Part shown: positions 1 through 64,000 of the stretch, in pieces
How the letters are laid out: every line of letters begins with the position of its first letter
How positions within the stretch are numbered: the stretch's first letter is position 1
From: a virus
Reading direction: 5' to 3' (one strand)
IMG/VR virus record: IMGVR_UViG_3300025892_002268
Location: 32,115 to 96,114 of that record
Length of the DNA: 64,000 bases
Position numbers and translations under genes: made by a program
The notes under the pieces: generated by a model
What the model was told of the DNA's origin: nothing
The model's database searches: none
The model's input: only the letters and a program-made list of their open reading frames with translations

Positions 1-673
1 AGATGGTAAGATGAAGTGGGATGGGATTGAGATGCCAGAGATGTTTGGTGGCACAATCCTTGATATGATCCAGCAGGGTTATCCTTTTGAGCCTATGCTT
101 AACTTCCTTGATAACATGTCGCAGAATCCATCTGACCATGCTATTACAGAACTATTTGAGTTTATGGAAAACAAGAATATGCCTATCACACCTGATGGAC
201 ATTTCTTAGCATACAAGGCAGTAGATCCAAACTACAGAGATTTATATTCTCACACGTTTGATAACAGCGTTGGGAGTACATGTGAGGTTCCACGTACTAA
301 AGTAAATGGAAACAGAGAGCATCACTGTGCTGCCGGACTACACGTTGGAGCGTTTGATTATGCCAAGTCGTATGGCGGGATTGACTTGGATGACAACGAA
401 GGCGACGACGGCAACAAGCTTATGATTTGCAAGGTAAATCCACGCGATGTTGTAAGCGTACCAAACGACTGCCGTTGTCAGAAACTACGCTGTTGTAAGT
501 ACGAGGTGGTCAGTGAGTTTGAAGACTTACTAAAGAGTGTTGTTCATATGACAAAGGACGACATTGATTACTCTAATCTTAAGAAGCGTAACGAGGAATG
601 GATTTTTGAGGTCACTGCTAAGTTAGAGCGTATCAATAACGTTCTCAAGAAGCGTGAAGCTGTTCTTAGCTAG
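1..673 (+). CDS. rIIB: rIIB-like protein, C-terminal part (frame is open to the window start)
   Basis: Motifs ITPDGHFLAYKAV, FDNSVG, CAAGLHVG, KVNPRDVVSVP and KLRCCKYEV are typical of the T4 rIIB C-terminal domain. Confidence 0.85.
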   Translation, partial: DGKMKWDGIEMPEMFGGTILDMIQQGYPFEPMLNFLDNMSQNPSDHAITELFEFMENKNMPITPDGHFLAYKAVDPNYRDLYSHTFDNSVGSTCEVPRTKVNGNREHHCAAGLHVGAFDYAKSYGGIDLDDNEGDDGNKLMICKVNPRDVVSVPNDCRCQKLRCCKYEVVSEFEDLLKSVVHMTKDDIDYSNLKKRNEEWIFEVTAKLERINNVLKKREAVLS

Positions 674-685
674 TGGCTATAAGGA

Positions 686-735
686 GGGGTGGGGCAAGTA
701 GTGTGTGACTTGCCTCATCCCGGTCTTTGTTTTTT
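686..735 (+). terminator. Rho-independent terminator after rIIB
   Basis: 14-bp stem GGGGTGGGGCAAGT/ACTTGCCTCATCCC (2 G-U pairs) followed by a T-rich tract. Confidence 0.7.
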
Positions 736-765
736 ACCTTAAGGCGGTAGAAACTATGAACACAA

Positions 766-1044
766 ATGTACAGGAATATTGATGTGGACGAACGATTGTT
801 AAACATGGCAGCAAGATACTGGGACAAGAATGATCCCCTAACAGAAGAACAAGTACACTGGGTTTTAAGAGATGAAGGATACTCAAAGGACGAAATTGAC
901 AATGCGATCAGTGATTATTTCGCTATTCATATACGCTCTAACATTCTCCTTCATTATTGGATTGCACCAATTGTTCTAACAATAGTAATGATTGGCTTAG
1001 TTGTATATGTACAAAATTTAATATGGATTAATACTGGACCATGA
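766..1044 (+). CDS. hypothetical membrane protein
   Basis: 92 aa ORF with a C-terminal hydrophobic segment; coupled to the next gene. Confidence 0.6.
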   Translation: MYRNIDVDERLLNMAARYWDKNDPLTEEQVHWVLRDEGYSKDEIDNAISDYFAIHIRSNILLHYWIAPIVLTIVMIGLVVYVQNLIWINTGP

Positions 1045-1259
1045 AAAAATATATTAATTTAGATGATCAATACGTATATCTTGTTGGTCTTGAAAATGTT
1101 GACGGACAAACAACCATGACTCTTGTAGACAAAACATCACACAGTGAAAGCTATGATTGCAAAGAAGACAGATTTGCCAATACAAGTATTCATATTGACA
1201 AATATAGACTTTTAAAATTAGCAGATTTTATATACGAACATTGCAATGAAACAAACTAA
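1041..1259 (+). CDS. hypothetical protein
   Basis: 72 aa ORF with ATGA overlap coupling. Confidence 0.55.
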   Translation: MKKYINLDDQYVYLVGLENVDGQTTMTLVDKTSHSESYDCKEDRFANTSIHIDKYRLLKLADFIYEHCNETN

Positions 1260-1482
1260 AATTATTGCACTTGCAACACTTTGTTTTATTGGTATACTAA
1301 TATTATTGTTATTACCAAGAAAAGAACTTACAGAGCAAGATAAAGTTAAACAATGGAGACCAAGAGATTTCTATTACATATATCAAATGTGGACAGATAG
1401 AGATCTTATTGAATTAAAGGAAAAGATCGAACACGATGAAATGGTCAGAAATCAAGAAGTGGGCCAAGGCAAAAGGTTATAA
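1246..1482 (+). CDS. hypothetical membrane protein
   Basis: 78 aa with an N-terminal hydrophobic helix. Confidence 0.55.
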   Translation: MKQTKIIALATLCFIGILILLLLPRKELTEQDKVKQWRPRDFYYIYQMWTDRDLIELKEKIEHDEMVRNQEVGQGKRL

Positions 1483-1684
1483 TGTCTCAAGAGAGAAGGC
1501 AGAGAATACCGATGAATATACATATGAGTACACTTGGGTTAAAGACGATGAATCATCTGGAGGTTTAGCTACAAGTGTTAAAGGTTTAGCAACTGATATA
1601 TTTAATGATATAACAAATAATAAACATTTAGCACATCAATTACAATACAAGCAAGAATTTAAATGGTTTAAGAATGAAAATTAA
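1436..1684 (+). CDS. hypothetical protein
   Basis: 82 aa ORF overlapping its neighbours in an operon-like run. Confidence 0.55.
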   Translation: MKWSEIKKWAKAKGYNVSREKAENTDEYTYEYTWVKDDESSGGLATSVKGLATDIFNDITNNKHLAHQLQYKQEFKWFKNEN

Positions 1685-2753
1685 TTACGAACCCAAGCTA
1701 GACTTTGATGATGTATTATTAGTCCCACATAGAAGCAGAACTGCTTCACGCTCTGATATTAAACTGGTACGTAACTTCTCATTCTACCATTCTGATAACG
1801 TCTGGGAAGGTGTACCAATCTTTGCTGCAAACATGGACACAACTGGAAGCCTAGCCATGTCTAAGACATTAGCTGAATATGCTATGCCAACGTGTCTGCA
1901 TAAGCACTACGAGGTAGACGATCTAGTGCGTGAATTATATTACCCTGAAACTCAATGGTATAGTATAGGTATTAAAGACGCAGATATTTTTAAACTAAAT
2001 GAGTTTAAAGAGAAGTCAGGTATGAATCCTAATATATGCATAGATGTAGCCAATGGTTATACAGACGACTTTGTTGCCTTCTGCAATAAGGTAAGAAGTC
2101 AGGTAAGTAAACATACTATTATAATGGCTGGAAATGTTTGTACACCAGAGATGGTTCAGGAATTGATCTTGCATGGTGGAGTAGATATTGTTAAGATAGG
2201 TATTGGACCCGGATCTGCTTGCACAACAAGATTAAAAACTGGTGTTGGATTCCCTCAGTTGTCAGCTATAATAGAGTGTAGCCATGCAGCACATGGATTA
2301 CGAAATGGAGATGGAAGATTAGGATTAGTATGTGCTGATGGTGGTTGTAGAACTCCTGCCGATGTGTGCAAGGCGTTTGCTGCTGGTGCAGACTTTGTAA
2401 TGCTTGGTGGCATGTTGGCTGGAACGTATGAATGCGAGGGCGATTGGCAATACGAGTGGGTGTCAGATGGTAAACATGACTATCATCATAAGATGGTTAG
2501 AACGTCCCTAAAGTTTTACGGCATGTCTTCAAGCGAAGCGCAGTCAAAGTATGGTGGAGTGAAAGATTATAGAGCTAGTGAAGGTCGTGTAAAAGAAGTG
2601 CCATACAAAGGACCAGCAAAGGATATTGTATTAGATGTATTGGGTGGACTTAGAAGTGCCTGTGCATATATTGGAGCAACTAAACTAAAAGATATGAACA
2701 AGTGTGCAGAATTTAATTTAGTAAATAGAACTCATTTTGACCAGAGTATGTAA
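1674..2753 (+). CDS. guaC: GMP reductase (IMPDH/GMPR family)
   Basis: KLDFDDVLLVP, PIFAANMDTTG, CIDVANGY, KIGIGPGSACTTRLKTGVGFPQLSA (catalytic Cys loop), FYGMSS, YRASEG; no CBS domains. Confidence 0.9.
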   Translation: MKINYEPKLDFDDVLLVPHRSRTASRSDIKLVRNFSFYHSDNVWEGVPIFAANMDTTGSLAMSKTLAEYAMPTCLHKHYEVDDLVRELYYPETQWYSIGIKDADIFKLNEFKEKSGMNPNICIDVANGYTDDFVAFCNKVRSQVSKHTIIMAGNVCTPEMVQELILHGGVDIVKIGIGPGSACTTRLKTGVGFPQLSAIIECSHAAHGLRNGDGRLGLVCADGGCRTPADVCKAFAAGADFVMLGGMLAGTYECEGDWQYEWVSDGKHDYHHKMVRTSLKFYGMSSSEAQSKYGGVKDYRASEGRVKEVPYKGPAKDIVLDVLGGLRSACAYIGATKLKDMNKCAEFNLVNRTHFDQSM

Positions 2754-2911
2754 TGACATTACCAGCAATAATTATTTCTACACTATGTTACATCTGGACA
2801 TCTACCTGTTGTATTATAGGTCGTGACTATCCACACGCTTTAATGTGGTTCGCATACGCTTTAGCAAACTTAGGATTACTTTGGTATGAATTCAATAAAA
2901 TGGGACAATAG
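2753..2911 (+). CDS. small hydrophobic protein (52 aa, not in ORF track)
   Basis: TAATG coupling to the guaC stop; MTLPAIIISTLCYIWTSTCCIIGRDYPHALMWFAYALANLGLLWYEFNKMGQ has two hydrophobic segments. Confidence 0.55.
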   Translation: MTLPAIIISTLCYIWTSTCCIIGRDYPHALMWFAYALANLGLLWYEFNKMGQ

Positions 2912-3332
2912 ATTTCTTGAGTTAGCCAAACTAGTCGGATCGTGGTCGAAAGATCCGTCAACTCAAGTGGGTGCTGTAATAGTAGATAGTAATAATAGAA
3001 TTGTGTCTATTGGTTTCAATGGTTTGCCTCAAGGGGTTGTGGATTCTGAAGAAAGGTTAGTTGACAGAGAGGCTAAATACCATATAATTGTACATGCAGA
3101 AGCAAACGCTCTTATGTTTGCCAATAAGTCAGTAGAAGGCTGTACATTATACACTTGGCCTTTTCAGCCATGTTCAAGATGTGCTGGTCTGATTATACAA
3201 TCTGGTATCAACAGGGTGGTTTCAGTAGTACACTCTGAAGAGAGGTGGAAAAAAAATTTCTCAATCGCATACGATCTGCTTAATGAAGCAGGGGTAAAAG
3301 TTAGCTTAACAAATGGAATAGAGTGGACATGA
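2886..3332 (+). CDS. dCMP deaminase
   Basis: SKDPSTQVGAVIV, GFNG, HAEANA and PCSRC zinc-deaminase motifs. Confidence 0.92.
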   Translation: MNSIKWDNRFLELAKLVGSWSKDPSTQVGAVIVDSNNRIVSIGFNGLPQGVVDSEERLVDREAKYHIIVHAEANALMFANKSVEGCTLYTWPFQPCSRCAGLIIQSGINRVVSVVHSEERWKKNFSIAYDLLNEAGVKVSLTNGIEWT

Positions 3333-3547
3333 GTTACGACAAAGATTATATAGACGAGCAGAGGAAAAAATCTATAGAAACTTTAGTTGCTGATTGTTAT
3401 ATGGCACACCAAGAAGCTATAATAGTTCAGCTGATATATCGACTTGAAAAAGAATACCGAGAACTTGCCGCTCTCGCTAGCTTAGGAGAATATCAGGAAA
3501 CTTGGACGCATAAAAAATTGTTAGATTATGTTACTTATGAAACTTAA
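3329..3547 (+). CDS. hypothetical protein
   Basis: ORF coupled by ATGA overlap. Confidence 0.55.
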   Translation: MSYDKDYIDEQRKKSIETLVADCYMAHQEAIIVQLIYRLEKEYRELAALASLGEYQETWTHKKLLDYVTYET

Positions 3548-3558
3548 AAGGAGAAGAT

Positions 3559-3735
3559 ATGCCAACAGTAAAAGAAATGGCTGAATCGCATCTTGGGAAT
3601 GTACAGAAAGCGATAGCTGATTTAGAAACGCAAAAAAACCAAATTGATGATGAGATTAAAAAATTACAATCTTATCTGGCAGAAGGTATCAGTACTTTAG
3701 GTGGTGATGAGAATGTTTCCAAGGAAAATAATTAA
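3559..3735 (+). CDS. small coiled-coil protein (58 aa, not in ORF track)
   Basis: Strong SD AAGGAG; MPTVKEMAESHLGNVQKAIADLETQKNQIDDEIKKLQSYLAEG shows a heptad pattern. Confidence 0.65.
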   Translation: MPTVKEMAESHLGNVQKAIADLETQKNQIDDEIKKLQSYLAEGISTLGGDENVSKENN

Positions 3736-3750
3736 AAGGAGAAGTGTAAA

Positions 3751-4068
3751 ATGAATAATGTTGATTTTTTTACAAGATTGTACAACGTAGCAGATGCATA
3801 TCATTGGGATATTAATGACAAGAAGGTCACTGCTACATTTCAAAGTGGACCACATCGTGGAGAAACCTTGAATCCAATCACAGCATTGGCTCACAAGTCT
3901 GGACTTGGTGTTTTTAATAACACAAGAGAAGGAACACAAAATGCAGCAAGTGCTTTGGGAATTTCTAGAACTTTTGCTAGAAATGTTTACAGTGCTACCA
4001 TCGGTAGTAATAATCGTGGGAATACGCAAGTGCTTCGTGGAAAAATTCGTTCAGCTTTGGAGGTATAG
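3751..4068 (+). CDS. hypothetical protein
   Basis: 105 aa with SD AAGGAG. Confidence 0.65.
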   Translation: MNNVDFFTRLYNVADAYHWDINDKKVTATFQSGPHRGETLNPITALAHKSGLGVFNNTREGTQNAASALGISRTFARNVYSATIGSNNRGNTQVLRGKIRSALEV

Positions 4069-4413
4069 ATGAATATTAATACTTGGTTGGGGTGTGGTAG
4101 GTTAACTAAAGATGCAGATTTTAACGTTACCCAAAAGGGTACGTCTATGGCTAAATTTCGCATGGCTGTAAACGATAGGCGTAATGACGACACTTTGTAT
4201 CTGAATGTTTTGTGTTTTGGCAAGATGGCTGAAGCGCTCAAAGAACATTTGACTAGAGGTAGACTAGTGGGAGTTCAAGGTAAAATCAAGATTGACGACT
4301 ACCAAGACAAGGAAGGTAATCCAAGAAATTCTGTTTGTGTTATGGCAGATGAAATTTCTTTGGGGCCATCTCCCAATAGTAATAGTGAAACGACAACAAA
4401 AGAAAATAATTAA
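4069..4413 (+). CDS. ssb: single-stranded DNA-binding protein (short, OB fold)
   Basis: GRLTKDA, FRMAVN, VLCFGKMAE, GRLVGVQGKI, YQDKEG. Confidence 0.9.
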   Translation: MNINTWLGCGRLTKDADFNVTQKGTSMAKFRMAVNDRRNDDTLYLNVLCFGKMAEALKEHLTRGRLVGVQGKIKIDDYQDKEGNPRNSVCVMADEISLGPSPNSNSETTTKENN

Positions 4414-4520
4414 CATTTAGTCTCAATTATTAATATTTATTAATATTTAGCGAGTATTGTTGATAACTTTTAGCCGCAATGATTACTTAATAGTTACCTT
4501 TAGTGCGCATAGTTGTCAAG

Positions 4521-4554
4521 AACCCTCAACAGAACTCCTGTTGGGGGTTTTTTT
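4521..4554 (+). terminator. Rho-independent terminator
   Basis: AACCCTCAACAG/CTGTTGGGGGTT stem followed by a T run. Confidence 0.75.
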
Positions 4555-4568
4555 CTAAAGAAGTTACC

Positions 4569-4596
4569 TTGACATTGACGATAACTGTGTTATAAT
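4569..4596 (+). promoter_or_regulatory. sigma70-type promoter
   Basis: Perfect TTGACA-N16-TATAAT with extended -10 TG, followed by SD AAGGAG and ATG at 4616. Confidence 0.8.
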
Positions 4597-4615
4597 GGTG
4601 TAAAGGAGAAAAGTT

Positions 4616-4954
4616 ATGGGACATGAAGACACAGTACTTAGCCAATTAATTGCGTTTGCAATGCTTGTGTTAGCCGTTTATCATTTTTGCAAAGGTTATA
4701 GCAAGGGTTCAAAAATTGACTTGGATAATATAGAAATTTTTAGAGTACAACCTATACAACAACCTCAAGAGTTTAAAGCAACAGTTAAAGCAAAAGTTAA
4801 ACCAGCATACAGTGACTTTCAACTGGAATGTCTTGCTGCTTTAGAGGCTATTGGTTATAAAACTAAAAAGGAAAGAGTTTTCATATTACACTCTGTGTTC
4901 AATGAACACAATCCTTCAACAGTACAAGACTTTATAGCAAAGGTATACAAATGA
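4616..4954 (+). CDS. membrane-anchored protein with RuvA C-terminal-like helical domain
   Basis: N-terminal TM; C-terminal ECLAALEAIGYK...TVQDFIAKV resembles RuvA domain III. Confidence 0.55.
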   Translation: MGHEDTVLSQLIAFAMLVLAVYHFCKGYSKGSKIDLDNIEIFRVQPIQQPQEFKATVKAKVKPAYSDFQLECLAALEAIGYKTKKERVFILHSVFNEHNPSTVQDFIAKVYK

Positions 4955-5490
4955 ACAACGTAAAAGGTATGAGGACGTATTTAGCTGGGGCTATGGACAG
5001 AGTTATTGACGGTGGAGTTGGCTGGAGAAATGCGATTACTCCAATGCTAAAAGAGTTAAAAATTGATGTTATAGACCCATGCGATAAGCCTATTGAGTCA
5101 GCAAAGGAAGGTCCAGACACTAGAACTATTATAAATTATTACAAAGAAACTGGACAGTTTAATAAGATTAGAGAAGAGTATGGTCATATAAGAAACGCTG
5201 ATCTACGCTGTGTAGATGTTTCTGATTTTATTATTGCTCACATTGATATCAACGTTCACATGTGCGGATCATACGAAGAAATATCTACAGCAAACAGGCA
5301 AAAGAAGCCGATACTAGTATGGTGCGAACAAGGTAAAATGCTAGCACCTAATTGGTTGTTTTTTATGCTGCCTCATGAGCATATATTTAGTTCTATGGAT
5401 CAATTATTAGCTTATTTATATGATGTGTCTAGGTGTGAAGATACGGCTAAACTAAAACGATGGTTCTTCTTTGACAAGAAAGTTGTATAA
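4951..5490 (+). CDS. nucleoside 2-deoxyribosyltransferase / dNMP N-glycosidase family protein
   Basis: TYLAGAM, DLRCVDVSDFII, GSYEEI..A (catalytic Glu position), KPIL. Confidence 0.75.
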   Translation: MNNVKGMRTYLAGAMDRVIDGGVGWRNAITPMLKELKIDVIDPCDKPIESAKEGPDTRTIINYYKETGQFNKIREEYGHIRNADLRCVDVSDFIIAHIDINVHMCGSYEEISTANRQKKPILVWCEQGKMLAPNWLFFMLPHEHIFSSMDQLLAYLYDVSRCEDTAKLKRWFFFDKKVV

Positions 5491-6296
5491 TGAATAAATT
5501 AAAACTGCCTGATGTAACACTAATAAGTATTTGTGGAACTCCAAAATATACTCCTATTAGCAAAGTTTCCTTGCATCATTGCCAAAAGTATGTAGAGTTT
5601 GGTGATGTTTTGTTATTTTCTAGTGAGGATGACGACGAATTTAAAACTGTCAAGACACCACTTATGGATTTCTGTATGTATAATAAATTCTGTGTAGAAG
5701 AATTAAAAAATTATATCAAAACAGACTACTGCCTAATTGTTCAAGAAGATAGTTCTATCACTGATCCAAGTTTTTGGACTGATGACTTCCTAAACTTTGA
5801 TTACATCGGATCGCCTTGGCCCATGTATAATTTTAGAGTTGGCAATGGAGGATTTAGCTTGAGAAGTAAGAAATTTCTTGAAGAATCATCTAAGATAAAG
5901 TATACTGGGGATGCTCATATTAAAGCTGGTTTTGATCAAAAACAGTTTTCGCAAGGACTGTCTACACCAGAAGACTTTTTCCTTTGTTACATAAAACAAG
6001 ATGAGTTAGAGAGAAATGGTGTTAAATTTGCAGATCCTGTAACAGCATATCAGTTTGCTGTTGAGTATCAGGGGACAGGAGTGTTAGAGGGAGAAGAAGA
6101 GAAAGGTGAGTGGATAGTTAAGACTTTTAACCCAATGGAAGTAGAGACTTATAAGTCATTCGGCTTTCATGGACGGTTTAATGTTGGAGGCATGAAAGAG
6201 TTGCTAAAAACTAAAAAAGAGATCTACGGAATAGATGAGTTAACTAGTGTCCCATCCTTGTCGAAAGTAACAATGTCTATGAATAAGAAAGTATGA
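5490..6296 (+). CDS. DUF5672-like (GT-A-like) protein
   Basis: DYCLIVQED, FDYIGSPW, VGNGGFSLRSKK, EDFF and FGFH motifs. Confidence 0.75.
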   Translation: MNKLKLPDVTLISICGTPKYTPISKVSLHHCQKYVEFGDVLLFSSEDDDEFKTVKTPLMDFCMYNKFCVEELKNYIKTDYCLIVQEDSSITDPSFWTDDFLNFDYIGSPWPMYNFRVGNGGFSLRSKKFLEESSKIKYTGDAHIKAGFDQKQFSQGLSTPEDFFLCYIKQDELERNGVKFADPVTAYQFAVEYQGTGVLEGEEEKGEWIVKTFNPMEVETYKSFGFHGRFNVGGMKELLKTKKEIYGIDELTSVPSLSKVTMSMNKKV

Positions 6297-7387
6297 AAAT
6301 AATGGATTTAAATTTAATGTTCCCAATTAATCAGCTGGGATATGGCATAGCAGGAACAAACATATGTAAAGAGCTGACAAAAATATGTCATGCTAGCCTT
6401 TCACCAATCGGTCCAATAGAGGTAGTATTACAGTCGGATGTAGAACCTTTAAAGAAAGCGTTGAGTAATTACCAAATGTTAAACTTTGATGCTCCGTGCG
6501 TCAAGATGTGGCATCAGAATGATATGGGATCTTTTGTGGGCAGAGGAAAGAGGATAGGTTTTCCATTCTTTGAAATGGATATTTTTAACGAGATAGAAAA
6601 ACATCATCTTAACTCATTAGATGCTATATTTGTCTGTTCCGAATGGGCTAAGAACATATGTCTTAAAAATTTAAAACTTAATGAAAATCAAATACATGTG
6701 ATACCTCTTGGTGTAGACAGAAACTTATTCCCAACGGCTGAAAATAACACTAATAAGAATACAATATTCTTTAATTGTGGTAAGTGGGAGGTTAGGAAAG
6801 GACATGATGTACTTGTTGAGGTTTTTAATAAATCATTTAATGAAAATGACGACGTAGAATTGTGGCTTATGTGTAGCAATCCATTTCTTTCGCCAGAAGA
6901 ATCAAATCATTGGGAATCTTTTTATAAACAATCCAATTTAGGTCATAAAATAAGAATACTTCCAAGAGCAAAGACTCAAGAAGAAGTGTATAATATTATG
7001 TCTCAAGTAGATTGCGGAGTCTTCCCCTCCAGAGCGGAGGGTTGGAACTTGGAACTTTTAGAATTAATGTCTTGCGGTAAAAATGTTATAGCAACAAATT
7101 ATTCAGCCCACACAGAATTCTGCAACAGTGAAAACTGTTTCTTAATTGAGACTACAGAACAAGAAACAGCTTATGATGGAAAATGGTTTACTGGACAAGG
7201 AAACTGGGCAAAACTGTCGGAGACGGTAATTCAAGACTTGATAAACAATATGCAAAATGTTCATCAGTTAAAGCAGAATCAAGAGTTAAAGCCAAACCAG
7301 CAAGGCATCACAACAGCTGAAAAATTCTCTTGGGAGGAATCAGCTAGAAAGATACTCCACCATGTTCAACATATTCAAAAGAAATAA
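6293..7387 (+). CDS. GT4 (GT-B) glycosyltransferase
   Basis: GYG N-terminus, GKWEVRKGHD, VFPSRAEGWNLELLELMSCG, FSWEESA. Confidence 0.9.
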   Translation: MKIMDLNLMFPINQLGYGIAGTNICKELTKICHASLSPIGPIEVVLQSDVEPLKKALSNYQMLNFDAPCVKMWHQNDMGSFVGRGKRIGFPFFEMDIFNEIEKHHLNSLDAIFVCSEWAKNICLKNLKLNENQIHVIPLGVDRNLFPTAENNTNKNTIFFNCGKWEVRKGHDVLVEVFNKSFNENDDVELWLMCSNPFLSPEESNHWESFYKQSNLGHKIRILPRAKTQEEVYNIMSQVDCGVFPSRAEGWNLELLELMSCGKNVIATNYSAHTEFCNSENCFLIETTEQETAYDGKWFTGQGNWAKLSETVIQDLINNMQNVHQLKQNQELKPNQQGITTAEKFSWEESARKILHHVQHIQKK

Positions 7388-7733
7388 AGAAGAAACAGAA
7401 GTAGAACAAGAAAAAGAATTAGCAAGTGTTAAATTTTATATTACTAACGTTCAAGATCCACCACGGGTTTCAATAAATATAGATAGCTATGACAATGAGT
7501 GTATTAACTCTTTATGTTGTATAGTTTCTTTGTTGTCTGAAGAATACCTTACTGTAGAAACTATAAATATAATTAAACAATATATGATAGAAAATGATAA
7601 ATCTGATATTTTTTCATCAATTGCTTTAAAGCTGGGAGAAATGGAAGCGTTTAAAAAAGAGTTTAAATCCACACCTGAATCGTCACACATAACAGAACCT
7701 TGTATTAAACCATCTGACTTATCTAATTACTAA
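7362..7733 (+). CDS. hypothetical protein
   Basis: 123 aa ORF in operon. Confidence 0.6.
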   Translation: MFNIFKRNKEETEVEQEKELASVKFYITNVQDPPRVSINIDSYDNECINSLCCIVSLLSEEYLTVETINIIKQYMIENDKSDIFSSIALKLGEMEAFKKEFKSTPESSHITEPCIKPSDLSNY

Positions 7734-7734
7734 T

Positions 7735-8160
7735 ATGAAAAACAAAATAGGTTGGCAAAAATACGAAGCGCTATTAGAAGAGCAGATGTCTTCTACATTC
7801 ATAACAGACTTATTGAAAAATTCAGTTGACGCTATGACAGAAGAAGACAATACTGAAGAAACGGCGTATCAAGACCAAGAAGAACAAATTGATGATAGTG
7901 ATTCTATCATGATACCTATGAGTTCCAAACTTATAGAAGATGCTATGATGATTACCAATTTTGACTGTTGGTTGGGTCATACTAATTTTGATATTACTCC
8001 TCATGTTAAAAGAATACTAGACAGTACACAAGGCGTTGAGCTATTACGTGTAATGAGTAGGTATCGTTTTTTCATAGGAGTTGGAAAGATGTTTGAATTT
8101 ACAGAAGTGCGTAAGAATATTGAAGAACAATTAACTCAGGAGACTACGGATGAAAATTGA
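7735..8160 (+). CDS. hypothetical protein
   Basis: 141 aa ORF in operon. Confidence 0.65.
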   Translation: MKNKIGWQKYEALLEEQMSSTFITDLLKNSVDAMTEEDNTEETAYQDQEEQIDDSDSIMIPMSSKLIEDAMMITNFDCWLGHTNFDITPHVKRILDSTQGVELLRVMSRYRFFIGVGKMFEFTEVRKNIEEQLTQETTDEN

Positions 8161-8635
8161 AAATTGCATAAATGTAAGAATTGAATCAGCTATGAAGAAT
8201 ACGGACATAACCAAGATAATGCACAAAGCATCATCTAAATTTATTAGAAGTTTAGATCCAGACATTATTTATACATGTGAAATAAATGCTTTATGGAAAT
8301 CTTTATTAAATTTTAAGCCTGAAAAAAACACTAAGTTTACAACGTATTTATACAAAGGTGTAATTATAGAGTGCCTAAAAGCTCTTAAGTTTGAAAAAAA
8401 GAGTAATTTATGTAGCAAATCTTTGCATGAAAACATAGCTTTGGCAGATACTGAAGATAGCTTTATGTTTGAAATTTTAGATGAATTAGAAACAGAGGAA
8501 GAACAAGAATTGATTATAGATAAGTATAAAAACCTTACTATACAAGAAATGTCTTCCAAAAGAGCTTATAGTCGTGAAACGGTTAGAAAAAAGCTAAAAA
8601 AAATATATAGCAAGTTGAGCGAAAATCTTGATTAG
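8150..8635 (+). CDS. phage-encoded sigma70-family sigma factor (regions 2 and 4 only)
   Basis: ALWKSLLNFKPEKNTKFTTYLY (region 2.2-2.3) and LTIQEMSSKRAYSRETVRK (region 4 HTH); SD AGGAG. Confidence 0.75.
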   Translation: MKIENCINVRIESAMKNTDITKIMHKASSKFIRSLDPDIIYTCEINALWKSLLNFKPEKNTKFTTYLYKGVIIECLKALKFEKKSNLCSKSLHENIALADTEDSFMFEILDELETEEEQELIIDKYKNLTIQEMSSKRAYSRETVRKKLKKIYSKLSENLD

Positions 8636-8708
8636 TGTATAGATATGTAGGAATAGGACACTAATTTAGGAATTTGACGTAATATCATTTTTTAATATTG
8701 GAGATATT

Positions 8709-9356
8709 ATGGCTACAACAACAGCCCAAGGTAGTGGTTCAACCGTTAATGATGGTGGAACTGTAGTAAATGGTGGCAATATTGCTTCTGACGGTCCAAT
8801 GACTAACAACAGAAGTCTTGTAGAACTTGCCGATGGTGGGACAGATTATGGTTCTAAGGTCGTACAAAAAAACGTTCCTAGTTCTAATGACTTCTCTGGA
8901 GTTATTGGAGCAAAAGGCGTTGGCGTTGGAACCTTAGCCTTTGCGCCAAATGCCCAAGAGGGAGAAAGAAATTTCTTAATCAGAGGCGCTGGCACAGCTG
9001 AAGGTAATAATGAAATAAATAACTCTTCCAGCGATCTGCTGGTCCTCCCTGCTTCTGAAGTTGCTTTAAGACAGGTTAATCCAATCCACTTAACGATTGC
9101 TACTCGTCAACTTGGCGAGGATGATGCTACGTTTGATGTATTGGCAAGACCTTCAACTGCAATGGTTCCGGGGAGATCTAAGGGTACAGACGCTGGATCT
9201 GTTTCAACGTTTGTCAATCCTGCTGATGGTACTGCCGCCGTTGCGACAGAAATTCTACCAAGTAGAGCAGTTCCGGGCGAGCTTACTTACCACTTTGGTT
9301 CGTTATCCGCTCCTACGACTGACGAATATAAAGCAAGAGATAGTTACGAAGTATAA
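8709..9356 (+). CDS. putative virion structural protein
   Basis: G/T/S/A-rich 215 aa protein starting MATTT; own SD and terminator. Confidence 0.55.
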   Translation: MATTTAQGSGSTVNDGGTVVNGGNIASDGPMTNNRSLVELADGGTDYGSKVVQKNVPSSNDFSGVIGAKGVGVGTLAFAPNAQEGERNFLIRGAGTAEGNNEINNSSSDLLVLPASEVALRQVNPIHLTIATRQLGEDDATFDVLARPSTAMVPGRSKGTDAGSVSTFVNPADGTAAVATEILPSRAVPGELTYHFGSLSAPTTDEYKARDSYEV

Positions 9357-9376
9357 TTTATATTATTATGAGTAAC

Positions 9377-9415
9377 GGGATAGCACCCTTCGGGGTGCTT
9401 CCCATTTTTCTTTTT
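9377..9415 (+). terminator. Rho-independent terminator with C(UUCG)G loop
   Basis: GGGATAGCACCC-TTCG-GGGTGCTTCCC followed by ATTTTTCTTTTT. Confidence 0.85.
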
Positions 9416-9435
9416 AACTACTTGGAGAAGCAGCA

Positions 9436-10029
9436 GTGAATGAAATTACCCCAGAAATTATAGCACTTATATGTGGTGGAATTAGCGGTATAACTGGGAT
9501 TATTACAATTATATGGAAGAAATTTTTGAAACCAATAGTAAAACTATGTAAAAATCAAGATTTCTTTATAGAATCTGTAGAAGAAATTAAAAAAGAATTA
9601 TCTACAAATGGTGGAAGTAGCCTTAAAGATGCTATTATAGATATGAAGGATACTGTCCATAGAATAGACAGAAGGCAGAAAATAATAGAACAAAGAACCA
9701 AAGCAGCATTACATTACAGCAACGAGGCGTTATTTGAAACAGATATAGCTGGCAGATTAGTCTGGAGTAATGCTCATTTTTGTAGATATGTAAGAGATAA
9801 TCCAAATGATGTATCGGGATTTGATTGGTTGGCTACAATCAAAGAAGATGAAAGAGATGAATTATTAAAAGAATTTCTATCATGCATAAAAATGAATAGA
9901 AAATTTAGTAAAGTTACACAAACACAAGATGGTAAAGAAATACGGATGTTGGGTTATCCTTATAAGATAACAGATGTAGAGCATGGTGGCTTTTTAGTTA
10001 GTATTATACCTAAAGAAGAAGAGGCTTAA
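9436..10029 (+). CDS. membrane-anchored coiled-coil + PAS domain protein
   Basis: TM (about aa 7-27), NGGSSLKDAI coiled coil, then PAS signature ALFETDIAGRLVWSNAHFC...GFDWLATIKEDER...TQDG; GTG start with SD GGAG. Confidence 0.75.
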   Translation: MNEITPEIIALICGGISGITGIITIIWKKFLKPIVKLCKNQDFFIESVEEIKKELSTNGGSSLKDAIIDMKDTVHRIDRRQKIIEQRTKAALHYSNEALFETDIAGRLVWSNAHFCRYVRDNPNDVSGFDWLATIKEDERDELLKEFLSCIKMNRKFSKVTQTQDGKEIRMLGYPYKITDVEHGGFLVSIIPKEEEA

Positions 10030-10030
10030 A

Positions 10031-10249
10031 ATGGCAGATAAAAATTCAGCAGCATTTACTTTAAATGTAACAGACTTAATAGATATTGCTAAAAATACAG
10101 CATTAGTAGCACTAGCTGCTGGCTTAACGTATTTTGGTGAAAATATGGCAGACTTAGATCTGGGAAATATTGGAGTTATGCTTGTTCCAATTGCCGCAGT
10201 AGTAATTAATACTATGGTTAAGTGGGCAAAAAATAACGTACCGGAGTAA
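10031..10249 (+). CDS. holin-like two-TM protein
   Basis: 72 aa with two hydrophobic segments and a basic C-terminus; lies between the PAS gene and the protease. Confidence 0.55.
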   Translation: MADKNSAAFTLNVTDLIDIAKNTALVALAAGLTYFGENMADLDLGNIGVMLVPIAAVVINTMVKWAKNNVPE

Positions 10250-10253
10250 AAAT

Positions 10254-11174
10254 ATGTTTAATAAACCAAAAGACTTACTTAAAGCTTACAAGGATGGCTT
10301 TGTAGGTTCATGGTGTGATCCCGAAGATACAGATAAACTATTAGGAGAACTGCCACATCCACTGTTTGGTGTGGCAGCTCCTGATTTATATGGAACTGGC
10401 AAAGGTAAAGTTGCATTATTATACAAGTCTGTACAAAAGTTTGATCCCACGTTTGGAGCGCACGAGCGGCAAACCACAGGCGATTGTGTTTCACATTCTA
10501 CAAGGAATTGTGTAGACGTTACACGATCTCATGAAATTATTGGTGGTGACAAAGAAGATTTTGTTACCCGCAGTGCTACTGAAGCAATTTATGGATCTAG
10601 AGGTCATGGCGGTCAAGGAATGGCTTGCTCAAAAGCTGCTAGGTTTACAAATAAAGATGGTGGCATTTTGCTAAGGAAGGATTACGGCTTTGTTGATTTA
10701 TCTAAATATAATAGTAGAACGGGAACAAGTTGGGGCAGGTCTGGAGTACCATTAGAAGTCAGAAAAGAAGGCCAAAAACATCAAGTGACAACTGTATCTC
10801 TTATAAACACCGTGGATCAGGCAAGAGACGCATTAGCTAATGGGTATGCTATAAGTGTCTGTAGTAATTATGGATTTTCTTCACGCCGTAGTCAACATGG
10901 TATAGCAAAAAAAAGCGGGTCATGGAATCACGCAATGTGCTGGTGTGCTATGGACGATTCTCACGAAGTATATAATGAAACTTTATTTTTAATTCAAAAT
11001 TCTTGGGGTACTTTTAATGGTGGCCCCAAGAGGTTTGAACAACCAGACGGTAGCTTTTGGATTAGAGAAAGAGATGCTGCTGGAATGTTGAGGCAAAACG
11101 GAGCTTGGGTATTTAGTGATGTAGATGGGTTTCCACCAAGAAAGGTCGATTGGACCATAAACGAGGTATTTTAA
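10254..11174 (+). CDS. papain-like (C1) cysteine peptidase
   Basis: QTTGDCVSH (oxyanion Gln and catalytic Cys), WNHAM (His), IQNSWG (Asn); no signal peptide. Confidence 0.85.
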   Translation: MFNKPKDLLKAYKDGFVGSWCDPEDTDKLLGELPHPLFGVAAPDLYGTGKGKVALLYKSVQKFDPTFGAHERQTTGDCVSHSTRNCVDVTRSHEIIGGDKEDFVTRSATEAIYGSRGHGGQGMACSKAARFTNKDGGILLRKDYGFVDLSKYNSRTGTSWGRSGVPLEVRKEGQKHQVTTVSLINTVDQARDALANGYAISVCSNYGFSSRRSQHGIAKKSGSWNHAMCWCAMDDSHEVYNETLFLIQNSWGTFNGGPKRFEQPDGSFWIRERDAAGMLRQNGAWVFSDVDGFPPRKVDWTINEVF

Positions 11175-14100
11175 TGGCATCTTTATTCAAGAATCTACAG
11201 ATACGAAGAGGAACGGCAGCAGACTTTAAAGCAACAGATCCAATATTAAAAGCTGGAGAACCAGCTATATCTTTAGATACTGGTGAATTAAAGATAGGCG
11301 ATGGAATATCTAAATGGTCTGATTTAGCCTATTTTTCAAGCGTATTAGTAAAAACAGCCATAGTCAACATACCTTCTATACAAGCTAATACTTCTCACAC
11401 TCTAAAAATACCGATAGATAGTATTTCTCTGGATCATGAATATGCTATTGTTACTGCTCCAGATTCTATCCTTCCTGACTATATTGATATTAGATATTCT
11501 TACGCATCTGATACAGACGAAGTATCTGTAGTATTAACTAATATTGATAATTCTGTAGTTGATGGAAATGCTAACGGTAATGCTTCAGTAGCTACTAATA
11601 ATGTTAAATTACATATTCTATGCTATATAACTGACGTTGTTACTGTAACTACTACCACAACAACAACTCCAGACCCAATTGTGGATGATGTATTCTCATT
11701 TGGATATAATGAATTTGGTCAATTGGGCTTAAAAGATAAGGCAAATAGGAATATCCCAACATTCATATACGATAATAATACTAAGTGGACACAGTTTGCC
11801 GCTGGAAATTATCACACTCTCGCTATAGACTCTGAAAACAACATACACAGCGTTGGCTATAATTATTATGGTCAACTTGGATTAGGAAACAGTGGAGGCG
11901 GGACAAATAGACTCTCATTAGAAAAGGTGAGCAAGTCTTACTTTAAAGATGGTAGTGTATACTCCAACAATCCTCAGTGGAGATATATATCGGCGGGTTC
12001 GTATCACTCTCTAGCAGTCGATGTTAGTGGTAATTTATTCACATGTGGAGATGGTTCATATGGAGCTTTGGGACTAGGCCATCAAGTTGGTGTTAATGAA
12101 TTTACACTAGTTGGACAGCAATACTATTTTATAGATCTGGATAGACTTACAGAAAATAGTACAGATGGATCTTGTTTTACACTTAATGAAATCTCAGATC
12201 CTAAATATAAATTTGTAGCTAATGGCGATGGAGAATACATAATATCTGGTATTCCAATAAGTAATCCTGTCACTGTAACAATTCCGTATACTAACGGGGT
12301 AAGGGGCGGTGGTTTAGATGGCAAATGGTTCAAGGGTGATGATCAATTACTTGCTTACAGTGGAGAAAATCTAGAGACTACTGTAGGAACTAAACATTAT
12401 TTTTCAGGGAACATATCTATAGATGTCTCTGGTGATTATGGAGCCATATCGCTTCATTCGCTAAATGATAATATGTGTAACTACAATGAAATCATACACT
12501 TTCAAAGTCCTAATGCTAGCTGGGAAGATATATCAGCTGGGAATCACCATTCTTTAGGTGTAAAGAACTCTGGACTGTATGCTTGGGGACATAATAGCTA
12601 TGGTCAGGTTGGAACTGGTAATCATGAAGATGTCCTTATTCCAACCTTAGTAGGTGGAAGTAAATATTATTCACAAGTTGCCGCCGGTAAAAATCACTCT
12701 TTAGCTTTAGACTCAGACGGTACAGTTCATAGCTTTGGCAATAATCTTTATGGACAATTAGGTATAGGTAATGCTTCTCACAAGGATACTCCAACTCCAA
12801 TTCTTTTTGATTTTTCACAGATAAGTGATAGCAATTTCACCAACCTTCCTACAGATGCTAATTGGAATAATGGTGATGGAATATATTTTACACCTCCACT
12901 GGCTACTGAAACTTCTTACAATCCTATAGAAAGATATGTCTTAGAAGAAGGTACATACATTATTAGAAATGTTCCTTCTACGCATCCTATAGCTATTTTA
13001 AACGGAGGTGTAGAAGATAAGATAACATATAGTGGAGATAATAATGCTGGATGTTTATCAGTAAATCAAACTACTTCTGATGGTAAATATAATTTTTACT
13101 GGGGTGATGTTTATATTACTGTAACAGGAGATTTTGAAAAGGTCAGTATTTACTGCGCCAATCATGGATATATGGGTGGCAAAAACTTATTCTTTTACGC
13201 AACTCCTTCTTATAATCCTGAAAATATATCTGCTGGTACAAATCATACGGTAATAAGAACTGATACAGATCAAGTTTTAACTTTTGGTCGTAATAATTAT
13301 GGTCAATTAGGAACTGGAGATAATCAAGACAGAAATGTTCCCTTTAGAGTTAGTGAAGATAATATTAAATATATAGACGCTGGTGGAGACCATACGCTTT
13401 TTGTTGATTCAAGTAAATACATATGGTCTTTTGGAGACAATCAACATGGAGAGTTGGGATTAGCAGATAATATAGCTAGATCTACACCTGAAAGATTGAA
13501 CAACTCTATCAGGTGGAAAAATGTATATGCTGGAGGCAGCCATTCCTTTGCTACCGTTTTTGCTTTTTATCCCAATGTTCCTTCTAATTTTAAAGTCCAA
13601 AATGCAGACGACAGTAACCTAGTAGGCAATAGGCAGTTAATGTTAAGCTGGAATCACGTTACGGCGTATGATGAAGCGATTACTCACTACGTAATAGAAT
13701 ACTCAGCAGATAATGGAAATAGTTGGGTAGTCTATGACAATGAGGCTTTAGCTTATAAGTTCTACACTGATAGTTTCTTAGGAGCTACCAGAGAAGATAC
13801 ACAAAGTACAACATTTAGCTACATAATTGACAGTCTAGACAATACATACAATTATCTAGTAAGAATCGCTGGCGTAAATGCTACTGGTACTGGTCAATAC
13901 ATAACAAGTAGCCAGCCAGTTTCTCCAAAGGAAGCAGTAGATTTAGATTTTGCTAATGTACTTCTCTATTCCCACTTGGACAATGGCAATATTGCAGATA
14001 TATCAAATTACACTTGGCCTCATACCGCTTACTTTAATACGAATGCTACCAGATACCTCGATGGTAACTTTGGAGAAGCTTTGAGATTATATGAGTATGA

Positions 14101-14623
14101 CGGAATAAAATATGATGCTAATCTACACTTAGACGGAGAATTTACTATTGAATTCTTTATTAATCCAAGAAATTACGCAGCTGACACTAGCTCAAGCCGT
14201 TCCAATCCTATCATAACACTTAAAAAGAATAGCGAAGAATTTTTGAGGATGGCTTATAACGGTTCAGACGCATCTACCTATACATTTTCACTTTATAAAC
14301 AGGATGAAACAACTAGCCTAGCAAGCGTTCCTTTGACAGAAATTAATCAGCAAAAGGTGGAAGGATTTGCACATATAGCAATAACAAGAACTAGCGGCGC
14401 TCCAGATAATCCATCTAGCGTAGAAGTTGTAAGATTGTTTTACAATGGATTACTAATTGATAGTGGTAGAGATGTAACAGAGTATGATATTAATAATATA
14501 CTTCTTGGATCTGGTATGAATAGTTTTTATGACTTTGACATAGATGAATTCAGAATTACTAGCGGCGTTAGGTACGATCACGAACAAAGCTTTAATCCCA
14601 CTACTAAACCATTTGGAATTTAA
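11174..14623 (+). CDS. tail fibre/adhesin: Mtd-N-like domain, RCC1 repeats, cupredoxin-like inserts, FN3, LamG/ConA-like
   Basis: QIRRGTAA...GEPA...DTGELKIGDG; repeated FGxNxYGQLG / AGxxHSL; SWNH...HYVIEYS...YLVRIAGVNATGTG; FTIEFF...HIAITR...IDEFRITSGVRY. Confidence 0.85.
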   Translation: MASLFKNLQIRRGTAADFKATDPILKAGEPAISLDTGELKIGDGISKWSDLAYFSSVLVKTAIVNIPSIQANTSHTLKIPIDSISLDHEYAIVTAPDSILPDYIDIRYSYASDTDEVSVVLTNIDNSVVDGNANGNASVATNNVKLHILCYITDVVTVTTTTTTTPDPIVDDVFSFGYNEFGQLGLKDKANRNIPTFIYDNNTKWTQFAAGNYHTLAIDSENNIHSVGYNYYGQLGLGNSGGGTNRLSLEKVSKSYFKDGSVYSNNPQWRYISAGSYHSLAVDVSGNLFTCGDGSYGALGLGHQVGVNEFTLVGQQYYFIDLDRLTENSTDGSCFTLNEISDPKYKFVANGDGEYIISGIPISNPVTVTIPYTNGVRGGGLDGKWFKGDDQLLAYSGENLETTVGTKHYFSGNISIDVSGDYGAISLHSLNDNMCNYNEIIHFQSPNASWEDISAGNHHSLGVKNSGLYAWGHNSYGQVGTGNHEDVLIPTLVGGSKYYSQVAAGKNHSLALDSDGTVHSFGNNLYGQLGIGNASHKDTPTPILFDFSQISDSNFTNLPTDANWNNGDGIYFTPPLATETSYNPIERYVLEEGTYIIRNVPSTHPIAILNGGVEDKITYSGDNNAGCLSVNQTTSDGKYNFYWGDVYITVTGDFEKVSIYCANHGYMGGKNLFFYATPSYNPENISAGTNHTVIRTDTDQVLTFGRNNYGQLGTGDNQDRNVPFRVSEDNIKYIDAGGDHTLFVDSSKYIWSFGDNQHGELGLADNIARSTPERLNNSIRWKNVYAGGSHSFATVFAFYPNVPSNFKVQNADDSNLVGNRQLMLSWNHVTAYDEAITHYVIEYSADNGNSWVVYDNEALAYKFYTDSFLGATREDTQSTTFSYIIDSLDNTYNYLVRIAGVNATGTGQYITSSQPVSPKEAVDLDFANVLLYSHLDNGNIADISNYTWPHTAYFNTNATRYLDGNFGEALRLYEYDGIKYDANLHLDGEFTIEFFINPRNYAADTSSSRSNPIITLKKNSEEFLRMAYNGSDASTYTFSLYKQDETTSLASVPLTEINQQKVEGFAHIAITRTSGAPDNPSSVEVVRLFYNGLLIDSGRDVTEYDINNILLGSGMNSFYDFDIDEFRITSGVRYDHEQSFNPTTKPFGI

Positions 14624-14625
14624 CC

Positions 14626-15429
14626 ATGAGTGAAAATAAAAGTGCTAGCCATATAAAATTTAAAAGAGATACAGAAACAAATCTTGCTAGCTATATAACA
14701 ACCGTGGGAGAGCCAGTATTATCAACTGATACTAAATTAGTTAGAATTGGTGATGGTGGATCTCATTCAATTATTAGTCCTTTAGCAGATCGTGCATATA
14801 CTGACGATCAAGACGCTATAACATTAGCTTCAGCCAAGACTTATACTGATACAGAAATTGGTTCTTTAATTGACGGCGCTCCCGATGCTCTGAATACTTT
14901 AAATGAAATTGCATCAGCTTTAGATGATAATCCAAACATTTTAGACATTGTTGAAAAAGTCATAAGCGTCGGAGAAATTAGCAATGTCTCTGGAACAAAG
15001 AATGATTGGGATTTAGAATCTGTAGATACTAATTTCATTAAAATCAATCCTAATGGAGCATTGACAATTACGGGAATATCTTCTGCATATACTCATAAAA
15101 AATTTACGATTGCAAACTCATCATCGTCTTATAGCATTACACTTGTTCCACAGGCCACAGCTAGTCAAGGTGAAAATCAATTAAGGTTCTTAGAAGGAAT
15201 TGGAGCTGTTCTAGATCCTACAGAGCAAGCAGATTTTATATATGACAGCACTAATGAAGAATGGATAGTCATTAAAAGTGGCGTAAACTCTAACGTTAGG
15301 CCTGTCATAAATGCTGGTGAAACAGAAGTAAGTGGCGTGTATAATATGGTAATCATTAGTAGTGCAGCATATACTAACTTACAAAGTAGCAACAATACAG
15401 ATCCAAATACAATATACTTCGTTCCATAA
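14626..15429 (+). CDS. tail fibre protein
   Basis: IKFKRDT...GEPV...DTKLVRIGDG; LIDGAPDALNTLNEIASAL; C-terminal AYTNL...DPNTIYFV. Confidence 0.75.
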   Translation: MSENKSASHIKFKRDTETNLASYITTVGEPVLSTDTKLVRIGDGGSHSIISPLADRAYTDDQDAITLASAKTYTDTEIGSLIDGAPDALNTLNEIASALDDNPNILDIVEKVISVGEISNVSGTKNDWDLESVDTNFIKINPNGALTITGISSAYTHKKFTIANSSSSYSITLVPQATASQGENQLRFLEGIGAVLDPTEQADFIYDSTNEEWIVIKSGVNSNVRPVINAGETEVSGVYNMVIISSAAYTNLQSSNNTDPNTIYFVP

Positions 15430-15439
15430 GGGGTAAATA

Positions 15440-16204
15440 ATGCCAGATTATAGCAAAACAAGAATTCAATTACGTAGAGGAACAGCTGCTGAATTAGCTG
15501 CTGCTAATCCAGTTTTAGGACAAGGTGAACCCGCATTTGCTACAGATACAAACAATCTAAAAATTGGTGACGGTTCAACAGCATACTCCAGCCTCAGCGC
15601 GATCTCTGGTGGTGGTGGCGGTGGTGGATCTGAAGTAAACGATTTAACGGCAAGTGTAACTTGGGCCAATGTGCCAGATGCTAACATTACCGAGAGTTCG
15701 GTTGTTCAACATTCTGGAGCTTTACAAGTCACCGAATCGCAAGTAGTAGACTTGGGGTCATATATCACAACAGAAACAGACCCTGTTTTTATCGCACATA
15801 CTGTTAATAGCATTACGGATGGGACCGGCTTGTTACAAAATGATGGAGCGGGCAATTGGAGTTACGATAACTCGACATATTTAACCTCAGTGACAAACAT
15901 AGATACAACTAATTTTAATGCAACAGCAATCGTTACAGAGACTGAAGGTATTAGTAGCAACGATAATGATACTACTCTACCTACATCGGCGGCTGTAAAA
16001 GATTATGTAGATAATAACGCTGGTACTACCTATACGGCTGGCGATGGATTGACTCTTACTGGCACAGAATTTAGTGCAGATTTATTAAGCGACACTTCCG
16101 CTGTTGCTAATTCTGTGCAAATTACAAACATCGTAGCTATTAGTCAGAATAATTATAATTCCTTGGGTAGCTATGACGCTAATACTCTTTATTACATAAC
16201 ATAG
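15440..16204 (+). CDS. tail fibre protein with Mtd-N-like domain
   Basis: RIQLRRGTAAELAAANPVLGQGEPAFATDTNNLKIGDG; PTSAAVKDYVD; YTAGDGLTLTGTEFS; C-terminal DANTLYYIT. Confidence 0.8.
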   Translation: MPDYSKTRIQLRRGTAAELAAANPVLGQGEPAFATDTNNLKIGDGSTAYSSLSAISGGGGGGGSEVNDLTASVTWANVPDANITESSVVQHSGALQVTESQVVDLGSYITTETDPVFIAHTVNSITDGTGLLQNDGAGNWSYDNSTYLTSVTNIDTTNFNATAIVTETEGISSNDNDTTLPTSAAVKDYVDNNAGTTYTAGDGLTLTGTEFSADLLSDTSAVANSVQITNIVAISQNNYNSLGSYDANTLYYIT

Positions 16205-16211
16205 GCTTATT

Positions 16212-17135
16212 ATGAAATTTGGATCTACAGACATTTCGCAACACTATGTTGGTTCATCGTTAGTTCCACGTATTTATAACTGTGAAGATACTAGTTATAT
16301 ACTAAACGAAACCGCCTTTGATGCAGATGTTTTAATCATTGGTGGTGGTGGAGGTGGTGCTACTTCACTTGGAGGTGGTGGTGGTGGTGCTGGTGGGTAT
16401 AGAACATTTACTAAAAAATATTACACTGGAACAAACTATACCGTAACCGTTGGTGCTGGTGGATCAGCTAATTCTACGGGAAGCGATTCTTCAATAGAAA
16501 GAATTGGCTCAGGCGGTGGAGCTGGTGGCACAACAACCGGCGGCAACGGTGGTTCGGGTGGTGGAGGACAGGGTTTTAGCTCTTTTTCTGGTGGATCGTC
16601 CACATCGCCAAGATGCAACGGTTCTGCACAAGGTAATGGTGGAAGCGGAGGGAACGGCACATTTGCCCAAGGTGGTGGAGGAGGTGGCGCTTCTACTGCT
16701 GCTTCTGGTGCTGGCAATGGAGGCAATGGAACAGCTAGTTCAATTACAGGATCTAGCATAACAAGAGCTGGCGGTGGAGGCGGTGGAGACACAACTGCTG
16801 GGTTTGGATTTGGTAGTCCTAGTCCCGGTTCTGGAGGTTCTGGTGGAGGTGGCAATGGTGGTTCTGGCAATACTTCTGGTAATGCATCACTAGCCGCTGG
16901 AGCAAACGCTACGGCAAATACAGGATCTGGAGGAGGAGGAGGTGCTTACTACAAAGACGGCGGTAGCAACAGCAGTGGTGCTGGAGGTAATGGTGGTTCT
17001 GGATTTGTTGTTTTAAAATACCCCAACACAAAAACAATTACCGTTGGAGCTGGATTAACTTCATCCACAATTACAGCTGGAGATTATAAAATCACACAAA
17101 TTACAGCTGGCACAGATACAATAAGTTTCTCATAA
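16212..17135 (+). CDS. glycine-rich tail fibre-associated protein
   Basis: LIIGGGGGG...GGAGG, YTVTVGAGG, ANTGSGGGG and GGSGFVVLKY Gly-rich domain typical of aquatic phage fibres. Confidence 0.8.
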   Translation: MKFGSTDISQHYVGSSLVPRIYNCEDTSYILNETAFDADVLIIGGGGGGATSLGGGGGGAGGYRTFTKKYYTGTNYTVTVGAGGSANSTGSDSSIERIGSGGGAGGTTTGGNGGSGGGGQGFSSFSGGSSTSPRCNGSAQGNGGSGGNGTFAQGGGGGGASTAASGAGNGGNGTASSITGSSITRAGGGGGGDTTAGFGFGSPSPGSGGSGGGGNGGSGNTSGNASLAAGANATANTGSGGGGGAYYKDGGSNSSGAGGNGGSGFVVLKYPNTKTITVGAGLTSSTITAGDYKITQITAGTDTISFS

Positions 17136-17144
17136 GGATATAAC

Positions 17145-17528
17145 ATGGCACATTACGCTTTACTGGATGAAAACAACATTGTCACACAAGTCATCACTGG
17201 AATAGACGAAGGTGGTGATACTGATTGGGAAGCATACTACGCTGATAAAACAGGACAAACTTGCAAACGAACATCTTATAATACAAAATTTGGTATTCAC
17301 ACAGAAGGTGGTACTCCCTTTAGAAAAAACTATGCTGGCATTGGATATTTATATAATCAAGAAAAAAATGCATTTATTCCTCCAAAGCCGTATAATAGTT
17401 GGGTTCTTGTAGAGGACTCATGCGATTGGAAAGCTCCCGTTCCCATGCCAACAGAACCGTTAGCGGAAAACGAATTTTATGTTTGGAACGAACAAACAAC
17501 GAGTTGGATTATTTCTAATTTGGAATAG
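17145..17528 (+). CDS. tail fibre accessory/assembly-like protein
   Basis: MAHYALLDENNIVTQVI, RTSYN, FRKNYAGIG, AFIPPKPYNSW and WKAPVPMP, a family commonly found after Gly-rich fibre genes. Confidence 0.7.
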   Translation: MAHYALLDENNIVTQVITGIDEGGDTDWEAYYADKTGQTCKRTSYNTKFGIHTEGGTPFRKNYAGIGYLYNQEKNAFIPPKPYNSWVLVEDSCDWKAPVPMPTEPLAENEFYVWNEQTTSWIISNLE

Positions 17529-17536
17529 AAAATATC

Positions 17537-17629
17537 ATGCCACCAATTTACTTAGGAGACGTACCCGTAATAGTGTATAAAGGAGAGGTGGCTATAACAC
17601 CAAATATAGCTCCAGCTTACATAACTTAA
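17537..17629 (+). CDS. 30-aa micro-ORF resembling a fibre N-terminal docking peptide
   Basis: MPPIYLGDVPVIVYKGEVAITPNIAPAYIT; fills the intergenic gap. Confidence 0.35.
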   Translation: MPPIYLGDVPVIVYKGEVAITPNIAPAYIT

Positions 17630-17644
17630 AACAAGGAGAATTAA

Positions 17645-17887
17645 ATGGCAATCGTATCAACAACAGACGTAGTAACAAATCCAGACACTAGTAGAGAAGT
17701 TGCTAGAAATGCAAGTGTAGTATGCACATGCTTTCCCACGGGAGAATCTTTTACTGTGAATACAAATACAGATAGTAATTTTGTAAACTTCGACACAAGC
17801 TTAACCTATGCAGCACTTGAAACGTTATATACTGCAAGGTTTGACGACATTGCTTATTACAATGCTGTTGATGGGGGTACTCCATGA
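17645..17887 (+). CDS. hypothetical (possibly virion) protein
   Basis: 80 aa with SD AAGGAG. Confidence 0.65.
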   Translation: MAIVSTTDVVTNPDTSREVARNASVVCTCFPTGESFTVNTNTDSNFVNFDTSLTYAALETLYTARFDDIAYYNAVDGGTP

Positions 17888-18258
17888 AAAGAATTCTGGA
17901 AGTTGCTTTCATTATAATTGTGGGTTTAATTTTAATTAATACACAAAATGTTATTAAAGATAGTAACCCTTGGTCAAATGGTTTTGATAATAATTTTAGT
18001 TGTAATACTGATGCTATAACTAAAATGTATGCAGGGTATGTAGAGCAATGGAAAAAAGATATTGCTTATTCATTTGACGAAGCAGAAAAAGAAATATATG
18101 GATCAAAGCCTATTCCTGACATTGTGGGTCCAGACCCCGACCCAAAGAAATGCATATGTAAAGGAAGTGGAGTTATAAAACAAGGAGATGGTCATACAAC
18201 ACCTTGTCCTTATCATGGAAGTAAATATATTAGACCTCTCATCATACTGGAGAATTAA
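17884..18258 (+). CDS. membrane/exported protein with Cys/His zinc-finger-like tail
   Basis: N-terminal hydrophobic helix; PDPDP linker; CICKGSG...PCPYH. Confidence 0.65.
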   Translation: MKRILEVAFIIIVGLILINTQNVIKDSNPWSNGFDNNFSCNTDAITKMYAGYVEQWKKDIAYSFDEAEKEIYGSKPIPDIVGPDPDPKKCICKGSGVIKQGDGHTTPCPYHGSKYIRPLIILEN

Positions 18259-18534
18259 ATGGAAATTGATACAGAAACTTTATTAAGAATTTTTGCAATA
18301 GTTATTGCTGGCTCGTTATTAGTTTCAGGTTTTAACTTATCAAAGCCTTTAGATTATATAAAAAATTTATTTAAGAGAAGAACTCCTGTTACACCAGACT
18401 CAAATAGCGAAGTGTCTTTCTTGCAAATAGTAGATTCTTGGCACACTTTAAGAAGTCAGTGTGAACAATATGGATTAAGAGATGCCGTAGAAAAAATTGA
18501 CGAGGTATTTCCTCTATTAAACACGGAGGACTAA
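18259..18534 (+). CDS. membrane-anchored hypothetical protein
   Basis: N-terminal TM, PVTP linker, helical C-terminus. Confidence 0.65.
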   Translation: MEIDTETLLRIFAIVIAGSLLVSGFNLSKPLDYIKNLFKRRTPVTPDSNSEVSFLQIVDSWHTLRSQCEQYGLRDAVEKIDEVFPLLNTED

Positions 18535-18536
18535 TA

Positions 18537-18998
18537 ATGAAAAAGAACTTTATTGCTATAGTATTGTTGCTATACGCTGTTTTTGGTGGCGGTACGCTTG
18601 ACTTATTAGATAAACCTATCCCAAAACCAGAACCAGAAGCTAAGATATTAAATATAGATAAGCCCAGCGAAGATGTAATAGATAGAGTTAAAATATTCTC
18701 TAGTCTCATTACAGAGCCAAGCGACAGAGCTAAAATTGCTATTTTTAATTATCAGTTTGCAGAAAGAGTATTAGGATATGAAACTACAAATCAACAAGTA
18801 AATGATGTATATTCGTTAGCTGGTAAAACTTTCTTCAAACAAGATCTAGTAAATAAATATGATGGTTTAGCTGAAAAGATTGTAGAACTGTTAGAAGAAA
18901 TTCTATCTGAAGATAATGCAGTAGTTTCTCAAGAGCAAAAACAAAAACTGAATGAATATTTTATGGGTGTGTCTTGGGTTTTAATTCAAAAGGATTAG
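18537..18998 (+). CDS. membrane-anchored/exported hypothetical protein
   Basis: MKKNFIAIVLLLYAVFGGG signal/TM; KPIPKPEP linker; SD GGAGG. Confidence 0.65.
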   Translation: MKKNFIAIVLLLYAVFGGGTLDLLDKPIPKPEPEAKILNIDKPSEDVIDRVKIFSSLITEPSDRAKIAIFNYQFAERVLGYETTNQQVNDVYSLAGKTFFKQDLVNKYDGLAEKIVELLEEILSEDNAVVSQEQKQKLNEYFMGVSWVLIQKD

Positions 18999-19001
18999 AT
19001 T

Positions 19002-19634
19002 ATGTCGCCAAAAGAAATTAGTGAAGTGTTGTTTAAAATTTTTAGTGATGAAGGTTTTGCAGTAAATGGAATCAAAGTTAAATCTGAAAGTCCTTTGACT
19101 GCAAATATCAATAGCGAAAACGGTCGAACCACTATTAGCTTTGGAAATAATTTTCCTAGAGCAGAAATAACTAAGATCATTACTCTCTATGCATATATAG
19201 AAGAATTAATTTTTGAAAAAGAAGGTGGTACTATTAGACTGAGGAACTTTCCAGACATTAGTTTTGGATACGGTAAGTCTTTACTGAGAGAGTTTTTAGA
19301 TCATATAACTTTTGCAGGCCAAAATGATTTTGCTGATTGTATAGAACAAAAATACTCAGACCCAACAAAAAGAAAAATCGCTACAGACTGCTTGCAATAT
19401 GCTAACGAATGGGCTACAATAGTGAGTCAATCTGGAGGGTTTTGTGGAATAAACTCGTCAGATAAAATTGCTCTTAAAAAACAATGCCAAGACTTTGTTG
19501 TAGATAATGTCAGAAGGAACGCAAGAGAGAAAAAATATGGGTCCGTAGTATTGACGTATCTCTTAGTATTTATTATAATTCCAGCAGTTGCCAGATTTAT
19601 TATTGTAAAGTTGCTTGACAAATATTTTGATTAA
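19002..19634 (+). CDS. C-terminally anchored hypothetical protein
   Basis: C-terminal TM VVLTYLLVFIIIPAVARFII. Confidence 0.65.
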   Translation: MSPKEISEVLFKIFSDEGFAVNGIKVKSESPLTANINSENGRTTISFGNNFPRAEITKIITLYAYIEELIFEKEGGTIRLRNFPDISFGYGKSLLREFLDHITFAGQNDFADCIEQKYSDPTKRKIATDCLQYANEWATIVSQSGGFCGINSSDKIALKKQCQDFVVDNVRRNAREKKYGSVVLTYLLVFIIIPAVARFIIVKLLDKYFD

Positions 19635-19682
19635 TTTTTACATACAATTTAATTTTACTTAAACAACATGAGGATATCGTAC

Positions 19683-21899
19683 ATGTCAATTAAATCCTTG
19701 ATGAATTATACATTCGTTTCTAAATACGCAAGGTGGGATGAGAACAAAGAAAGAAGAGAGACATGGGGTGAATCAGTTGATCGAGTAAGACAGATGATGT
19801 TTGATAAGTATGTGGCTGGTAGTATACATCAACAGACGACACCTCCCCCAGTGGCAGAAATTGCAAGGTATATTGATCAAGCATATGGAGACATGAAAAA
19901 GAAAAAGATTCTTGGTTCACAAAGAGCTTTACAATTTGGTGGACCTCCAGTGTTTAAACACAACGCTAGAATATATAACTGTATTGCTTCATATATTGAC
20001 AGAACAAGATTTTTCCAAGAATGTATGTATCTATTATTATGTGGGTGTGGAACTGGCTTTTCTGTACAAAGACATCACATTGCTAAACTACCCAACTTAA
20101 TTAAAGGAAAAAATGGTCAAAAGAAATTTGTGATTAAAGATTCTATTGAGGGGTGGTCAGATGCAGTGGGCGTTCTTGTTTCTAGTTACTTCAAGGGAGA
20201 TAATCTTTTCCCTGAATACAATGGTAAAACAGTTGCTTTCGACTACTCAGAAATACGTCCAGCAGGCTCTCATTTAAAGTCTAGCGGAGGAAAGGCTCCC
20301 GGCCCAGAACCTTTAAAAAAAGCCCTTACAAGCATCAAGAAGACCCTTGATGGAGCTATTAGAAATGGACAGAAGAAACTTAAACCCATTGAAGCATATG
20401 ACATAGTAATGTATGCCGCCGACGCTGTAATTAGTGGCGGTGTTCGTCGTAGTGCTACAATCTGTGTGTTTTCTGCTGACGATGAGGAAATGGCAAAGGC
20501 TAAAACTGGATCGTGGTTTACTGATAACCCACAGCGTGGACGTTCTAATAATTCTGCTTTGCTTTTGCGAAACGAAACGACTAAAGAACAATTTGCTGAA
20601 CTTATGCAATCTGTAAAAGAGTTTGGCGAACCCGGATTTGTGTGGTCTGACTCTACAGAATTGATCGTCAACCCCTGTGTTGAGATTGGCATGTGGCCTG
20701 TAGACGAACAAACAGGAGAAACTGGATGGCAGGCTTGTAATCTATCGACTATTAACTGCTCTAAAGTAACAACCAAAAAAGAATTTTATGAAGCGTGTGC
20801 TTCTGCTGCAATCATTGGAACGCTACAAGCTGGATTTGCTAGCTTCCCGTATCTTGGCGAGGTTTCAGAAAGAATTATAAGCAGAGAGGCTTTATTGGGA
20901 GTGTCAATGACAGGGGTTATGGAACAACATGAAATCTGTCTTGATCCAGAAGTGCAAAAGAAGGGCGCAGAAATAGTTAAAGAAACAAATAAGAAATTAG
21001 CTGCACTGATTGGTGTTAATCAAGCTGCACGTACTACGTGTGTTAAGCCAGAAGGAACATCAAGTTGTATTCTTGGCACATCTTCTGGCATACATCCACA
21101 TCACGCCAAGAGATATATCCGTAGAGTTCAAGCAAATAAAATGGAGCCAATCTATCAACACTTTAGAAGCATCAATCCTAGAGCTTGTGAAGAATCTGTA
21201 TGGTCTAACAATGACTCAGATGATGTTGTGTCGTTTTGCGTAGAAGTTCCAGATGGTGCAAAAATTAAAAATCAAGTTGGCGCTATTGATTTACTTGAAT
21301 ATGTAAAGAGTACACAGCGCAACTGGGTTATCAGTGGTACAAATCCTAAGCAATGCACTCAGCCTTGGTTAACACACAATGTATCTAATACTATCAATGT
21401 TAAACCAGACGAATGGCAAGAAGTTACAAACTTTATTTATAAAAATCGTAAGTATTTCTGTGGTGTTTCTTTATTACCAATCGCTGGAGATAAAGACTAC
21501 GCACAAGCTCCATTTACAACGGTGTATTTACCTAGTGAGCAGATACAACATTACGGAGACGCTGCGATGTTTGTAAGCGGCCTGATTGAAATTGGTTTGT
21601 CTTTATATGAAGATAATCTTTGGTCTGCTTGCGATAGTCTCTTAGGCCTTGGTCAAAAAATTAAAGGCAACGGAAAGAAAGAATATTTAGATAAGTGCCA
21701 AAAATTTGCTGACAGATATATGAACGGAGATCTAAAACAACTTACCTATTGCATGAAAGATGTGTATAACTGGAAAGAATGGCTTGATATTAAACGAGAA
21801 TACAAGGATGTTGATTATACAGTAGTGATAGAAAAAGAAAATAATGTTAATCCAGTTCAAGAGGTAGCTTGCGCTGGCGGGAAGTGTGATATAATTTAG
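19683..21899 (+). CDS. nrdJ: class II (adenosylcobalamin-dependent) ribonucleotide reductase
   Basis: RRETWGESVDRV, YNC, GGVRRSA, GEPG, NPCVEI (thiyl radical Cys), CNL, TTCVKPEGTSS, C-terminal CAGGKC; no beta subunit nearby. Confidence 0.88.
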   Translation: MSIKSLMNYTFVSKYARWDENKERRETWGESVDRVRQMMFDKYVAGSIHQQTTPPPVAEIARYIDQAYGDMKKKKILGSQRALQFGGPPVFKHNARIYNCIASYIDRTRFFQECMYLLLCGCGTGFSVQRHHIAKLPNLIKGKNGQKKFVIKDSIEGWSDAVGVLVSSYFKGDNLFPEYNGKTVAFDYSEIRPAGSHLKSSGGKAPGPEPLKKALTSIKKTLDGAIRNGQKKLKPIEAYDIVMYAADAVISGGVRRSATICVFSADDEEMAKAKTGSWFTDNPQRGRSNNSALLLRNETTKEQFAELMQSVKEFGEPGFVWSDSTELIVNPCVEIGMWPVDEQTGETGWQACNLSTINCSKVTTKKEFYEACASAAIIGTLQAGFASFPYLGEVSERIISREALLGVSMTGVMEQHEICLDPEVQKKGAEIVKETNKKLAALIGVNQAARTTCVKPEGTSSCILGTSSGIHPHHAKRYIRRVQANKMEPIYQHFRSINPRACEESVWSNNDSDDVVSFCVEVPDGAKIKNQVGAIDLLEYVKSTQRNWVISGTNPKQCTQPWLTHNVSNTINVKPDEWQEVTNFIYKNRKYFCGVSLLPIAGDKDYAQAPFTTVYLPSEQIQHYGDAAMFVSGLIEIGLSLYEDNLWSACDSLLGLGQKIKGNGKKEYLDKCQKFADRYMNGDLKQLTYCMKDVYNWKEWLDIKREYKDVDYTVVIEKENNVNPVQEVACAGGKCDII

Positions 21900-21908
21900 G
21901 AGGTTCAC

Positions 21909-22337
21909 ATGATGGGATTTGTAGCTTATAAATTACTGACTGAAACTGCACAGATGCCTTTCAAGTCTCATAGAACAGATGCTGGCTTTGATTTATTTGC
22001 AGACGAAGATGCTTGGATATTTGCAAAAGAACGACAAACAATTAAAACTGGTATCTCGTTTGAGATGCCTCATAATATGGCTGGATTAATTTGGCCCAGA
22101 TCTGGGCTATCAGTTAAGAAGGGCATAGATGTACTAGCTGGAGTCGTAGACTCTGGCTACAGAGGGGAGATCATGGTTTGTTTATACAATACTTCTGACG
22201 AAGATGTAGAAATAAAACATGGGGATAGAATCGCTCAGATTATATTCCAAGAGGTTCCCGTTATCTCTTTACTCTTAAGAGAAGAATTGGAGACCTCACA
22301 ACGAGGGAGTAATGGTTTTGGCAGCACAGGCACATAA
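21909..22337 (+). CDS. dut: trimeric dUTPase
   Basis: DAGFDL, PRSGLS, GVVDSGYRGE, GDRIAQ, RGSNGFGSTG. Confidence 0.95.
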   Translation: MMGFVAYKLLTETAQMPFKSHRTDAGFDLFADEDAWIFAKERQTIKTGISFEMPHNMAGLIWPRSGLSVKKGIDVLAGVVDSGYRGEIMVCLYNTSDEDVEIKHGDRIAQIIFQEVPVISLLLREELETSQRGSNGFGSTGT

Positions 22338-22995
22338 CAACAGAAAAAAGCGTAAAGAACAAAAAGCATGTAAACCAAACGTACTGGAGGCTAAGACTGA
22401 AAACCAAAAAATATATATAAGATCTATTATAGAAAACGATGTTATATTTTGCACAGGTCCATCTGGTAGCGGTAAATCTTTTATACCAGCAGGATTAGCA
22501 GCTCAAAAATTACTTAGAGATGAAATAGATACAGTCATTGTTACTAGACCTCTAATTTGTACTGGTAGAGATCTTGGATCTTTACCGGGAGAGCTAAACG
22601 ATAAAATAAAACCATACCTACAACCTATGGAAGAAAATTTAAAATTCTTTTTAGGCAGAGATAAGTTTGGAATGTATTTTAATCAAAGAAGAATTAAGTT
22701 TGAGCCATTAGAAACCATGAGAGGATCTACTTTTCATGACTCTATGATGATTTTAGACGAAGCTCAAAATTGCAATAGGGAACAAATTAAGATGTTCATT
22801 ACGAGAATGGGAAATCATTCTACAGTTATTATTAATGGTGATAATAAACAGACTGATATATCTAGAGATAGCGGTCTTGATTTCTGCATTGAAAGATTAT
22901 CTAGTGTAGATGGTGTCGGAATTTGCAAATTAGAGTATCATGATATACAGAGGAATGGAATCATTGGCAAGATTTTATACGCACTGGAGAGTTAA
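22312..22995 (+). CDS. phoH: PhoH-family ATPase
   Basis: GPSGSGKS, LGSLPG, MRGSTF, ILDEAQN, TRMG, GDNKQTD. Confidence 0.93.
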   Translation: MVLAAQAHNNRKKRKEQKACKPNVLEAKTENQKIYIRSIIENDVIFCTGPSGSGKSFIPAGLAAQKLLRDEIDTVIVTRPLICTGRDLGSLPGELNDKIKPYLQPMEENLKFFLGRDKFGMYFNQRRIKFEPLETMRGSTFHDSMMILDEAQNCNREQIKMFITRMGNHSTVIINGDNKQTDISRDSGLDFCIERLSSVDGVGICKLEYHDIQRNGIIGKILYALES

Positions 22996-23393
22996 TGCTA
23001 TACGATTATGAATGTGAAGCCTGCGGACATGAGATAAAAGATGTATCTCAATCTATAAAAGATGACGCTTTAACACAATGTCCTGAGTGTAATAAGAATT
23101 CTCTACAAAGAATTATATACGGAGGCATTCACGCAAGCGTTAAGCGTGGTAGTCCTACAACTATTGGACAGCTTGCTGAACAGCGCTATGAAGAAGGTAA
23201 CAATACTCTGCCTGATGGAAGAGTTATTACTAAGGTTGAGTGGAACAAGTCAGACATGAGAGAGCGTCAGGAAAAAAGAGCGCACGACAAGAAAACAAGA
23301 AAACAAGAAGAGGCAGCAAAGAAAAGTAAATTAGATAAGATTAATAAGATGAGTCCAGAACAAAAAAGAAATTATATAAGGAATGGTGAGTAA
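22995..23393 (+). CDS. FmdB-like zinc ribbon protein
   Basis: YDYECEACGH...CPEC...LQRII. Confidence 0.75.
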   Translation: MLYDYECEACGHEIKDVSQSIKDDALTQCPECNKNSLQRIIYGGIHASVKRGSPTTIGQLAEQRYEEGNNTLPDGRVITKVEWNKSDMRERQEKRAHDKKTRKQEEAAKKSKLDKINKMSPEQKRNYIRNGE

Positions 23394-23731
23394 TGAAATA
23401 CATAGATAATGCTGAACAAAGCGTTGAACAAATAAAAAATAAAAGAACTATGTACGACGCAAAAGGTAATGAAACAGATAAGCAACCACTTGCAATTGCG
23501 CATTCTTTGCAACAAAAATTTTCAGATGGTACTGAATCTAGAACATTTTATGTAAGTACGATAAACGGATTGCTTTATGATCCTTTGGGAATGGATAGTA
23601 ATAAAAAAAAGAACATGAATTTTTTATTAAAACCAGTTCATCAGCAAACTTTTGACTATTACATAATGTATCTTCAGAGTAATAATTCATTGTACCTCAC
23701 TCGCGCTCAAAGGAGTTTTATAAATGGCTAA
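23393..23731 (+). CDS. hypothetical protein
   Basis: 112 aa with TAATG coupling. Confidence 0.65.
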   Translation: MKYIDNAEQSVEQIKNKRTMYDAKGNETDKQPLAIAHSLQQKFSDGTESRTFYVSTINGLLYDPLGMDSNKKKNMNFLLKPVHQQTFDYYIMYLQSNNSLYLTRAQRSFING

Positions 23732-24008
23732 AATCAAAAGAGGACCACTTAGTAAAGCGGAAATATATTACATTGAGGGTAATAGAAATGAGCTGACTAT
23801 TGAAGTCATAGCTGAAGACTTGACTAGATCAAAAGTCACTATTGAAAAATACTTAAAAAAGAATCCACCTAAAGGATTAACCGTTGGAGATCAATTCGCT
23901 CGACAATCTGGTGCTACGATTATGACAGAAAATGCGTCCAGCATGGCAGACGCACAAAAGACTAGTTTTGAAAGACCCACTTCTAAGTGTATAACAAATA
24001 TAAAATGA
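23724..24008 (+). CDS. HTH-like DNA-binding protein
   Basis: LTIEVIAEDLTRSKVTIEKYL HTH pattern; SD AAGGAG. Confidence 0.55.
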   Translation: MAKIKRGPLSKAEIYYIEGNRNELTIEVIAEDLTRSKVTIEKYLKKNPPKGLTVGDQFARQSGATIMTENASSMADAQKTSFERPTSKCITNIK

Positions 24009-24439
24009 ATTATCTTTTTGGATTTGAACAATTTAGAGAAGCATACTTGCAACTGTCTGAAGAGGACAGAAGAAAAATTTGGATTTTGATTAAGACTTCT
24101 GACGGTCAAGATATTTATTTATCAGACTACAACCAGTGGTTAACAGTCGGAGATTATTGTAAAAAAATGCAAGTGACTATAGACTCCGTAAGCTTGAAAT
24201 ATAGCAGCAGAGAAGTAACAAAAAACACAATTGATGCTGACGGAGTGTATCTATCAAAGACGGTAAAAGGAAAAATGGGTGGAGAAACACAACATTGCTA
24301 TGGAATAGGGTACGTCAAAGATGGTTTAGTCAGTAGAACTCTTTGGACAACTCCAGAGTTAATAGAAGATATAACATTTGAAGATAAGGTAGAAGATTGC
24401 ATACAAAAAGCTTTGGTTATTTATGAAAAAGAAACCTAA
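24005..24439 (+). CDS. hypothetical protein
   Basis: ORF with ATGA coupling. Confidence 0.6.
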   Translation: MNYLFGFEQFREAYLQLSEEDRRKIWILIKTSDGQDIYLSDYNQWLTVGDYCKKMQVTIDSVSLKYSSREVTKNTIDADGVYLSKTVKGKMGGETQHCYGIGYVKDGLVSRTLWTTPELIEDITFEDKVEDCIQKALVIYEKET

Positions 24440-24947
24440 ACTATTTAATAAAAAGTATCAAAAAGAATGGTCAGAAACTCACAGATATAAACACCAGACA
24501 ACTGGGGAATACTGTACATCTGAAGCTTTTATTGCAGAATATCTAATCCTGAGATGGACAGAAGAATTCAAGATGGAAAAACCATCATACAAGTTCTGGA
24601 CAAAGGGAGATAAATATCATAGACCTTTTATGAAGAATATGAAAGCAACTCAGAGTCTTCTAAAGAAGTATGACCCCGCAACTATTCTCGCAGCAATCAG
24701 GTCTAAGCACTTTGAAAAGATATACCACATCGGACTAAATGCTGGTGGGCCTAGAGGATGGAAATATAATCAGGTTGCAATAGAAGCCATAAAGAGGTAT
24801 CATAAAGAACAGAAAGATTGTTTGAATCTACGCGAAGAGTCTTCCAAGGAAGTAGATATTCCTGAAGTTAAAGAAAAAAAGTTGAAGACGAGGACAAAAC
24901 AATATTCACAGAAGAAAATTTCACTAAACAAGTTGAGGAATAAATGA
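24423..24947 (+). CDS. hypothetical basic protein
   Basis: 174 aa directly upstream of the recA-like gene. Confidence 0.6.
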   Translation: MKKKPKLFNKKYQKEWSETHRYKHQTTGEYCTSEAFIAEYLILRWTEEFKMEKPSYKFWTKGDKYHRPFMKNMKATQSLLKKYDPATILAAIRSKHFEKIYHIGLNAGGPRGWKYNQVAIEAIKRYHKEQKDCLNLREESSKEVDIPEVKEKKLKTRTKQYSQKKISLNKLRNK

Positions 24948-26056
24948 GCAAAGTGAAACGTAAGAAAGTTGCCAATAAATTTGACACTGATGTAGTAAGC
25001 AATTCCGTGGTTAGTAAGTACGGCGATGTTGTTAGCACTGGTACTGAGGTGTTAGAAAATATTAACCAGTTAGAAGTAATTGGTGTATCTCCAGCTTTAG
25101 ACATTGCTCTTGGGGGTGGCTTAAGAGAAGGATCTGTTGTTGTAATGACAGGAGATCCAAAGTCAGGAAAAACAACAACAGCGCTGCACTTTGCAGCAAA
25201 GTGTCAAGCTCAAGGCAAACGTGTTATTTATCTTAATACAGAGGGTAGACTATCAAAACAAAACTTTGATGGCATCAAAGGTCTAGATCCTGAAGGTATT
25301 CTTATCGTACAGTCTACAGATGATAAGATTTTATCAGCAGAAGAGTTTTTAAATATTACAGAATATTATATTAATAACGATCCCGGTTGTTTAATCATTG
25401 CAGATTCATTGTCAAACATGGTTCCATCAGTAGAGCTAGACGGCGAAGTTCGTACAGGTGTACGCAACGCATTGCCTCGATTACTATCTATGTTTTTCAA
25501 GCGTATTAGTGGCTCTCTCATGAAGAACAAAACAATTCTTATTGCTGTAACCCACAACATTGCAAATACTGGTGGATCACCATACGCGCCAGCAAAGATG
25601 GCAGACTGTGGCAACATGCTACAATATCAGGCTGGTACTAATATGGTTATTACCCACCGTGGACGCTGGCAAGTTCCCAAAGATACTGGACCTCATGTTG
25701 GTCAAATTGCCAACTGGAACATTAAAACATCTTGCGCTGGCGGCACTCCCAATAGTACGGCAGAAAGTTGGATTCGATATGGAATTGGTATTGATGAAAC
25801 TCAAGAAGTTGTACAAATTGCATGTGAGTTTAGATTAATTAAAACTGCTGGAGCTTGGTACACAATACAGTGCGCACTTGATAACCTAGAAGATCCAGTA
25901 ATACAAAAACTTTTAAGTGATAATAATATTTCTGACAAAGAAGAAGACATAGAAAGATTTTTTAAGTTTCAAGGTTCTAACAATACTTTAGAGTTTTTAA
26001 ATAATCATCCAGAAATGTCATCTTTTATATATAGTAAAATTAAGGAGTTATTTTAA
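24944..26056 (+). CDS. recA: RecA/UvsX-like recombinase
   Basis: ALDIALGGG, GDPKSGKTT (Walker A), YLNTEGR, IIADSL, GIGID, AGAWY. Confidence 0.9.
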   Translation: MSKVKRKKVANKFDTDVVSNSVVSKYGDVVSTGTEVLENINQLEVIGVSPALDIALGGGLREGSVVVMTGDPKSGKTTTALHFAAKCQAQGKRVIYLNTEGRLSKQNFDGIKGLDPEGILIVQSTDDKILSAEEFLNITEYYINNDPGCLIIADSLSNMVPSVELDGEVRTGVRNALPRLLSMFFKRISGSLMKNKTILIAVTHNIANTGGSPYAPAKMADCGNMLQYQAGTNMVITHRGRWQVPKDTGPHVGQIANWNIKTSCAGGTPNSTAESWIRYGIGIDETQEVVQIACEFRLIKTAGAWYTIQCALDNLEDPVIQKLLSDNNISDKEEDIERFFKFQGSNNTLEFLNNHPEMSSFIYSKIKELF

Positions 26057-26211
26057 TGGAAGTAGATATAACTAAGACAGAAGCTTGGAGAATGCTAGAC
26101 GCACTGCAAGCTTACAAGCAAGATTATGAACTTACTGTAGCCGCATTAAAGACTATAAGAACGTCTGAGAGAAAACTTAAAAAAATAGTTAACAGTACAA
26201 GTAAAAAATAA
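26056..26211 (+). CDS. small hypothetical protein (51 aa, not in ORF track)
   Basis: TAATG coupling with SD AAGGAG; MEVDITKTEAWRMLDALQAYKQDYEL... Confidence 0.55.
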   Translation: MEVDITKTEAWRMLDALQAYKQDYELTVAALKTIRTSERKLKKIVNSTSKK

Positions 26212-26303
26212 AACTAAAGAAAATAGTAAACTCATGAGCATATATAGCATATTAGAAATAGCTTTTGGGGTATTGACCGCAAAGCTAGCAATAGGAGTTA
26301 TCA

Positions 26304-26729
26304 ATGAAGGTTACAGGTTTAAATGGCAGAGAGTACGTATGGAATTTAATAAATTATACCGTAGACGCAAACGACAAAAGGAAAAGATCGAAGTACCATG
26401 TGCGGGCAAGGAAAGTTTTGAAACAAATTTTCCACTCTTACAGAATCTTAGAAGAAGTCAAACTACCGGGAAGTACCCAAAGCCACCGAAAGGGTGTCCT
26501 TTTCCTCGATTTTTTGATCCCCCAAATTAAATTAGCCATAGAAGTTCATGGTCAGCAACACTATGAGTACATACCATTCTTTCACAAAAATAAAGCAGAC
26601 TTTGCTATTGCAAAAGCTAAGGATGAAGATAAAATAGAGTGGTGTGAGTTGAATAAAGTTGATATAATAGTATTGAAGTATTCAGATACAGACGAGCAAT
26701 GGAGAGATCAAATTGAAAACAGCGAATGA
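26304..26729 (+). CDS. Vsr/DUF559-like PD-(D/E)XK endonuclease
   Basis: LDFLIPQIKLAIEVHGQQHY...DEDKIEWCELN; SD AGGAG. Confidence 0.8.
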   Translation: MKVTGLNGREYVWNLINYTVDANDKRKRSKYHVRARKVLKQIFHSYRILEEVKLPGSTQSHRKGVLFLDFLIPQIKLAIEVHGQQHYEYIPFFHKNKADFAIAKAKDEDKIEWCELNKVDIIVLKYSDTDEQWRDQIENSE

Positions 26730-27177
26730 GCAGTTGGCTGACTTGAAAGCTATGGTTGATGACTTTCTAAACGCTAGCAATGCTAGGTTCAACAAGAAGT
26801 TTAGGGAGGATTGGCATAGATGTGCTAATGCTGGCAAAGATACTATAGGCACTCTCACTAAAGACGAGCTATTCACTTGGGCTTATGAATTGTACAGTTT
26901 CTCTACGCATCTACAAGATGAATTAAACATGCAGAAGATTGCGCTAAATTGGTGCAATGATAAACTGAATAAAATGGTTGCAAAAAATCACGATCAATTC
27001 AGTAAGTATACTAAATATGAGGAACGCAGGCCACTTATAATTGTAAATGATGAATATGCAGCTACAGTAGACCACTACCGTGAGGTTGCAGAGTCAAGAG
27101 TTCAAGCCCTTGAGGGTAAGATTTATGAACTAAAACGCAAAGGAGATATATTAATGGAAAAAGGAAAAAGAACATGA
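26713..27177 (+). CDS. UvsY-like recombination mediator (tentative)
   Basis: All-helical 154 aa protein near RecA; NDEY...VAESRVQALEGKIYELKRK resembles UvsY. Confidence 0.5.
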   Translation: MKTANEQLADLKAMVDDFLNASNARFNKKFREDWHRCANAGKDTIGTLTKDELFTWAYELYSFSTHLQDELNMQKIALNWCNDKLNKMVAKNHDQFSKYTKYEERRPLIIVNDEYAATVDHYREVAESRVQALEGKIYELKRKGDILMEKGKRT

Positions 27178-27608
27178 ACTTAACAGCGCTAGTTGCTAGC
27201 TTAAGCGACGAAGAGAAACAAGAATTGTTGGAAATTATTTCTTCTACTAATGAAGATGTAATAAAAATTAAGAATGAACCTCTTAATACACATCCTCCTT
27301 TTATAGACGATAGTAGTTTGCAGCATGAAGAGCCTATATCAAAAACTGTTGATGGAGATTTTACTATGAACAAAAATACAAACAGCGAAAAGAAGAGAGC
27401 TAAGGTTCAAGCGAGGGAAAATGAATGGATAGACACGGGGGAAGCTAAAGACGTTGAAACTCCTAAAGTAACAAGGACTCCTCGGAATAGATCAGCACCT
27501 AAGAAAAAAAATGTAAACTGTCACGCTTGTGGAAAAACATTTCAAATTAGTCCGTCACTGATGTTTGGAGAATACTATCGTTGTGATAGGTGTTCAAGTA
27601 AAAGTTAG
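27174..27608 (+). CDS. zinc-finger protein
   Basis: C-terminal CHACG...CDRC. Confidence 0.6.
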   Translation: MNLTALVASLSDEEKQELLEIISSTNEDVIKIKNEPLNTHPPFIDDSSLQHEEPISKTVDGDFTMNKNTNSEKKRAKVQARENEWIDTGEAKDVETPKVTRTPRNRSAPKKKNVNCHACGKTFQISPSLMFGEYYRCDRCSSKS

Positions 27609-27699
27609 TGTAATTAATTATCTTTAATCCCAATGATTGTATACGCTATGATCTTTAGAGGGTATGATTGTTAATGACATTTAAATCAAAGGAATATCT

Positions 27700-29169
27700 G
27701 TGGAAGAAAAGTTATTAGACGTTGGTGCTGAGAGAGCAGTCCTTTCTGGATTATTACAGCATGGCATTGATGGATACATAAATGTTGATGGATTTATAAC
27801 TAGAGATAGCTTTGTGCATGTAAATAATAAAATGATATTTGCATGTATAGAAGATGTAATATCTAATGATCAGACTCCAGACATATCTACTATACTGGCA
27901 TCAGCAGAAAAGTTAAAAGTAGTAGAGCAACTAAGCACAAAGCAAGAGCTAAAGTATTTACAGACTCTATATGACTTTCCCATAATGGTGGAAAACATAC
28001 TTGGTTTCGCTATTCAAATTAAGAAGTTTGAATTTGCCAGAAACATAAGGAAGCTAACAGATAAAGTACATAGTGATGTAGGAAAGATTGATGGAACCGA
28101 AAGTGTAGATGAAATTATTAGGATTCTAGAAGATCCAGTAACAGATTTTTTAAGAGAAGACGATGGTGGAGAGAATCCAGAAAAAATTGGAGAGGGTATA
28201 GAGGATTATGTCAAATTTTTGGAAGAAAACAAATGTGATATTATTGGTATACCAACGGGATTCTCGCGCTACGATGAAGCCATTGGTGGTGGTTTGCGAC
28301 GTAAGTGCGTTGACCTTGTTTCTGCAAGACCAAAAGTTGGTAAGTCGGTATTTGCTGACAACGTTGCCCTCAACGTATCTAAGTTAAAGATTCCAGTGTT
28401 AGTACTAGATACGGAAATGTCTAAAGAAGATCACCTTAATAGACTCATAGCAAATATTAGTGGAGTGCCGATCAATGAGGTAGCTACTGGAAAATTTGTG
28501 GATGAAGAATCAAAAAGAGATAGAGTACAAGAAGCTGTTAAGGAAATAGATTCTATACCGTATAGTTATGTCAGTGTTGCTGGTAAGCCGTTTGAACAAA
28601 TACTAAACATGATCAGAAGATGGGTAGTGCAAGAAGTAAAAACAGATGAGAACGGTAAAACGAATGAATGCTTAATCATCTATGATTATTTAAAGCTAAT
28701 GTCATCTTCATCAATTACAAACAACATTCAGGAATATCAAGCACTAGGATTTCAAATTACATCTCTTCATAATTTATGCGTTAAGTTAGATGTACCTTGT
28801 CTATCCTTCGTGCAATTAAATCGTGATGGAATAAGCAAGGAAAGCACAGATGCAGTAAGTGGATCAGATAGGCTTATCTGGTTATGTACTTCATTCAGTA
28901 TTTTTAAAGCAAAGTCTCCAGAAGAGTTAGCAGAGGATGGTCCAACTTCAGGAAACAGAAAGTTAGTACCCATTGTTAGTCGTCATGGAGCGGGAATGGA
29001 TGACGGAGACTATATCAATATGCAGATGATAGGTTCACACGCAAAACTGTTAGAGCTGCAAACCAGAAACGAAATTAAAAATTCTCCCGTAGGAGATACT
29101 GGATTAATTAACAATATGGACAAGGTGAAAGATGAACTTGAAGCAACTGAAGACTCATCTGAACAATAA
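27700..29169 (+). CDS. dnaB: DnaB-like replicative helicase
   Basis: AERAVL, GIPTGF, SARPKVGKS, DTEMS, IIYDYLKLM, QLNR. Confidence 0.92.
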   Translation: MEEKLLDVGAERAVLSGLLQHGIDGYINVDGFITRDSFVHVNNKMIFACIEDVISNDQTPDISTILASAEKLKVVEQLSTKQELKYLQTLYDFPIMVENILGFAIQIKKFEFARNIRKLTDKVHSDVGKIDGTESVDEIIRILEDPVTDFLREDDGGENPEKIGEGIEDYVKFLEENKCDIIGIPTGFSRYDEAIGGGLRRKCVDLVSARPKVGKSVFADNVALNVSKLKIPVLVLDTEMSKEDHLNRLIANISGVPINEVATGKFVDEESKRDRVQEAVKEIDSIPYSYVSVAGKPFEQILNMIRRWVVQEVKTDENGKTNECLIIYDYLKLMSSSSITNNIQEYQALGFQITSLHNLCVKLDVPCLSFVQLNRDGISKESTDAVSGSDRLIWLCTSFSIFKAKSPEELAEDGPTSGNRKLVPIVSRHGAGMDDGDYINMQMIGSHAKLLELQTRNEIKNSPVGDTGLINNMDKVKDELEATEDSSEQ

Positions 29170-30148
29170 CGCAGAGTTAGTGTTTGAAAAATTAAATATG
29201 AAGTGTGAGTCATTTAATAATAATATATACTCAACTTGTCCTATTCATGAAGACAGTGATAATCCTAGAGCTTTTTCTTTTTGTCCAGAGAGAGGCATTT
29301 GGAAGTGCTGGACTAGAGACTGTCAGGAAGAACATAGCAACGATATATTTGGATTAATTTTAGGAGTATTATCTAAAAAACGTGGTGAGGATTTAGAGTT
29401 TAAAGATGTCCTCAAGTGGGTTACTCAGGAGTTTAGCGTATACACAACACAAGGTCCAATAAATCAAGAGGTGTTGGACGAGGATTATTTTTCTTATATT
29501 ACAAAACATATAAACATTAAGCAAAGAACTAATATAGATAAAGAGGTTGAGCTAAATTTTTCAGCTAATGTTCCTTCAGATTATTTTTATGATAGAGGCT
29601 TTAAAAAATCTACTCTTAAATATTTTTCTGTGGGAGATTCCAGCGAAACAGGTATAATGAAATATAGATCGGTAATACCAATACATAATGATGATGGCTC
29701 TAAGGTGGTTGCTGCCATAGGTCGATCAGTAAAAGAGTACAGACAACCTAAGTTTTTATTCTATCCTACTGGTTTCAACAAAAGGTTTTATTTATATAAT
29801 TATCATAATGCAATCAAGACGGCTTATAAAACTTCATGCTTGTATATACTAGAAGGTCAAGGAGACGTTTGGAGAATGCACGAAGCAGGAGTCCAGAATG
29901 CTGTAAGTATATTTGGTAAGAATATTTCGCAAGAACAAATGAATAAAATAACTAAGCTTCCAGTTACTAGGTTAATTATATTAACAGACAATGACCAAGC
30001 TGGAAGAGAATCCAAGGTAGAAATACAAAGAAAGCTTTCTCGTATGTACAAGCTTACTTTTCCTCAATTGTTACAGAAAGACGTTGGAGACATGAGCGTT
30101 AAAGAAATCAAAAAAACATTATTAAGTAGCCTAGAAGGAACATATTAA
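29132..30148 (+). CDS. dnaG: DNA primase (zinc finger + TOPRIM)
   Basis: CPIHEDSDNPRAF...WKCWT..C; IPIHN...GR; EGQGDV; LTDNDQAG; KDVGD. Confidence 0.9.
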   Translation: MNLKQLKTHLNNNAELVFEKLNMKCESFNNNIYSTCPIHEDSDNPRAFSFCPERGIWKCWTRDCQEEHSNDIFGLILGVLSKKRGEDLEFKDVLKWVTQEFSVYTTQGPINQEVLDEDYFSYITKHINIKQRTNIDKEVELNFSANVPSDYFYDRGFKKSTLKYFSVGDSSETGIMKYRSVIPIHNDDGSKVVAAIGRSVKEYRQPKFLFYPTGFNKRFYLYNYHNAIKTAYKTSCLYILEGQGDVWRMHEAGVQNAVSIFGKNISQEQMNKITKLPVTRLIILTDNDQAGRESKVEIQRKLSRMYKLTFPQLLQKDVGDMSVKEIKKTLLSSLEGTY

Positions 30149-30849
30149 TGAATAAAATAATTGGAATATCTGGAAGAAAGCAATCTGGAAAAAATACAGT
30201 AGGCAATATTATCAATGGTATTGTTTTACAGAGTCTAAACATGATTCAAGACTATAGTATTGACGATTTAGGAAATTTGCAAATTAAAACAGCAACCTCT
30301 AATGGGGATATTGGGTGGGGGATATTTGATGTGCTTAGACGTGATGAAGAGTTTACTTCATATGCAGAGTCAAACCTCTGGCCTTATATTAAAGTTTATC
30401 ACTTTGCAGATTACCTAAAGAAAATGAGCATAGATTTATTCGATCTAACTCCAAGTCAAGTTTACGGAACAGACGAAGATAAAAACACAGAGACACCATA
30501 CGGTAAGACCGCAAGAGAGTTTTTACAGTATCTAGGTACAGATGTTATGCGTAATATTAAAGATACGATATGGGTAGATTATACAATCAAAACAATACAA
30601 GATGAAAGTTCTTCAGTTGCTATAATACCAGATGTAAGATTTCCTAACGAGGTAGAAGCCATACAGAAAGCTGGAGGAATAGTATTAAGATTGAGTAGAA
30701 ATCCTTTCAATTCTGATCATTTGTGTGAGTCAGCGTTGGATAAAGGTAACTATAATTGGGATAATTTCGATGAAGTTATTGACAATGAAGACTTGACAAT
30801 CGTAGACCTTGTACAAAAAATAGAAACCTTTAAATGGATTTGGAGCTAA
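30148..30849 (+). CDS. deoxynucleoside monophosphate kinase
   Basis: IIGISGRKQSGK, FADYLK, REFLQYLGTDVMR, IPDVRFPNE. Confidence 0.88.
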   Translation: MNKIIGISGRKQSGKNTVGNIINGIVLQSLNMIQDYSIDDLGNLQIKTATSNGDIGWGIFDVLRRDEEFTSYAESNLWPYIKVYHFADYLKKMSIDLFDLTPSQVYGTDEDKNTETPYGKTAREFLQYLGTDVMRNIKDTIWVDYTIKTIQDESSSVAIIPDVRFPNEVEAIQKAGGIVLRLSRNPFNSDHLCESALDKGNYNWDNFDEVIDNEDLTIVDLVQKIETFKWIWS

Positions 30850-30853
30850 AAAT

Positions 30854-31879
30854 ATGTTAGTTACTTATATAAGGTCATCTAGTTATAATAATTATGCATA
30901 TTGTCAAATGCAATACTTTATAACTTATGTTCTTGGATATCAAACTCTTAGTGGTAAAAAAGCAGTGCAAGGCACTATAGTGCATAAAGTACTAGAGGTA
31001 TTGGCTAGTCTACAGCTAGCAAAACAAAACGCTGGAAAGAAAAGAAAGCTAGTAATAAAGGATGACATGCTAGGAGATCTTTCTATTAACAAATCTCATT
31101 TAGACACTTACGATATAGTAAATGAATTGCTTGAGCAGAGTTTTGATAGCTATGCAGAACAAGAGAACCATCATGAATGGCTCAAAAAAGATAGAGAAGA
31201 ATGTAGAAAGTGGACTTGGCAAGCAATACAGTGGAATGATGGTCAGTTTGACCCAAGGAATAGGAACATAGTTGCTCCAGAACCACATTTTGATATACCT
31301 ATTGACGAGGATTGGGCCAAATTTAAGTACAAAATGCCCAACGGTGAAGAGGTTGAAGGACAGTTAGCTATTAAAGGTACGATTGACCTAGTTACACAGA
31401 CGGATGATGACACAATAGAGGTAGTCGATTGGAAGACGGGGCGAAGAATTGATTGGGCAACAGGAGAAGAAAAGACTTATGAAAAACTGCTATCTGATCC
31501 ACAGTTATTACTATATAATTATGCAATATCTAAGCTATTTCCTCAATATAAACAAGCAATTATGACCATCTTCTTTATTAAGGATGGTGGTCCATTCTCT
31601 ATGTGTTTTGATAGATCAGATCATGATAAATTCTTAGAAATGCTCAAAGATCGTTTTCAAAAAATCCAGCAAAATGTGTCCCCAGCACCCATTTCTAGCA
31701 CCAGAAGTAGCTTTAAATGTACAAAACTCTGCCATTATTACAAAAACAATTGGCCCGGAACAGACCAAAATATGTGTATGTATATAGAGAAGCATCTCAA
31801 AGAGAATGGTATGGATAAAACCATAAAAGACTGTACTAGAGAAGGATTTGACATAGGATTTTACGAGGCTCCCGGATAA
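30854..31879 (+). CDS. Cas4/AddB-like PD-(D/E)XK exonuclease with probable Fe-S cluster
   Basis: CQMQY, GTIVHKVLE, KGTIDLV, VVDWKTG, QLLLY, CTKLC...C. Confidence 0.85.
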   Translation: MLVTYIRSSSYNNYAYCQMQYFITYVLGYQTLSGKKAVQGTIVHKVLEVLASLQLAKQNAGKKRKLVIKDDMLGDLSINKSHLDTYDIVNELLEQSFDSYAEQENHHEWLKKDREECRKWTWQAIQWNDGQFDPRNRNIVAPEPHFDIPIDEDWAKFKYKMPNGEEVEGQLAIKGTIDLVTQTDDDTIEVVDWKTGRRIDWATGEEKTYEKLLSDPQLLLYNYAISKLFPQYKQAIMTIFFIKDGGPFSMCFDRSDHDKFLEMLKDRFQKIQQNVSPAPISSTRSSFKCTKLCHYYKNNWPGTDQNMCMYIEKHLKENGMDKTIKDCTREGFDIGFYEAPG

Positions 31880-31880
31880 T

Positions 31881-32735
31881 ATGAAAAAAATAATAACGCT
31901 AGGTATGGCGACATATGACGATCATGATGGAGTATTTTTTAGTATACAAGCATTACGCATGTACCATGAAATATTTAATACTGATCAAACAGAGATAATT
32001 TTAGTAGATAATAATCCAGATTCGCCTCATGGTAAAGCTAATGAAAAGTTTATGAAGTGGATTAAAAATGGAATATACATACCATACACACTAAAGAAAA
32101 GCACGGCTGTCAGAAATGAAATTTTTAGACAATCTAAGAGTAAATATACCATCTCTATGGATTGTCATGTATTAATATTTAACGGAGCTATATCGTCACT
32201 ATTAGAATATTATTCCAAGAATCCAGACTGTAAAGATATAATAACTGGACCATTAGTATATGATGGTTTAGACACTAAAAATCCTTCAACACATTTCAAA
32301 CCGGGATGGTCTTCTGGAATGTGGGGCACTTGGGATACAAACCATGAAGCGTTACGAAAGGGAGATCCATTTGAAATACCCATGCAGGGGTGTGGACTAT
32401 TCTCATGCGAAACAAAAAATTGGGTTGGTTTTAATAAAAAATTCAAAGGATTTGGTGGAGAAGAAGGATATATACATGAAAAGTTTAGACAGTTTGGTGG
32501 TAAAGCAATTTGTTTACCTGAACTCAAATGGATGCATAGATTCTCTAGACCTCAAGGTGTACCGTATCCACTGATTCTAGAGGACAGAATATGGAATTAT
32601 TTTATAGGATGGTTAGAGCTAACGCAAGATCCAGAACACGAAATGATAACAGGCGCTTACGAACATTTTAAAGAAAAAATTCCTCCCGGCAGCATTGATT
32701 ACTTACTTAATTCTGCTATCAAACAAACTTTATAA
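31881..32735 (+). CDS. GT2 (GT-A) glycosyltransferase
   Basis: ITLGMATY, EIILVDN, RN, SMDCHV, GFGGEE. Confidence 0.85.
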   Translation: MKKIITLGMATYDDHDGVFFSIQALRMYHEIFNTDQTEIILVDNNPDSPHGKANEKFMKWIKNGIYIPYTLKKSTAVRNEIFRQSKSKYTISMDCHVLIFNGAISSLLEYYSKNPDCKDIITGPLVYDGLDTKNPSTHFKPGWSSGMWGTWDTNHEALRKGDPFEIPMQGCGLFSCETKNWVGFNKKFKGFGGEEGYIHEKFRQFGGKAICLPELKWMHRFSRPQGVPYPLILEDRIWNYFIGWLELTQDPEHEMITGAYEHFKEKIPPGSIDYLLNSAIKQTL

Positions 32736-32745
32736 GGAGACTATT

Positions 32746-33375
32746 ATGTCTTATGTAGAAGAAGCTGACGAAGAGTATAATTTTCAAACTTATGGGTCTA
32801 CAGAAGAACTGACAGAAGAAAATTTTTATCTTCCATCAGAAGCAGAGTACGAAGACTTTGGAGAAGAAGTAGAAGAATACGATGCTGCTTCGTTGTGGGA
32901 GAATATTCGCAAGAAGAAGGAACGAGAAGGTAAGAATTACAAGCCAGCCAAGAAGGGTGATAAAGATAGGCCAGATCCAGACGCTTGGAAAAAGGCACAA
33001 TCAGAACCTTCTGATAAACAAAAAAAATCTCTTGATGTAAACAACGATGGCAAAGTAAGTAAAGAAGACTTTGAAATATTACGTAAGAAAAAAAATAAAG
33101 AATCAGATGGGTGTGGATGTAAGGGTATGGCAGCAGAATATCAGGGCAGAAAAGTTAAGCTTGGAAAGCCATTCTTAACTCCAGATGGGCCTAAGAAAAG
33201 AAGCGTTTATGTCAAAAATGGATCTGGCAATGTTGTTAAAGTAAACTTTGGCGATCCTAACATGTCTATCAAGAAGGATAATCCAGCAAGAAGAAAGTCT
33301 TTTAGAGCTAGACATAACTGTGCGAACCCCGGTCCAAAATGGAAGGCTCGTTATTGGTCTTGCAAGGCGTGGTAA
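32746..33375 (+). CDS. modular protein with EF-hand-like motif and a conserved basic C-terminal domain
   Basis: SD AAGGAG; acidic N-terminus; DVNNDGKVSKEDF; EYQGRKVKLGKP...VKVNFGD...RRKSFRARHNC...RYWSCKAW. Confidence 0.7.
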   Translation: MSYVEEADEEYNFQTYGSTEELTEENFYLPSEAEYEDFGEEVEEYDAASLWENIRKKKEREGKNYKPAKKGDKDRPDPDAWKKAQSEPSDKQKKSLDVNNDGKVSKEDFEILRKKKNKESDGCGCKGMAAEYQGRKVKLGKPFLTPDGPKKRSVYVKNGSGNVVKVNFGDPNMSIKKDNPARRKSFRARHNCANPGPKWKARYWSCKAW

Positions 33376-33376
33376 T

Positions 33377-33598
33377 ATGGAACTCAAGAAAAAATGGAAT
33401 AATCATTTAGATGAAAACAACATGACTTATTGGCAACATTTTAGATTTGCTGTATATCATGGGTTAATATGTATAAGAGCTGGTGTATATCTATGTATAC
33501 ATGGTTTTTTACCATGCTTTAGACGTAGAGCGGGCACTAGGTTAGTTCAAAGATTAGACAAAGTATTTACTGAGAGAGAATATGAGCTTAATAAATAA
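33377..33598 (+). CDS. DUF6356-like small protein
   Basis: HLDENNMTYWQHFRFA...IHGFLP. Confidence 0.6.
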   Translation: MELKKKWNNHLDENNMTYWQHFRFAVYHGLICIRAGVYLCIHGFLPCFRRRAGTRLVQRLDKVFTEREYELNK

Positions 33599-34268
33599 AG
33601 TAGCAGCAATTATAGATTCCAAAAAGCCTATAGACGAGGTAACTTACTTAGAAAAAAGAGTAAGATACGATGATACTATATCAATATTAGATATAGATCT
33701 AAAAACAATCATACCTGCACCAGCTAAAAACAGTAGTCTAACTACAGTAAAAGAGCTGAGTGAAATATCCAGACTTGCAAAGATCAGAACTAATAAAGAA
33801 ATTGATTTAATAAGGTCTGTTGACAGAGACCCGCTTGAGCTTTACTTAGTATTACTAAAGAAAAACGGCCTAGTTTTTCCACAGGCTTTGTTTAATGATT
33901 ATTATAATATTGTAGAGCAGTATATGTACGCTCTAAAGTTTTACTATAATAGAGCTAGACCAGAACAATTAGCTCCTTATTTTAATTTAGACATAGATGT
34001 TTTGTATACTGAAACTCATCACACTCCATCATATCCTAGTGGTCATATGATGTATTCCGAGTTAGTTGCTCATGTTCTTTCAGATAAATATCCAGAGTTT
34101 AAAGATAAGTTTTTTGAGTTGTCTAATTACTGTGGATATGCTAGAATATTACAGGGCGTTCACTACGCTAGTGACAACAAAGCTTCAAAGATTGTTGTTG
34201 AAAAGTTATATAATCTGATAAAAGGAATCTCAGATGACAAAGAAGATAAAAAGTTATCCATTAACTGA
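33582..34268 (+). CDS. PAP2/acid phosphatase (haloperoxidase-like) family protein
   Basis: KFYYNRARP, PSYPSGH, RILQGVHYASD. Confidence 0.88.
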   Translation: MSLINKVAAIIDSKKPIDEVTYLEKRVRYDDTISILDIDLKTIIPAPAKNSSLTTVKELSEISRLAKIRTNKEIDLIRSVDRDPLELYLVLLKKNGLVFPQALFNDYYNIVEQYMYALKFYYNRARPEQLAPYFNLDIDVLYTETHHTPSYPSGHMMYSELVAHVLSDKYPEFKDKFFELSNYCGYARILQGVHYASDNKASKIVVEKLYNLIKGISDDKEDKKLSIN

Positions 34269-34332
34269 TGCTCCAAGACCTAAAGAGCCTGTTAAAAGAC
34301 CTTTGCCCCCCAATCCCAATAAAGTTGATTGA
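34234..34332 (+). CDS. Pro-rich basic micro-ORF (32 aa)
   Basis: SD AAAGGA; MTKKIKSYPLTDAPRPKEPVKRPLPPNPNKVD. Confidence 0.4.
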   Translation: MTKKIKSYPLTDAPRPKEPVKRPLPPNPNKVD

Positions 34333-34339
34333 TTAGTAG

Positions 34340-34367
34340 TTGCGTTTAGCCGGATGTGTCGTACTAT
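34340..34367 (+). promoter_or_regulatory. putative sigma70-type promoter for the polymerase cluster
   Basis: TTGCGT-N16-TACTAT, same spacing as the 4569 promoter; upstream of SD AAGGAG and the TTG start at 34426. Confidence 0.45.
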
Positions 34368-34425
34368 AAATACTACGCTTATTCCGTATCGTTGCTATAC
34401 TTTGAAATAATTTAAGGAGAAAATA

Positions 34426-35991
34426 TTGAACTGGTTTCCGTTGCATAATTTTACACATTATAGTTTGTTAAAAGGCTTCTCAAAGCCTCATGAGTTAGCA
34501 AAAATTTGTTCTGATAATAACTATCCAGCGTGTGGAATTTCAGATTACAAGACTATTTCTGGATGCGTTTCCTTCTATCAAGCTTGTAAAAAGGTTGGCA
34601 TAAAGCCAATTCTTGGCTGTACATTCGACAATTCTACTGTATATGCCAAGAATAAAAAGGGGTGGAATGATCTTATCGAAATGGTTTCTTGTCTTGATGA
34701 AAATAGCGATCTATCAAATAAGATAGCTAAGGATATTATATCTAGAGACAATCTTATATTGTTAAATAAACCATCTTCAGTCTCTTACTACGTTCAATCA
34801 AAACATGCTGAACTTCACAGGATTCTCATGTGTTCAGAGCTTAAGACCACTCTTCCCAAGGTGCAAAAAAAACTTCGTAAAAATGAGCTGCCTAAAGAAA
34901 TCTCTTCTTTTTTTACAAAAAGTGACAAGTGCATACGGTCAGATGTCATGACAAAAGAATTAGAGAGTATTTATGAACAATGCGAAGAATATAATATACT
35001 CAACGCACCAATGTTACCTAAGTTTTCATGTCCAAACGACATGTCAGAAGAAGAATATCTTAAAGTATTAGCAAGAGAAGGTTGGAGAAAATTACTCATT
35101 AACACGGGGAAAGTAAACCAAGAAGAATCAAAGAATAAATACTTAGACAGATTCAATTCAGAGTTACAAGTAATTAAAGATGCTAATTTATTTGGATATT
35201 TTCTTATAGTGCAGGATATTATAAGGCACATAGAAAAAGACATGGGTTGTTTAGCTGGTCCGGGCAGAGGATCAGCAGCTGGATGCTTAATATCATACTT
35301 GATTGGCGTTACTAAGATTGACCCTGTAGAACATGATTTACTTTTTGAACGTTTCTATAACGCTGGTAGAAATACAGGCGGTCATGTATCCTTGCCAGAT
35401 ATCGACATGGATGTTCCGGGTAAAAAGAGAGATGATGTTATTGATTATCTAAAAAATAAATACGGTAAAGATCATGTTAGTCAGATGATTACATTTGGCA
35501 GACTTCAAGGACGTAGCGCAATTAAAGAAGTGCTTCGTATAAATGATGCTTGTTCTTTTAGTGAAATGAACGCTATAACAAAAAGTGTACCTAACGAGGC
35601 AGAAATCTCTGACCAGCTCGCAGAAATGGATGAAGAGGACAGATCTATAATCAGATGGTCTTTAATAAATCGTCCTGATGAACTTAGAGATTTTTGCCAC
35701 ATAACAGATAGCGGAAAGCTAGAAGGTGATTACGCAGAGTATTTTGAACAAGCTATTAATATGGAAGGAACGTTTAAGACTCAAGGTAAACACGCTGCTG
35801 GGGTTGTTATATCTAAAGAACCACTGCACACAGTTTGTCCAATGGTAAAACAGAAAGGCTCTACAGAAAAAATTGCAGGACTAGAAATGACAGACCTAGA
35901 AGCACTGGGTCATGTAAAATTTGACGTTCTAGGAATTAATCTACTAGATAAATTAATGAAAATTAAGGAATTAACTAATGATAGAGGTTGA
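34426..35991 (+). CDS. dnaE: DNA polymerase III alpha, N-terminal half (shortened PHP + palm/thumb)
   Basis: HNFTHYSLLKG, GIKPILG, GYFLIVQD, GPGRGSAAGCLISYLIG, LLFERF, SLPDIDMD, GKHAAGVVI, KFDVLG; stops right after that motif. Confidence 0.92.
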   Translation: MNWFPLHNFTHYSLLKGFSKPHELAKICSDNNYPACGISDYKTISGCVSFYQACKKVGIKPILGCTFDNSTVYAKNKKGWNDLIEMVSCLDENSDLSNKIAKDIISRDNLILLNKPSSVSYYVQSKHAELHRILMCSELKTTLPKVQKKLRKNELPKEISSFFTKSDKCIRSDVMTKELESIYEQCEEYNILNAPMLPKFSCPNDMSEEEYLKVLAREGWRKLLINTGKVNQEESKNKYLDRFNSELQVIKDANLFGYFLIVQDIIRHIEKDMGCLAGPGRGSAAGCLISYLIGVTKIDPVEHDLLFERFYNAGRNTGGHVSLPDIDMDVPGKKRDDVIDYLKNKYGKDHVSQMITFGRLQGRSAIKEVLRINDACSFSEMNAITKSVPNEAEISDQLAEMDEEDRSIIRWSLINRPDELRDFCHITDSGKLEGDYAEYFEQAINMEGTFKTQGKHAAGVVISKEPLHTVCPMVKQKGSTEKIAGLEMTDLEALGHVKFDVLGINLLDKLMKIKELTNDRG

Positions 35992-36472
35992 AGTTACAGA
36001 TTATATGAGAGTTAAAGCTAGAAGTATGGCAAGAGAACTGGGCAAGCTTAAAAACTCTATAACAAAAGGCGATGGCAACATTGCTGGTTTTATAGGAGAA
36101 TTGATAGCCTTGGATCATCTTGGTGGAGTTCAAGCCAACACTTATGATTTTGATATTGTAAGTGATGGCAAAACATACGATGTGAAAACCAAAAGATGTA
36201 CAAGTCCTCCTAAGCCATATTACGACTGTTCAGTAGCTGCATTCAACACAAAGCAAAGATGTGATATTTATTTTTTTGTAAGAGTACAGTTTCAGGGCGA
36301 CAGACCTGTGAAAGCGTGGGTATTGGGACAAAAAGATAAGGCTGAATATTTTAAGCAAGCTACCAAACTTAAAAAAGGAGAGATAGACCCAAGTAATAAT
36401 TTTACAGTTAAAGCAGACTGCTATAACTTAAGCATAAACAAACTGGAAAGAGTAGAGGAAAAACATGGCTAA
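35978..36472 (+). CDS. putative PD-(D/E)XK restriction-like endonuclease
   Basis: GFIGELIA...YDFDIV...TYDVKTKR pattern (E...D...DxK). Confidence 0.55.
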   Translation: MIEVEVTDYMRVKARSMARELGKLKNSITKGDGNIAGFIGELIALDHLGGVQANTYDFDIVSDGKTYDVKTKRCTSPPKPYYDCSVAAFNTKQRCDIYFFVRVQFQGDRPVKAWVLGQKDKAEYFKQATKLKKGEIDPSNNFTVKADCYNLSINKLERVEEKHG

Positions 36473-37145
36473 TAGAGACTATATCGTATTTGACTTTGAA
36501 ACTGGAAGTAGAAATCCAACCCGAACACAGCCCACACAGCTTGCAGCAGTAGCGCTGGATGGTAGAAATCTTGCCGTTAAAGGCACGTTTAATAGTGAGA
36601 TTAAAGCTATCTTAGACGATGACAAGGCTATCGCTGAAGGTTTAGACCCAATCGAGGATGGTGCTTTAAAAGTTACTGGGAAAACACGATCAGGTATCGG
36701 CAAAGCTCCAGCCCTTAAATCAGTATGGAGTAAATTCATTAAGTTTGTGGACCAATACAATTGGAAAGGCGAACCATTCTTTGCACCAATTCCAGTAGGA
36801 TATAACATCATTGGTTTCGATATGATTATAATTAATAGACTGTGTGAACAGTTTGGTCAGTGGGATAAAACTAGACAGCAACAAAAACTATTTAGCAAGG
36901 TGTACAAAGTTGACCTTATGGATAATATGTTTATGTGGACAGAGGGTGATCCAAGCGTAAGGTCTATAAGCATGGATACTCTAAGAGAGCGTATGGGTCT
37001 GTCAACTGAGAATGCTCACGACGCACTACAAGACGTTAAAGACACTTCTAATATATTCATAAAACTGCTGAAGACTCACAGAGCAGTCTACCAAAACATT
37101 GAACTAGACAAGGCATTTGCAAATGGAAACCTATACGTCAAATGA
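36465..37145 (+). CDS. dnaQ: DEDDh 3'-5' exonuclease (DnaQ/epsilon-like)
   Basis: VFDFETG (ExoI), GYNIIGFD (ExoII), AHDALQDV (ExoIII). Confidence 0.88.
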   Translation: MANRDYIVFDFETGSRNPTRTQPTQLAAVALDGRNLAVKGTFNSEIKAILDDDKAIAEGLDPIEDGALKVTGKTRSGIGKAPALKSVWSKFIKFVDQYNWKGEPFFAPIPVGYNIIGFDMIIINRLCEQFGQWDKTRQQQKLFSKVYKVDLMDNMFMWTEGDPSVRSISMDTLRERMGLSTENAHDALQDVKDTSNIFIKLLKTHRAVYQNIELDKAFANGNLYVK

Positions 37146-38700
37146 ATATGACGATAAGCAGACTTGGCAATTATTTGAAGAGGGGAAAACTAAGGGTGTA
37201 TTTCAGCTAGAAAGCAATCTTGGTAAGTCTTGGTCTAAAAAACTTGCGCCCCACAATATAGAAGAACTGTCTGCACTTATTGCTATTATCAGACCGGGAT
37301 GCTTAAAGGCTTTCGTGGATGGTAAATCCATGAGTCAGCATTTTATTGATAGAAAGCATGGAAGAGAAGAGGTAACATATTTACATGAATGCCTAGAGGA
37401 AATCTTACTACCAACGTATGGGGTTCTTGTGTATCAAGAGCAATCTATGCGTATTGCACAGAAGGTTGCGGGATTTAATCTACAGCAAGCAGATGAACTC
37501 CGTAAAGCAATTGGTAAGAAAAAAGCAAACCTGATGGCGAAAGTTAAGAAAAAATTCATATCTGGATCTAAGAAAGTTGGGCTAGTGGATAAAGATACAT
37601 CTGAAGAAATATTTGGATGGATTGAAAAGTCTTCTAGGTATGCTTTTAATAAATCACACAGTATATCATACGCTGTATGTTCTTACTGGAGCGCTTATCA
37701 GAAAGCTCACAATCCAGAAGAATTTTTCCTAGCTTATTTGTATTATGCAAATGAAAAGCAAGATCCACACCAAGAGATATATGAGTTGATATCTGAAGCG
37801 AAACTATTCGACATTCAAGCTAGAACTCCCAGCGTTGCTAACTATCAAGATAAATTCAACGCTAAGAAAAAGAAAATATATTTTGGAATTAAAGATATTA
37901 AATCTCTTACAGGTAAAACAGGAGAAAAAGTTGTAACTGGTATAAGCGAAGCGGAGGAAGAATTAAATAAGAAGATAAATAAATTCAATTGGTTAGAAAT
38001 ATTATTATTTTTCTCGCCAAGAGTAAACTCTACTGCCTTCAAAGCTTTATCATCTATAGGATTCTTTAGAGATTTTAATGGCAAAATCAGCAGAAACAAA
38101 GCGCTGTACGACTACGAAATATACCGTACATTAACCAAAGCTGAACAGACATGGATTAAAACTAATTATAAAGATAAGCGGTGGGATAGCTTTGTAGATT
38201 GTTTAAAAGATTTATCTCCAACAAAAAAGGAAGGTGGAGGAACAAGCAAGCAGGAAAGAAAACAAATTGTAGAAAATGAAATACAACTTCTTAACAATCC
38301 ACCTTACAGCCTAGAAGATGACATAACATGGATTATTGAACAAGAAACTAGGCTATTGGGATGCCCCGTAACATCCAACAAAATAGATACAGCAGATACT
38401 TCAGCTGCTAATACTACATGTAAAGATATTGTTAATGGTAAAAAGGGAAAGAATCTATGCGTCGTGGCAAATGTACAAAGACTATCTGACTACAAAATAA
38501 CTAAAGGAGATTCTAAAGGGCAAACAATGTCATTTTTAACAATAGAAGATGACTCATGTATTTTAGATAGTGTAATAATATTCCCAACTATAAAGAATAA
38601 GTATAAGTATATATTATACGAAGGCAATAATCTTGTTTTTTGTGGTAATGTGCAAAAGAATGATTCTTCATTTATCGTAGAAAAAATTCACGAATTATGA
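37123..38700 (+). CDS. dnaE: DNA polymerase III alpha, C-terminal half (fingers, HhH, OB)
   Basis: YDDKQTWQL, TKGVFQLES, IIRPG, TYGVLVYQEQ, ADELRKAIGKK, YAFNKSH, IYFGIKDIK, OB fold MSFLTIED. Confidence 0.92.
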   Translation: METYTSNEYDDKQTWQLFEEGKTKGVFQLESNLGKSWSKKLAPHNIEELSALIAIIRPGCLKAFVDGKSMSQHFIDRKHGREEVTYLHECLEEILLPTYGVLVYQEQSMRIAQKVAGFNLQQADELRKAIGKKKANLMAKVKKKFISGSKKVGLVDKDTSEEIFGWIEKSSRYAFNKSHSISYAVCSYWSAYQKAHNPEEFFLAYLYYANEKQDPHQEIYELISEAKLFDIQARTPSVANYQDKFNAKKKKIYFGIKDIKSLTGKTGEKVVTGISEAEEELNKKINKFNWLEILLFFSPRVNSTAFKALSSIGFFRDFNGKISRNKALYDYEIYRTLTKAEQTWIKTNYKDKRWDSFVDCLKDLSPTKKEGGGTSKQERKQIVENEIQLLNNPPYSLEDDITWIIEQETRLLGCPVTSNKIDTADTSAANTTCKDIVNGKKGKNLCVVANVQRLSDYKITKGDSKGQTMSFLTIEDDSCILDSVIIFPTIKNKYKYILYEGNNLVFCGNVQKNDSSFIVEKIHEL

Positions 38701-38747
38701 TTGTTTTTTCGTGTTGTCCAAGCTAATATATAAAGATAGGAGATAGA

Positions 38748-39074
38748 ATGAACAACTGTTGTTTTACTGGATATTTAGTAGAAAATCCACACACTACCCA
38801 CGTTGGAAGTGTTCTGCTTGCAGAATTTACCATTGTGGTATATACTTATAGGAGAACGAAGAGTACTGGAGAGAAGAGTAGAATCCCCACATACTTACAC
38901 TGTGAGGCTTGGCATACCGGGGCAGAAACGATTGAAAAATTTGCTAAAAAAGGTACTAAAATAACTATACAAGCTTCAGCCAAGCATCTCTCTAAAGATA
39001 ATGACACACTTATATTTAGAGTAAATGAATTTGATATTTGTCAAGATAACGATTTTGAGGATTGGTCTACATGA
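38748..39074 (+). CDS. second, divergent SSB-like OB-fold protein
   Basis: NNCCFTGYLVENP, YLHCEAWHTGAETIEKFAKKG; acidic C-terminus. Confidence 0.75.
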   Translation: MNNCCFTGYLVENPHTTHVGSVLLAEFTIVVYTYRRTKSTGEKSRIPTYLHCEAWHTGAETIEKFAKKGTKITIQASAKHLSKDNDTLIFRVNEFDICQDNDFEDWST

Positions 39075-40726
39075 GAAAAAAACGTATATTGTTTTGCACA
39101 GAAGCCACATTTCTTAATACAGGATATGCTACGTATTCCAGAGAAATATTAAATTATTTATACGAAACAGGAAAATATGAGATAGCTGAACTATCGTCTT
39201 ACGGTAGCAAGGATGATCACAGATCTCTAGATATTAAGTGGGAATACTTTCCAGCATCTTTACCAAAAAATGCTAGCAGAGCAGAGCATGATGCATTTTC
39301 TCAAAAACATACTAATCAATTTGGTGAATACAAATTTCCTGAAGCTTGCTTAAGATTCAAACCTGATATCGTCTGCGACATTAGAGATTTCTGGATGATA
39401 GAATTTGTAGAACGTTCTACTTACAGGCCATTTTTCAAATGGTGCATTATGCCAACTGTAGATGCTGCGCCACAAGCGACGAGCTGGATGGAAACTTTTA
39501 AATCAGCTGATGCTTGTTTAAGCTATTCGGATTGGTCTGGAAAAGTACTTAATGAGCAAAGTAATAATTCTATTAATTACATTGGTTCTGCTCCACCATC
39601 TGCTCATGAAGCATATACGATTATCAAAGATAAAAATGAGTGCAGAGCAGCTATGAATATACCTACAAATGCCAAAGTTATAGGCACAGTAATGAGAAAT
39701 CAGCGTAGGAAATTATATCCAGATTTATTTGCAACATTTAGAAAAGTTTTAGATGTTGTAGAAAATCCTTACTCATATTATCTTTATTGTCATACTAGCT
39801 TTCCAGATATGGGATGGGATATTCCAGAGCTATTGCAAGAACACGGTTTAGCCTCCCATGTTTTATTCACTTATCTATGTACTAAAACTAATAAACCTTT
39901 TGCTTCTTTCTTTTGTGGGCCTAGAGCCATATCGCCATACACTCAAGACTTAGATGGCATTATGGTCAGCGTTCAGAATGGTCTTTCTTATACAGACCTA
40001 TCTACAATTATGCAATCTTTTGATTTGTATGTACAATATGCTAACTCAGAAGGGTTTGGCTTACCTCAAGTAGAAGCTGCTGCCAGCAGCATACCTGTAG
40101 CTTCTATTAATTACTCAGCTATGGAAAGTGTTATTAAAAAATTAGAGGGTATACCATTACCACCAAAAGCTTTATATAAAGAGATGGAAACAGGGTGTAT
40201 GAGAGCTGTTCCAGATAATGATTACTCAGCAAAAGAAATTGTGGAATTCTTCAAGCTTCCTGAAGAGTTAAGAAAAAAAATAGGTCACACTATGAAGCAG
40301 AATTTTCTTAAGCATTTTCAGTGGGACAAAAGTGGAGCCGTGTGGGAAAAATGTTTTGACTCTTTTGAAATTGTTCCAGAAGAAAAAACTTGGCTGTCTC
40401 CACCTAGAATACTTTCTCCTAAACCAATGCCTTCTGAGAAACAATTCGACACTATAGAGCAAGGTGTAAATTATTTATTCAGCGATGTATTGTGCAAACC
40501 AGAACTTATTGGTTCTCAAATGCATCAACGAATGATTAGAGATATAATGTATGGATTTACCACGTCAGCAACAGCTGGAATGTATCAAAACGATAGTTCT
40601 GCCATTCAAGACGGCAACTTAAAGAAAACAACATTTAATTTTGAAACAGCTTATAGAAACTGCCATATGATGAGGTTGCAAGAAAATCACTATGAACAAC
40701 AAAGGAAGGAGGCGTTTGGTCTATAA
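39071..40726 (+). CDS. GT4 glycosyltransferase with C-terminal extension
   Basis: TGYATY, FKPDIV, MRNQRRK, YANSEGFGLPQVEAAAS. Confidence 0.88.
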   Translation: MRKKRILFCTEATFLNTGYATYSREILNYLYETGKYEIAELSSYGSKDDHRSLDIKWEYFPASLPKNASRAEHDAFSQKHTNQFGEYKFPEACLRFKPDIVCDIRDFWMIEFVERSTYRPFFKWCIMPTVDAAPQATSWMETFKSADACLSYSDWSGKVLNEQSNNSINYIGSAPPSAHEAYTIIKDKNECRAAMNIPTNAKVIGTVMRNQRRKLYPDLFATFRKVLDVVENPYSYYLYCHTSFPDMGWDIPELLQEHGLASHVLFTYLCTKTNKPFASFFCGPRAISPYTQDLDGIMVSVQNGLSYTDLSTIMQSFDLYVQYANSEGFGLPQVEAAASSIPVASINYSAMESVIKKLEGIPLPPKALYKEMETGCMRAVPDNDYSAKEIVEFFKLPEELRKKIGHTMKQNFLKHFQWDKSGAVWEKCFDSFEIVPEEKTWLSPPRILSPKPMPSEKQFDTIEQGVNYLFSDVLCKPELIGSQMHQRMIRDIMYGFTTSATAGMYQNDSSAIQDGNLKKTTFNFETAYRNCHMMRLQENHYEQQRKEAFGL

Positions 40727-41841
40727 TGAAAGTACTTTACACAGCGCATTATAAAGAAGATAGTGGGTGGTCAAACGCAGCGGTAAATAACATCTTAGCA
40801 CTAGACGTTGCTGGGGTAGATGTAGTATGCAGAAATGTACAGCTAACAAATAAGAAATCCCAAATACCAAAGAAGATCACAGAGCTAGAACAAAAAGATT
40901 TAAAAGGAGTAACACATTGCATACAAAACGTATTGCCTCACCATTTCTGCGGAACCACAAACGTTAAAAAGAATGTAGCATATTATTATGGAGAATCTAT
41001 ATTTAATCAAAAGAATTTATGGCATTTAAATTTAGATTTAGCAGATGAGGTATGGGTAACAAACAACGAGCTAAAAGATCATACTCAAAAATTGTTGAAC
41101 ACAAAAGTTAAAAACGTACCACAGGCGGTTCAAACTGAAAAGTACAAGAAGAAATACAAAGAAGTTGACTTTGGCACAAGCGATGTTGACTTTAAATTTT
41201 ATTTTATTGGGGATATAAATGATAGAAAAAATCTCAAATCTATAATCAAGTGTTATTATAGAACTTTTAATGCTGGCAGCAATACCATGTTGTTTATCAA
41301 AGTTAAAAAATTCTCTATGTCTTCTCAAGCTTTGGATGCTCACTGTCGCCAGATATGTTCAGATATACAGAAAGAAATGAGAATTTATAGTAATGGGATG
41401 CAATACGCTTCTGTAAAGTTTATAACAGCAAACACTGATGAAGATTTTATATATTCATTACATCAGTACTGTGATTGCTTTATAGGAGCAAGTCATGGAG
41501 AAGCTTGGTCTTTGCCAGCTTTTGACGCAATGTGTTTTGGAAGCACTCCTATATGTAGCGATGAGGGTGGACCAAAAGAGTTTATAGATAAAAACAATAA
41601 GAACACAGGAACGCTTATCGAAGGACAATATGGAATATGTAATGAGCAAAATGGAGCATTTCCACATATATTTACAGGATCAGAGTTGTGGTTTGATCCT
41701 AGCGAAGAGCATTTATGTAATGCTATGAAATATTACTATGACAACAAAAGCATTAAAGATATTAACAATTGTCATAATTTTGGCAATAGCTTTAGCTTGA
41801 AAGAAGTAGGAAAGAAAATGAAGGAATTACTATATGAGTAA
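40726..41841 (+). CDS. GT4 glycosyltransferase
   Basis: SGWSNAA, FYFIGDINDRKN, ASHGEAWSLPAFDAMCFG. Confidence 0.85.
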   Translation: MKVLYTAHYKEDSGWSNAAVNNILALDVAGVDVVCRNVQLTNKKSQIPKKITELEQKDLKGVTHCIQNVLPHHFCGTTNVKKNVAYYYGESIFNQKNLWHLNLDLADEVWVTNNELKDHTQKLLNTKVKNVPQAVQTEKYKKKYKEVDFGTSDVDFKFYFIGDINDRKNLKSIIKCYYRTFNAGSNTMLFIKVKKFSMSSQALDAHCRQICSDIQKEMRIYSNGMQYASVKFITANTDEDFIYSLHQYCDCFIGASHGEAWSLPAFDAMCFGSTPICSDEGGPKEFIDKNNKNTGTLIEGQYGICNEQNGAFPHIFTGSELWFDPSEEHLCNAMKYYYDNKSIKDINNCHNFGNSFSLKEVGKKMKELLYE

Positions 41842-42337
41842 AATTTTTCAAGAATTAGCATCGGATGATAGACTTAATGTTCTTGTGTCCAACATAAGTG
41901 AACCACTTATTAAAGCTATGAGTGGTGTAGACATGACATTTTTTGTTGCGAATAAAAACCAAGAGAGTAATAAAGAAGTCTATAAGGATACAGGTAATAT
42001 ATTATTATTTCCAAATGGTGATATATTTCCACATATATTATACAATATGGTAGTTGGATTTGCAGATGACCCAAGTATGATTGAGATACTAGAAAATGTA
42101 GCGAATGTATTAAATATACCTTTTGTTTTATTTATTGATAAGACAGCAAGCTCATATGGCTCAGTAAGGCTAGTTAATCTAGTCAAAAGGTGTGGTAGCG
42201 ATTTAAACGTCTTCACATCTAATGTTATACGTCATAGCTGGAATATCAAAGATAAAGAATATATTGTAGCAAATTATTATGATTCTGACCAACTTGCAAA
42301 AACACTGACAACAGTAGAACAGGAATGTAAAAAATGA
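41834..42337 (+). CDS. hypothetical protein (possible degenerate GT-B half domain)
   Basis: Alpha/beta pattern; lies in the GT cluster. Confidence 0.55.
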   Translation: MSKIFQELASDDRLNVLVSNISEPLIKAMSGVDMTFFVANKNQESNKEVYKDTGNILLFPNGDIFPHILYNMVVGFADDPSMIEILENVANVLNIPFVLFIDKTASSYGSVRLVNLVKRCGSDLNVFTSNVIRHSWNIKDKEYIVANYYDSDQLAKTLTTVEQECKK

Positions 42338-42753
42338 AATTAAACATTACAGATAATGAAAAAAAATTTATTAGCGGTTGTGTAAATTTAGATATCAACA
42401 ATTATGATGACAAATTTTTTGATGAAGTACCTCAATCATCTTGCGAACTATTGATTATTTCTGAGTGTTTAGGAAATCTCTCTTACGGAGAAAGCGTATC
42501 AACAATCGAAGAATCTATGAAAAGGGTAGCCAAAGGTGGTAGAATATCTTTGTCGCTCCTAGACTTTGAATCTGTTGCTATTTCTCTGCTAAATGGTAGT
42601 ATGAATTCAGAATCAATAAGCAGCATTGTTAAGTCTCATAAGTCTGTTTTAAGTGTATACGAACTAAAACAAACTCTGGTTAATAATAGAATCAATATCA
42701 CTGAATTTGAAAGAAAAAACAATTTGTTACTCATTAACGGAATGAAAGTATGA
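42334..42753 (+). CDS. degenerate class I SAM methyltransferase-like protein
   Basis: KLNI...GCVNLDI...SCELLIISECL...KRVAKGGRISL; lacks the GxG motif. Confidence 0.5.
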   Translation: MKLNITDNEKKFISGCVNLDINNYDDKFFDEVPQSSCELLIISECLGNLSYGESVSTIEESMKRVAKGGRISLSLLDFESVAISLLNGSMNSESISSIVKSHKSVLSVYELKQTLVNNRINITEFERKNNLLLINGMKV

Positions 42754-43511
42754 GCAAAAGAAAAGTTGGTAGGAAAACAACAAAACCTACTAAGACTAGA
42801 AAACCCTCTAAAAAATATGATGAATTTATAACATTTGTATTACTTCATGGACAGAGTATACAAAGGTTTAAGAAAAGTGAACCTGCATGTTTTGCCAAAA
42901 TAGGACGACAATACTTGATAGACAAACAGATTTTAGCTATAGACAGAAAGTTTAACAACTACGAAATTATTGTATCTTTAGGTAACTGCTCCGACATCCT
43001 TCATGAACATATTATTAAAAATCATAGTAATAAACAAATAAGAATTATAGAGAATAAAAATTATGAAACAACGAACTCGTGTGAAACAGCAAGATTATGT
43101 TTGAATAACACGACAAATGATAAACTGTGCATCATGGATGGGAATTTGTTTTTTGAGAGCAAGATATTTGATGGTTGTGATTTTTCCAATTCCTTTGCCA
43201 TGCTTAATGACAAAGAAGAAGAAAGCCTTGAAATAAGAGCGAACACAAACAATAAAGAGATCAAGTTCTTCTGCTACGGAGCTAACAAGCCGTGGTGCGA
43301 AATTGTTTTCATGAATGGTAAGAATATTATATATGATCTTCATAACATTTTGAAGTCTAAAAATTTTAGAAAAAAGTTTTTATTTGAAGCTATGAATGAG
43401 ATAGTTAGAATTCACAATGTGTCTGGTAAAATTAATAAGAAACACATAGCCAAAATCAAAAACATAAGAACATACAATAAGATCAGGAGTCAATATGAAA
43501 TTCGTAATTGA
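42750..43511 (+). CDS. NTP-transferase (LicC-like) fold protein, degenerate
   Basis: IENKNYETTNSCETARL, IMDGNLFF, WCEI, FLFEAMN; N-terminal LAAG-x-G-x-R/PK motif replaced. Confidence 0.65.
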   Translation: MSKRKVGRKTTKPTKTRKPSKKYDEFITFVLLHGQSIQRFKKSEPACFAKIGRQYLIDKQILAIDRKFNNYEIIVSLGNCSDILHEHIIKNHSNKQIRIIENKNYETTNSCETARLCLNNTTNDKLCIMDGNLFFESKIFDGCDFSNSFAMLNDKEEESLEIRANTNNKEIKFFCYGANKPWCEIVFMNGKNIIYDLHNILKSKNFRKKFLFEAMNEIVRIHNVSGKINKKHIAKIKNIRTYNKIRSQYEIRN

Positions 43512-44358
43512 TAACTATAGTGATAACAATAACACACAAGCTTTATATTTACATCAACACATTGAAGAGAATAAGGATCACGAAGTGTACATGAATACTT
43601 TTGATTATCCTGTATATGAAGTCATGAGCCAATTTAATCCTAATGTTTACATAACCTCTTGCAATACAATTTCTAAAGATTTATTTTTATTTATGAAAGA
43701 GCATCAAAGAAGTACGGGTGTAAAATTAATAATCAATACAGACGACTGCAAGGTGGCTCATATTCAACAAGTTTATTCTAAACTTAAGGAAAATAAAATT
43801 GAATTTAAGTTATTTGGAAATATGAATAACAAGCACATACCATCAAGCATAATGAGTAAGTCGTTCAGAATTTTAAATTGTACGGATGTGAATATAACTA
43901 AGAATCAAGATCCTAGATTAGATTGGCACACAAAGATAGATAGCTTAATATTTATTGATAGCAAAGATCAGCTAGAAAAAATAAACATCAAAGATAAAAC
44001 ATATCATATCGCTTGTCCTTCGTCTAATATTACAAATGATATTAGTTTTGATATAGTAGGGATGTGTAAGAATATAATTCACAATTATGATAAGGTTATA
44101 TTTTGTAATTTAGATAGTGGTTTTAGCCAACAGTTTTTTGAGTCTTTATACAGAGCTAATAAGACTTATTTTTATTCTGAAGATCCTGAAAAAATCAACG
44201 AAAGTTTAGGGAAAATATTAAAATGTGATGCAAACTTAAACGTGAATGATAACAGAAGGCAAGAAGACTTCACTAATATAAAACAAATAGTAGCAGCTAA
44301 ACATACCTCTGCTAACAGGACGGTCTCATTACTATCTCAATTACCTCAAAAAATATAA
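43495..44358 (+). CDS. hypothetical protein (GT-B-like)
   Basis: FNPNVYI; C-terminal KHTSANR as in GT/CgeB-like proteins. Confidence 0.55.
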   Translation: MKFVIDNYSDNNNTQALYLHQHIEENKDHEVYMNTFDYPVYEVMSQFNPNVYITSCNTISKDLFLFMKEHQRSTGVKLIINTDDCKVAHIQQVYSKLKENKIEFKLFGNMNNKHIPSSIMSKSFRILNCTDVNITKNQDPRLDWHTKIDSLIFIDSKDQLEKINIKDKTYHIACPSSNITNDISFDIVGMCKNIIHNYDKVIFCNLDSGFSQQFFESLYRANKTYFYSEDPEKINESLGKILKCDANLNVNDNRRQEDFTNIKQIVAAKHTSANRTVSLLSQLPQKI

Positions 44359-44359
44359 T

Positions 44360-45136
44360 ATGTCAAAAACAGATACTGAAATTTTAGACGAAGATAAAAT
44401 ACAAGTGCATTTACATTTGTGGTATGAGGAAGAATCTATATACTTGATAGATAAAATACACAAGGTGTGGAAAAATCGAAGAGTGAATATATCATTTAAC
44501 ACAGACGGCAAAGCAAACGATAAATTATTAGAGTATTGCAGAAGCAAGTTTTCAGATGTCAGAACAGTATATGTGGAGAACAAAGGTAGCGATCAAGTTG
44601 GATTTTTTAAATCAATCCAAAAAAACCTTGAAGATGATAAAGAGTTTATCTTCTATGCTCATGATAAGAGTACAAATAAACGAGAATGGATAGATCAAAA
44701 CATAGATCCTATAATAGATAACTGTGGAGTAGTCAATAGCTATTTAAAAGAGGATGTTGGCGTGATATCTTCAGCTAATCCCAAGAGACTTGAACCGCTC
44801 CTTAGCGAAGAGAAGCTTATAGCAATTGACAAAGAAACAGCAATGTCTGAAAAAAAAGGCGTAGTATTAGCAAGGCAAACATTAATATGGCTTAGAGAGT
44901 TGCAGTATATACTGTACGAAGTGCATGGGTATATTGATAAGAAAAGACTTAACTTCAAATTTACTGCTGGCAACATGTTTATAATTAATAAAGAAGTGCT
45001 GGAAATGGCTCAGTCTGTTGTGCATCCTAGTTTTTTTCCATCAGGGTATAGAGAAGACGGTGATATGCCACACGCTTTGGAGAGATTTTATTACTACGTT
45101 TCTTTGTGCATGAAAAAACAAAACATATTTATTTAG
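44360..45136 (+). CDS. RgpF-like (rhamnan synthesis F) protein
   Basis: VHLHLWY, VENKGSD, HDKS, FTAGNMF, HALER. Confidence 0.75.
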   Translation: MSKTDTEILDEDKIQVHLHLWYEEESIYLIDKIHKVWKNRRVNISFNTDGKANDKLLEYCRSKFSDVRTVYVENKGSDQVGFFKSIQKNLEDDKEFIFYAHDKSTNKREWIDQNIDPIIDNCGVVNSYLKEDVGVISSANPKRLEPLLSEEKLIAIDKETAMSEKKGVVLARQTLIWLRELQYILYEVHGYIDKKRLNFKFTAGNMFIINKEVLEMAQSVVHPSFFPSGYREDGDMPHALERFYYYVSLCMKKQNIFI

Positions 45137-45141
45137 GAGAT

Positions 45142-45567
45142 ATGATGAAGAAAAATATAGGAATTTGCGATATTCCAAATAAAGATATTTACGCTGCAAT
45201 ACATGCAATTATAAACGAAACTAGAGAGAGAAATGCTCACGATGTATGCATATTCACAAAAGGTTACACTAAATTTACTAATGCATGTGCTAGCTTTGCA
45301 TACCCAGAAATGTCTTTGTTTTCTGGACTGTTACTGTCTTTTGTCGTCGAAGACATGCAGACCATTCTTAATAAGAAACAAGACATTAAACTTGCTTTTG
45401 TATACTTAGGTCAGCATTTTAATATTCCATTGTTAATGGCCCTATTGAAGAATAAAGATATAGTTATATTAACTGGTAACGAAACGCACTGTGAAGAAAT
45501 TCAAAGACTATCAGGAGTACAATCAGAAAATATACAAAAATTTATAGAAACTTTTTTGGAAGATTAA
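45142..45567 (+). CDS. hypothetical protein
   Basis: SD AGGAG; last gene of the GT cluster. Confidence 0.6.
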   Translation: MMKKNIGICDIPNKDIYAAIHAIINETRERNAHDVCIFTKGYTKFTNACASFAYPEMSLFSGLLLSFVVEDMQTILNKKQDIKLAFVYLGQHFNIPLLMALLKNKDIVILTGNETHCEEIQRLSGVQSENIQKFIETFLED

Positions 45568-45569
45568 TT

Positions 45570-46352
45570 ATGAAGAACACTAAAACATCAACCAGTAGTA
45601 TTGTAGATATGTACGTAAACAAAAAAATGAGTACATATGAAATAGCCAAAGAGCTGAATACTTATCCTAATAAAATACGTAGAGTATTAATTAAGCAAAA
45701 TATTGTACTTAACGACAAAAGTACAGCTCAAAAAAATGCTATAAAAAAAGGTGTATCGACAATACCAACCAAGGGAAGAAAGAGAAGCAAGGAAGAAAAG
45801 CTAAAAATTAGTAACTCTCTAAAAAAATATTGGGATAATATTTCACAGGAAGAATATGACAAGAGAGTTGACTTTGCTCGCAGAAAATGGAGTGAAATGT
45901 CTGAAGAGGAAAAGGATGTAATGAAAACAAAAGCAATACAAGCCATAAGAAAAGCTGGGAAGGAAGGTTCTAAGCTGGAAAAATTTTTGGCTGGAGAAAT
46001 ATCCAGAGAAGGATTTAGAGTGCATATACATAAAAAGAATCTTATACCAAATGCAAACTTAGAAATAGATATGTATTTTCCTGAGATTAAATGTATAATT
46101 GAAGTTGATGGACCATCCCATTTCTTACCAATATGGGGAGATGAAAAGCTAAAAAAACAAATAAAAGCAGATTCTAACAAAACGGGGTTGATTTTAAGTA
46201 AGGGTTTTGCTATAATAAGAGTGAGGCATACTACAGATACCTTGTCGTTGGGAACTAAGGAAGCATTGAAAAATAAGCTTATTGATCAGCTGAAAGCTAT
46301 CAGTCAAAAATTCCCAAGTCAGTCTAAACGTTATATAGAAATTGAAGCATAA
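45570..46352 (+). CDS. HTH + NUMOD3-like + Vsr-like endonuclease (homing endonuclease-like)
   Basis: MSTYEIAKELNTYPNKIRRVL; KGRKRSKEEKLKISNSLK; EIDMYFPEIKCIIEVDGPSH. Confidence 0.75.
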   Translation: MKNTKTSTSSIVDMYVNKKMSTYEIAKELNTYPNKIRRVLIKQNIVLNDKSTAQKNAIKKGVSTIPTKGRKRSKEEKLKISNSLKKYWDNISQEEYDKRVDFARRKWSEMSEEEKDVMKTKAIQAIRKAGKEGSKLEKFLAGEISREGFRVHIHKKNLIPNANLEIDMYFPEIKCIIEVDGPSHFLPIWGDEKLKKQIKADSNKTGLILSKGFAIIRVRHTTDTLSLGTKEALKNKLIDQLKAISQKFPSQSKRYIEIEA

Positions 46353-46362
46353 AGGAGAAAGA

Positions 46363-47133
46363 ATGTTATCTGAAGATATGGAAAATAACCTATTTGAAGG
46401 AGTTGAAGAATTGCAAACACCATCTAACACAGAAACTTCTGTTAAAAATGTCGTTCTTGAAGATGCACCATCTATGCTATCTCCAGAGTGGCACGATTAC
46501 GCTATGACCTTGTTTCAAGAAGACGAGCTTATGAATGGTCATCCTTTAGTAACTGGTCTCAGGAGAGTATCTGAGATCGTTTTGGGACCAATGGCCTTTA
46601 GTGGACCAACTTGGGTCAAGCCAACTGAAAGAGATGATCATCATGGTAGAGCAACTGTAATCTTTACAATAGAATTTGCTAGTGGGTTAAGATGTTCCGA
46701 AGTAGCAGACTCTTGGGAAGGTAATACTGACGACATGTTCTGTGCGTTCGCTGTAGCTATCGCCAGCACTAGAGCTGAAGCGAGGGCGTTACGAAAAGTT
46801 TTAAAGATTAAAGGCGTTGCAGCAGAAGAGCTTACCAAGAAAGATACAGCCAAGATTGTTCGTGATATTTCCAAGCAAAACAATAGTAGTACTGGAGAGT
46901 ATGAAGACACAGGTAGAATGAGTGATGCACAATCTAACTTTATCGACATAAAATGCAAGCAATTAAATGTAAATGGTGGTAAACTGCTAAATGACGTTTT
47001 CAATGTCAGTAGTAGCAAGAAAATTTCTAAAAAGGTCGCTAGCGATATCATTGATCGTCTCAATGAATATCAAAGAGACAAGGGTTCGATACCAAGTGAA
47101 ATCGCTGGGTACAACGAAGAGTGGAGATCATAA
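46363..47133 (+). CDS. Rad52/Sak-like ssDNA annealing protein (tentative)
   Basis: GLRRVSE...RATVIFTI...AVAIASTRAEARALRKVL; C-terminal SDAQ...ASDIIDRL; SD AAAGGAG. Confidence 0.55.
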   Translation: MLSEDMENNLFEGVEELQTPSNTETSVKNVVLEDAPSMLSPEWHDYAMTLFQEDELMNGHPLVTGLRRVSEIVLGPMAFSGPTWVKPTERDDHHGRATVIFTIEFASGLRCSEVADSWEGNTDDMFCAFAVAIASTRAEARALRKVLKIKGVAAEELTKKDTAKIVRDISKQNNSSTGEYEDTGRMSDAQSNFIDIKCKQLNVNGGKLLNDVFNVSSSKKISKKVASDIIDRLNEYQRDKGSIPSEIAGYNEEWRS

Positions 47134-47465
47134 TGAAGTTAAATTATACAACAGCAAATGGTAGGATTACAGCAGAGTTTGATGCAGATACGCAGCGAGA
47201 ACTCTTTACTCAAATATCTAGATTTCAAGAGGTCTTTGAGGAAGCTAAGTGTGGAAAGTGTGGATCTGAAAATGTCAAGTTCGTAGTTAGGACAGTAGAT
47301 GAAAATGAATATTTTGAACTACGATGTGTTGACTGTGGTGCTAAACTTGCATTTGGTTCCATGAAGAAGGGTGGAGGACTATTTCCAAAGCGTAAAGATG
47401 GAGACACATGGCTTCCTGATAACGGATGGACCAAGTGGAATCCAAAAACTAAAACAGCTGAGTAA
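47133..47465 (+). CDS. zinc-ribbon hypothetical protein
   Basis: CGKCGS...CVDCGA. Confidence 0.65.
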   Translation: MKLNYTTANGRITAEFDADTQRELFTQISRFQEVFEEAKCGKCGSENVKFVVRTVDENEYFELRCVDCGAKLAFGSMKKGGGLFPKRKDGDTWLPDNGWTKWNPKTKTAE

Positions 47466-47483
47466 TATTGGCTTGGTGGGGCG

Positions 47484-47517
47484 AGGGGGAGAGGTGTAAA
47501 AACCTTTCCCCCTTTTT
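47484..47517 (+). terminator. Rho-independent terminator at the strand convergence
   Basis: AGGGGGAGAGGT/ACCTTTCCCCCT stem followed by TTTT. Confidence 0.8.
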
Positions 47518-47589
47518 AATTTTCAATTACTTTTACCCTAAATGGTAGTGCTGGGAACTACCTTTACATAGGCAAGTCGTTGAGAGTTT

Positions 47590-48351
47590 TTATAAGTAAT
47601 CTACAGTAAAGTACAATCCATATTCTCTCTTCTGACCAATTTCGATAGGCGAAGAACTTAGAGAAATATACCAATCATGTCTCATAAATTCTCCAGCTCC
47701 ACCTTTATCGTAATCATTTACGGAAACTCCGGGAACAGTTGATAAGTAATTAAAATAATCTGTGCCAGCACCTGTGTCTGACACTGTGGTGTTGAAACCG
47801 CTAGGTCCGGGAGAATTTGTAAGAGACATTGCTGGAGGATTTCCTCCGACACCCGGATCGAATGTTGTCCAATGGTTTTCAGACTTGCCTCTGTGTGAAA
47901 GGTTTGTTTTATCTTGACCAGCTAGAGGATGTCTAGCTTCATATACGTAGGTTTTAACGTCTACAGCATAATTAGTAATGGCTGACCTATCAAAAATAAT
48001 AATCTTAGGCTGAGAAGCAATTACTGGTGTTTCATGTTCAAATCTAATATTAAGAGTTGTAAGGTAATTGGGGAGTCTACTTAAGTTAATTGGATCAGCT
48101 CCGTTAATCTTAATTTTACCCTCTACAGTTGTTTCAGCTGGAGCTGGATTGCTAAATAAGGCATTATTATTAAGCTGATTCCCCGGTTGACTACCATCTT
48201 CAGTAGTAACCCAAGTAGTCTGCTGAACGTCTGTCAGAGCAACAGGCACTCCAAATTGAGAGCCAAAGAAGCCAATACCACTTCCAGTGGTGTGATCTAT
48301 AAGGTCTTGGGTTTCGTCAGTAACGTTACCGTAAAATGTGATTGTTGCCAT
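47590..48351 (-). CDS. virion structural protein
   Basis: 253 aa starting MATITFY; beta-rich; SD GGAG; last gene of the structural block. Confidence 0.6.
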   Translation of the reverse strand: MATITFYGNVTDETQDLIDHTTGSGIGFFGSQFGVPVALTDVQQTTWVTTEDGSQPGNQLNNNALFSNPAPAETTVEGKIKINGADPINLSRLPNYLTTLNIRFEHETPVIASQPKIIIFDRSAITNYAVDVKTYVYEARHPLAGQDKTNLSHRGKSENHWTTFDPGVGGNPPAMSLTNSPGPSGFNTTVSDTGAGTDYFNYLSTVPGVSVNDYDKGGAGEFMRHDWYISLSSSPIEIGQKREYGLYFTVDYL

Positions 48352-48398
48352 TATTTTTCTCCATTGGTGGGTGTCAACACTATTATATACACGAAAAA

Positions 48399-51300
48399 CT
48401 AGCTAAAAGTTGCTTTAATATAGTTATGCATTTGTATGCCAGTTGTGATATCTGGATTGTTATGTAGGGCTATTCCTATGTCATTATGGCAGTACGTAAA
48501 AATCTCGTATTCTCCGGGGAATGGGCTATTTTGATTATCATCTATTGCTACCTGTGTCGATCTAACACCTACAACACGCTTCTGTCCAGCCTCACTGGGT
48601 TTACTAACCCTTACCATGCCGCTCTGGTCTTTAGGTCCATAGTCCCACATGGGCCTTTCCCAGCAGTAGGCTCTAGAGAACGATACAGTCGCTGATCCTC
48701 CTCCGTTTGGGTTAGTTACCAACATTTCTACAGGCGTATCAAAAGCTTGTGGATCAAACCCTTCTCCTCTGCAAGTATAATTATACTCTTCGTCTTCCTC
48801 TTCGCTTCTATCTGGTATAATTAAAGGACAGTTTTCAGATTCTGTATTGCCAGTAGCACATTCTTCCTTAAAGTCTGAACTATTAGCAATTACAAAACTC
48901 GTAATTCCACCGTTTGCATCTATTGCTGTAACTTTAATAGCTACTCCTTGGGATAATAAACACCTTTGATCTACTTCAAACCCATCGCCACTATCAACAA
49001 CAGCTAGTGTTCCACCAACTCCAATAACTTTTTTGTCATACTTATATCCGTACTTAGTTACAAGTTGACCTCTTCTATCAAATTTGCTTATCCATAACTT
49101 TTTGGATTTTAATTCTATATCAGGGCTTACTACTCCTACCGCAATCTCATCTGATGATAATGCATATCCCGGAGTGTAAATTATCTTTCTAGAGTTTTCA
49201 ACTATCGCATAGTTTGTTTTTGTTGGAACAGTATAATCAACTCTAGTTTCCAAAGCTTTAGTTTTTACTGTAATTTTTTCAAATTTTGCTTCTCCAGAAT
49301 TCCAACTATCAACTTCTGTTTCTACTTCTGCGCCAATGGAACCATGCGGTGCAGGGTTGAAATGAAGAGGTTGTGCGTATTGAGACAACCATAGCGTATC
49401 TTCTCTAGGCCAACCGTCGTATACTTGTACATGCAAAGCGGCTGTTCCAAAACTTTCAATCCTGTCCATAGAAGACCCCCATACAACAGTGGTTCCCTGT
49501 ATGGTCTTTCCTCTAGTATCATTTACCCAACTTCCAATAAATGGCAGTATGGTAAGATTAATGCTACCACCACCACCACCCCCATAAAAAACACCTTGAG
49601 TGCCAAACACTTGCTCAGTATCCACATTTAAAGTCCAGTTTCCATTTCTAAAAACTAAACGTCTACCACACGTTGTGCCTACAGCATTCGCGCCAAGATA
49701 CTGAGGATTGAGATTATCATCTCCGAACATATCATAGCAACCTTGAGGTCTATGGAATTGGCTAGGCTCTTTTTGCACAAAAGCGTCATACTTTGGACCA
49801 GCATATGTTTGGCTAGTAGTATAAAGATGTTCGCCAGCATCACTTTTAGAAGCTACATTGCCAAATGACGCATTGCCAAAAAGGTTTGTGCCCGGAGCCA
49901 TGCCATGAAATTGGGCTGCGCCGTCATAAAAATTTCTACACTGTTTTTCTGTACCACTAAAGTTACCAGCATCTATAATTCTAGTTGTAGAGTCAAGATG
50001 AGCATAAAGTTCTGCTGAACAAAGAGAAAACTGTATAGTATTAGCATCATTTGGTTTAGCATTCCAACCACTCGCGTATATGTAACGATTAGGTGAGGAT
50101 CTCAAGTTTGATATTTCTGCTGGAGTACCACCGTTTATTTTTAAAATTAAATCCTGATGGTCTTCAATTGGAGAACCATCATACTCTCCCGAAGAGTTTT
50201 TAAATGGCCCAAGGGTGGCTACTTCTGCTGGAATTTGAAATTCACTTCTATCCTTAAACTTTTTACCAGCATACCCCCCATTAAACACTGGTCCCCAAAA
50301 CATATTAATCTGTTGAACATCTAAGTCATCAATTATTACTGATGTCGAATCTTGAGTAGGAGCAGCAACATTAATTCTTTCACTATAAGCATTGTCTGGC
50401 AAAGTTCCAGTTGTGGTATTTGGTCTACCTAGACTGCTTTTAGTTTGATTAAGAGCGTTATCTTGAAAGTAATCAATAGAGAGTAATCTAGTTTCATTAG
50501 TATTGTAAAACTTATCATAAACAAAATCAATAACTTCATCGCCAGCCTGTACAAAATCTCCATTCGTTAGTCTAAAATAATCGTCAGAACTAGCTAAGAA
50601 TTTAGAAAACAACCACGGACCTTTAAAAGCAGGAGGTCGTTCTTGTATAACGCCTTCTCCGCTAATTTTAATTAACAAATTTTCTCCATCAATCTGCATG
50701 ACTAGAGCTATTTCACCTTTAGAAAATAGTTGAGTAGTCCTATTTACAACTCTAACTTTTTCAACTTTAGTCTTACTGTCATACTTTACTATATTGGGAC
50801 CAAAAGATCGAGGATTATTATCTTGTACAGTCATAGGCATAGCTGATCCGGTTTTAAAATCTGACACAGAAGCTGATGCTGAACCTCCATAAAAGTAATC
50901 AGAATCATAGTCCAGACCATCGGGAGATACGGCTGGATCTAATATCTCAGCAGCGTCTATATCATCTAAAAGCATACACAAAAAACTAGAACTAGATTCC
51001 CACATTCCTTCTGTATGATTGTATATCATTTTTAAAGGAGCCGATACCATAGAAGCGAAGTCTGATTCTGTTATATTTACCTTACCAACATATACTCCAG
51101 TGTCCTCTTTTAAAGATTGTTTAAAAGCGTACTTAGCCCCACTGCGCCTTCTGGGGTGGGCCGTAAACATGGTATCTGATTTGAAGGCTGGAACGCGATT
51201 AGTTGATTCTTGGTGTTTTTTATGAAAATAAAGCTTCACACTTTTAGAATAACCATTATCATCCAACAGGTCTTTTCCGGTTGTCCAATTTCTATTAGCA

Positions 51301-51692
51301 ATCAAACATCCTTCAGGGCTATTTTGAATTTGTGCAATTTTCTTTTCTTTGTTAGATAAATTAGCTGTTTCTATCCTTTCTTTATAAGGCGTATCATTAA
51401 CATAGTCTAACAACTCAATCAACTCATTAAGTGTGTAAGTTTTAATAGTATAGCCACCAGAAGCGTCATACAACTTGTGTTGAAAAGAAACTGCTCCATA
51501 CTCTGTAGTCAAAAAATTAAATATATCAAAACCAGCATAATCATGTAGTGGTCCGGGCAAGTTTGAGTTTGATTCTTTTATTATTTCTTTAAAATCTTCT
51601 CTACTCATAACAGCCAATCCATAGCGTTGTAATCCCGCTATGTAAAAATAGTGTCCAGCTGGCAATGAACTTATAGCATTTCCTTTGTGCAT
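48399..51692 (-). CDS. large virion structural protein (baseplate/tail)
   Basis: 1097 aa; VVDSGDGF...VTAIDANGGITSFVI repeat type seen in baseplate/fibre proteins. Confidence 0.6.
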   Translation of the reverse strand: MHKGNAISSLPAGHYFYIAGLQRYGLAVMSREDFKEIIKESNSNLPGPLHDYAGFDIFNFLTTEYGAVSFQHKLYDASGGYTIKTYTLNELIELLDYVNDTPYKERIETANLSNKEKKIAQIQNSPEGCLIANRNWTTGKDLLDDNGYSKSVKLYFHKKHQESTNRVPAFKSDTMFTAHPRRRSGAKYAFKQSLKEDTGVYVGKVNITESDFASMVSAPLKMIYNHTEGMWESSSSFLCMLLDDIDAAEILDPAVSPDGLDYDSDYFYGGSASASVSDFKTGSAMPMTVQDNNPRSFGPNIVKYDSKTKVEKVRVVNRTTQLFSKGEIALVMQIDGENLLIKISGEGVIQERPPAFKGPWLFSKFLASSDDYFRLTNGDFVQAGDEVIDFVYDKFYNTNETRLLSIDYFQDNALNQTKSSLGRPNTTTGTLPDNAYSERINVAAPTQDSTSVIIDDLDVQQINMFWGPVFNGGYAGKKFKDRSEFQIPAEVATLGPFKNSSGEYDGSPIEDHQDLILKINGGTPAEISNLRSSPNRYIYASGWNAKPNDANTIQFSLCSAELYAHLDSTTRIIDAGNFSGTEKQCRNFYDGAAQFHGMAPGTNLFGNASFGNVASKSDAGEHLYTTSQTYAGPKYDAFVQKEPSQFHRPQGCYDMFGDDNLNPQYLGANAVGTTCGRRLVFRNGNWTLNVDTEQVFGTQGVFYGGGGGGSINLTILPFIGSWVNDTRGKTIQGTTVVWGSSMDRIESFGTAALHVQVYDGWPREDTLWLSQYAQPLHFNPAPHGSIGAEVETEVDSWNSGEAKFEKITVKTKALETRVDYTVPTKTNYAIVENSRKIIYTPGYALSSDEIAVGVVSPDIELKSKKLWISKFDRRGQLVTKYGYKYDKKVIGVGGTLAVVDSGDGFEVDQRCLLSQGVAIKVTAIDANGGITSFVIANSSDFKEECATGNTESENCPLIIPDRSEEEDEEYNYTCRGEGFDPQAFDTPVEMLVTNPNGGGSATVSFSRAYCWERPMWDYGPKDQSGMVRVSKPSEAGQKRVVGVRSTQVAIDDNQNSPFPGEYEIFTYCHNDIGIALHNNPDITTGIQMHNYIKATFS

Positions 51693-51704
51693 TATTAACT
51701 CCTG

Positions 51705-54700
51705 TTAGTCATAATATGATACGTCTTCATCATTATCTAGGTCGTCTAAATAAATCATTCTATCAATAGGTTGTTTTATATTAGGCAAAACATAGTGCCA
51801 AGTAAACGAAGCGGGATGGAACATTTCATCATTAGAAGTCGCTATACTATTAAAATAATTCTTATGATATTGAAATCTACTTTGAGCCATTATAGCGCTC
51901 ATCTCTGAAGCGTCTTGTGAGCTTTGCATGGCGCTATTTTTGATCATCAGCCCACTTCCAACAAAATCACCTTCTGGTGGTTTTTCTGGATCATACGACG
52001 TATTATTTATTATTGCTTTAGTAGGCTGAAAATCATATGTGGAAATATTATTATTCTTAGTCTCTCCTCGTTCCAAAGGAGTGCTATGATCTCTTCCGTA
52101 TGATCTATTTCTTTGCACTGTATCAATATAAGATTCTAATCTTTTTTGACCCTCAGCAAAATTAAAATTACTTTTAGAGTTAATAATATTTTTTCTTATC
52201 AGTTTGTTCCTTTGGTCTGTAAGTTCTCTTCCCATGCTAGCGACTTTTTTTAATTGATCTGATCTTTGTTTTTGCATCTTACCAAAAGAGGGAGTATACG
52301 AATCCATAGTTACAGTAGTCTTTACTCCTTGCGTACTAAAGTCTACATTAATACTAGTTATAGCGGGACCATTATTTAGTAAGCCAGCGACAGTCAAGCC
52401 GCTAGGCCAGCCTACCATGTTAAATGACGCTCTCTCGTTAGATAAATCACTTGCAACAGTTCTTGAGGATAAAAGGCTTCCAGCTTCATTCATTCCATTG
52501 TAGCCATTATAATTCCAAGGAGTTAACGATTCGTCTGAAATGTATTCAAGCCTACCGTTATCTGTTGAGGATGTCATCCAAGGACCGTAAGTTCTACGGT
52601 TACTCGTCAAAGGAAGAGCTACTACCATAGGAAAAACTGGCCCCGGTGATGCCATATTAATTCTTCTATTGATTGAAAAAGTTAAACCTTCAACGGCTTT
52701 TTCATACGCTGTACCATCACTACCTTGAATGTCATAATCTTCTACTTTGAAACCAGCTGGTAATGTGGGAATGGTTGACATTCCGGGCATACCTATAACA
52801 ACGTCTTCTCTAAGATAATGAGTTAAATTTGCTAAGTTTACTTTATTTGCCATTCCTTCTTTGTAGAGACCCTCCTCTGTGTATGCAACTCTGGGCAAGG
52901 TTATTAATACATATACATCTGCCCCCTCTGTGTAATAATCAAATCCTGAATTATTTTTAGCTCTGATAAGATCAATTGTCAACAATGTGGCGTTACCACT
53001 ACTGCCTTTAGATGGATGATAAATCGCTGGTCTAATATATTTTGCTTCAGTAGAATTTCCCGTCTCAGGATTAATCATTTTTACATTATCTTCGTCTAGT
53101 TTTTCAACTTTAAAAACGCTTTGCCCATAAACGGGGAATGTTCTTCTTATTGTGGGCGGGCCAAAATAGTATTCAGCGTCCATCTCTGCCTTTGCAAACA
53201 AAGTTGTCGGTGGAGTAGGTGCGCCGTTTGGAGTACCCGGAGGTGGAGTTGTATATGAAAATAATTCATCCGGGAAAGGTTTGTGCATTAAAAAACTGCT
53301 TGGATCTAAACCATCGACATCCATTTCTTTATAGGCAGGTGGATATCTTACATATGCAGGGGTTCGACCATTGCTAGAAAAGAAATTTGTCAGAAGAGGT
53401 GGACTGAGATTTAGTTCTTTTACAGCCCCATTATTACCCCAAGGTATAGCTGGATCTCTTCCTCCTTCTGGCTCTGGATTATAACTAAATTCATAACTTC
53501 CAGCATTAGCATTGTAACCTATCTCTAATGCTCCTTTGTCTCTAGGATTTTTTGGAAGTGGTGTTGCTAACATAAGATCTTTTTTCGCTAAATTCCAAAC
53601 CTTCCCACCGCCAGAAATGTATTGAGTATCAACACTTCCATCAGCTAACCTTTTAATAAAACCAAAAGGATTACCTAAGCCATAACCCGTATTGGGTTTT
53701 TGTGGAATTTTTACTAAAAATTTCTTACCTAGACACTGATCAGTTACGTTCTTTAAAAAAGCGTACAGAGTCTTTGCATTTTCCAAACCATCCTTGGCAA
53801 AAAATCCCATAGCTGCTGTCTCAAATGCATCTGCTTGATTTCTACTTGAGTTAGGCTGTTTTTCATTTGCGTTATTTGGTCCCGGACTAAAAGTACCCTT
53901 ATTCTTTTTAATCGGATTTTTCTGTGGACCATTGCCACCACCTGCTTTTCTAGCATTGTTAGGATTTAACCCTGTTGCGCCACCTCCAGCCGTTATTCCA
54001 ATGGCAGTAGCTCTTCCAAAGTAAAGCGGATATCCATAAGGTGGACTGCACATTCCGGGGTTAAGTCTCCAAGCTGCCATATCATCTGGATGAGGGGGCC
54101 AACAACATCTAGGAACAGTACATTCAACAGATCCTCCATTCCAATCTCTATCATCGTTAGGTCCATCAATAATCTGTCCAGCGTTAACTTTTTCCATGAA
54201 AAGTACATTATAATTTTGAAGAAATTCTACCCATTTGTCAAAGGATATATCAACAGCTCTCAGTTCTAATTCAGTAGCAATATAGTAGTTGCCAACCCCA
54301 GCAGCCTTGCAAGCAGAAGAATCTAACAATATTTGAGTCCACGGTCCAACGCCTCTGGGTATAGTAACTATCTTGCTGCCAAGAAGACCATAGTATGGAA
54401 TAACTTGCTTTTTATACATCTTCTCCAACCTATGCATACCATGTCGAGTGTATGGATAATTATCATGAGCTGCATCAAAGTAATACATATTTGTTTCTTT
54501 TCCACCTGTAACAAATTTGTCCGTCACTTCAGTTGCTAACTCTTGACCTATATCTTTACTTTCTAAATCGAATGGTAAATTTTCTATGTAAGACGCGCTT
54601 ACCTCACCACTACTAGAGTTCCTGTTTATAGTTGATATTTTAATTACGCCAGATATTTTTATATCCGGGTTGGTCTCAGCGTTTGGTCTAGTTACTGATC

Positions 54701-55889
54701 CATCATCTCTAACATATTGTTCTACAAAATTGTTATAATATGATGCAAGTACTGTACCAGTGCGCGGACATAAAGGAACTAATGAAACAGCTAGCTCGTG
54801 ATTAGTAGCATCGCAAAATTCTTGGCACAGCTCTAATAAACTTATAGAATCATATCCTACCATATAGTACGGTCCCGGTATTGGAAGATCAGACAAGTCC
54901 ACGAGATAGTAATGACCTCTAAACTTTATGTATCCACCGTATTGAGAATAGTTAACATCGCCAACCGTAACTGGAAAATCATGCATCCCCATTAATGCAT
55001 TAAATGATTGTATTATTCTAAAAGCTGGTATGCCTAATTCTGTTCTTAAAGACATACCTTCTCCAGTAACAATTCTTCCTTGAACATAAGCATTCTCGTT
55101 GTGAGTCTTGGGAATATTAAGGTCAGGAAATTTTATTGCGCCAACTGTCCATGATGTTTTAAGATTAGCTTTAGTATTAAAAGCCTGTCTATGGTCAGCA
55201 TTAACATGTTCTAAAAAGCCAAATATATTTAAAAGATTATTATTACTATATGTAGTTCCAGCATGATGATTTAACAACAGCTTAACATTAGATAAAATCT
55301 CTCTAGGATCAACAACCGTTACGTTATAACTACGCCCACTGTTAGCGTCTTGGTTATAATCCCACGACTGAAAAAGTCCACCGAACGCAAAATGACTATG
55401 TTTATAATAGTCAGGATCAACCGAAGAATCGTAAGTAGGTTTATTAACTTTATACAAATCGTCTATAGTGCTAAAAAAACTTTGTTCAGTTGATGCATTT
55501 TGATGTCGGGCATATCTTTGTATCTTTCCAAAAGCAAAGTATACTGGTTCTCCAACATTAACTAGGTTAGGATTCCAAACATCGTTATTTGCAGGATCTA
55601 TTGCAAGCCTTACACTTAACTGTGAAACGCTATCACCAAAACCACCGTTACATTGAAATGAAACTATTGAAGCTCCAAGAAACGTTTGTTGCTCAAGTGG
55701 TGGAGGGGTTGTAGTAACTTCAAAAGATCTAATGAGTGGAGCAGGAGTAGTTGTCGTGGGGGGATCAACTTCTAGGGGAGTAGGCTTTAGAATACCCTGT
55801 TCGTCTACCTCAATGTCAAACCCACAACTGTTAGGACCAGATTGTCCCATTAGTTTGTTCTTGAGTTCTTCTTTATTTTCTTTAGCCAT
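51705..55889 (-). CDS. large tail/baseplate hub-like protein
   Basis: 1394 aa; TFLGASIVSF...SQLSVRL N-terminal and ITSINVDFSTQGVKTTV C-terminal hub-like strands; Thr/Pro linkers. Confidence 0.6.
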   Translation of the reverse strand: MAKENKEELKNKLMGQSGPNSCGFDIEVDEQGILKPTPLEVDPPTTTTPAPLIRSFEVTTTPPPLEQQTFLGASIVSFQCNGGFGDSVSQLSVRLAIDPANNDVWNPNLVNVGEPVYFAFGKIQRYARHQNASTEQSFFSTIDDLYKVNKPTYDSSVDPDYYKHSHFAFGGLFQSWDYNQDANSGRSYNVTVVDPREILSNVKLLLNHHAGTTYSNNNLLNIFGFLEHVNADHRQAFNTKANLKTSWTVGAIKFPDLNIPKTHNENAYVQGRIVTGEGMSLRTELGIPAFRIIQSFNALMGMHDFPVTVGDVNYSQYGGYIKFRGHYYLVDLSDLPIPGPYYMVGYDSISLLELCQEFCDATNHELAVSLVPLCPRTGTVLASYYNNFVEQYVRDDGSVTRPNAETNPDIKISGVIKISTINRNSSSGEVSASYIENLPFDLESKDIGQELATEVTDKFVTGGKETNMYYFDAAHDNYPYTRHGMHRLEKMYKKQVIPYYGLLGSKIVTIPRGVGPWTQILLDSSACKAAGVGNYYIATELELRAVDISFDKWVEFLQNYNVLFMEKVNAGQIIDGPNDDRDWNGGSVECTVPRCCWPPHPDDMAAWRLNPGMCSPPYGYPLYFGRATAIGITAGGGATGLNPNNARKAGGGNGPQKNPIKKNKGTFSPGPNNANEKQPNSSRNQADAFETAAMGFFAKDGLENAKTLYAFLKNVTDQCLGKKFLVKIPQKPNTGYGLGNPFGFIKRLADGSVDTQYISGGGKVWNLAKKDLMLATPLPKNPRDKGALEIGYNANAGSYEFSYNPEPEGGRDPAIPWGNNGAVKELNLSPPLLTNFFSSNGRTPAYVRYPPAYKEMDVDGLDPSSFLMHKPFPDELFSYTTPPPGTPNGAPTPPTTLFAKAEMDAEYYFGPPTIRRTFPVYGQSVFKVEKLDEDNVKMINPETGNSTEAKYIRPAIYHPSKGSSGNATLLTIDLIRAKNNSGFDYYTEGADVYVLITLPRVAYTEEGLYKEGMANKVNLANLTHYLREDVVIGMPGMSTIPTLPAGFKVEDYDIQGSDGTAYEKAVEGLTFSINRRINMASPGPVFPMVVALPLTSNRRTYGPWMTSSTDNGRLEYISDESLTPWNYNGYNGMNEAGSLLSSRTVASDLSNERASFNMVGWPSGLTVAGLLNNGPAITSINVDFSTQGVKTTVTMDSYTPSFGKMQKQRSDQLKKVASMGRELTDQRNKLIRKNIINSKSNFNFAEGQKRLESYIDTVQRNRSYGRDHSTPLERGETKNNNISTYDFQPTKAIINNTSYDPEKPPEGDFVGSGLMIKNSAMQSSQDASEMSAIMAQSRFQYHKNYFNSIATSNDEMFHPASFTWHYVLPNIKQPIDRMIYLDDLDNDEDVSYYD

Positions 55890-55905
55890 TATGTTCTCCT
55901 ATAGT

Positions 55906-57405
55906 TTATTCGTAAACCCAAGTCTTGGATCTTATGAATCTTCTCTCAGCACTATCCCACTGGGTAGAAGCAGCTGCCTCAAAAATAATATTACCATTTG
56001 GCCTATATTGACTTTCTATATTCTGAGTTCCCGGACCAGACGCATTACCAAACCCCGGCAAGTACTTTACTTCTATTTGAAACTCTCTACTTTTTTCTGT
56101 TTTTCCATAAGTGTCTTGCAAAATTGGACCTGTCATCCTACCAATAACAGGAACTGTTGCAAAAATTCTTCTTTGAGGATTATTAGTGATGCTTATATTT
56201 TCAAAAGAAACATTTGGAACTTCAAAAGTTGTAGTATTATCTTTAGAATAATTTAATGTAAAGTCTACAGAACTACTACCATAATTTCTAGTAACACTTG
56301 TTGAAGCAGGATCATTAGGGTCTATTTGAGACAATTCGGTAAAAAATGATTTTAACTTTCCTCCCGCTGCGTCTTTTATAGTAGTAAAAGCGTCAACAGC
56401 GTGTGAAATATACTGACTCTTAGCTGTTTGAAAGCCTACTTTTATTCCAATTATATTACCTGTAACGCTACCTGTCGGGTTATCTTCTTGCTTGTCATCT
56501 TCAAGGTTATAACTAACAGTACCTACAACTTTTTTACTATAACCAGAGGTAGGGATTAGCATAAACGAAGAAGCGTATGTTACCGTACCATCAGTAGGAT
56601 TTGTAGTGGTACTAAAATTAATGTTAGCCGCTTGGTATTCTGTTGTAGCACTTCCACCACCACCATCCTTCAAGTCTAATATGTTGAATCCTGTCTGCAA
56701 ATAAATTGATGTTGTGCCTGCAAATTTTCTCTTAGCTCTAATAAATGCATTAGCATCTAATACATCTAAAGCATTTACTGTTATACTTTCTGTTCCAGAC
56801 AACATAGAAGTAGTTATTACTTCAGTCTCTCCTGTATTAAAATAACCCATACTAGTATCTTCACTAACATTAAAATCATATGTATACTCAATATGATCGT
56901 TATCCATCTTGTCAGTGTGATAGGATTCAAAAACTAATGTGTACTCACCAACTTGAGCGTTATTGCCTTCTGGAAAGTCAATAGATATAACGTTACAATT
57001 TTCAAAAGAAGTTAGTAACACACCGGCTGCATCATTAATTTCTACAGTAACAAATTTCTGTAAAACAGCCTTACGGAGAGCTTCGTGTTGTTGAAAAATC
57101 CATTTAGTTGTCTCGGGGCCGGGAGGTATTGATGGTTGCCCATTGATGATTGGTGGTATGAAAAAACCAGTAAATGTTATAGTATCTTTTCTGGCAATTT
57201 CATCATGCTTTGTTCCTTGATCGTAATCATCAACATTACTCCTGTCAAAAATAACTTGTGAACTAACACCCACAGTCGGAGCAGGGTTTGGGAAAGTATA
57301 ATTAGTAGCCCCATCGACCACAGAGTCTCCAAACCTCTTTTTTGAAGCCAATCCCGGTTTATAAATATAAATCTTATTAGAAGAATTATTAACTTGGTTG
57401 CTCAT
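55906..57405 (-). CDS. tail/baseplate structural protein (paralog of 57389-59692)
   Basis: Shares TFTG, NCxxISIDF, YTxxFES and PxxGxxxGPxLQ blocks with its neighbour. Confidence 0.65.
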   Translation of the reverse strand: MSNQVNNSSNKIYIYKPGLASKKRFGDSVVDGATNYTFPNPAPTVGVSSQVIFDRSNVDDYDQGTKHDEIARKDTITFTGFFIPPIINGQPSIPPGPETTKWIFQQHEALRKAVLQKFVTVEINDAAGVLLTSFENCNVISIDFPEGNNAQVGEYTLVFESYHTDKMDNDHIEYTYDFNVSEDTSMGYFNTGETEVITTSMLSGTESITVNALDVLDANAFIRAKRKFAGTTSIYLQTGFNILDLKDGGGGSATTEYQAANINFSTTTNPTDGTVTYASSFMLIPTSGYSKKVVGTVSYNLEDDKQEDNPTGSVTGNIIGIKVGFQTAKSQYISHAVDAFTTIKDAAGGKLKSFFTELSQIDPNDPASTSVTRNYGSSSVDFTLNYSKDNTTTFEVPNVSFENISITNNPQRRIFATVPVIGRMTGPILQDTYGKTEKSREFQIEVKYLPGFGNASGPGTQNIESQYRPNGNIIFEAAASTQWDSAERRFIRSKTWVYE

Positions 57406-59692
57406 ATAAAACCTTTATGTCTAAGTCTCTAGTGTAGTTGTACTTTCCGTCATAAGCCTTTACAGTTATATTGTACTCTTGTAGTGGATCTTCGACACTA
57501 CCGCCAGTGTCTGTTTCTGGAACTAATACAGCGTCAGTCATTAAATATCTGCCCTTCATCGTGAATAAATCCTCATGCTGCCCCCCAGAGATACTATATA
57601 TAGGATGTGGTATATGTTCTAAACCCAAAGGTCCATCATGGTCAAGAGCTAAGAAATCAGGATCTGTTAGTTCTACTTCTGCAACAACAATGCCAGCTGG
57701 CATATAAGGAAATACGGTTTTATTAGAAACCATAACAACTTTATCACCCACCACATGTGTCATGGGTTCGTCTACGCCCGCTTCTTCGTTATACTGTTTT
57801 ACAAGTATTCTGAGAACAGTATAATAAGTAAATTTCTTTTGATCTCTTAATCTTGTAACCTTGCATTTTATACGAATTAAATATACATTTCTTTTTTCAT
57901 AATCTATATCTTCAACATCTCCAGCCCAACTTATAGCTCCATCAGTACTGACATTGAAAAGATCATAATGATAAGCTCCATACCCCGGCTCCACAGCTGG
58001 ATTTACATTGAAAAACTGTTTAGAAATTGATGGTTGATTACCACCCCCCGCTGGTTGCCACATGTCAACTATGTCAACTTTAGCGCCTTGTAAATTGCCA
58101 GTTTTTTCTTCTATCGTTATATAATCAACTGGCATACCATTTGCACAACAATCATCCGCTATTGTTGGAAAAATGTAAGAATTAGTAAACGCCCACTCCA
58201 TGCTAGCTTGTACTTTATTTGGAGAACTTTCCCAGCTATCTTCTAACGCTAGATCAAAAGCCACATCTCCTTGAGGCGTTTCGTCTACTATTAAACCTTG
58301 TAGAGACTGCCATTCAGTATATATGTTTTTACCCTTGACAAAAGTAGCTTCTATACTCAACGTTTTTCTACCAGCAGCATCGCTAGATAAACTTTGTAGT
58401 AGAGGTCCATTAAGTTTACCAAGTATGGGCGTAGTTGAAATAGCCGCATGGGGTCTATCATGACTAATGGTTATTCTTTCATAAACCGTATTAGTCAATT
58501 TGTATTTGTCTGATACTTCATACTCATAATTAAAATTTATAACATCGCTATGCTCACTGAAAGCCAATGAATGAGACACATCAGAACCACGCTTATTAGA
58601 GCTATAGTTACTTAGGGGAGAAGTGGCATCTCTTACTTCTTCGTTTTCGGTGAGAGATGCTGTATTTTTTACTATATTAAATAAGCTTTCTTGAAAAGTA
58701 TTAAACACAGCAGGAATAGATAAGTTACTTGCCAAAGATTTTAATTGACCTTGGACATCAAGTGTAACTCCATCAGCACTTCTAGAAACCTCAGTTTGTA
58801 ATCCAACAACATAATTTTGTTCTACGTTAGTAGGCACTAAAACCATATCATAATTTAAAGTTACACTTCCAGATGTTGGGTCTATTTTTAGATCTTTACT
58901 CTTAACATTGCGAGCTTTGAAAGTTCTAGTATCTCCAGCAAGCATCACTATATCATTATTTTGTGGAGCTATTAGCCTAAGAGCGTGTGCCGCTTTATGA
59001 GCGTCTAGAGAAGTTCCTGTCAAGCTAACCTTTGCGACGTAATGGCTGGAAGAAACAAGGTTGCCAGCTTGTACATATCCCATGCCCTCTTCATCAGATA
59101 CATCAATGTTAGTAGTGTAAGTTTCTAAATCATCCGTAGCTAACTCTGTAGACTCAAAAGTCATAGTATAATCAGCACTATTATAATATCTACCAGCCGC
59201 AAAGTCTATAGATATTAATCTGCAATTAGCAAACTCACATAATGTTTCGTCTTTAACTATTTTTATGTGCCAATACTTGTTATCTCTCAGGTCTTTTCGT
59301 ATTTGATTCTGTATATTAAATATTTTAGTAGCAGAGGTAGGTCCAGCAGCTGGTAGTCCTAAAACTTTACCAGTAAATGTAAGAGTGTGTTTAGAAGAAG
59401 CTTGAGATCTAAAAGAGCGATCTACTAAAAAAGTAGTATTGGTCTCAACTAAAGGCAAAGCGTCAGGAAAATCGAAGTGAGTTGTGGTCTCTCCTGTTTC
59501 TGAATCATAAGTATTATATTTTATCTTTCCTTTTGGGAAACCAAACTTCTTATCCTCTAATATGTCTTTAGGCTGACAAAGCAAAGTCTCGTCATTCTTG
59601 TTGTATAAAAGATCGCTTGTTCCTTCGTAAGCAACGCTTTTAATATCAACATCACCACTACGCGGTTTATGCTCATCACCAAATACCCTCAT
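57389..59692 (-). CDS. tail structural protein with C-terminal cadherin-like domains
   Basis: LFNVSTDG...IDYEKRNVYLIRI; TDPD...YSISGG...LFTM...YNITVKAYDG. Confidence 0.7.
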   Translation of the reverse strand: MRVFGDEHKPRSGDVDIKSVAYEGTSDLLYNKNDETLLCQPKDILEDKKFGFPKGKIKYNTYDSETGETTTHFDFPDALPLVETNTTFLVDRSFRSQASSKHTLTFTGKVLGLPAAGPTSATKIFNIQNQIRKDLRDNKYWHIKIVKDETLCEFANCRLISIDFAAGRYYNSADYTMTFESTELATDDLETYTTNIDVSDEEGMGYVQAGNLVSSSHYVAKVSLTGTSLDAHKAAHALRLIAPQNNDIVMLAGDTRTFKARNVKSKDLKIDPTSGSVTLNYDMVLVPTNVEQNYVVGLQTEVSRSADGVTLDVQGQLKSLASNLSIPAVFNTFQESLFNIVKNTASLTENEEVRDATSPLSNYSSNKRGSDVSHSLAFSEHSDVINFNYEYEVSDKYKLTNTVYERITISHDRPHAAISTTPILGKLNGPLLQSLSSDAAGRKTLSIEATFVKGKNIYTEWQSLQGLIVDETPQGDVAFDLALEDSWESSPNKVQASMEWAFTNSYIFPTIADDCCANGMPVDYITIEEKTGNLQGAKVDIVDMWQPAGGGNQPSISKQFFNVNPAVEPGYGAYHYDLFNVSTDGAISWAGDVEDIDYEKRNVYLIRIKCKVTRLRDQKKFTYYTVLRILVKQYNEEAGVDEPMTHVVGDKVVMVSNKTVFPYMPAGIVVAEVELTDPDFLALDHDGPLGLEHIPHPIYSISGGQHEDLFTMKGRYLMTDAVLVPETDTGGSVEDPLQEYNITVKAYDGKYNYTRDLDIKVLYEQPS

Positions 59693-59694
59693 TT

Positions 59695-62600
59695 TTAAAA
59701 TCCTCCTCTACTGACTAAAAAGCTAATATTTGTAGCCTTAAAGATCGTGTCCTGTATATCCTTTGCGCTTTCTGTATCTTCGTAAAAATCAGACCCGAAT
59801 GTTCCTTGACCAAATAGTGCGCCGCTAGTCTGTAGATGCAACTCTCCAGAGTTCCTAATAGCGTTGTAGGTGTACAGATCTACATTATTATACACATTAC
59901 CTTGATCGGGAGCTTGGCTAAATAAATTCATAACACCTGATAACGGAGGGTTATCTCCCTGCGTAACAATTGGCAGTATAGCATCAGTCATTACTCCAAA
60001 TGCGTACCTGCCTTCTATCTTATCTATATACGGCCTGTGTACAACATACCCCTTATCTATAGCGTCTTGCCCAGAAGCTTCGATAAATATTTCACCATTA
60101 ATAGTAGATAATACCCTTCCTTCATATATCACCTTTTTATCATAAGCCGTGCCGTTAGAAAAATTAAATTTGGTATAATTCTTTTCACTTTCATATTCTC
60201 CATAAATTCTTCCAGATATATAAGTGTCGGGGTGAGAAAATGCTGGTCTTAATTTTCTTAGCATACCATCAAATGCCCAAGCTGCTCCAGCGTCTTGCAA
60301 CCTAGAACCATCAGTCATAGGATACGAATGGCTTTCAGCTCCAGCTGCTAATATATAATCTGCATCATTTCTTCTAGACCTGTACAATCCAAGAGACTCA
60401 CCAAAGTATGTATTTTCTCCAGAGCCTTGAACTCTGGAATTGTAACCTTGAGGAATCAACTTATGAATTTGCGTCCAAGATTGAATTTTTTGTCCCCAAT
60501 CACTGATCTTATTTTCGTAAGTAAATACAGCTCCATTATTAATGACTACTGATCCACTGCCGGGGAATAAAGTTCTATTATCAGCGATAGCTAAATCATG
60601 AGAGGTTACTTGGGTAATATCAAACTGCTCATTAAATTCTTTTCTCATAAACTCTGCGGAAGTTTTCTCAAAGTGAGTTTCAAAATTATGAGCAGGAGCA
60701 GAAATTGCTAATATATCTCCTTCCAAAGCAATATTATAACCAAACATATCTGAAACATGAGCGTTATTAGATAAAAATTCGTCAGTATAATTATGATCTC
60801 CAAATATACCAGAGGCTTCCACGGCAGTAAGACTTGGATAGCCTACGCTAATTTCTTCTGGTCTAAATTTGCCAGTAACCTCCCAAGGTATACCAGTTGT
60901 TATTTCTCTAGAGTAGTTAGTAGTGCCTTTTCCTTCTCCAACAACTCCTGTTCTTTCAACAACATAAACAGATCCTGCTCCACCATTAAAACCTAGCTCA
61001 GTACCGTAAATCCCCGTGGTAGACTTCTCAACGACATCTTGCCAAGTTACAATTTCATCTTCTTGAGTATATGTGGCAAACGGAGATCCAACATATAATT
61101 TATCTTTATGTAAATAAACCTTGTATCCAAACAAGTCTCCGGGATACCCAGAATTAAAAACTTTAAAGTCTAAGTGATCAATACCAGTTTCTCTCATTAG
61201 TTGTGGTATTCTTTCCGAAATACCAGCATCCTCATAAGTAATTCCATTGTACGTGTCAAGAAGTTTAGTAGTCGAGCTGTATTTTTCTTCTACCTTAACA
61301 AACTCATCATGATACCACTTTTGTTCATAGGCTTTTTTAGCTGCTACTCCAGCTTCTGGAGGTTTCATATTACTAAACCTCTCCCCCGGAGTTACTCTTG
61401 GTGCGTCTGGAAGCTTCCTGAACTTACCCGGATCGTCAGCCTTCATCAAATCAAGCATTCCATCAAAAGGAGGCCTTACAAAGTTCTTTGGTGGTACGGG
61501 CAAAATTTGTTTTTTACCTTCATCGTCAGAATAATCAGTTAATGGCAGTTCATTACTTTCGTATTTACCAAAGCGATAATTTAAACCTGAGTTTTCTGGG
61601 TATGCATTAATTAGACGGCTAGGAGATGATCTTTCGGGTGAAATAATCTTAAAAGTAGACTCGTATGTCCGACCACTATTCCAAAAATCATCACCCCCTC
61701 GACCAGACTCCATCATCTCCATTTCTAGATCATTAAAAATTTGAGGATATAAGCTTTGAAGAAAATAAGCGACATCCTGATTAACTCTTTCTTGATCTTC
61801 TGTTAATATTGTTTTACCTTGTATCAAACTAGGATCACTAATTACAGTCACTCTAGATTTATTATGCCCATTAAAGTATCCAGCTTGATGGTAAATTTCT
61901 TGAGCTACAACAACGGGACCATCAGCAATTGCTGGAGACTGTATACCCGAACCATAACCAGCAGGATGCTGTTCAGCACAAACATCACTATTTGCTTCTA
62001 AACAATATTTATCACTGTGAGTGCTAATTTGTCTAATAACATCTATCTCGTAGGAATATGCGTCAACTGCCGGTCTAGTTGTGACGAAATTTTCCCAAAT
62101 AGGTATATTAACAACATTAGTTTCAGTCGCCATAGGAATTCTAACACCAGAAATAGACAACAAACGATGAGTGAATTTTTCTGTAGGATTATCTTGTTTC
62201 CGATAGGTGGTATCATTAAAAATAAATATTTCTAATTCGTCGGTATCGCCAAGTTGTAAGTCAAGCTCAAAAGGTCTAGAGCCGTTATTTTGAAACTTTG
62301 TACCGTTTTCTACTAACGTCTGGCGAACAGTTCCATCTTCTGATGTATCTGAGATTTTTAGATTTACTCCGTTTGCAAAAGGTGTTTTACTTGCGTTTGA
62401 AACCGCAAACAATAAGGGTGCTTCTTCATTTGCACTCTCCGAAACTATATCAAAGAATAATCTAAACATATTATTGTCGTCAGTTTCTGGAACATCTTCT
62501 CTAGGTTCTGGTATTTTAAATGAGACTTTGGTAATTCCAGTGTGGAATGCAGGAACTCCTTGAGAAATTGTTTTTAGATCTTGCACTGGAGGTTCAAAAT

Positions 62601-64000
62601 ATGCTACAGGAATTGCGCCATTTACATCAATCGGAATGAATTGATGATAATAACCAACACCTTTACCATCTCTACCGAACGGTGGAAGATTAATTGTAAA
62701 ATCAATAGTTTCATCACCATCAGCAGAAATCATTCTAGAATCAGCATCAAAACCTCTAGTTACAAAATGGTTTTCATTTAATACTATACCATATCCTTGA
62801 AATCTTTTAATATCTTCTCTTTCAGCAATTTTATTTTTACCGGGGAGAAACATTGGCTTCATACCAAGGCCAAGTCTTTTACAAATATCTTCAGCCACAT
62901 TAGCTGCTAATATCATATATTCATCTAAGTTAGAGGGACTATTATCTCTATCAATATTTGGTTCTTGCCCATAAGTAATAATGACTTTTTTATTACCAGA
63001 AGACAGAAAAGTTTTGATATTATCTATATCGTCTTGAGATGGGTACTGGTCTGTATTTGCTATCCAAGCTACATCGTAACCTTTAGAGACATCGTTTAAG
63101 TCTTTAACTTTTACATTTTTATCAAAGTTAATGCCTAGAGAAGTCATTTGCATCTCAATGTCTGAATCTACATATGCATCTTGAAAAGAAACCCTATTAG
63201 TAAATCCTCCAAGGAGTGCAACCCTTGATGATCCGAGAGAATCTTTAGCTAAAATATTAAAATAAAGATTTAAGTTTTTATCACCATCTGACGAAAGTAA
63301 AATTTCTCTGTTTTCAGTTAAAGTGCCAGCAATTAAAAATACGGAAGAAAGATCAGCCGTCTTCAATGAAGGTGTTATAAATTTAGCTTCCGCTATGTAA
63401 CATGCATGTGAAGTATAATTATATTCTCTTTCAACTAATTCAATAGGAAGTGATGCTTGCGCTTGAAGAATAGCGTCTTTACCATTATACTCTTCTGGAT
63501 CATAGAATAAGCTTGTAGAATTAATATTATTTATATTCATTTCTAATGATGTATAATTGTTCTCTTCAGCAGACCATAAAAAGTCTATGCCAGAATAAGG
63601 AATATCTCCGAAACTTTTTCTGATACTACTTTTTGTGTCTGTCCCAACCTGTCTCCTCTCGTCGAATTCCTCTTCAGGAACTGCTGGTACAAAAATTGTT
63701 TGTTTGACTGACTCATAAGCTGCCATTATCGGAATTGGCTCACTATTGTCTCTTTTGTTGGCAGATAACACTGGTGGACAAACTTCATCGCATACGGTAC
63801 ATTTCCAATCATTACAAGTTGTATGAGAGCCGTACATAAACGCAAGATTATGTTCATAATCATTGAATGATACTTGACCTTTACAATTTCTGTAGACGCA
63901 CTGATCTATATATTTAGCTCTTAAATCTCCCTCGTGAATAATAGGTAGTTCGCATTTGTCGTTTAATTCTCTGTAAGTTAACTTTCTACCACCCTCATTA
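59695..64000 (-). CDS. very large virion protein with FG-GAP (integrin-like beta-propeller) repeats; 5' end lies beyond the window
   Basis: GDLFGYKV...VGSP...GAGSVYV; DMFGYNIA...ISAP...GAVFTY; YFGESL...AGA...AGAAWAF; no stop in frame from 63837 to 64000. Confidence 0.75.
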   Translation of the reverse strand, partial: NEGGRKLTYRELNDKCELPIIHEGDLRAKYIDQCVYRNCKGQVSFNDYEHNLAFMYGSHTTCNDWKCTVCDEVCPPVLSANKRDNSEPIPIMAAYESVKQTIFVPAVPEEEFDERRQVGTDTKSSIRKSFGDIPYSGIDFLWSAEENNYTSLEMNINNINSTSLFYDPEEYNGKDAILQAQASLPIELVEREYNYTSHACYIAEAKFITPSLKTADLSSVFLIAGTLTENREILLSSDGDKNLNLYFNILAKDSLGSSRVALLGGFTNRVSFQDAYVDSDIEMQMTSLGINFDKNVKVKDLNDVSKGYDVAWIANTDQYPSQDDIDNIKTFLSSGNKKVIITYGQEPNIDRDNSPSNLDEYMILAANVAEDICKRLGLGMKPMFLPGKNKIAEREDIKRFQGYGIVLNENHFVTRGFDADSRMISADGDETIDFTINLPPFGRDGKGVGYYHQFIPIDVNGAIPVAYFEPPVQDLKTISQGVPAFHTGITKVSFKIPEPREDVPETDDNNMFRLFFDIVSESANEEAPLLFAVSNASKTPFANGVNLKISDTSEDGTVRQTLVENGTKFQNNGSRPFELDLQLGDTDELEIFIFNDTTYRKQDNPTEKFTHRLLSISGVRIPMATETNVVNIPIWENFVTTRPAVDAYSYEIDVIRQISTHSDKYCLEANSDVCAEQHPAGYGSGIQSPAIADGPVVVAQEIYHQAGYFNGHNKSRVTVISDPSLIQGKTILTEDQERVNQDVAYFLQSLYPQIFNDLEMEMMESGRGGDDFWNSGRTYESTFKIISPERSSPSRLINAYPENSGLNYRFGKYESNELPLTDYSDDEGKKQILPVPPKNFVRPPFDGMLDLMKADDPGKFRKLPDAPRVTPGERFSNMKPPEAGVAAKKAYEQKWYHDEFVKVEEKYSSTTKLLDTYNGITYEDAGISERIPQLMRETGIDHLDFKVFNSGYPGDLFGYKVYLHKDKLYVGSPFATYTQEDEIVTWQDVVEKSTTGIYGTELGFNGGAGSVYVVERTGVVGEGKGTTNYSREITTGIPWEVTGKFRPEEISVGYPSLTAVEASGIFGDHNYTDEFLSNNAHVSDMFGYNIALEGDILAISAPAHNFETHFEKTSAEFMRKEFNEQFDITQVTSHDLAIADNRTLFPGSGSVVINNGAVFTYENKISDWGQKIQSWTQIHKLIPQGYNSRVQGSGENTYFGESLGLYRSRRNDADYILAAGAESHSYPMTDGSRLQDAGAAWAFDGMLRKLRPAFSHPDTYISGRIYGEYESEKNYTKFNFSNGTAYDKKVIYEGRVLSTINGEIFIEASGQDAIDKGYVVHRPYIDKIEGRYAFGVMTDAILPIVTQGDNPPLSGVMNLFSQAPDQGNVYNNVDLYTYNAIRNSGELHLQTSGALFGQGTFGSDFYEDTESAKDIQDTIFKATNISFLVSRGGF

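Follow-up and report, generated by a model that had tools for sequence, protein, structure and literature searches.

A conserved envelope-directed phage module with a C1-type protease beside a small holin-like protein

Results

Gene order at the locus

The window analysed here, a stretch of 64,000 nucleotides, is part of one viral contig of 96,114 bases (GC content about 36%; completeness 64% by a CheckV-type estimate). Three genes on the plus strand form the center of this work. The first, PAS197 (9436–10029), begins with GTG and codes for a protein of 197 residues with an N-out transmembrane (TM) helix, two long helices and a PAS domain. The second, h72 (10031–10249), codes for a holin-like candidate of 72 residues whose two hydrophobic segments are linked by an acidic loop. 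The third, C1_306 (10254–11174), codes for a 306-residue protein of papain fold with no signal peptide and with the residues Q73, C78, H226 and N249. A preliminary description of this DNA had proposed three tightly coupled genes behind a UUCG hairpin, and we found the open reading frames exactly at these positions, in the same direction, separated by gaps of 1 and 4 nt and each preceded by a Shine-Dalgarno-like site. The stop codon of the protease gene is shared with the start of the next gene, which codes for a tail fibre, as TAATG; this overlap argues for late co-expression.

The hairpin itself (9382–9409, plus strand; AGCACCC-TTCG-GGGTGCT) lies between a gene for a 215-aa protein and the PAS gene and is terminator- or attenuator-like, with a stem of 7 pairs (9382–9399) around the UUCG loop, followed by a T run. 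We found a GC hairpin at the same position in 13 relatives, with stems that differed and a T run that was not always present, which marks it as a conserved RNA element between the 215-aa gene and the cassette. The interval between hairpin and PAS gene lacks the space for a sigma-70 promoter. The 215-aa gene has no assigned function.

Elsewhere, the contig codes for a split DnaE, DnaB, primase, a RecA/UvsX-like protein, ribonucleotide reductase and glycosyltransferases. DnaE had no close cultured relative and was at most 34% identical to that of any GenBank phage. The lineage is an abundant, uncultured marine phage.

The trio is not the whole unit. It is followed by a variable tail-fibre block (11174–17528, plus strand), which opens with a fibre gene with Mtd_N, RCC1 and fn3 domains (11174–14623) and continues with genes at 14626–15429, 15440–16204, 16212–17135 and 17145–17528. 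This block was absent or different in relatives. Beyond it are four more plus-strand genes. The product of m124 (17884–18258) is exported and has a Pro-rich linker and a C-terminal knuckle of the form CxCxGxG...GDGH..CPxH. That of m91 (18259–18534) has an N-terminal TM segment and a conserved C-terminal DEVFPLLN motif, that of m153 (18537–18998) an N-terminal membrane anchor and a periplasmic helical domain, and that of m210 (19002–19634), which is conserved with the module, is tail-anchored by a C-terminal TM segment (residues 187–205). In four relatives (L013, L016, L017 and L021) the fibre genes were missing and m124 stood directly after the protease gene; wherever the fibre genes were absent, m124, m91 and m153 followed the protease as a group. 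This arrangement identifies 11174–17528 as an insert that splits the module and places 17884–19634 in the same unit as the trio. Thus, the trio was kept as first described, but the module that contains it resumes on the far side of the fibre genes. The complete order, p123-p141-sigma-like-p215-PAS-h72-C1, variable fibres, m124-m91-m153-m210, was found in 27 viral contigs, and the trio is conserved in about 20 related ones, so that the synteny expected of the trio was borne out.

None of the four downstream proteins had a Pfam, PHROG or NCBIfam match, and no spanin HMM matched m124, m91 or m153. A lipobox was present in the m124 relatives of four loci (L015, L018, L019 and L028) and absent from m124 of this window. 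Neither a profile search of the PDB nor the ESM Atlas pointed to a fold for m153, which leaves a hidden lysozyme-like domain in this protein unsupported.

A divergent papain-type protease

The AF2 model of C1_306 (pLDDT 93.6) showed a papain fold with L and R domains. Its best structural match was xylellain (3OIS; Z 21.8 over 233 residues, rmsd 3.0, 19% identity), papain and cathepsins matched with Z 17–20, and structural matches overall covered 200–247 residues. Foldseek likewise linked the model to C1-fold structures (E 2e-10). In an alignment of 46 diverse homologues, down to 32% identity, Q73, C78, H226 and W251 were invariant and N249/S250 were conserved in at least 90%. These residues correspond to the Gln of the oxyanion hole, the Cys at the start of a helix, the His and the Asn of an NSWG-type motif, and the family profile aligned with the blocks of caricain that contain the Cys and the His/Asn. 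The model and the alignment together confirmed the earlier assignment of a C1 protease with the full Q/C/H/N set and no signal peptide; no hydrophobic N-terminus was seen. The score against Pfam PF00112 was 20.0 bits, below the gathering threshold of 20.7, and only 5 of the 46 relatives matched this model at E ≤ 0.01. By these scores, the family is a divergent sister group of C1 rather than a plain member. An identity as CHAP or NlpC/P60 was rejected, since neither model matched and the fold is that of full-size C1A enzymes. Mature papains aligned from about residue 48 of the model and zymogens from residues 3–7, indicating that the N-terminal ~45 residues sit where the last part of the propeptide lies. 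No wall-binding domain was found in the protease family.

The family is large. The protease had 1,647 matches in a collection clustered at 90%; clustering at 50% left 1,516 representatives. None of them has a name, and many come from Tara and other marine samples. By contrast, no match was obtained by blastn or tblastn in a set of 50,697 phage records, even with the cut-off relaxed to E 10. Scans of genome contigs with the protease of the window, and of viral contigs with two distant family members (P0270 and P0192), also gave no match. More than 35 of 150 protease representatives were interrupted by inteins, either exactly at the catalytic Cys (…TGD|C…HN|CVSH) or immediately behind the catalytic His. 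Both positions were occupied in five of them, and one contained a LAGLIDADG domain. Homing inteins persist in genes that are indispensable to the phage, and the intein load at the catalytic Cys and His suggests that the protease gene is of this kind.

Fusions link the protease to the cell envelope

About 15 representatives, together with locus L029, were longer proteins, in which a TM anchor at the N-terminus is followed by about 150 residues, then by the protease core (from residue ~45) and finally by a tail at the C-terminus. The added N- and C-terminal parts had no Pfam domain and were instead related to neighbors of the protease in our window. In the anchored long forms, the N-terminal domain was recognized by the m153 profile (hhalign prob 97.8, E 1e-12, 123 columns), and hmmsearch with this profile found 11 such proteins (E 2e-9 to 2e-3). 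The m124 profile matched the C-terminal CxxCxGxG...C knuckle tails of P0212, P0164, P0190 and P0162 (E 9e-9 to 4e-4). In addition, L025 had a homologue of m153 directly upstream of the protease gene and an m124-like gene directly downstream. These fusions in other phages connect the protease with m153 and m124. Judged by the positive-inside rule, the charge distribution at the anchors would place the protease of the long forms in the periplasm. Such proteins would occupy the periplasm before lysis, which speaks against holin timing, as their timing could not depend on a holin.

These observations bear on the possibility that C1_306 is a cytoplasmic enzyme of virion maturation or host take-over and that its membrane neighbors are unrelated to it. 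The absence of a signal peptide and the adjoining tail-fibre genes agree with such a role. However, other phages fuse the protease to a membrane anchor and to domains of the exported proteins m153 and m124. The fibre genes, moreover, form a variable insert that several relatives do not have, and known prohead proteases have other folds. We consider this explanation very improbable, and a role as prohead protease or in fibre maturation was judged unlikely because of the membrane-anchored fusions. The data support a module that is conserved and directed at the cell envelope, with a C1-type protease in the place of the enzyme next to a small holin-like protein.

The small membrane protein and the PAS protein

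The layout of h72 is that of a holin: 72 residues, two hydrophobic segments and a position 4 nt upstream of the protease gene. The segment at about residues 22–37 is the weaker one and that at 45–63 is strong; the loop is acidic, with E37, N38 and D43 invariant, and the C-terminal tail is short and weakly charged. We found 220 homologues. Thirteen members of the family gave no Pfam or PHROG match better than E 0.04, and h72 had no NCBIfam match and no match in the phage collection search. Its neighbors in the ESM Atlas included proteins automatically named ‘Holin family protein’ (0.95 and 0.94) and, more weakly, an r1t-holin cluster (0.88); these look-alikes are a lead and not proof of holin identity. 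The description of h72 as holin-like is therefore upheld by its hydrophobic segments and its position, but not by any Pfam or PHROG holin model.

PAS197 has a single strong TM segment (residues 8–26), flanked by acidic residues on its N-terminal side and by KK on the other, so that the rest of the protein should be cytoplasmic. In the AF2 model (pLDDT 78.8, from a 23-sequence alignment), helices 6–57 and 61–93 meet at a conserved TNGGxSLKD hinge and lead into a domain at about residues 95–192 with beta2-alpha-beta3 topology (strands 98–102, 108–111, 157–163, 168–177 and 183–192, with helices in between). This is the arrangement of a PAS fold, and all top Foldseek matches of the model were PAS or LOV domains (E ~4e-5; target TM ≤ 0.72). 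The Pfam PAS model PF00989 scored just above its cut-off (23.1 vs 22.6 bits, E 7.9e-5), and TIGR00229 just below (20.5 vs 22.9). No output domain was found. Structure prediction thus bore out the PAS fold that had been proposed for 9436–10029, and the picture of a membrane protein with a cytoplasmic PAS domain and no output domain held; its coiled coil was modelled only as two long helices. Visual inspection of the family alignment revealed no LOV motif of the GRNCRFLQ type. Two conserved pairs, S149-C150 and E182-H183, are candidates for a cofactor or ligand site, judging from the alignment.

PAS197 had 380 homologues. It is nevertheless the least constant component of the module. For example, in L016 and L017 the PAS slot was occupied by a protein with a TM segment and a coiled coil and without PAS, and no PAS was found in the short fragments L013, L021 and L025. 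Because it is missing or replaced in some relatives, we regard the PAS domain as an accessory rather than a core part.

Search for other lysis genes

The preliminary description had pointed to the lack of a muramidase. We searched the entire 96-kb contig and four related records (94–136 kb) in six frames with 12 muralytic Pfam families (Phage_lysozyme, Amidase_2, SLT, M23, GH108, M15_4, GH19, CHAP, NlpC/P60, GH25, M15_3 and Amidase_3), the GH108 and GH19 scans having no positive control. No match was obtained, the sole signal being a sub-threshold one of 13 bits, so for these families the negative result extends beyond the window to the rest of the contig. C1_306 itself contains no recognized muralytic domain. 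All five records are incomplete (60–83%). They flank the cassette differently, from ~42 kb upstream in this contig to ~110 kb downstream in G001, and if gene order is kept they probably cover together most of a genome of ~150–165 kb. Longer contigs of the lineage, of 163–200 kb, exist. Given incomplete records and two families that had no positive control, an unrecognized lysin could exist. Certain C1-fold phage proteins in BFVD bear the names ‘Peptidoglycan binding-like’, ‘N acetylmuramidase’ and ‘Copper amine oxidase’; these point to wall-binding partners but are UniProt names only.

A holin-family match was found within the module of a relative. In L021, a 60-aa gene with two TM segments located between m124 and m91 matched the PHROG holin phrog_9987 (E 1.9e-4, 22 bits, a modest score), and its orthologue in L013 weakly matched another holin, phrog_297. 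This gene is absent from the present genome, and in the phage collection the L021 protein had chance matches only. A ‘GPEKK’ TM family (L025, L038, L039 and L028) was also considered as an LL-H holin and was dropped, as it had no Pfam or PHROG support.

One explanation of these results keeps lysis and gives the protease a subsidiary part: it would cut proteins of the outer membrane or of the wall tether, in a spanin-like manner, while an unseen muralytic enzyme degrades the wall. The usual substrates of C1 enzymes are proteins, and C1 peptidases are not known to cleave peptidoglycan. Besides, m153 with its inner-membrane anchor and the Pro-rich m124, a lipoprotein in the relatives with a lipobox, resemble an i-spanin and an o-spanin in their layout, and a muralytic gene might be located in the missing parts of the records or among five large minus-strand open reading frames of the window that had no PHROG match. 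On the other hand, all 12 families were absent from the five records, the enzyme beside the holin-like gene is the protease and no other, and m124, m91 and m153 matched no spanin model. We judge this explanation rather unlikely.

Planctomycete relatives and the question of the host

It had also been suggested that a Planctomycete-like host with a protein-rich envelope would suit such a protease. Anatilimnocola sp. NA78 indeed carries a distant homologue, P0231 (WP_425618062.1), in a region that resembles a prophage. Multi-TM and TM proteins lie upstream of it, and downstream are a knuckle lipoprotein, a TM protein with a coiled coil and a protein with a CAP domain. Comparison of m124 with the Planctomycete prophage lipoprotein gave an hhalign probability of 70.9 (E 3.8e-5). 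The protease profile had matches in 7 of 401 genomes of Planctomycetota, which was the only phylum sampled. One Planctomycete genome had an h72 homologue 0.9 kb upstream of the protease gene (E 4e-7), and in another the protease had its own anchor. These matches are a hint in favor of the suggested host, but the phage, with a GC content of 36%, is no obvious fit and does not point to typical Planctomycetes.

The presence of the module in prophages is also relevant to a non-lytic role, in which a periplasmic protease under a PAS regulator would remodel the surface of the host, for example by stripping off receptors or pili so that superinfection is blocked, or process exported phage proteins. 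The anchored long forms, which resemble resident periplasmic enzymes more than released lysins, are in line with this possibility. It is difficult to reconcile with the tight coupling to late tail-fibre genes, with the holin-family match inside the L021 module, with the failure to find other lysis genes in the scanned records and with the intein load, which suggests an indispensable gene. We regard a non-lytic system as doubtful.

Discussion

A possible lysis module

Our tentative preference, to which we would give somewhat less than an even chance, is that the genes form a late lysis module that relies on a papain-type (C1-like) peptidase in place of a muramidase or amidase. The original proposal of a lysis cassette without muramidase is in this respect partly sustained: the envelope-directed module, the holin match in L021 and the anchored fusions agree with it, but the PAS protein that was to be its sensor is not part of the core. 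If the module acts in lysis, the signal-less protease would accumulate in the cytoplasm, possibly kept latent by its propeptide-like N-terminus, until the two-segment h72 opens the inner membrane late in infection. In the periplasm, the protease would then join m153, which is anchored in the membrane, and m124, an exported protein or lipoprotein, and would cut envelope links, either peptides of the peptidoglycan or proteins by which the wall is fastened to the membranes, after which the host cell would burst. PAS197, as a membrane-tethered cytoplasmic sensor, may serve as an accessory that tunes the firing of h72; this is the least supported step. In a more specific version, this widespread marine lineage and its relatives in Planctomycete prophages would use a C1 papain-type lysin as a new class, aided in the periplasm by one partner that is anchored and another that is a Zn-knuckle lipoprotein; in the marine lineage, the PAS sensor would act on the holin-like protein so that the time of lysis follows a signal from metabolism, redox state or a ligand. 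This version seems to us improbable as a whole.

For most uncultured marine phages, it is not known which genes bring about lysis, and no part of this compact module receives a name from annotation pipelines. If the lysis reading is true, the full C1 papain fold would be a new enzyme class among phage lysins, acting with periplasmic partners, and would explain the missing endolysin in a lineage with ~1,500 metagenomic protease clusters. The module would also be the first candidate for control of lysis timing by a sensor domain (PAS), and the protease could expose a link in the envelope at which the hosts are vulnerable. We found in the literature no C1-type endolysin, no PAS-linked antiholin and no description of this module.

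Comparison with known systems

The layout recalls the S, R and Rz/Rz1 genes of lambda. In both cases, the gene just before that of the signal-less enzyme codes for a small membrane protein, genes for a protein anchored in the inner membrane and (in some relatives of our phage) for a lipoprotein come after it, and the genes take a late-operon position next to tail fibres. However, the enzyme here has a C1 papain fold and is not a glycosidase, an amidase or a known wall peptidase, the membrane proteins match no holin or spanin model, and a PAS sensor and a tail-anchored protein are additional. With regard to timing, the idea that a dedicated membrane protein beside the holin sets the time of lysis in response to a signal has a parallel in holin T and antiholin RI of T4. 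RI acts through periplasmic domains, whereas the sensor of PAS197 is predicted to be cytoplasmic, and the two have no sequence relation. The protease relatives with an N-terminal anchor resemble SAR endolysins in their periplasmic placement. Their anchors are strongly hydrophobic and not Gly/Ala-rich, which makes a SAR-like release doubtful, and C1_306 of the window differs from SAR endolysins in having no anchor.

Among papain-like phage lysins, a review lists only CHAP, NlpC/P60, Amidase_5 and Pei enzymes (PMC10318531). CHAP (C51/C104), NlpC/P60 (C40), Amidase_5 and PeiW/PeiP (C71) share a Cys-His papain-like core used for cutting wall peptides. The CHAP and NlpC/P60 models match nowhere in this genome, and C1_306, in contrast to these lysins, fits full-size C1A enzymes with their Gln oxyanion residue, NSWG motif and propeptide-like N-terminus. 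The closest resemblance is thus to xylellain and the C1A zymogens, which have the same catalytic residues, and the short N-terminal extension of C1_306 overlays the part of their propeptide that covers the cleft. What sets C1_306 apart from these enzymes is that it is carried by a phage, that its gene is accompanied by those of membrane partners and that inteins are frequent in its family.

Inteins at the catalytic residues of the protease

Inteins in the protease family were placed at both catalytic residues, Cys78 and His226 (representatives P0121–P0268; loci L022, L025:3754-5745 and L029:6001-8742). The insert lay immediately N-terminal of Cys78 (…TGD/C…HN/CVSH, junctions marked by slashes) in at least 25 of 150 representatives and immediately C-terminal of His226 in at least 15 of the 150, with both sites occupied in five; P0121 carried a LAGLIDADG_3 domain. 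Separately, the contig of the unrelated protease-bearing phage L029 contains an AAA-type ATPase gene (10281-12962) with an insert that, by eye, appears intein-like and ends in HN/S. It was also observed that in a 106-kb relative (L026:241-1950) the PAS and protease genes are broken across several frames, reflecting either sequencing errors or gene decay.

Genes and hairpin upstream of the cassette

A GC hairpin precedes the PAS gene (window 9357-9435), and its position was kept in 14 genomes (same spot among loci L001–L027) while the stems differed. Since several of these copies are missing the T run, the hairpin could act in processing or stabilisation instead of as a simple terminator. Directly before it lies a gene for a 215-aa protein rich in Gly, Thr and Ala (8709-9356), which was kept by relatives at 29-76% identity and gave no match in Pfam or PHROG; this could be a late protein made in large amounts. 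A small sigma-70-like protein (8150-8635; weak region 2 and region 4 matches, phrog_351) could be a late sigma factor of the phage; its gene always lies three genes before the cassette.

Other loci carry TM proteins with a GP(D/E)KK motif upstream of the protease. The family spans one viral contig (L025:2566-2970) and three Planctomycete prophage-like regions (L038:9872-10276, L039:6767-7420 and L028:8679-9170, the last grouped by eye only), and a family search returned no match. The L025 protein showed 36% identity to that of L038 (E 3e-11) and weak similarity to that of L039 (E 0.006).

Large minus-strand ORFs and the fibre block

Five large ORFs on the minus strand (48399-63837; 1097, 1394, 499, 767 and 1380 aa), which had no match in a PHROG search at E 1e-4, may represent an unrecognised virion or polymerase module. 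Tail-fibre genes (11174-17528), with an Mtd_N head, RCC1 repeats, fn3 and a Gly-rich domain, form a hypervariable insert within the lysis-like module. These genes were missing from four relatives and different in most others, which marks them as a host-range cassette between the protease and m124, an exported knuckle protein.
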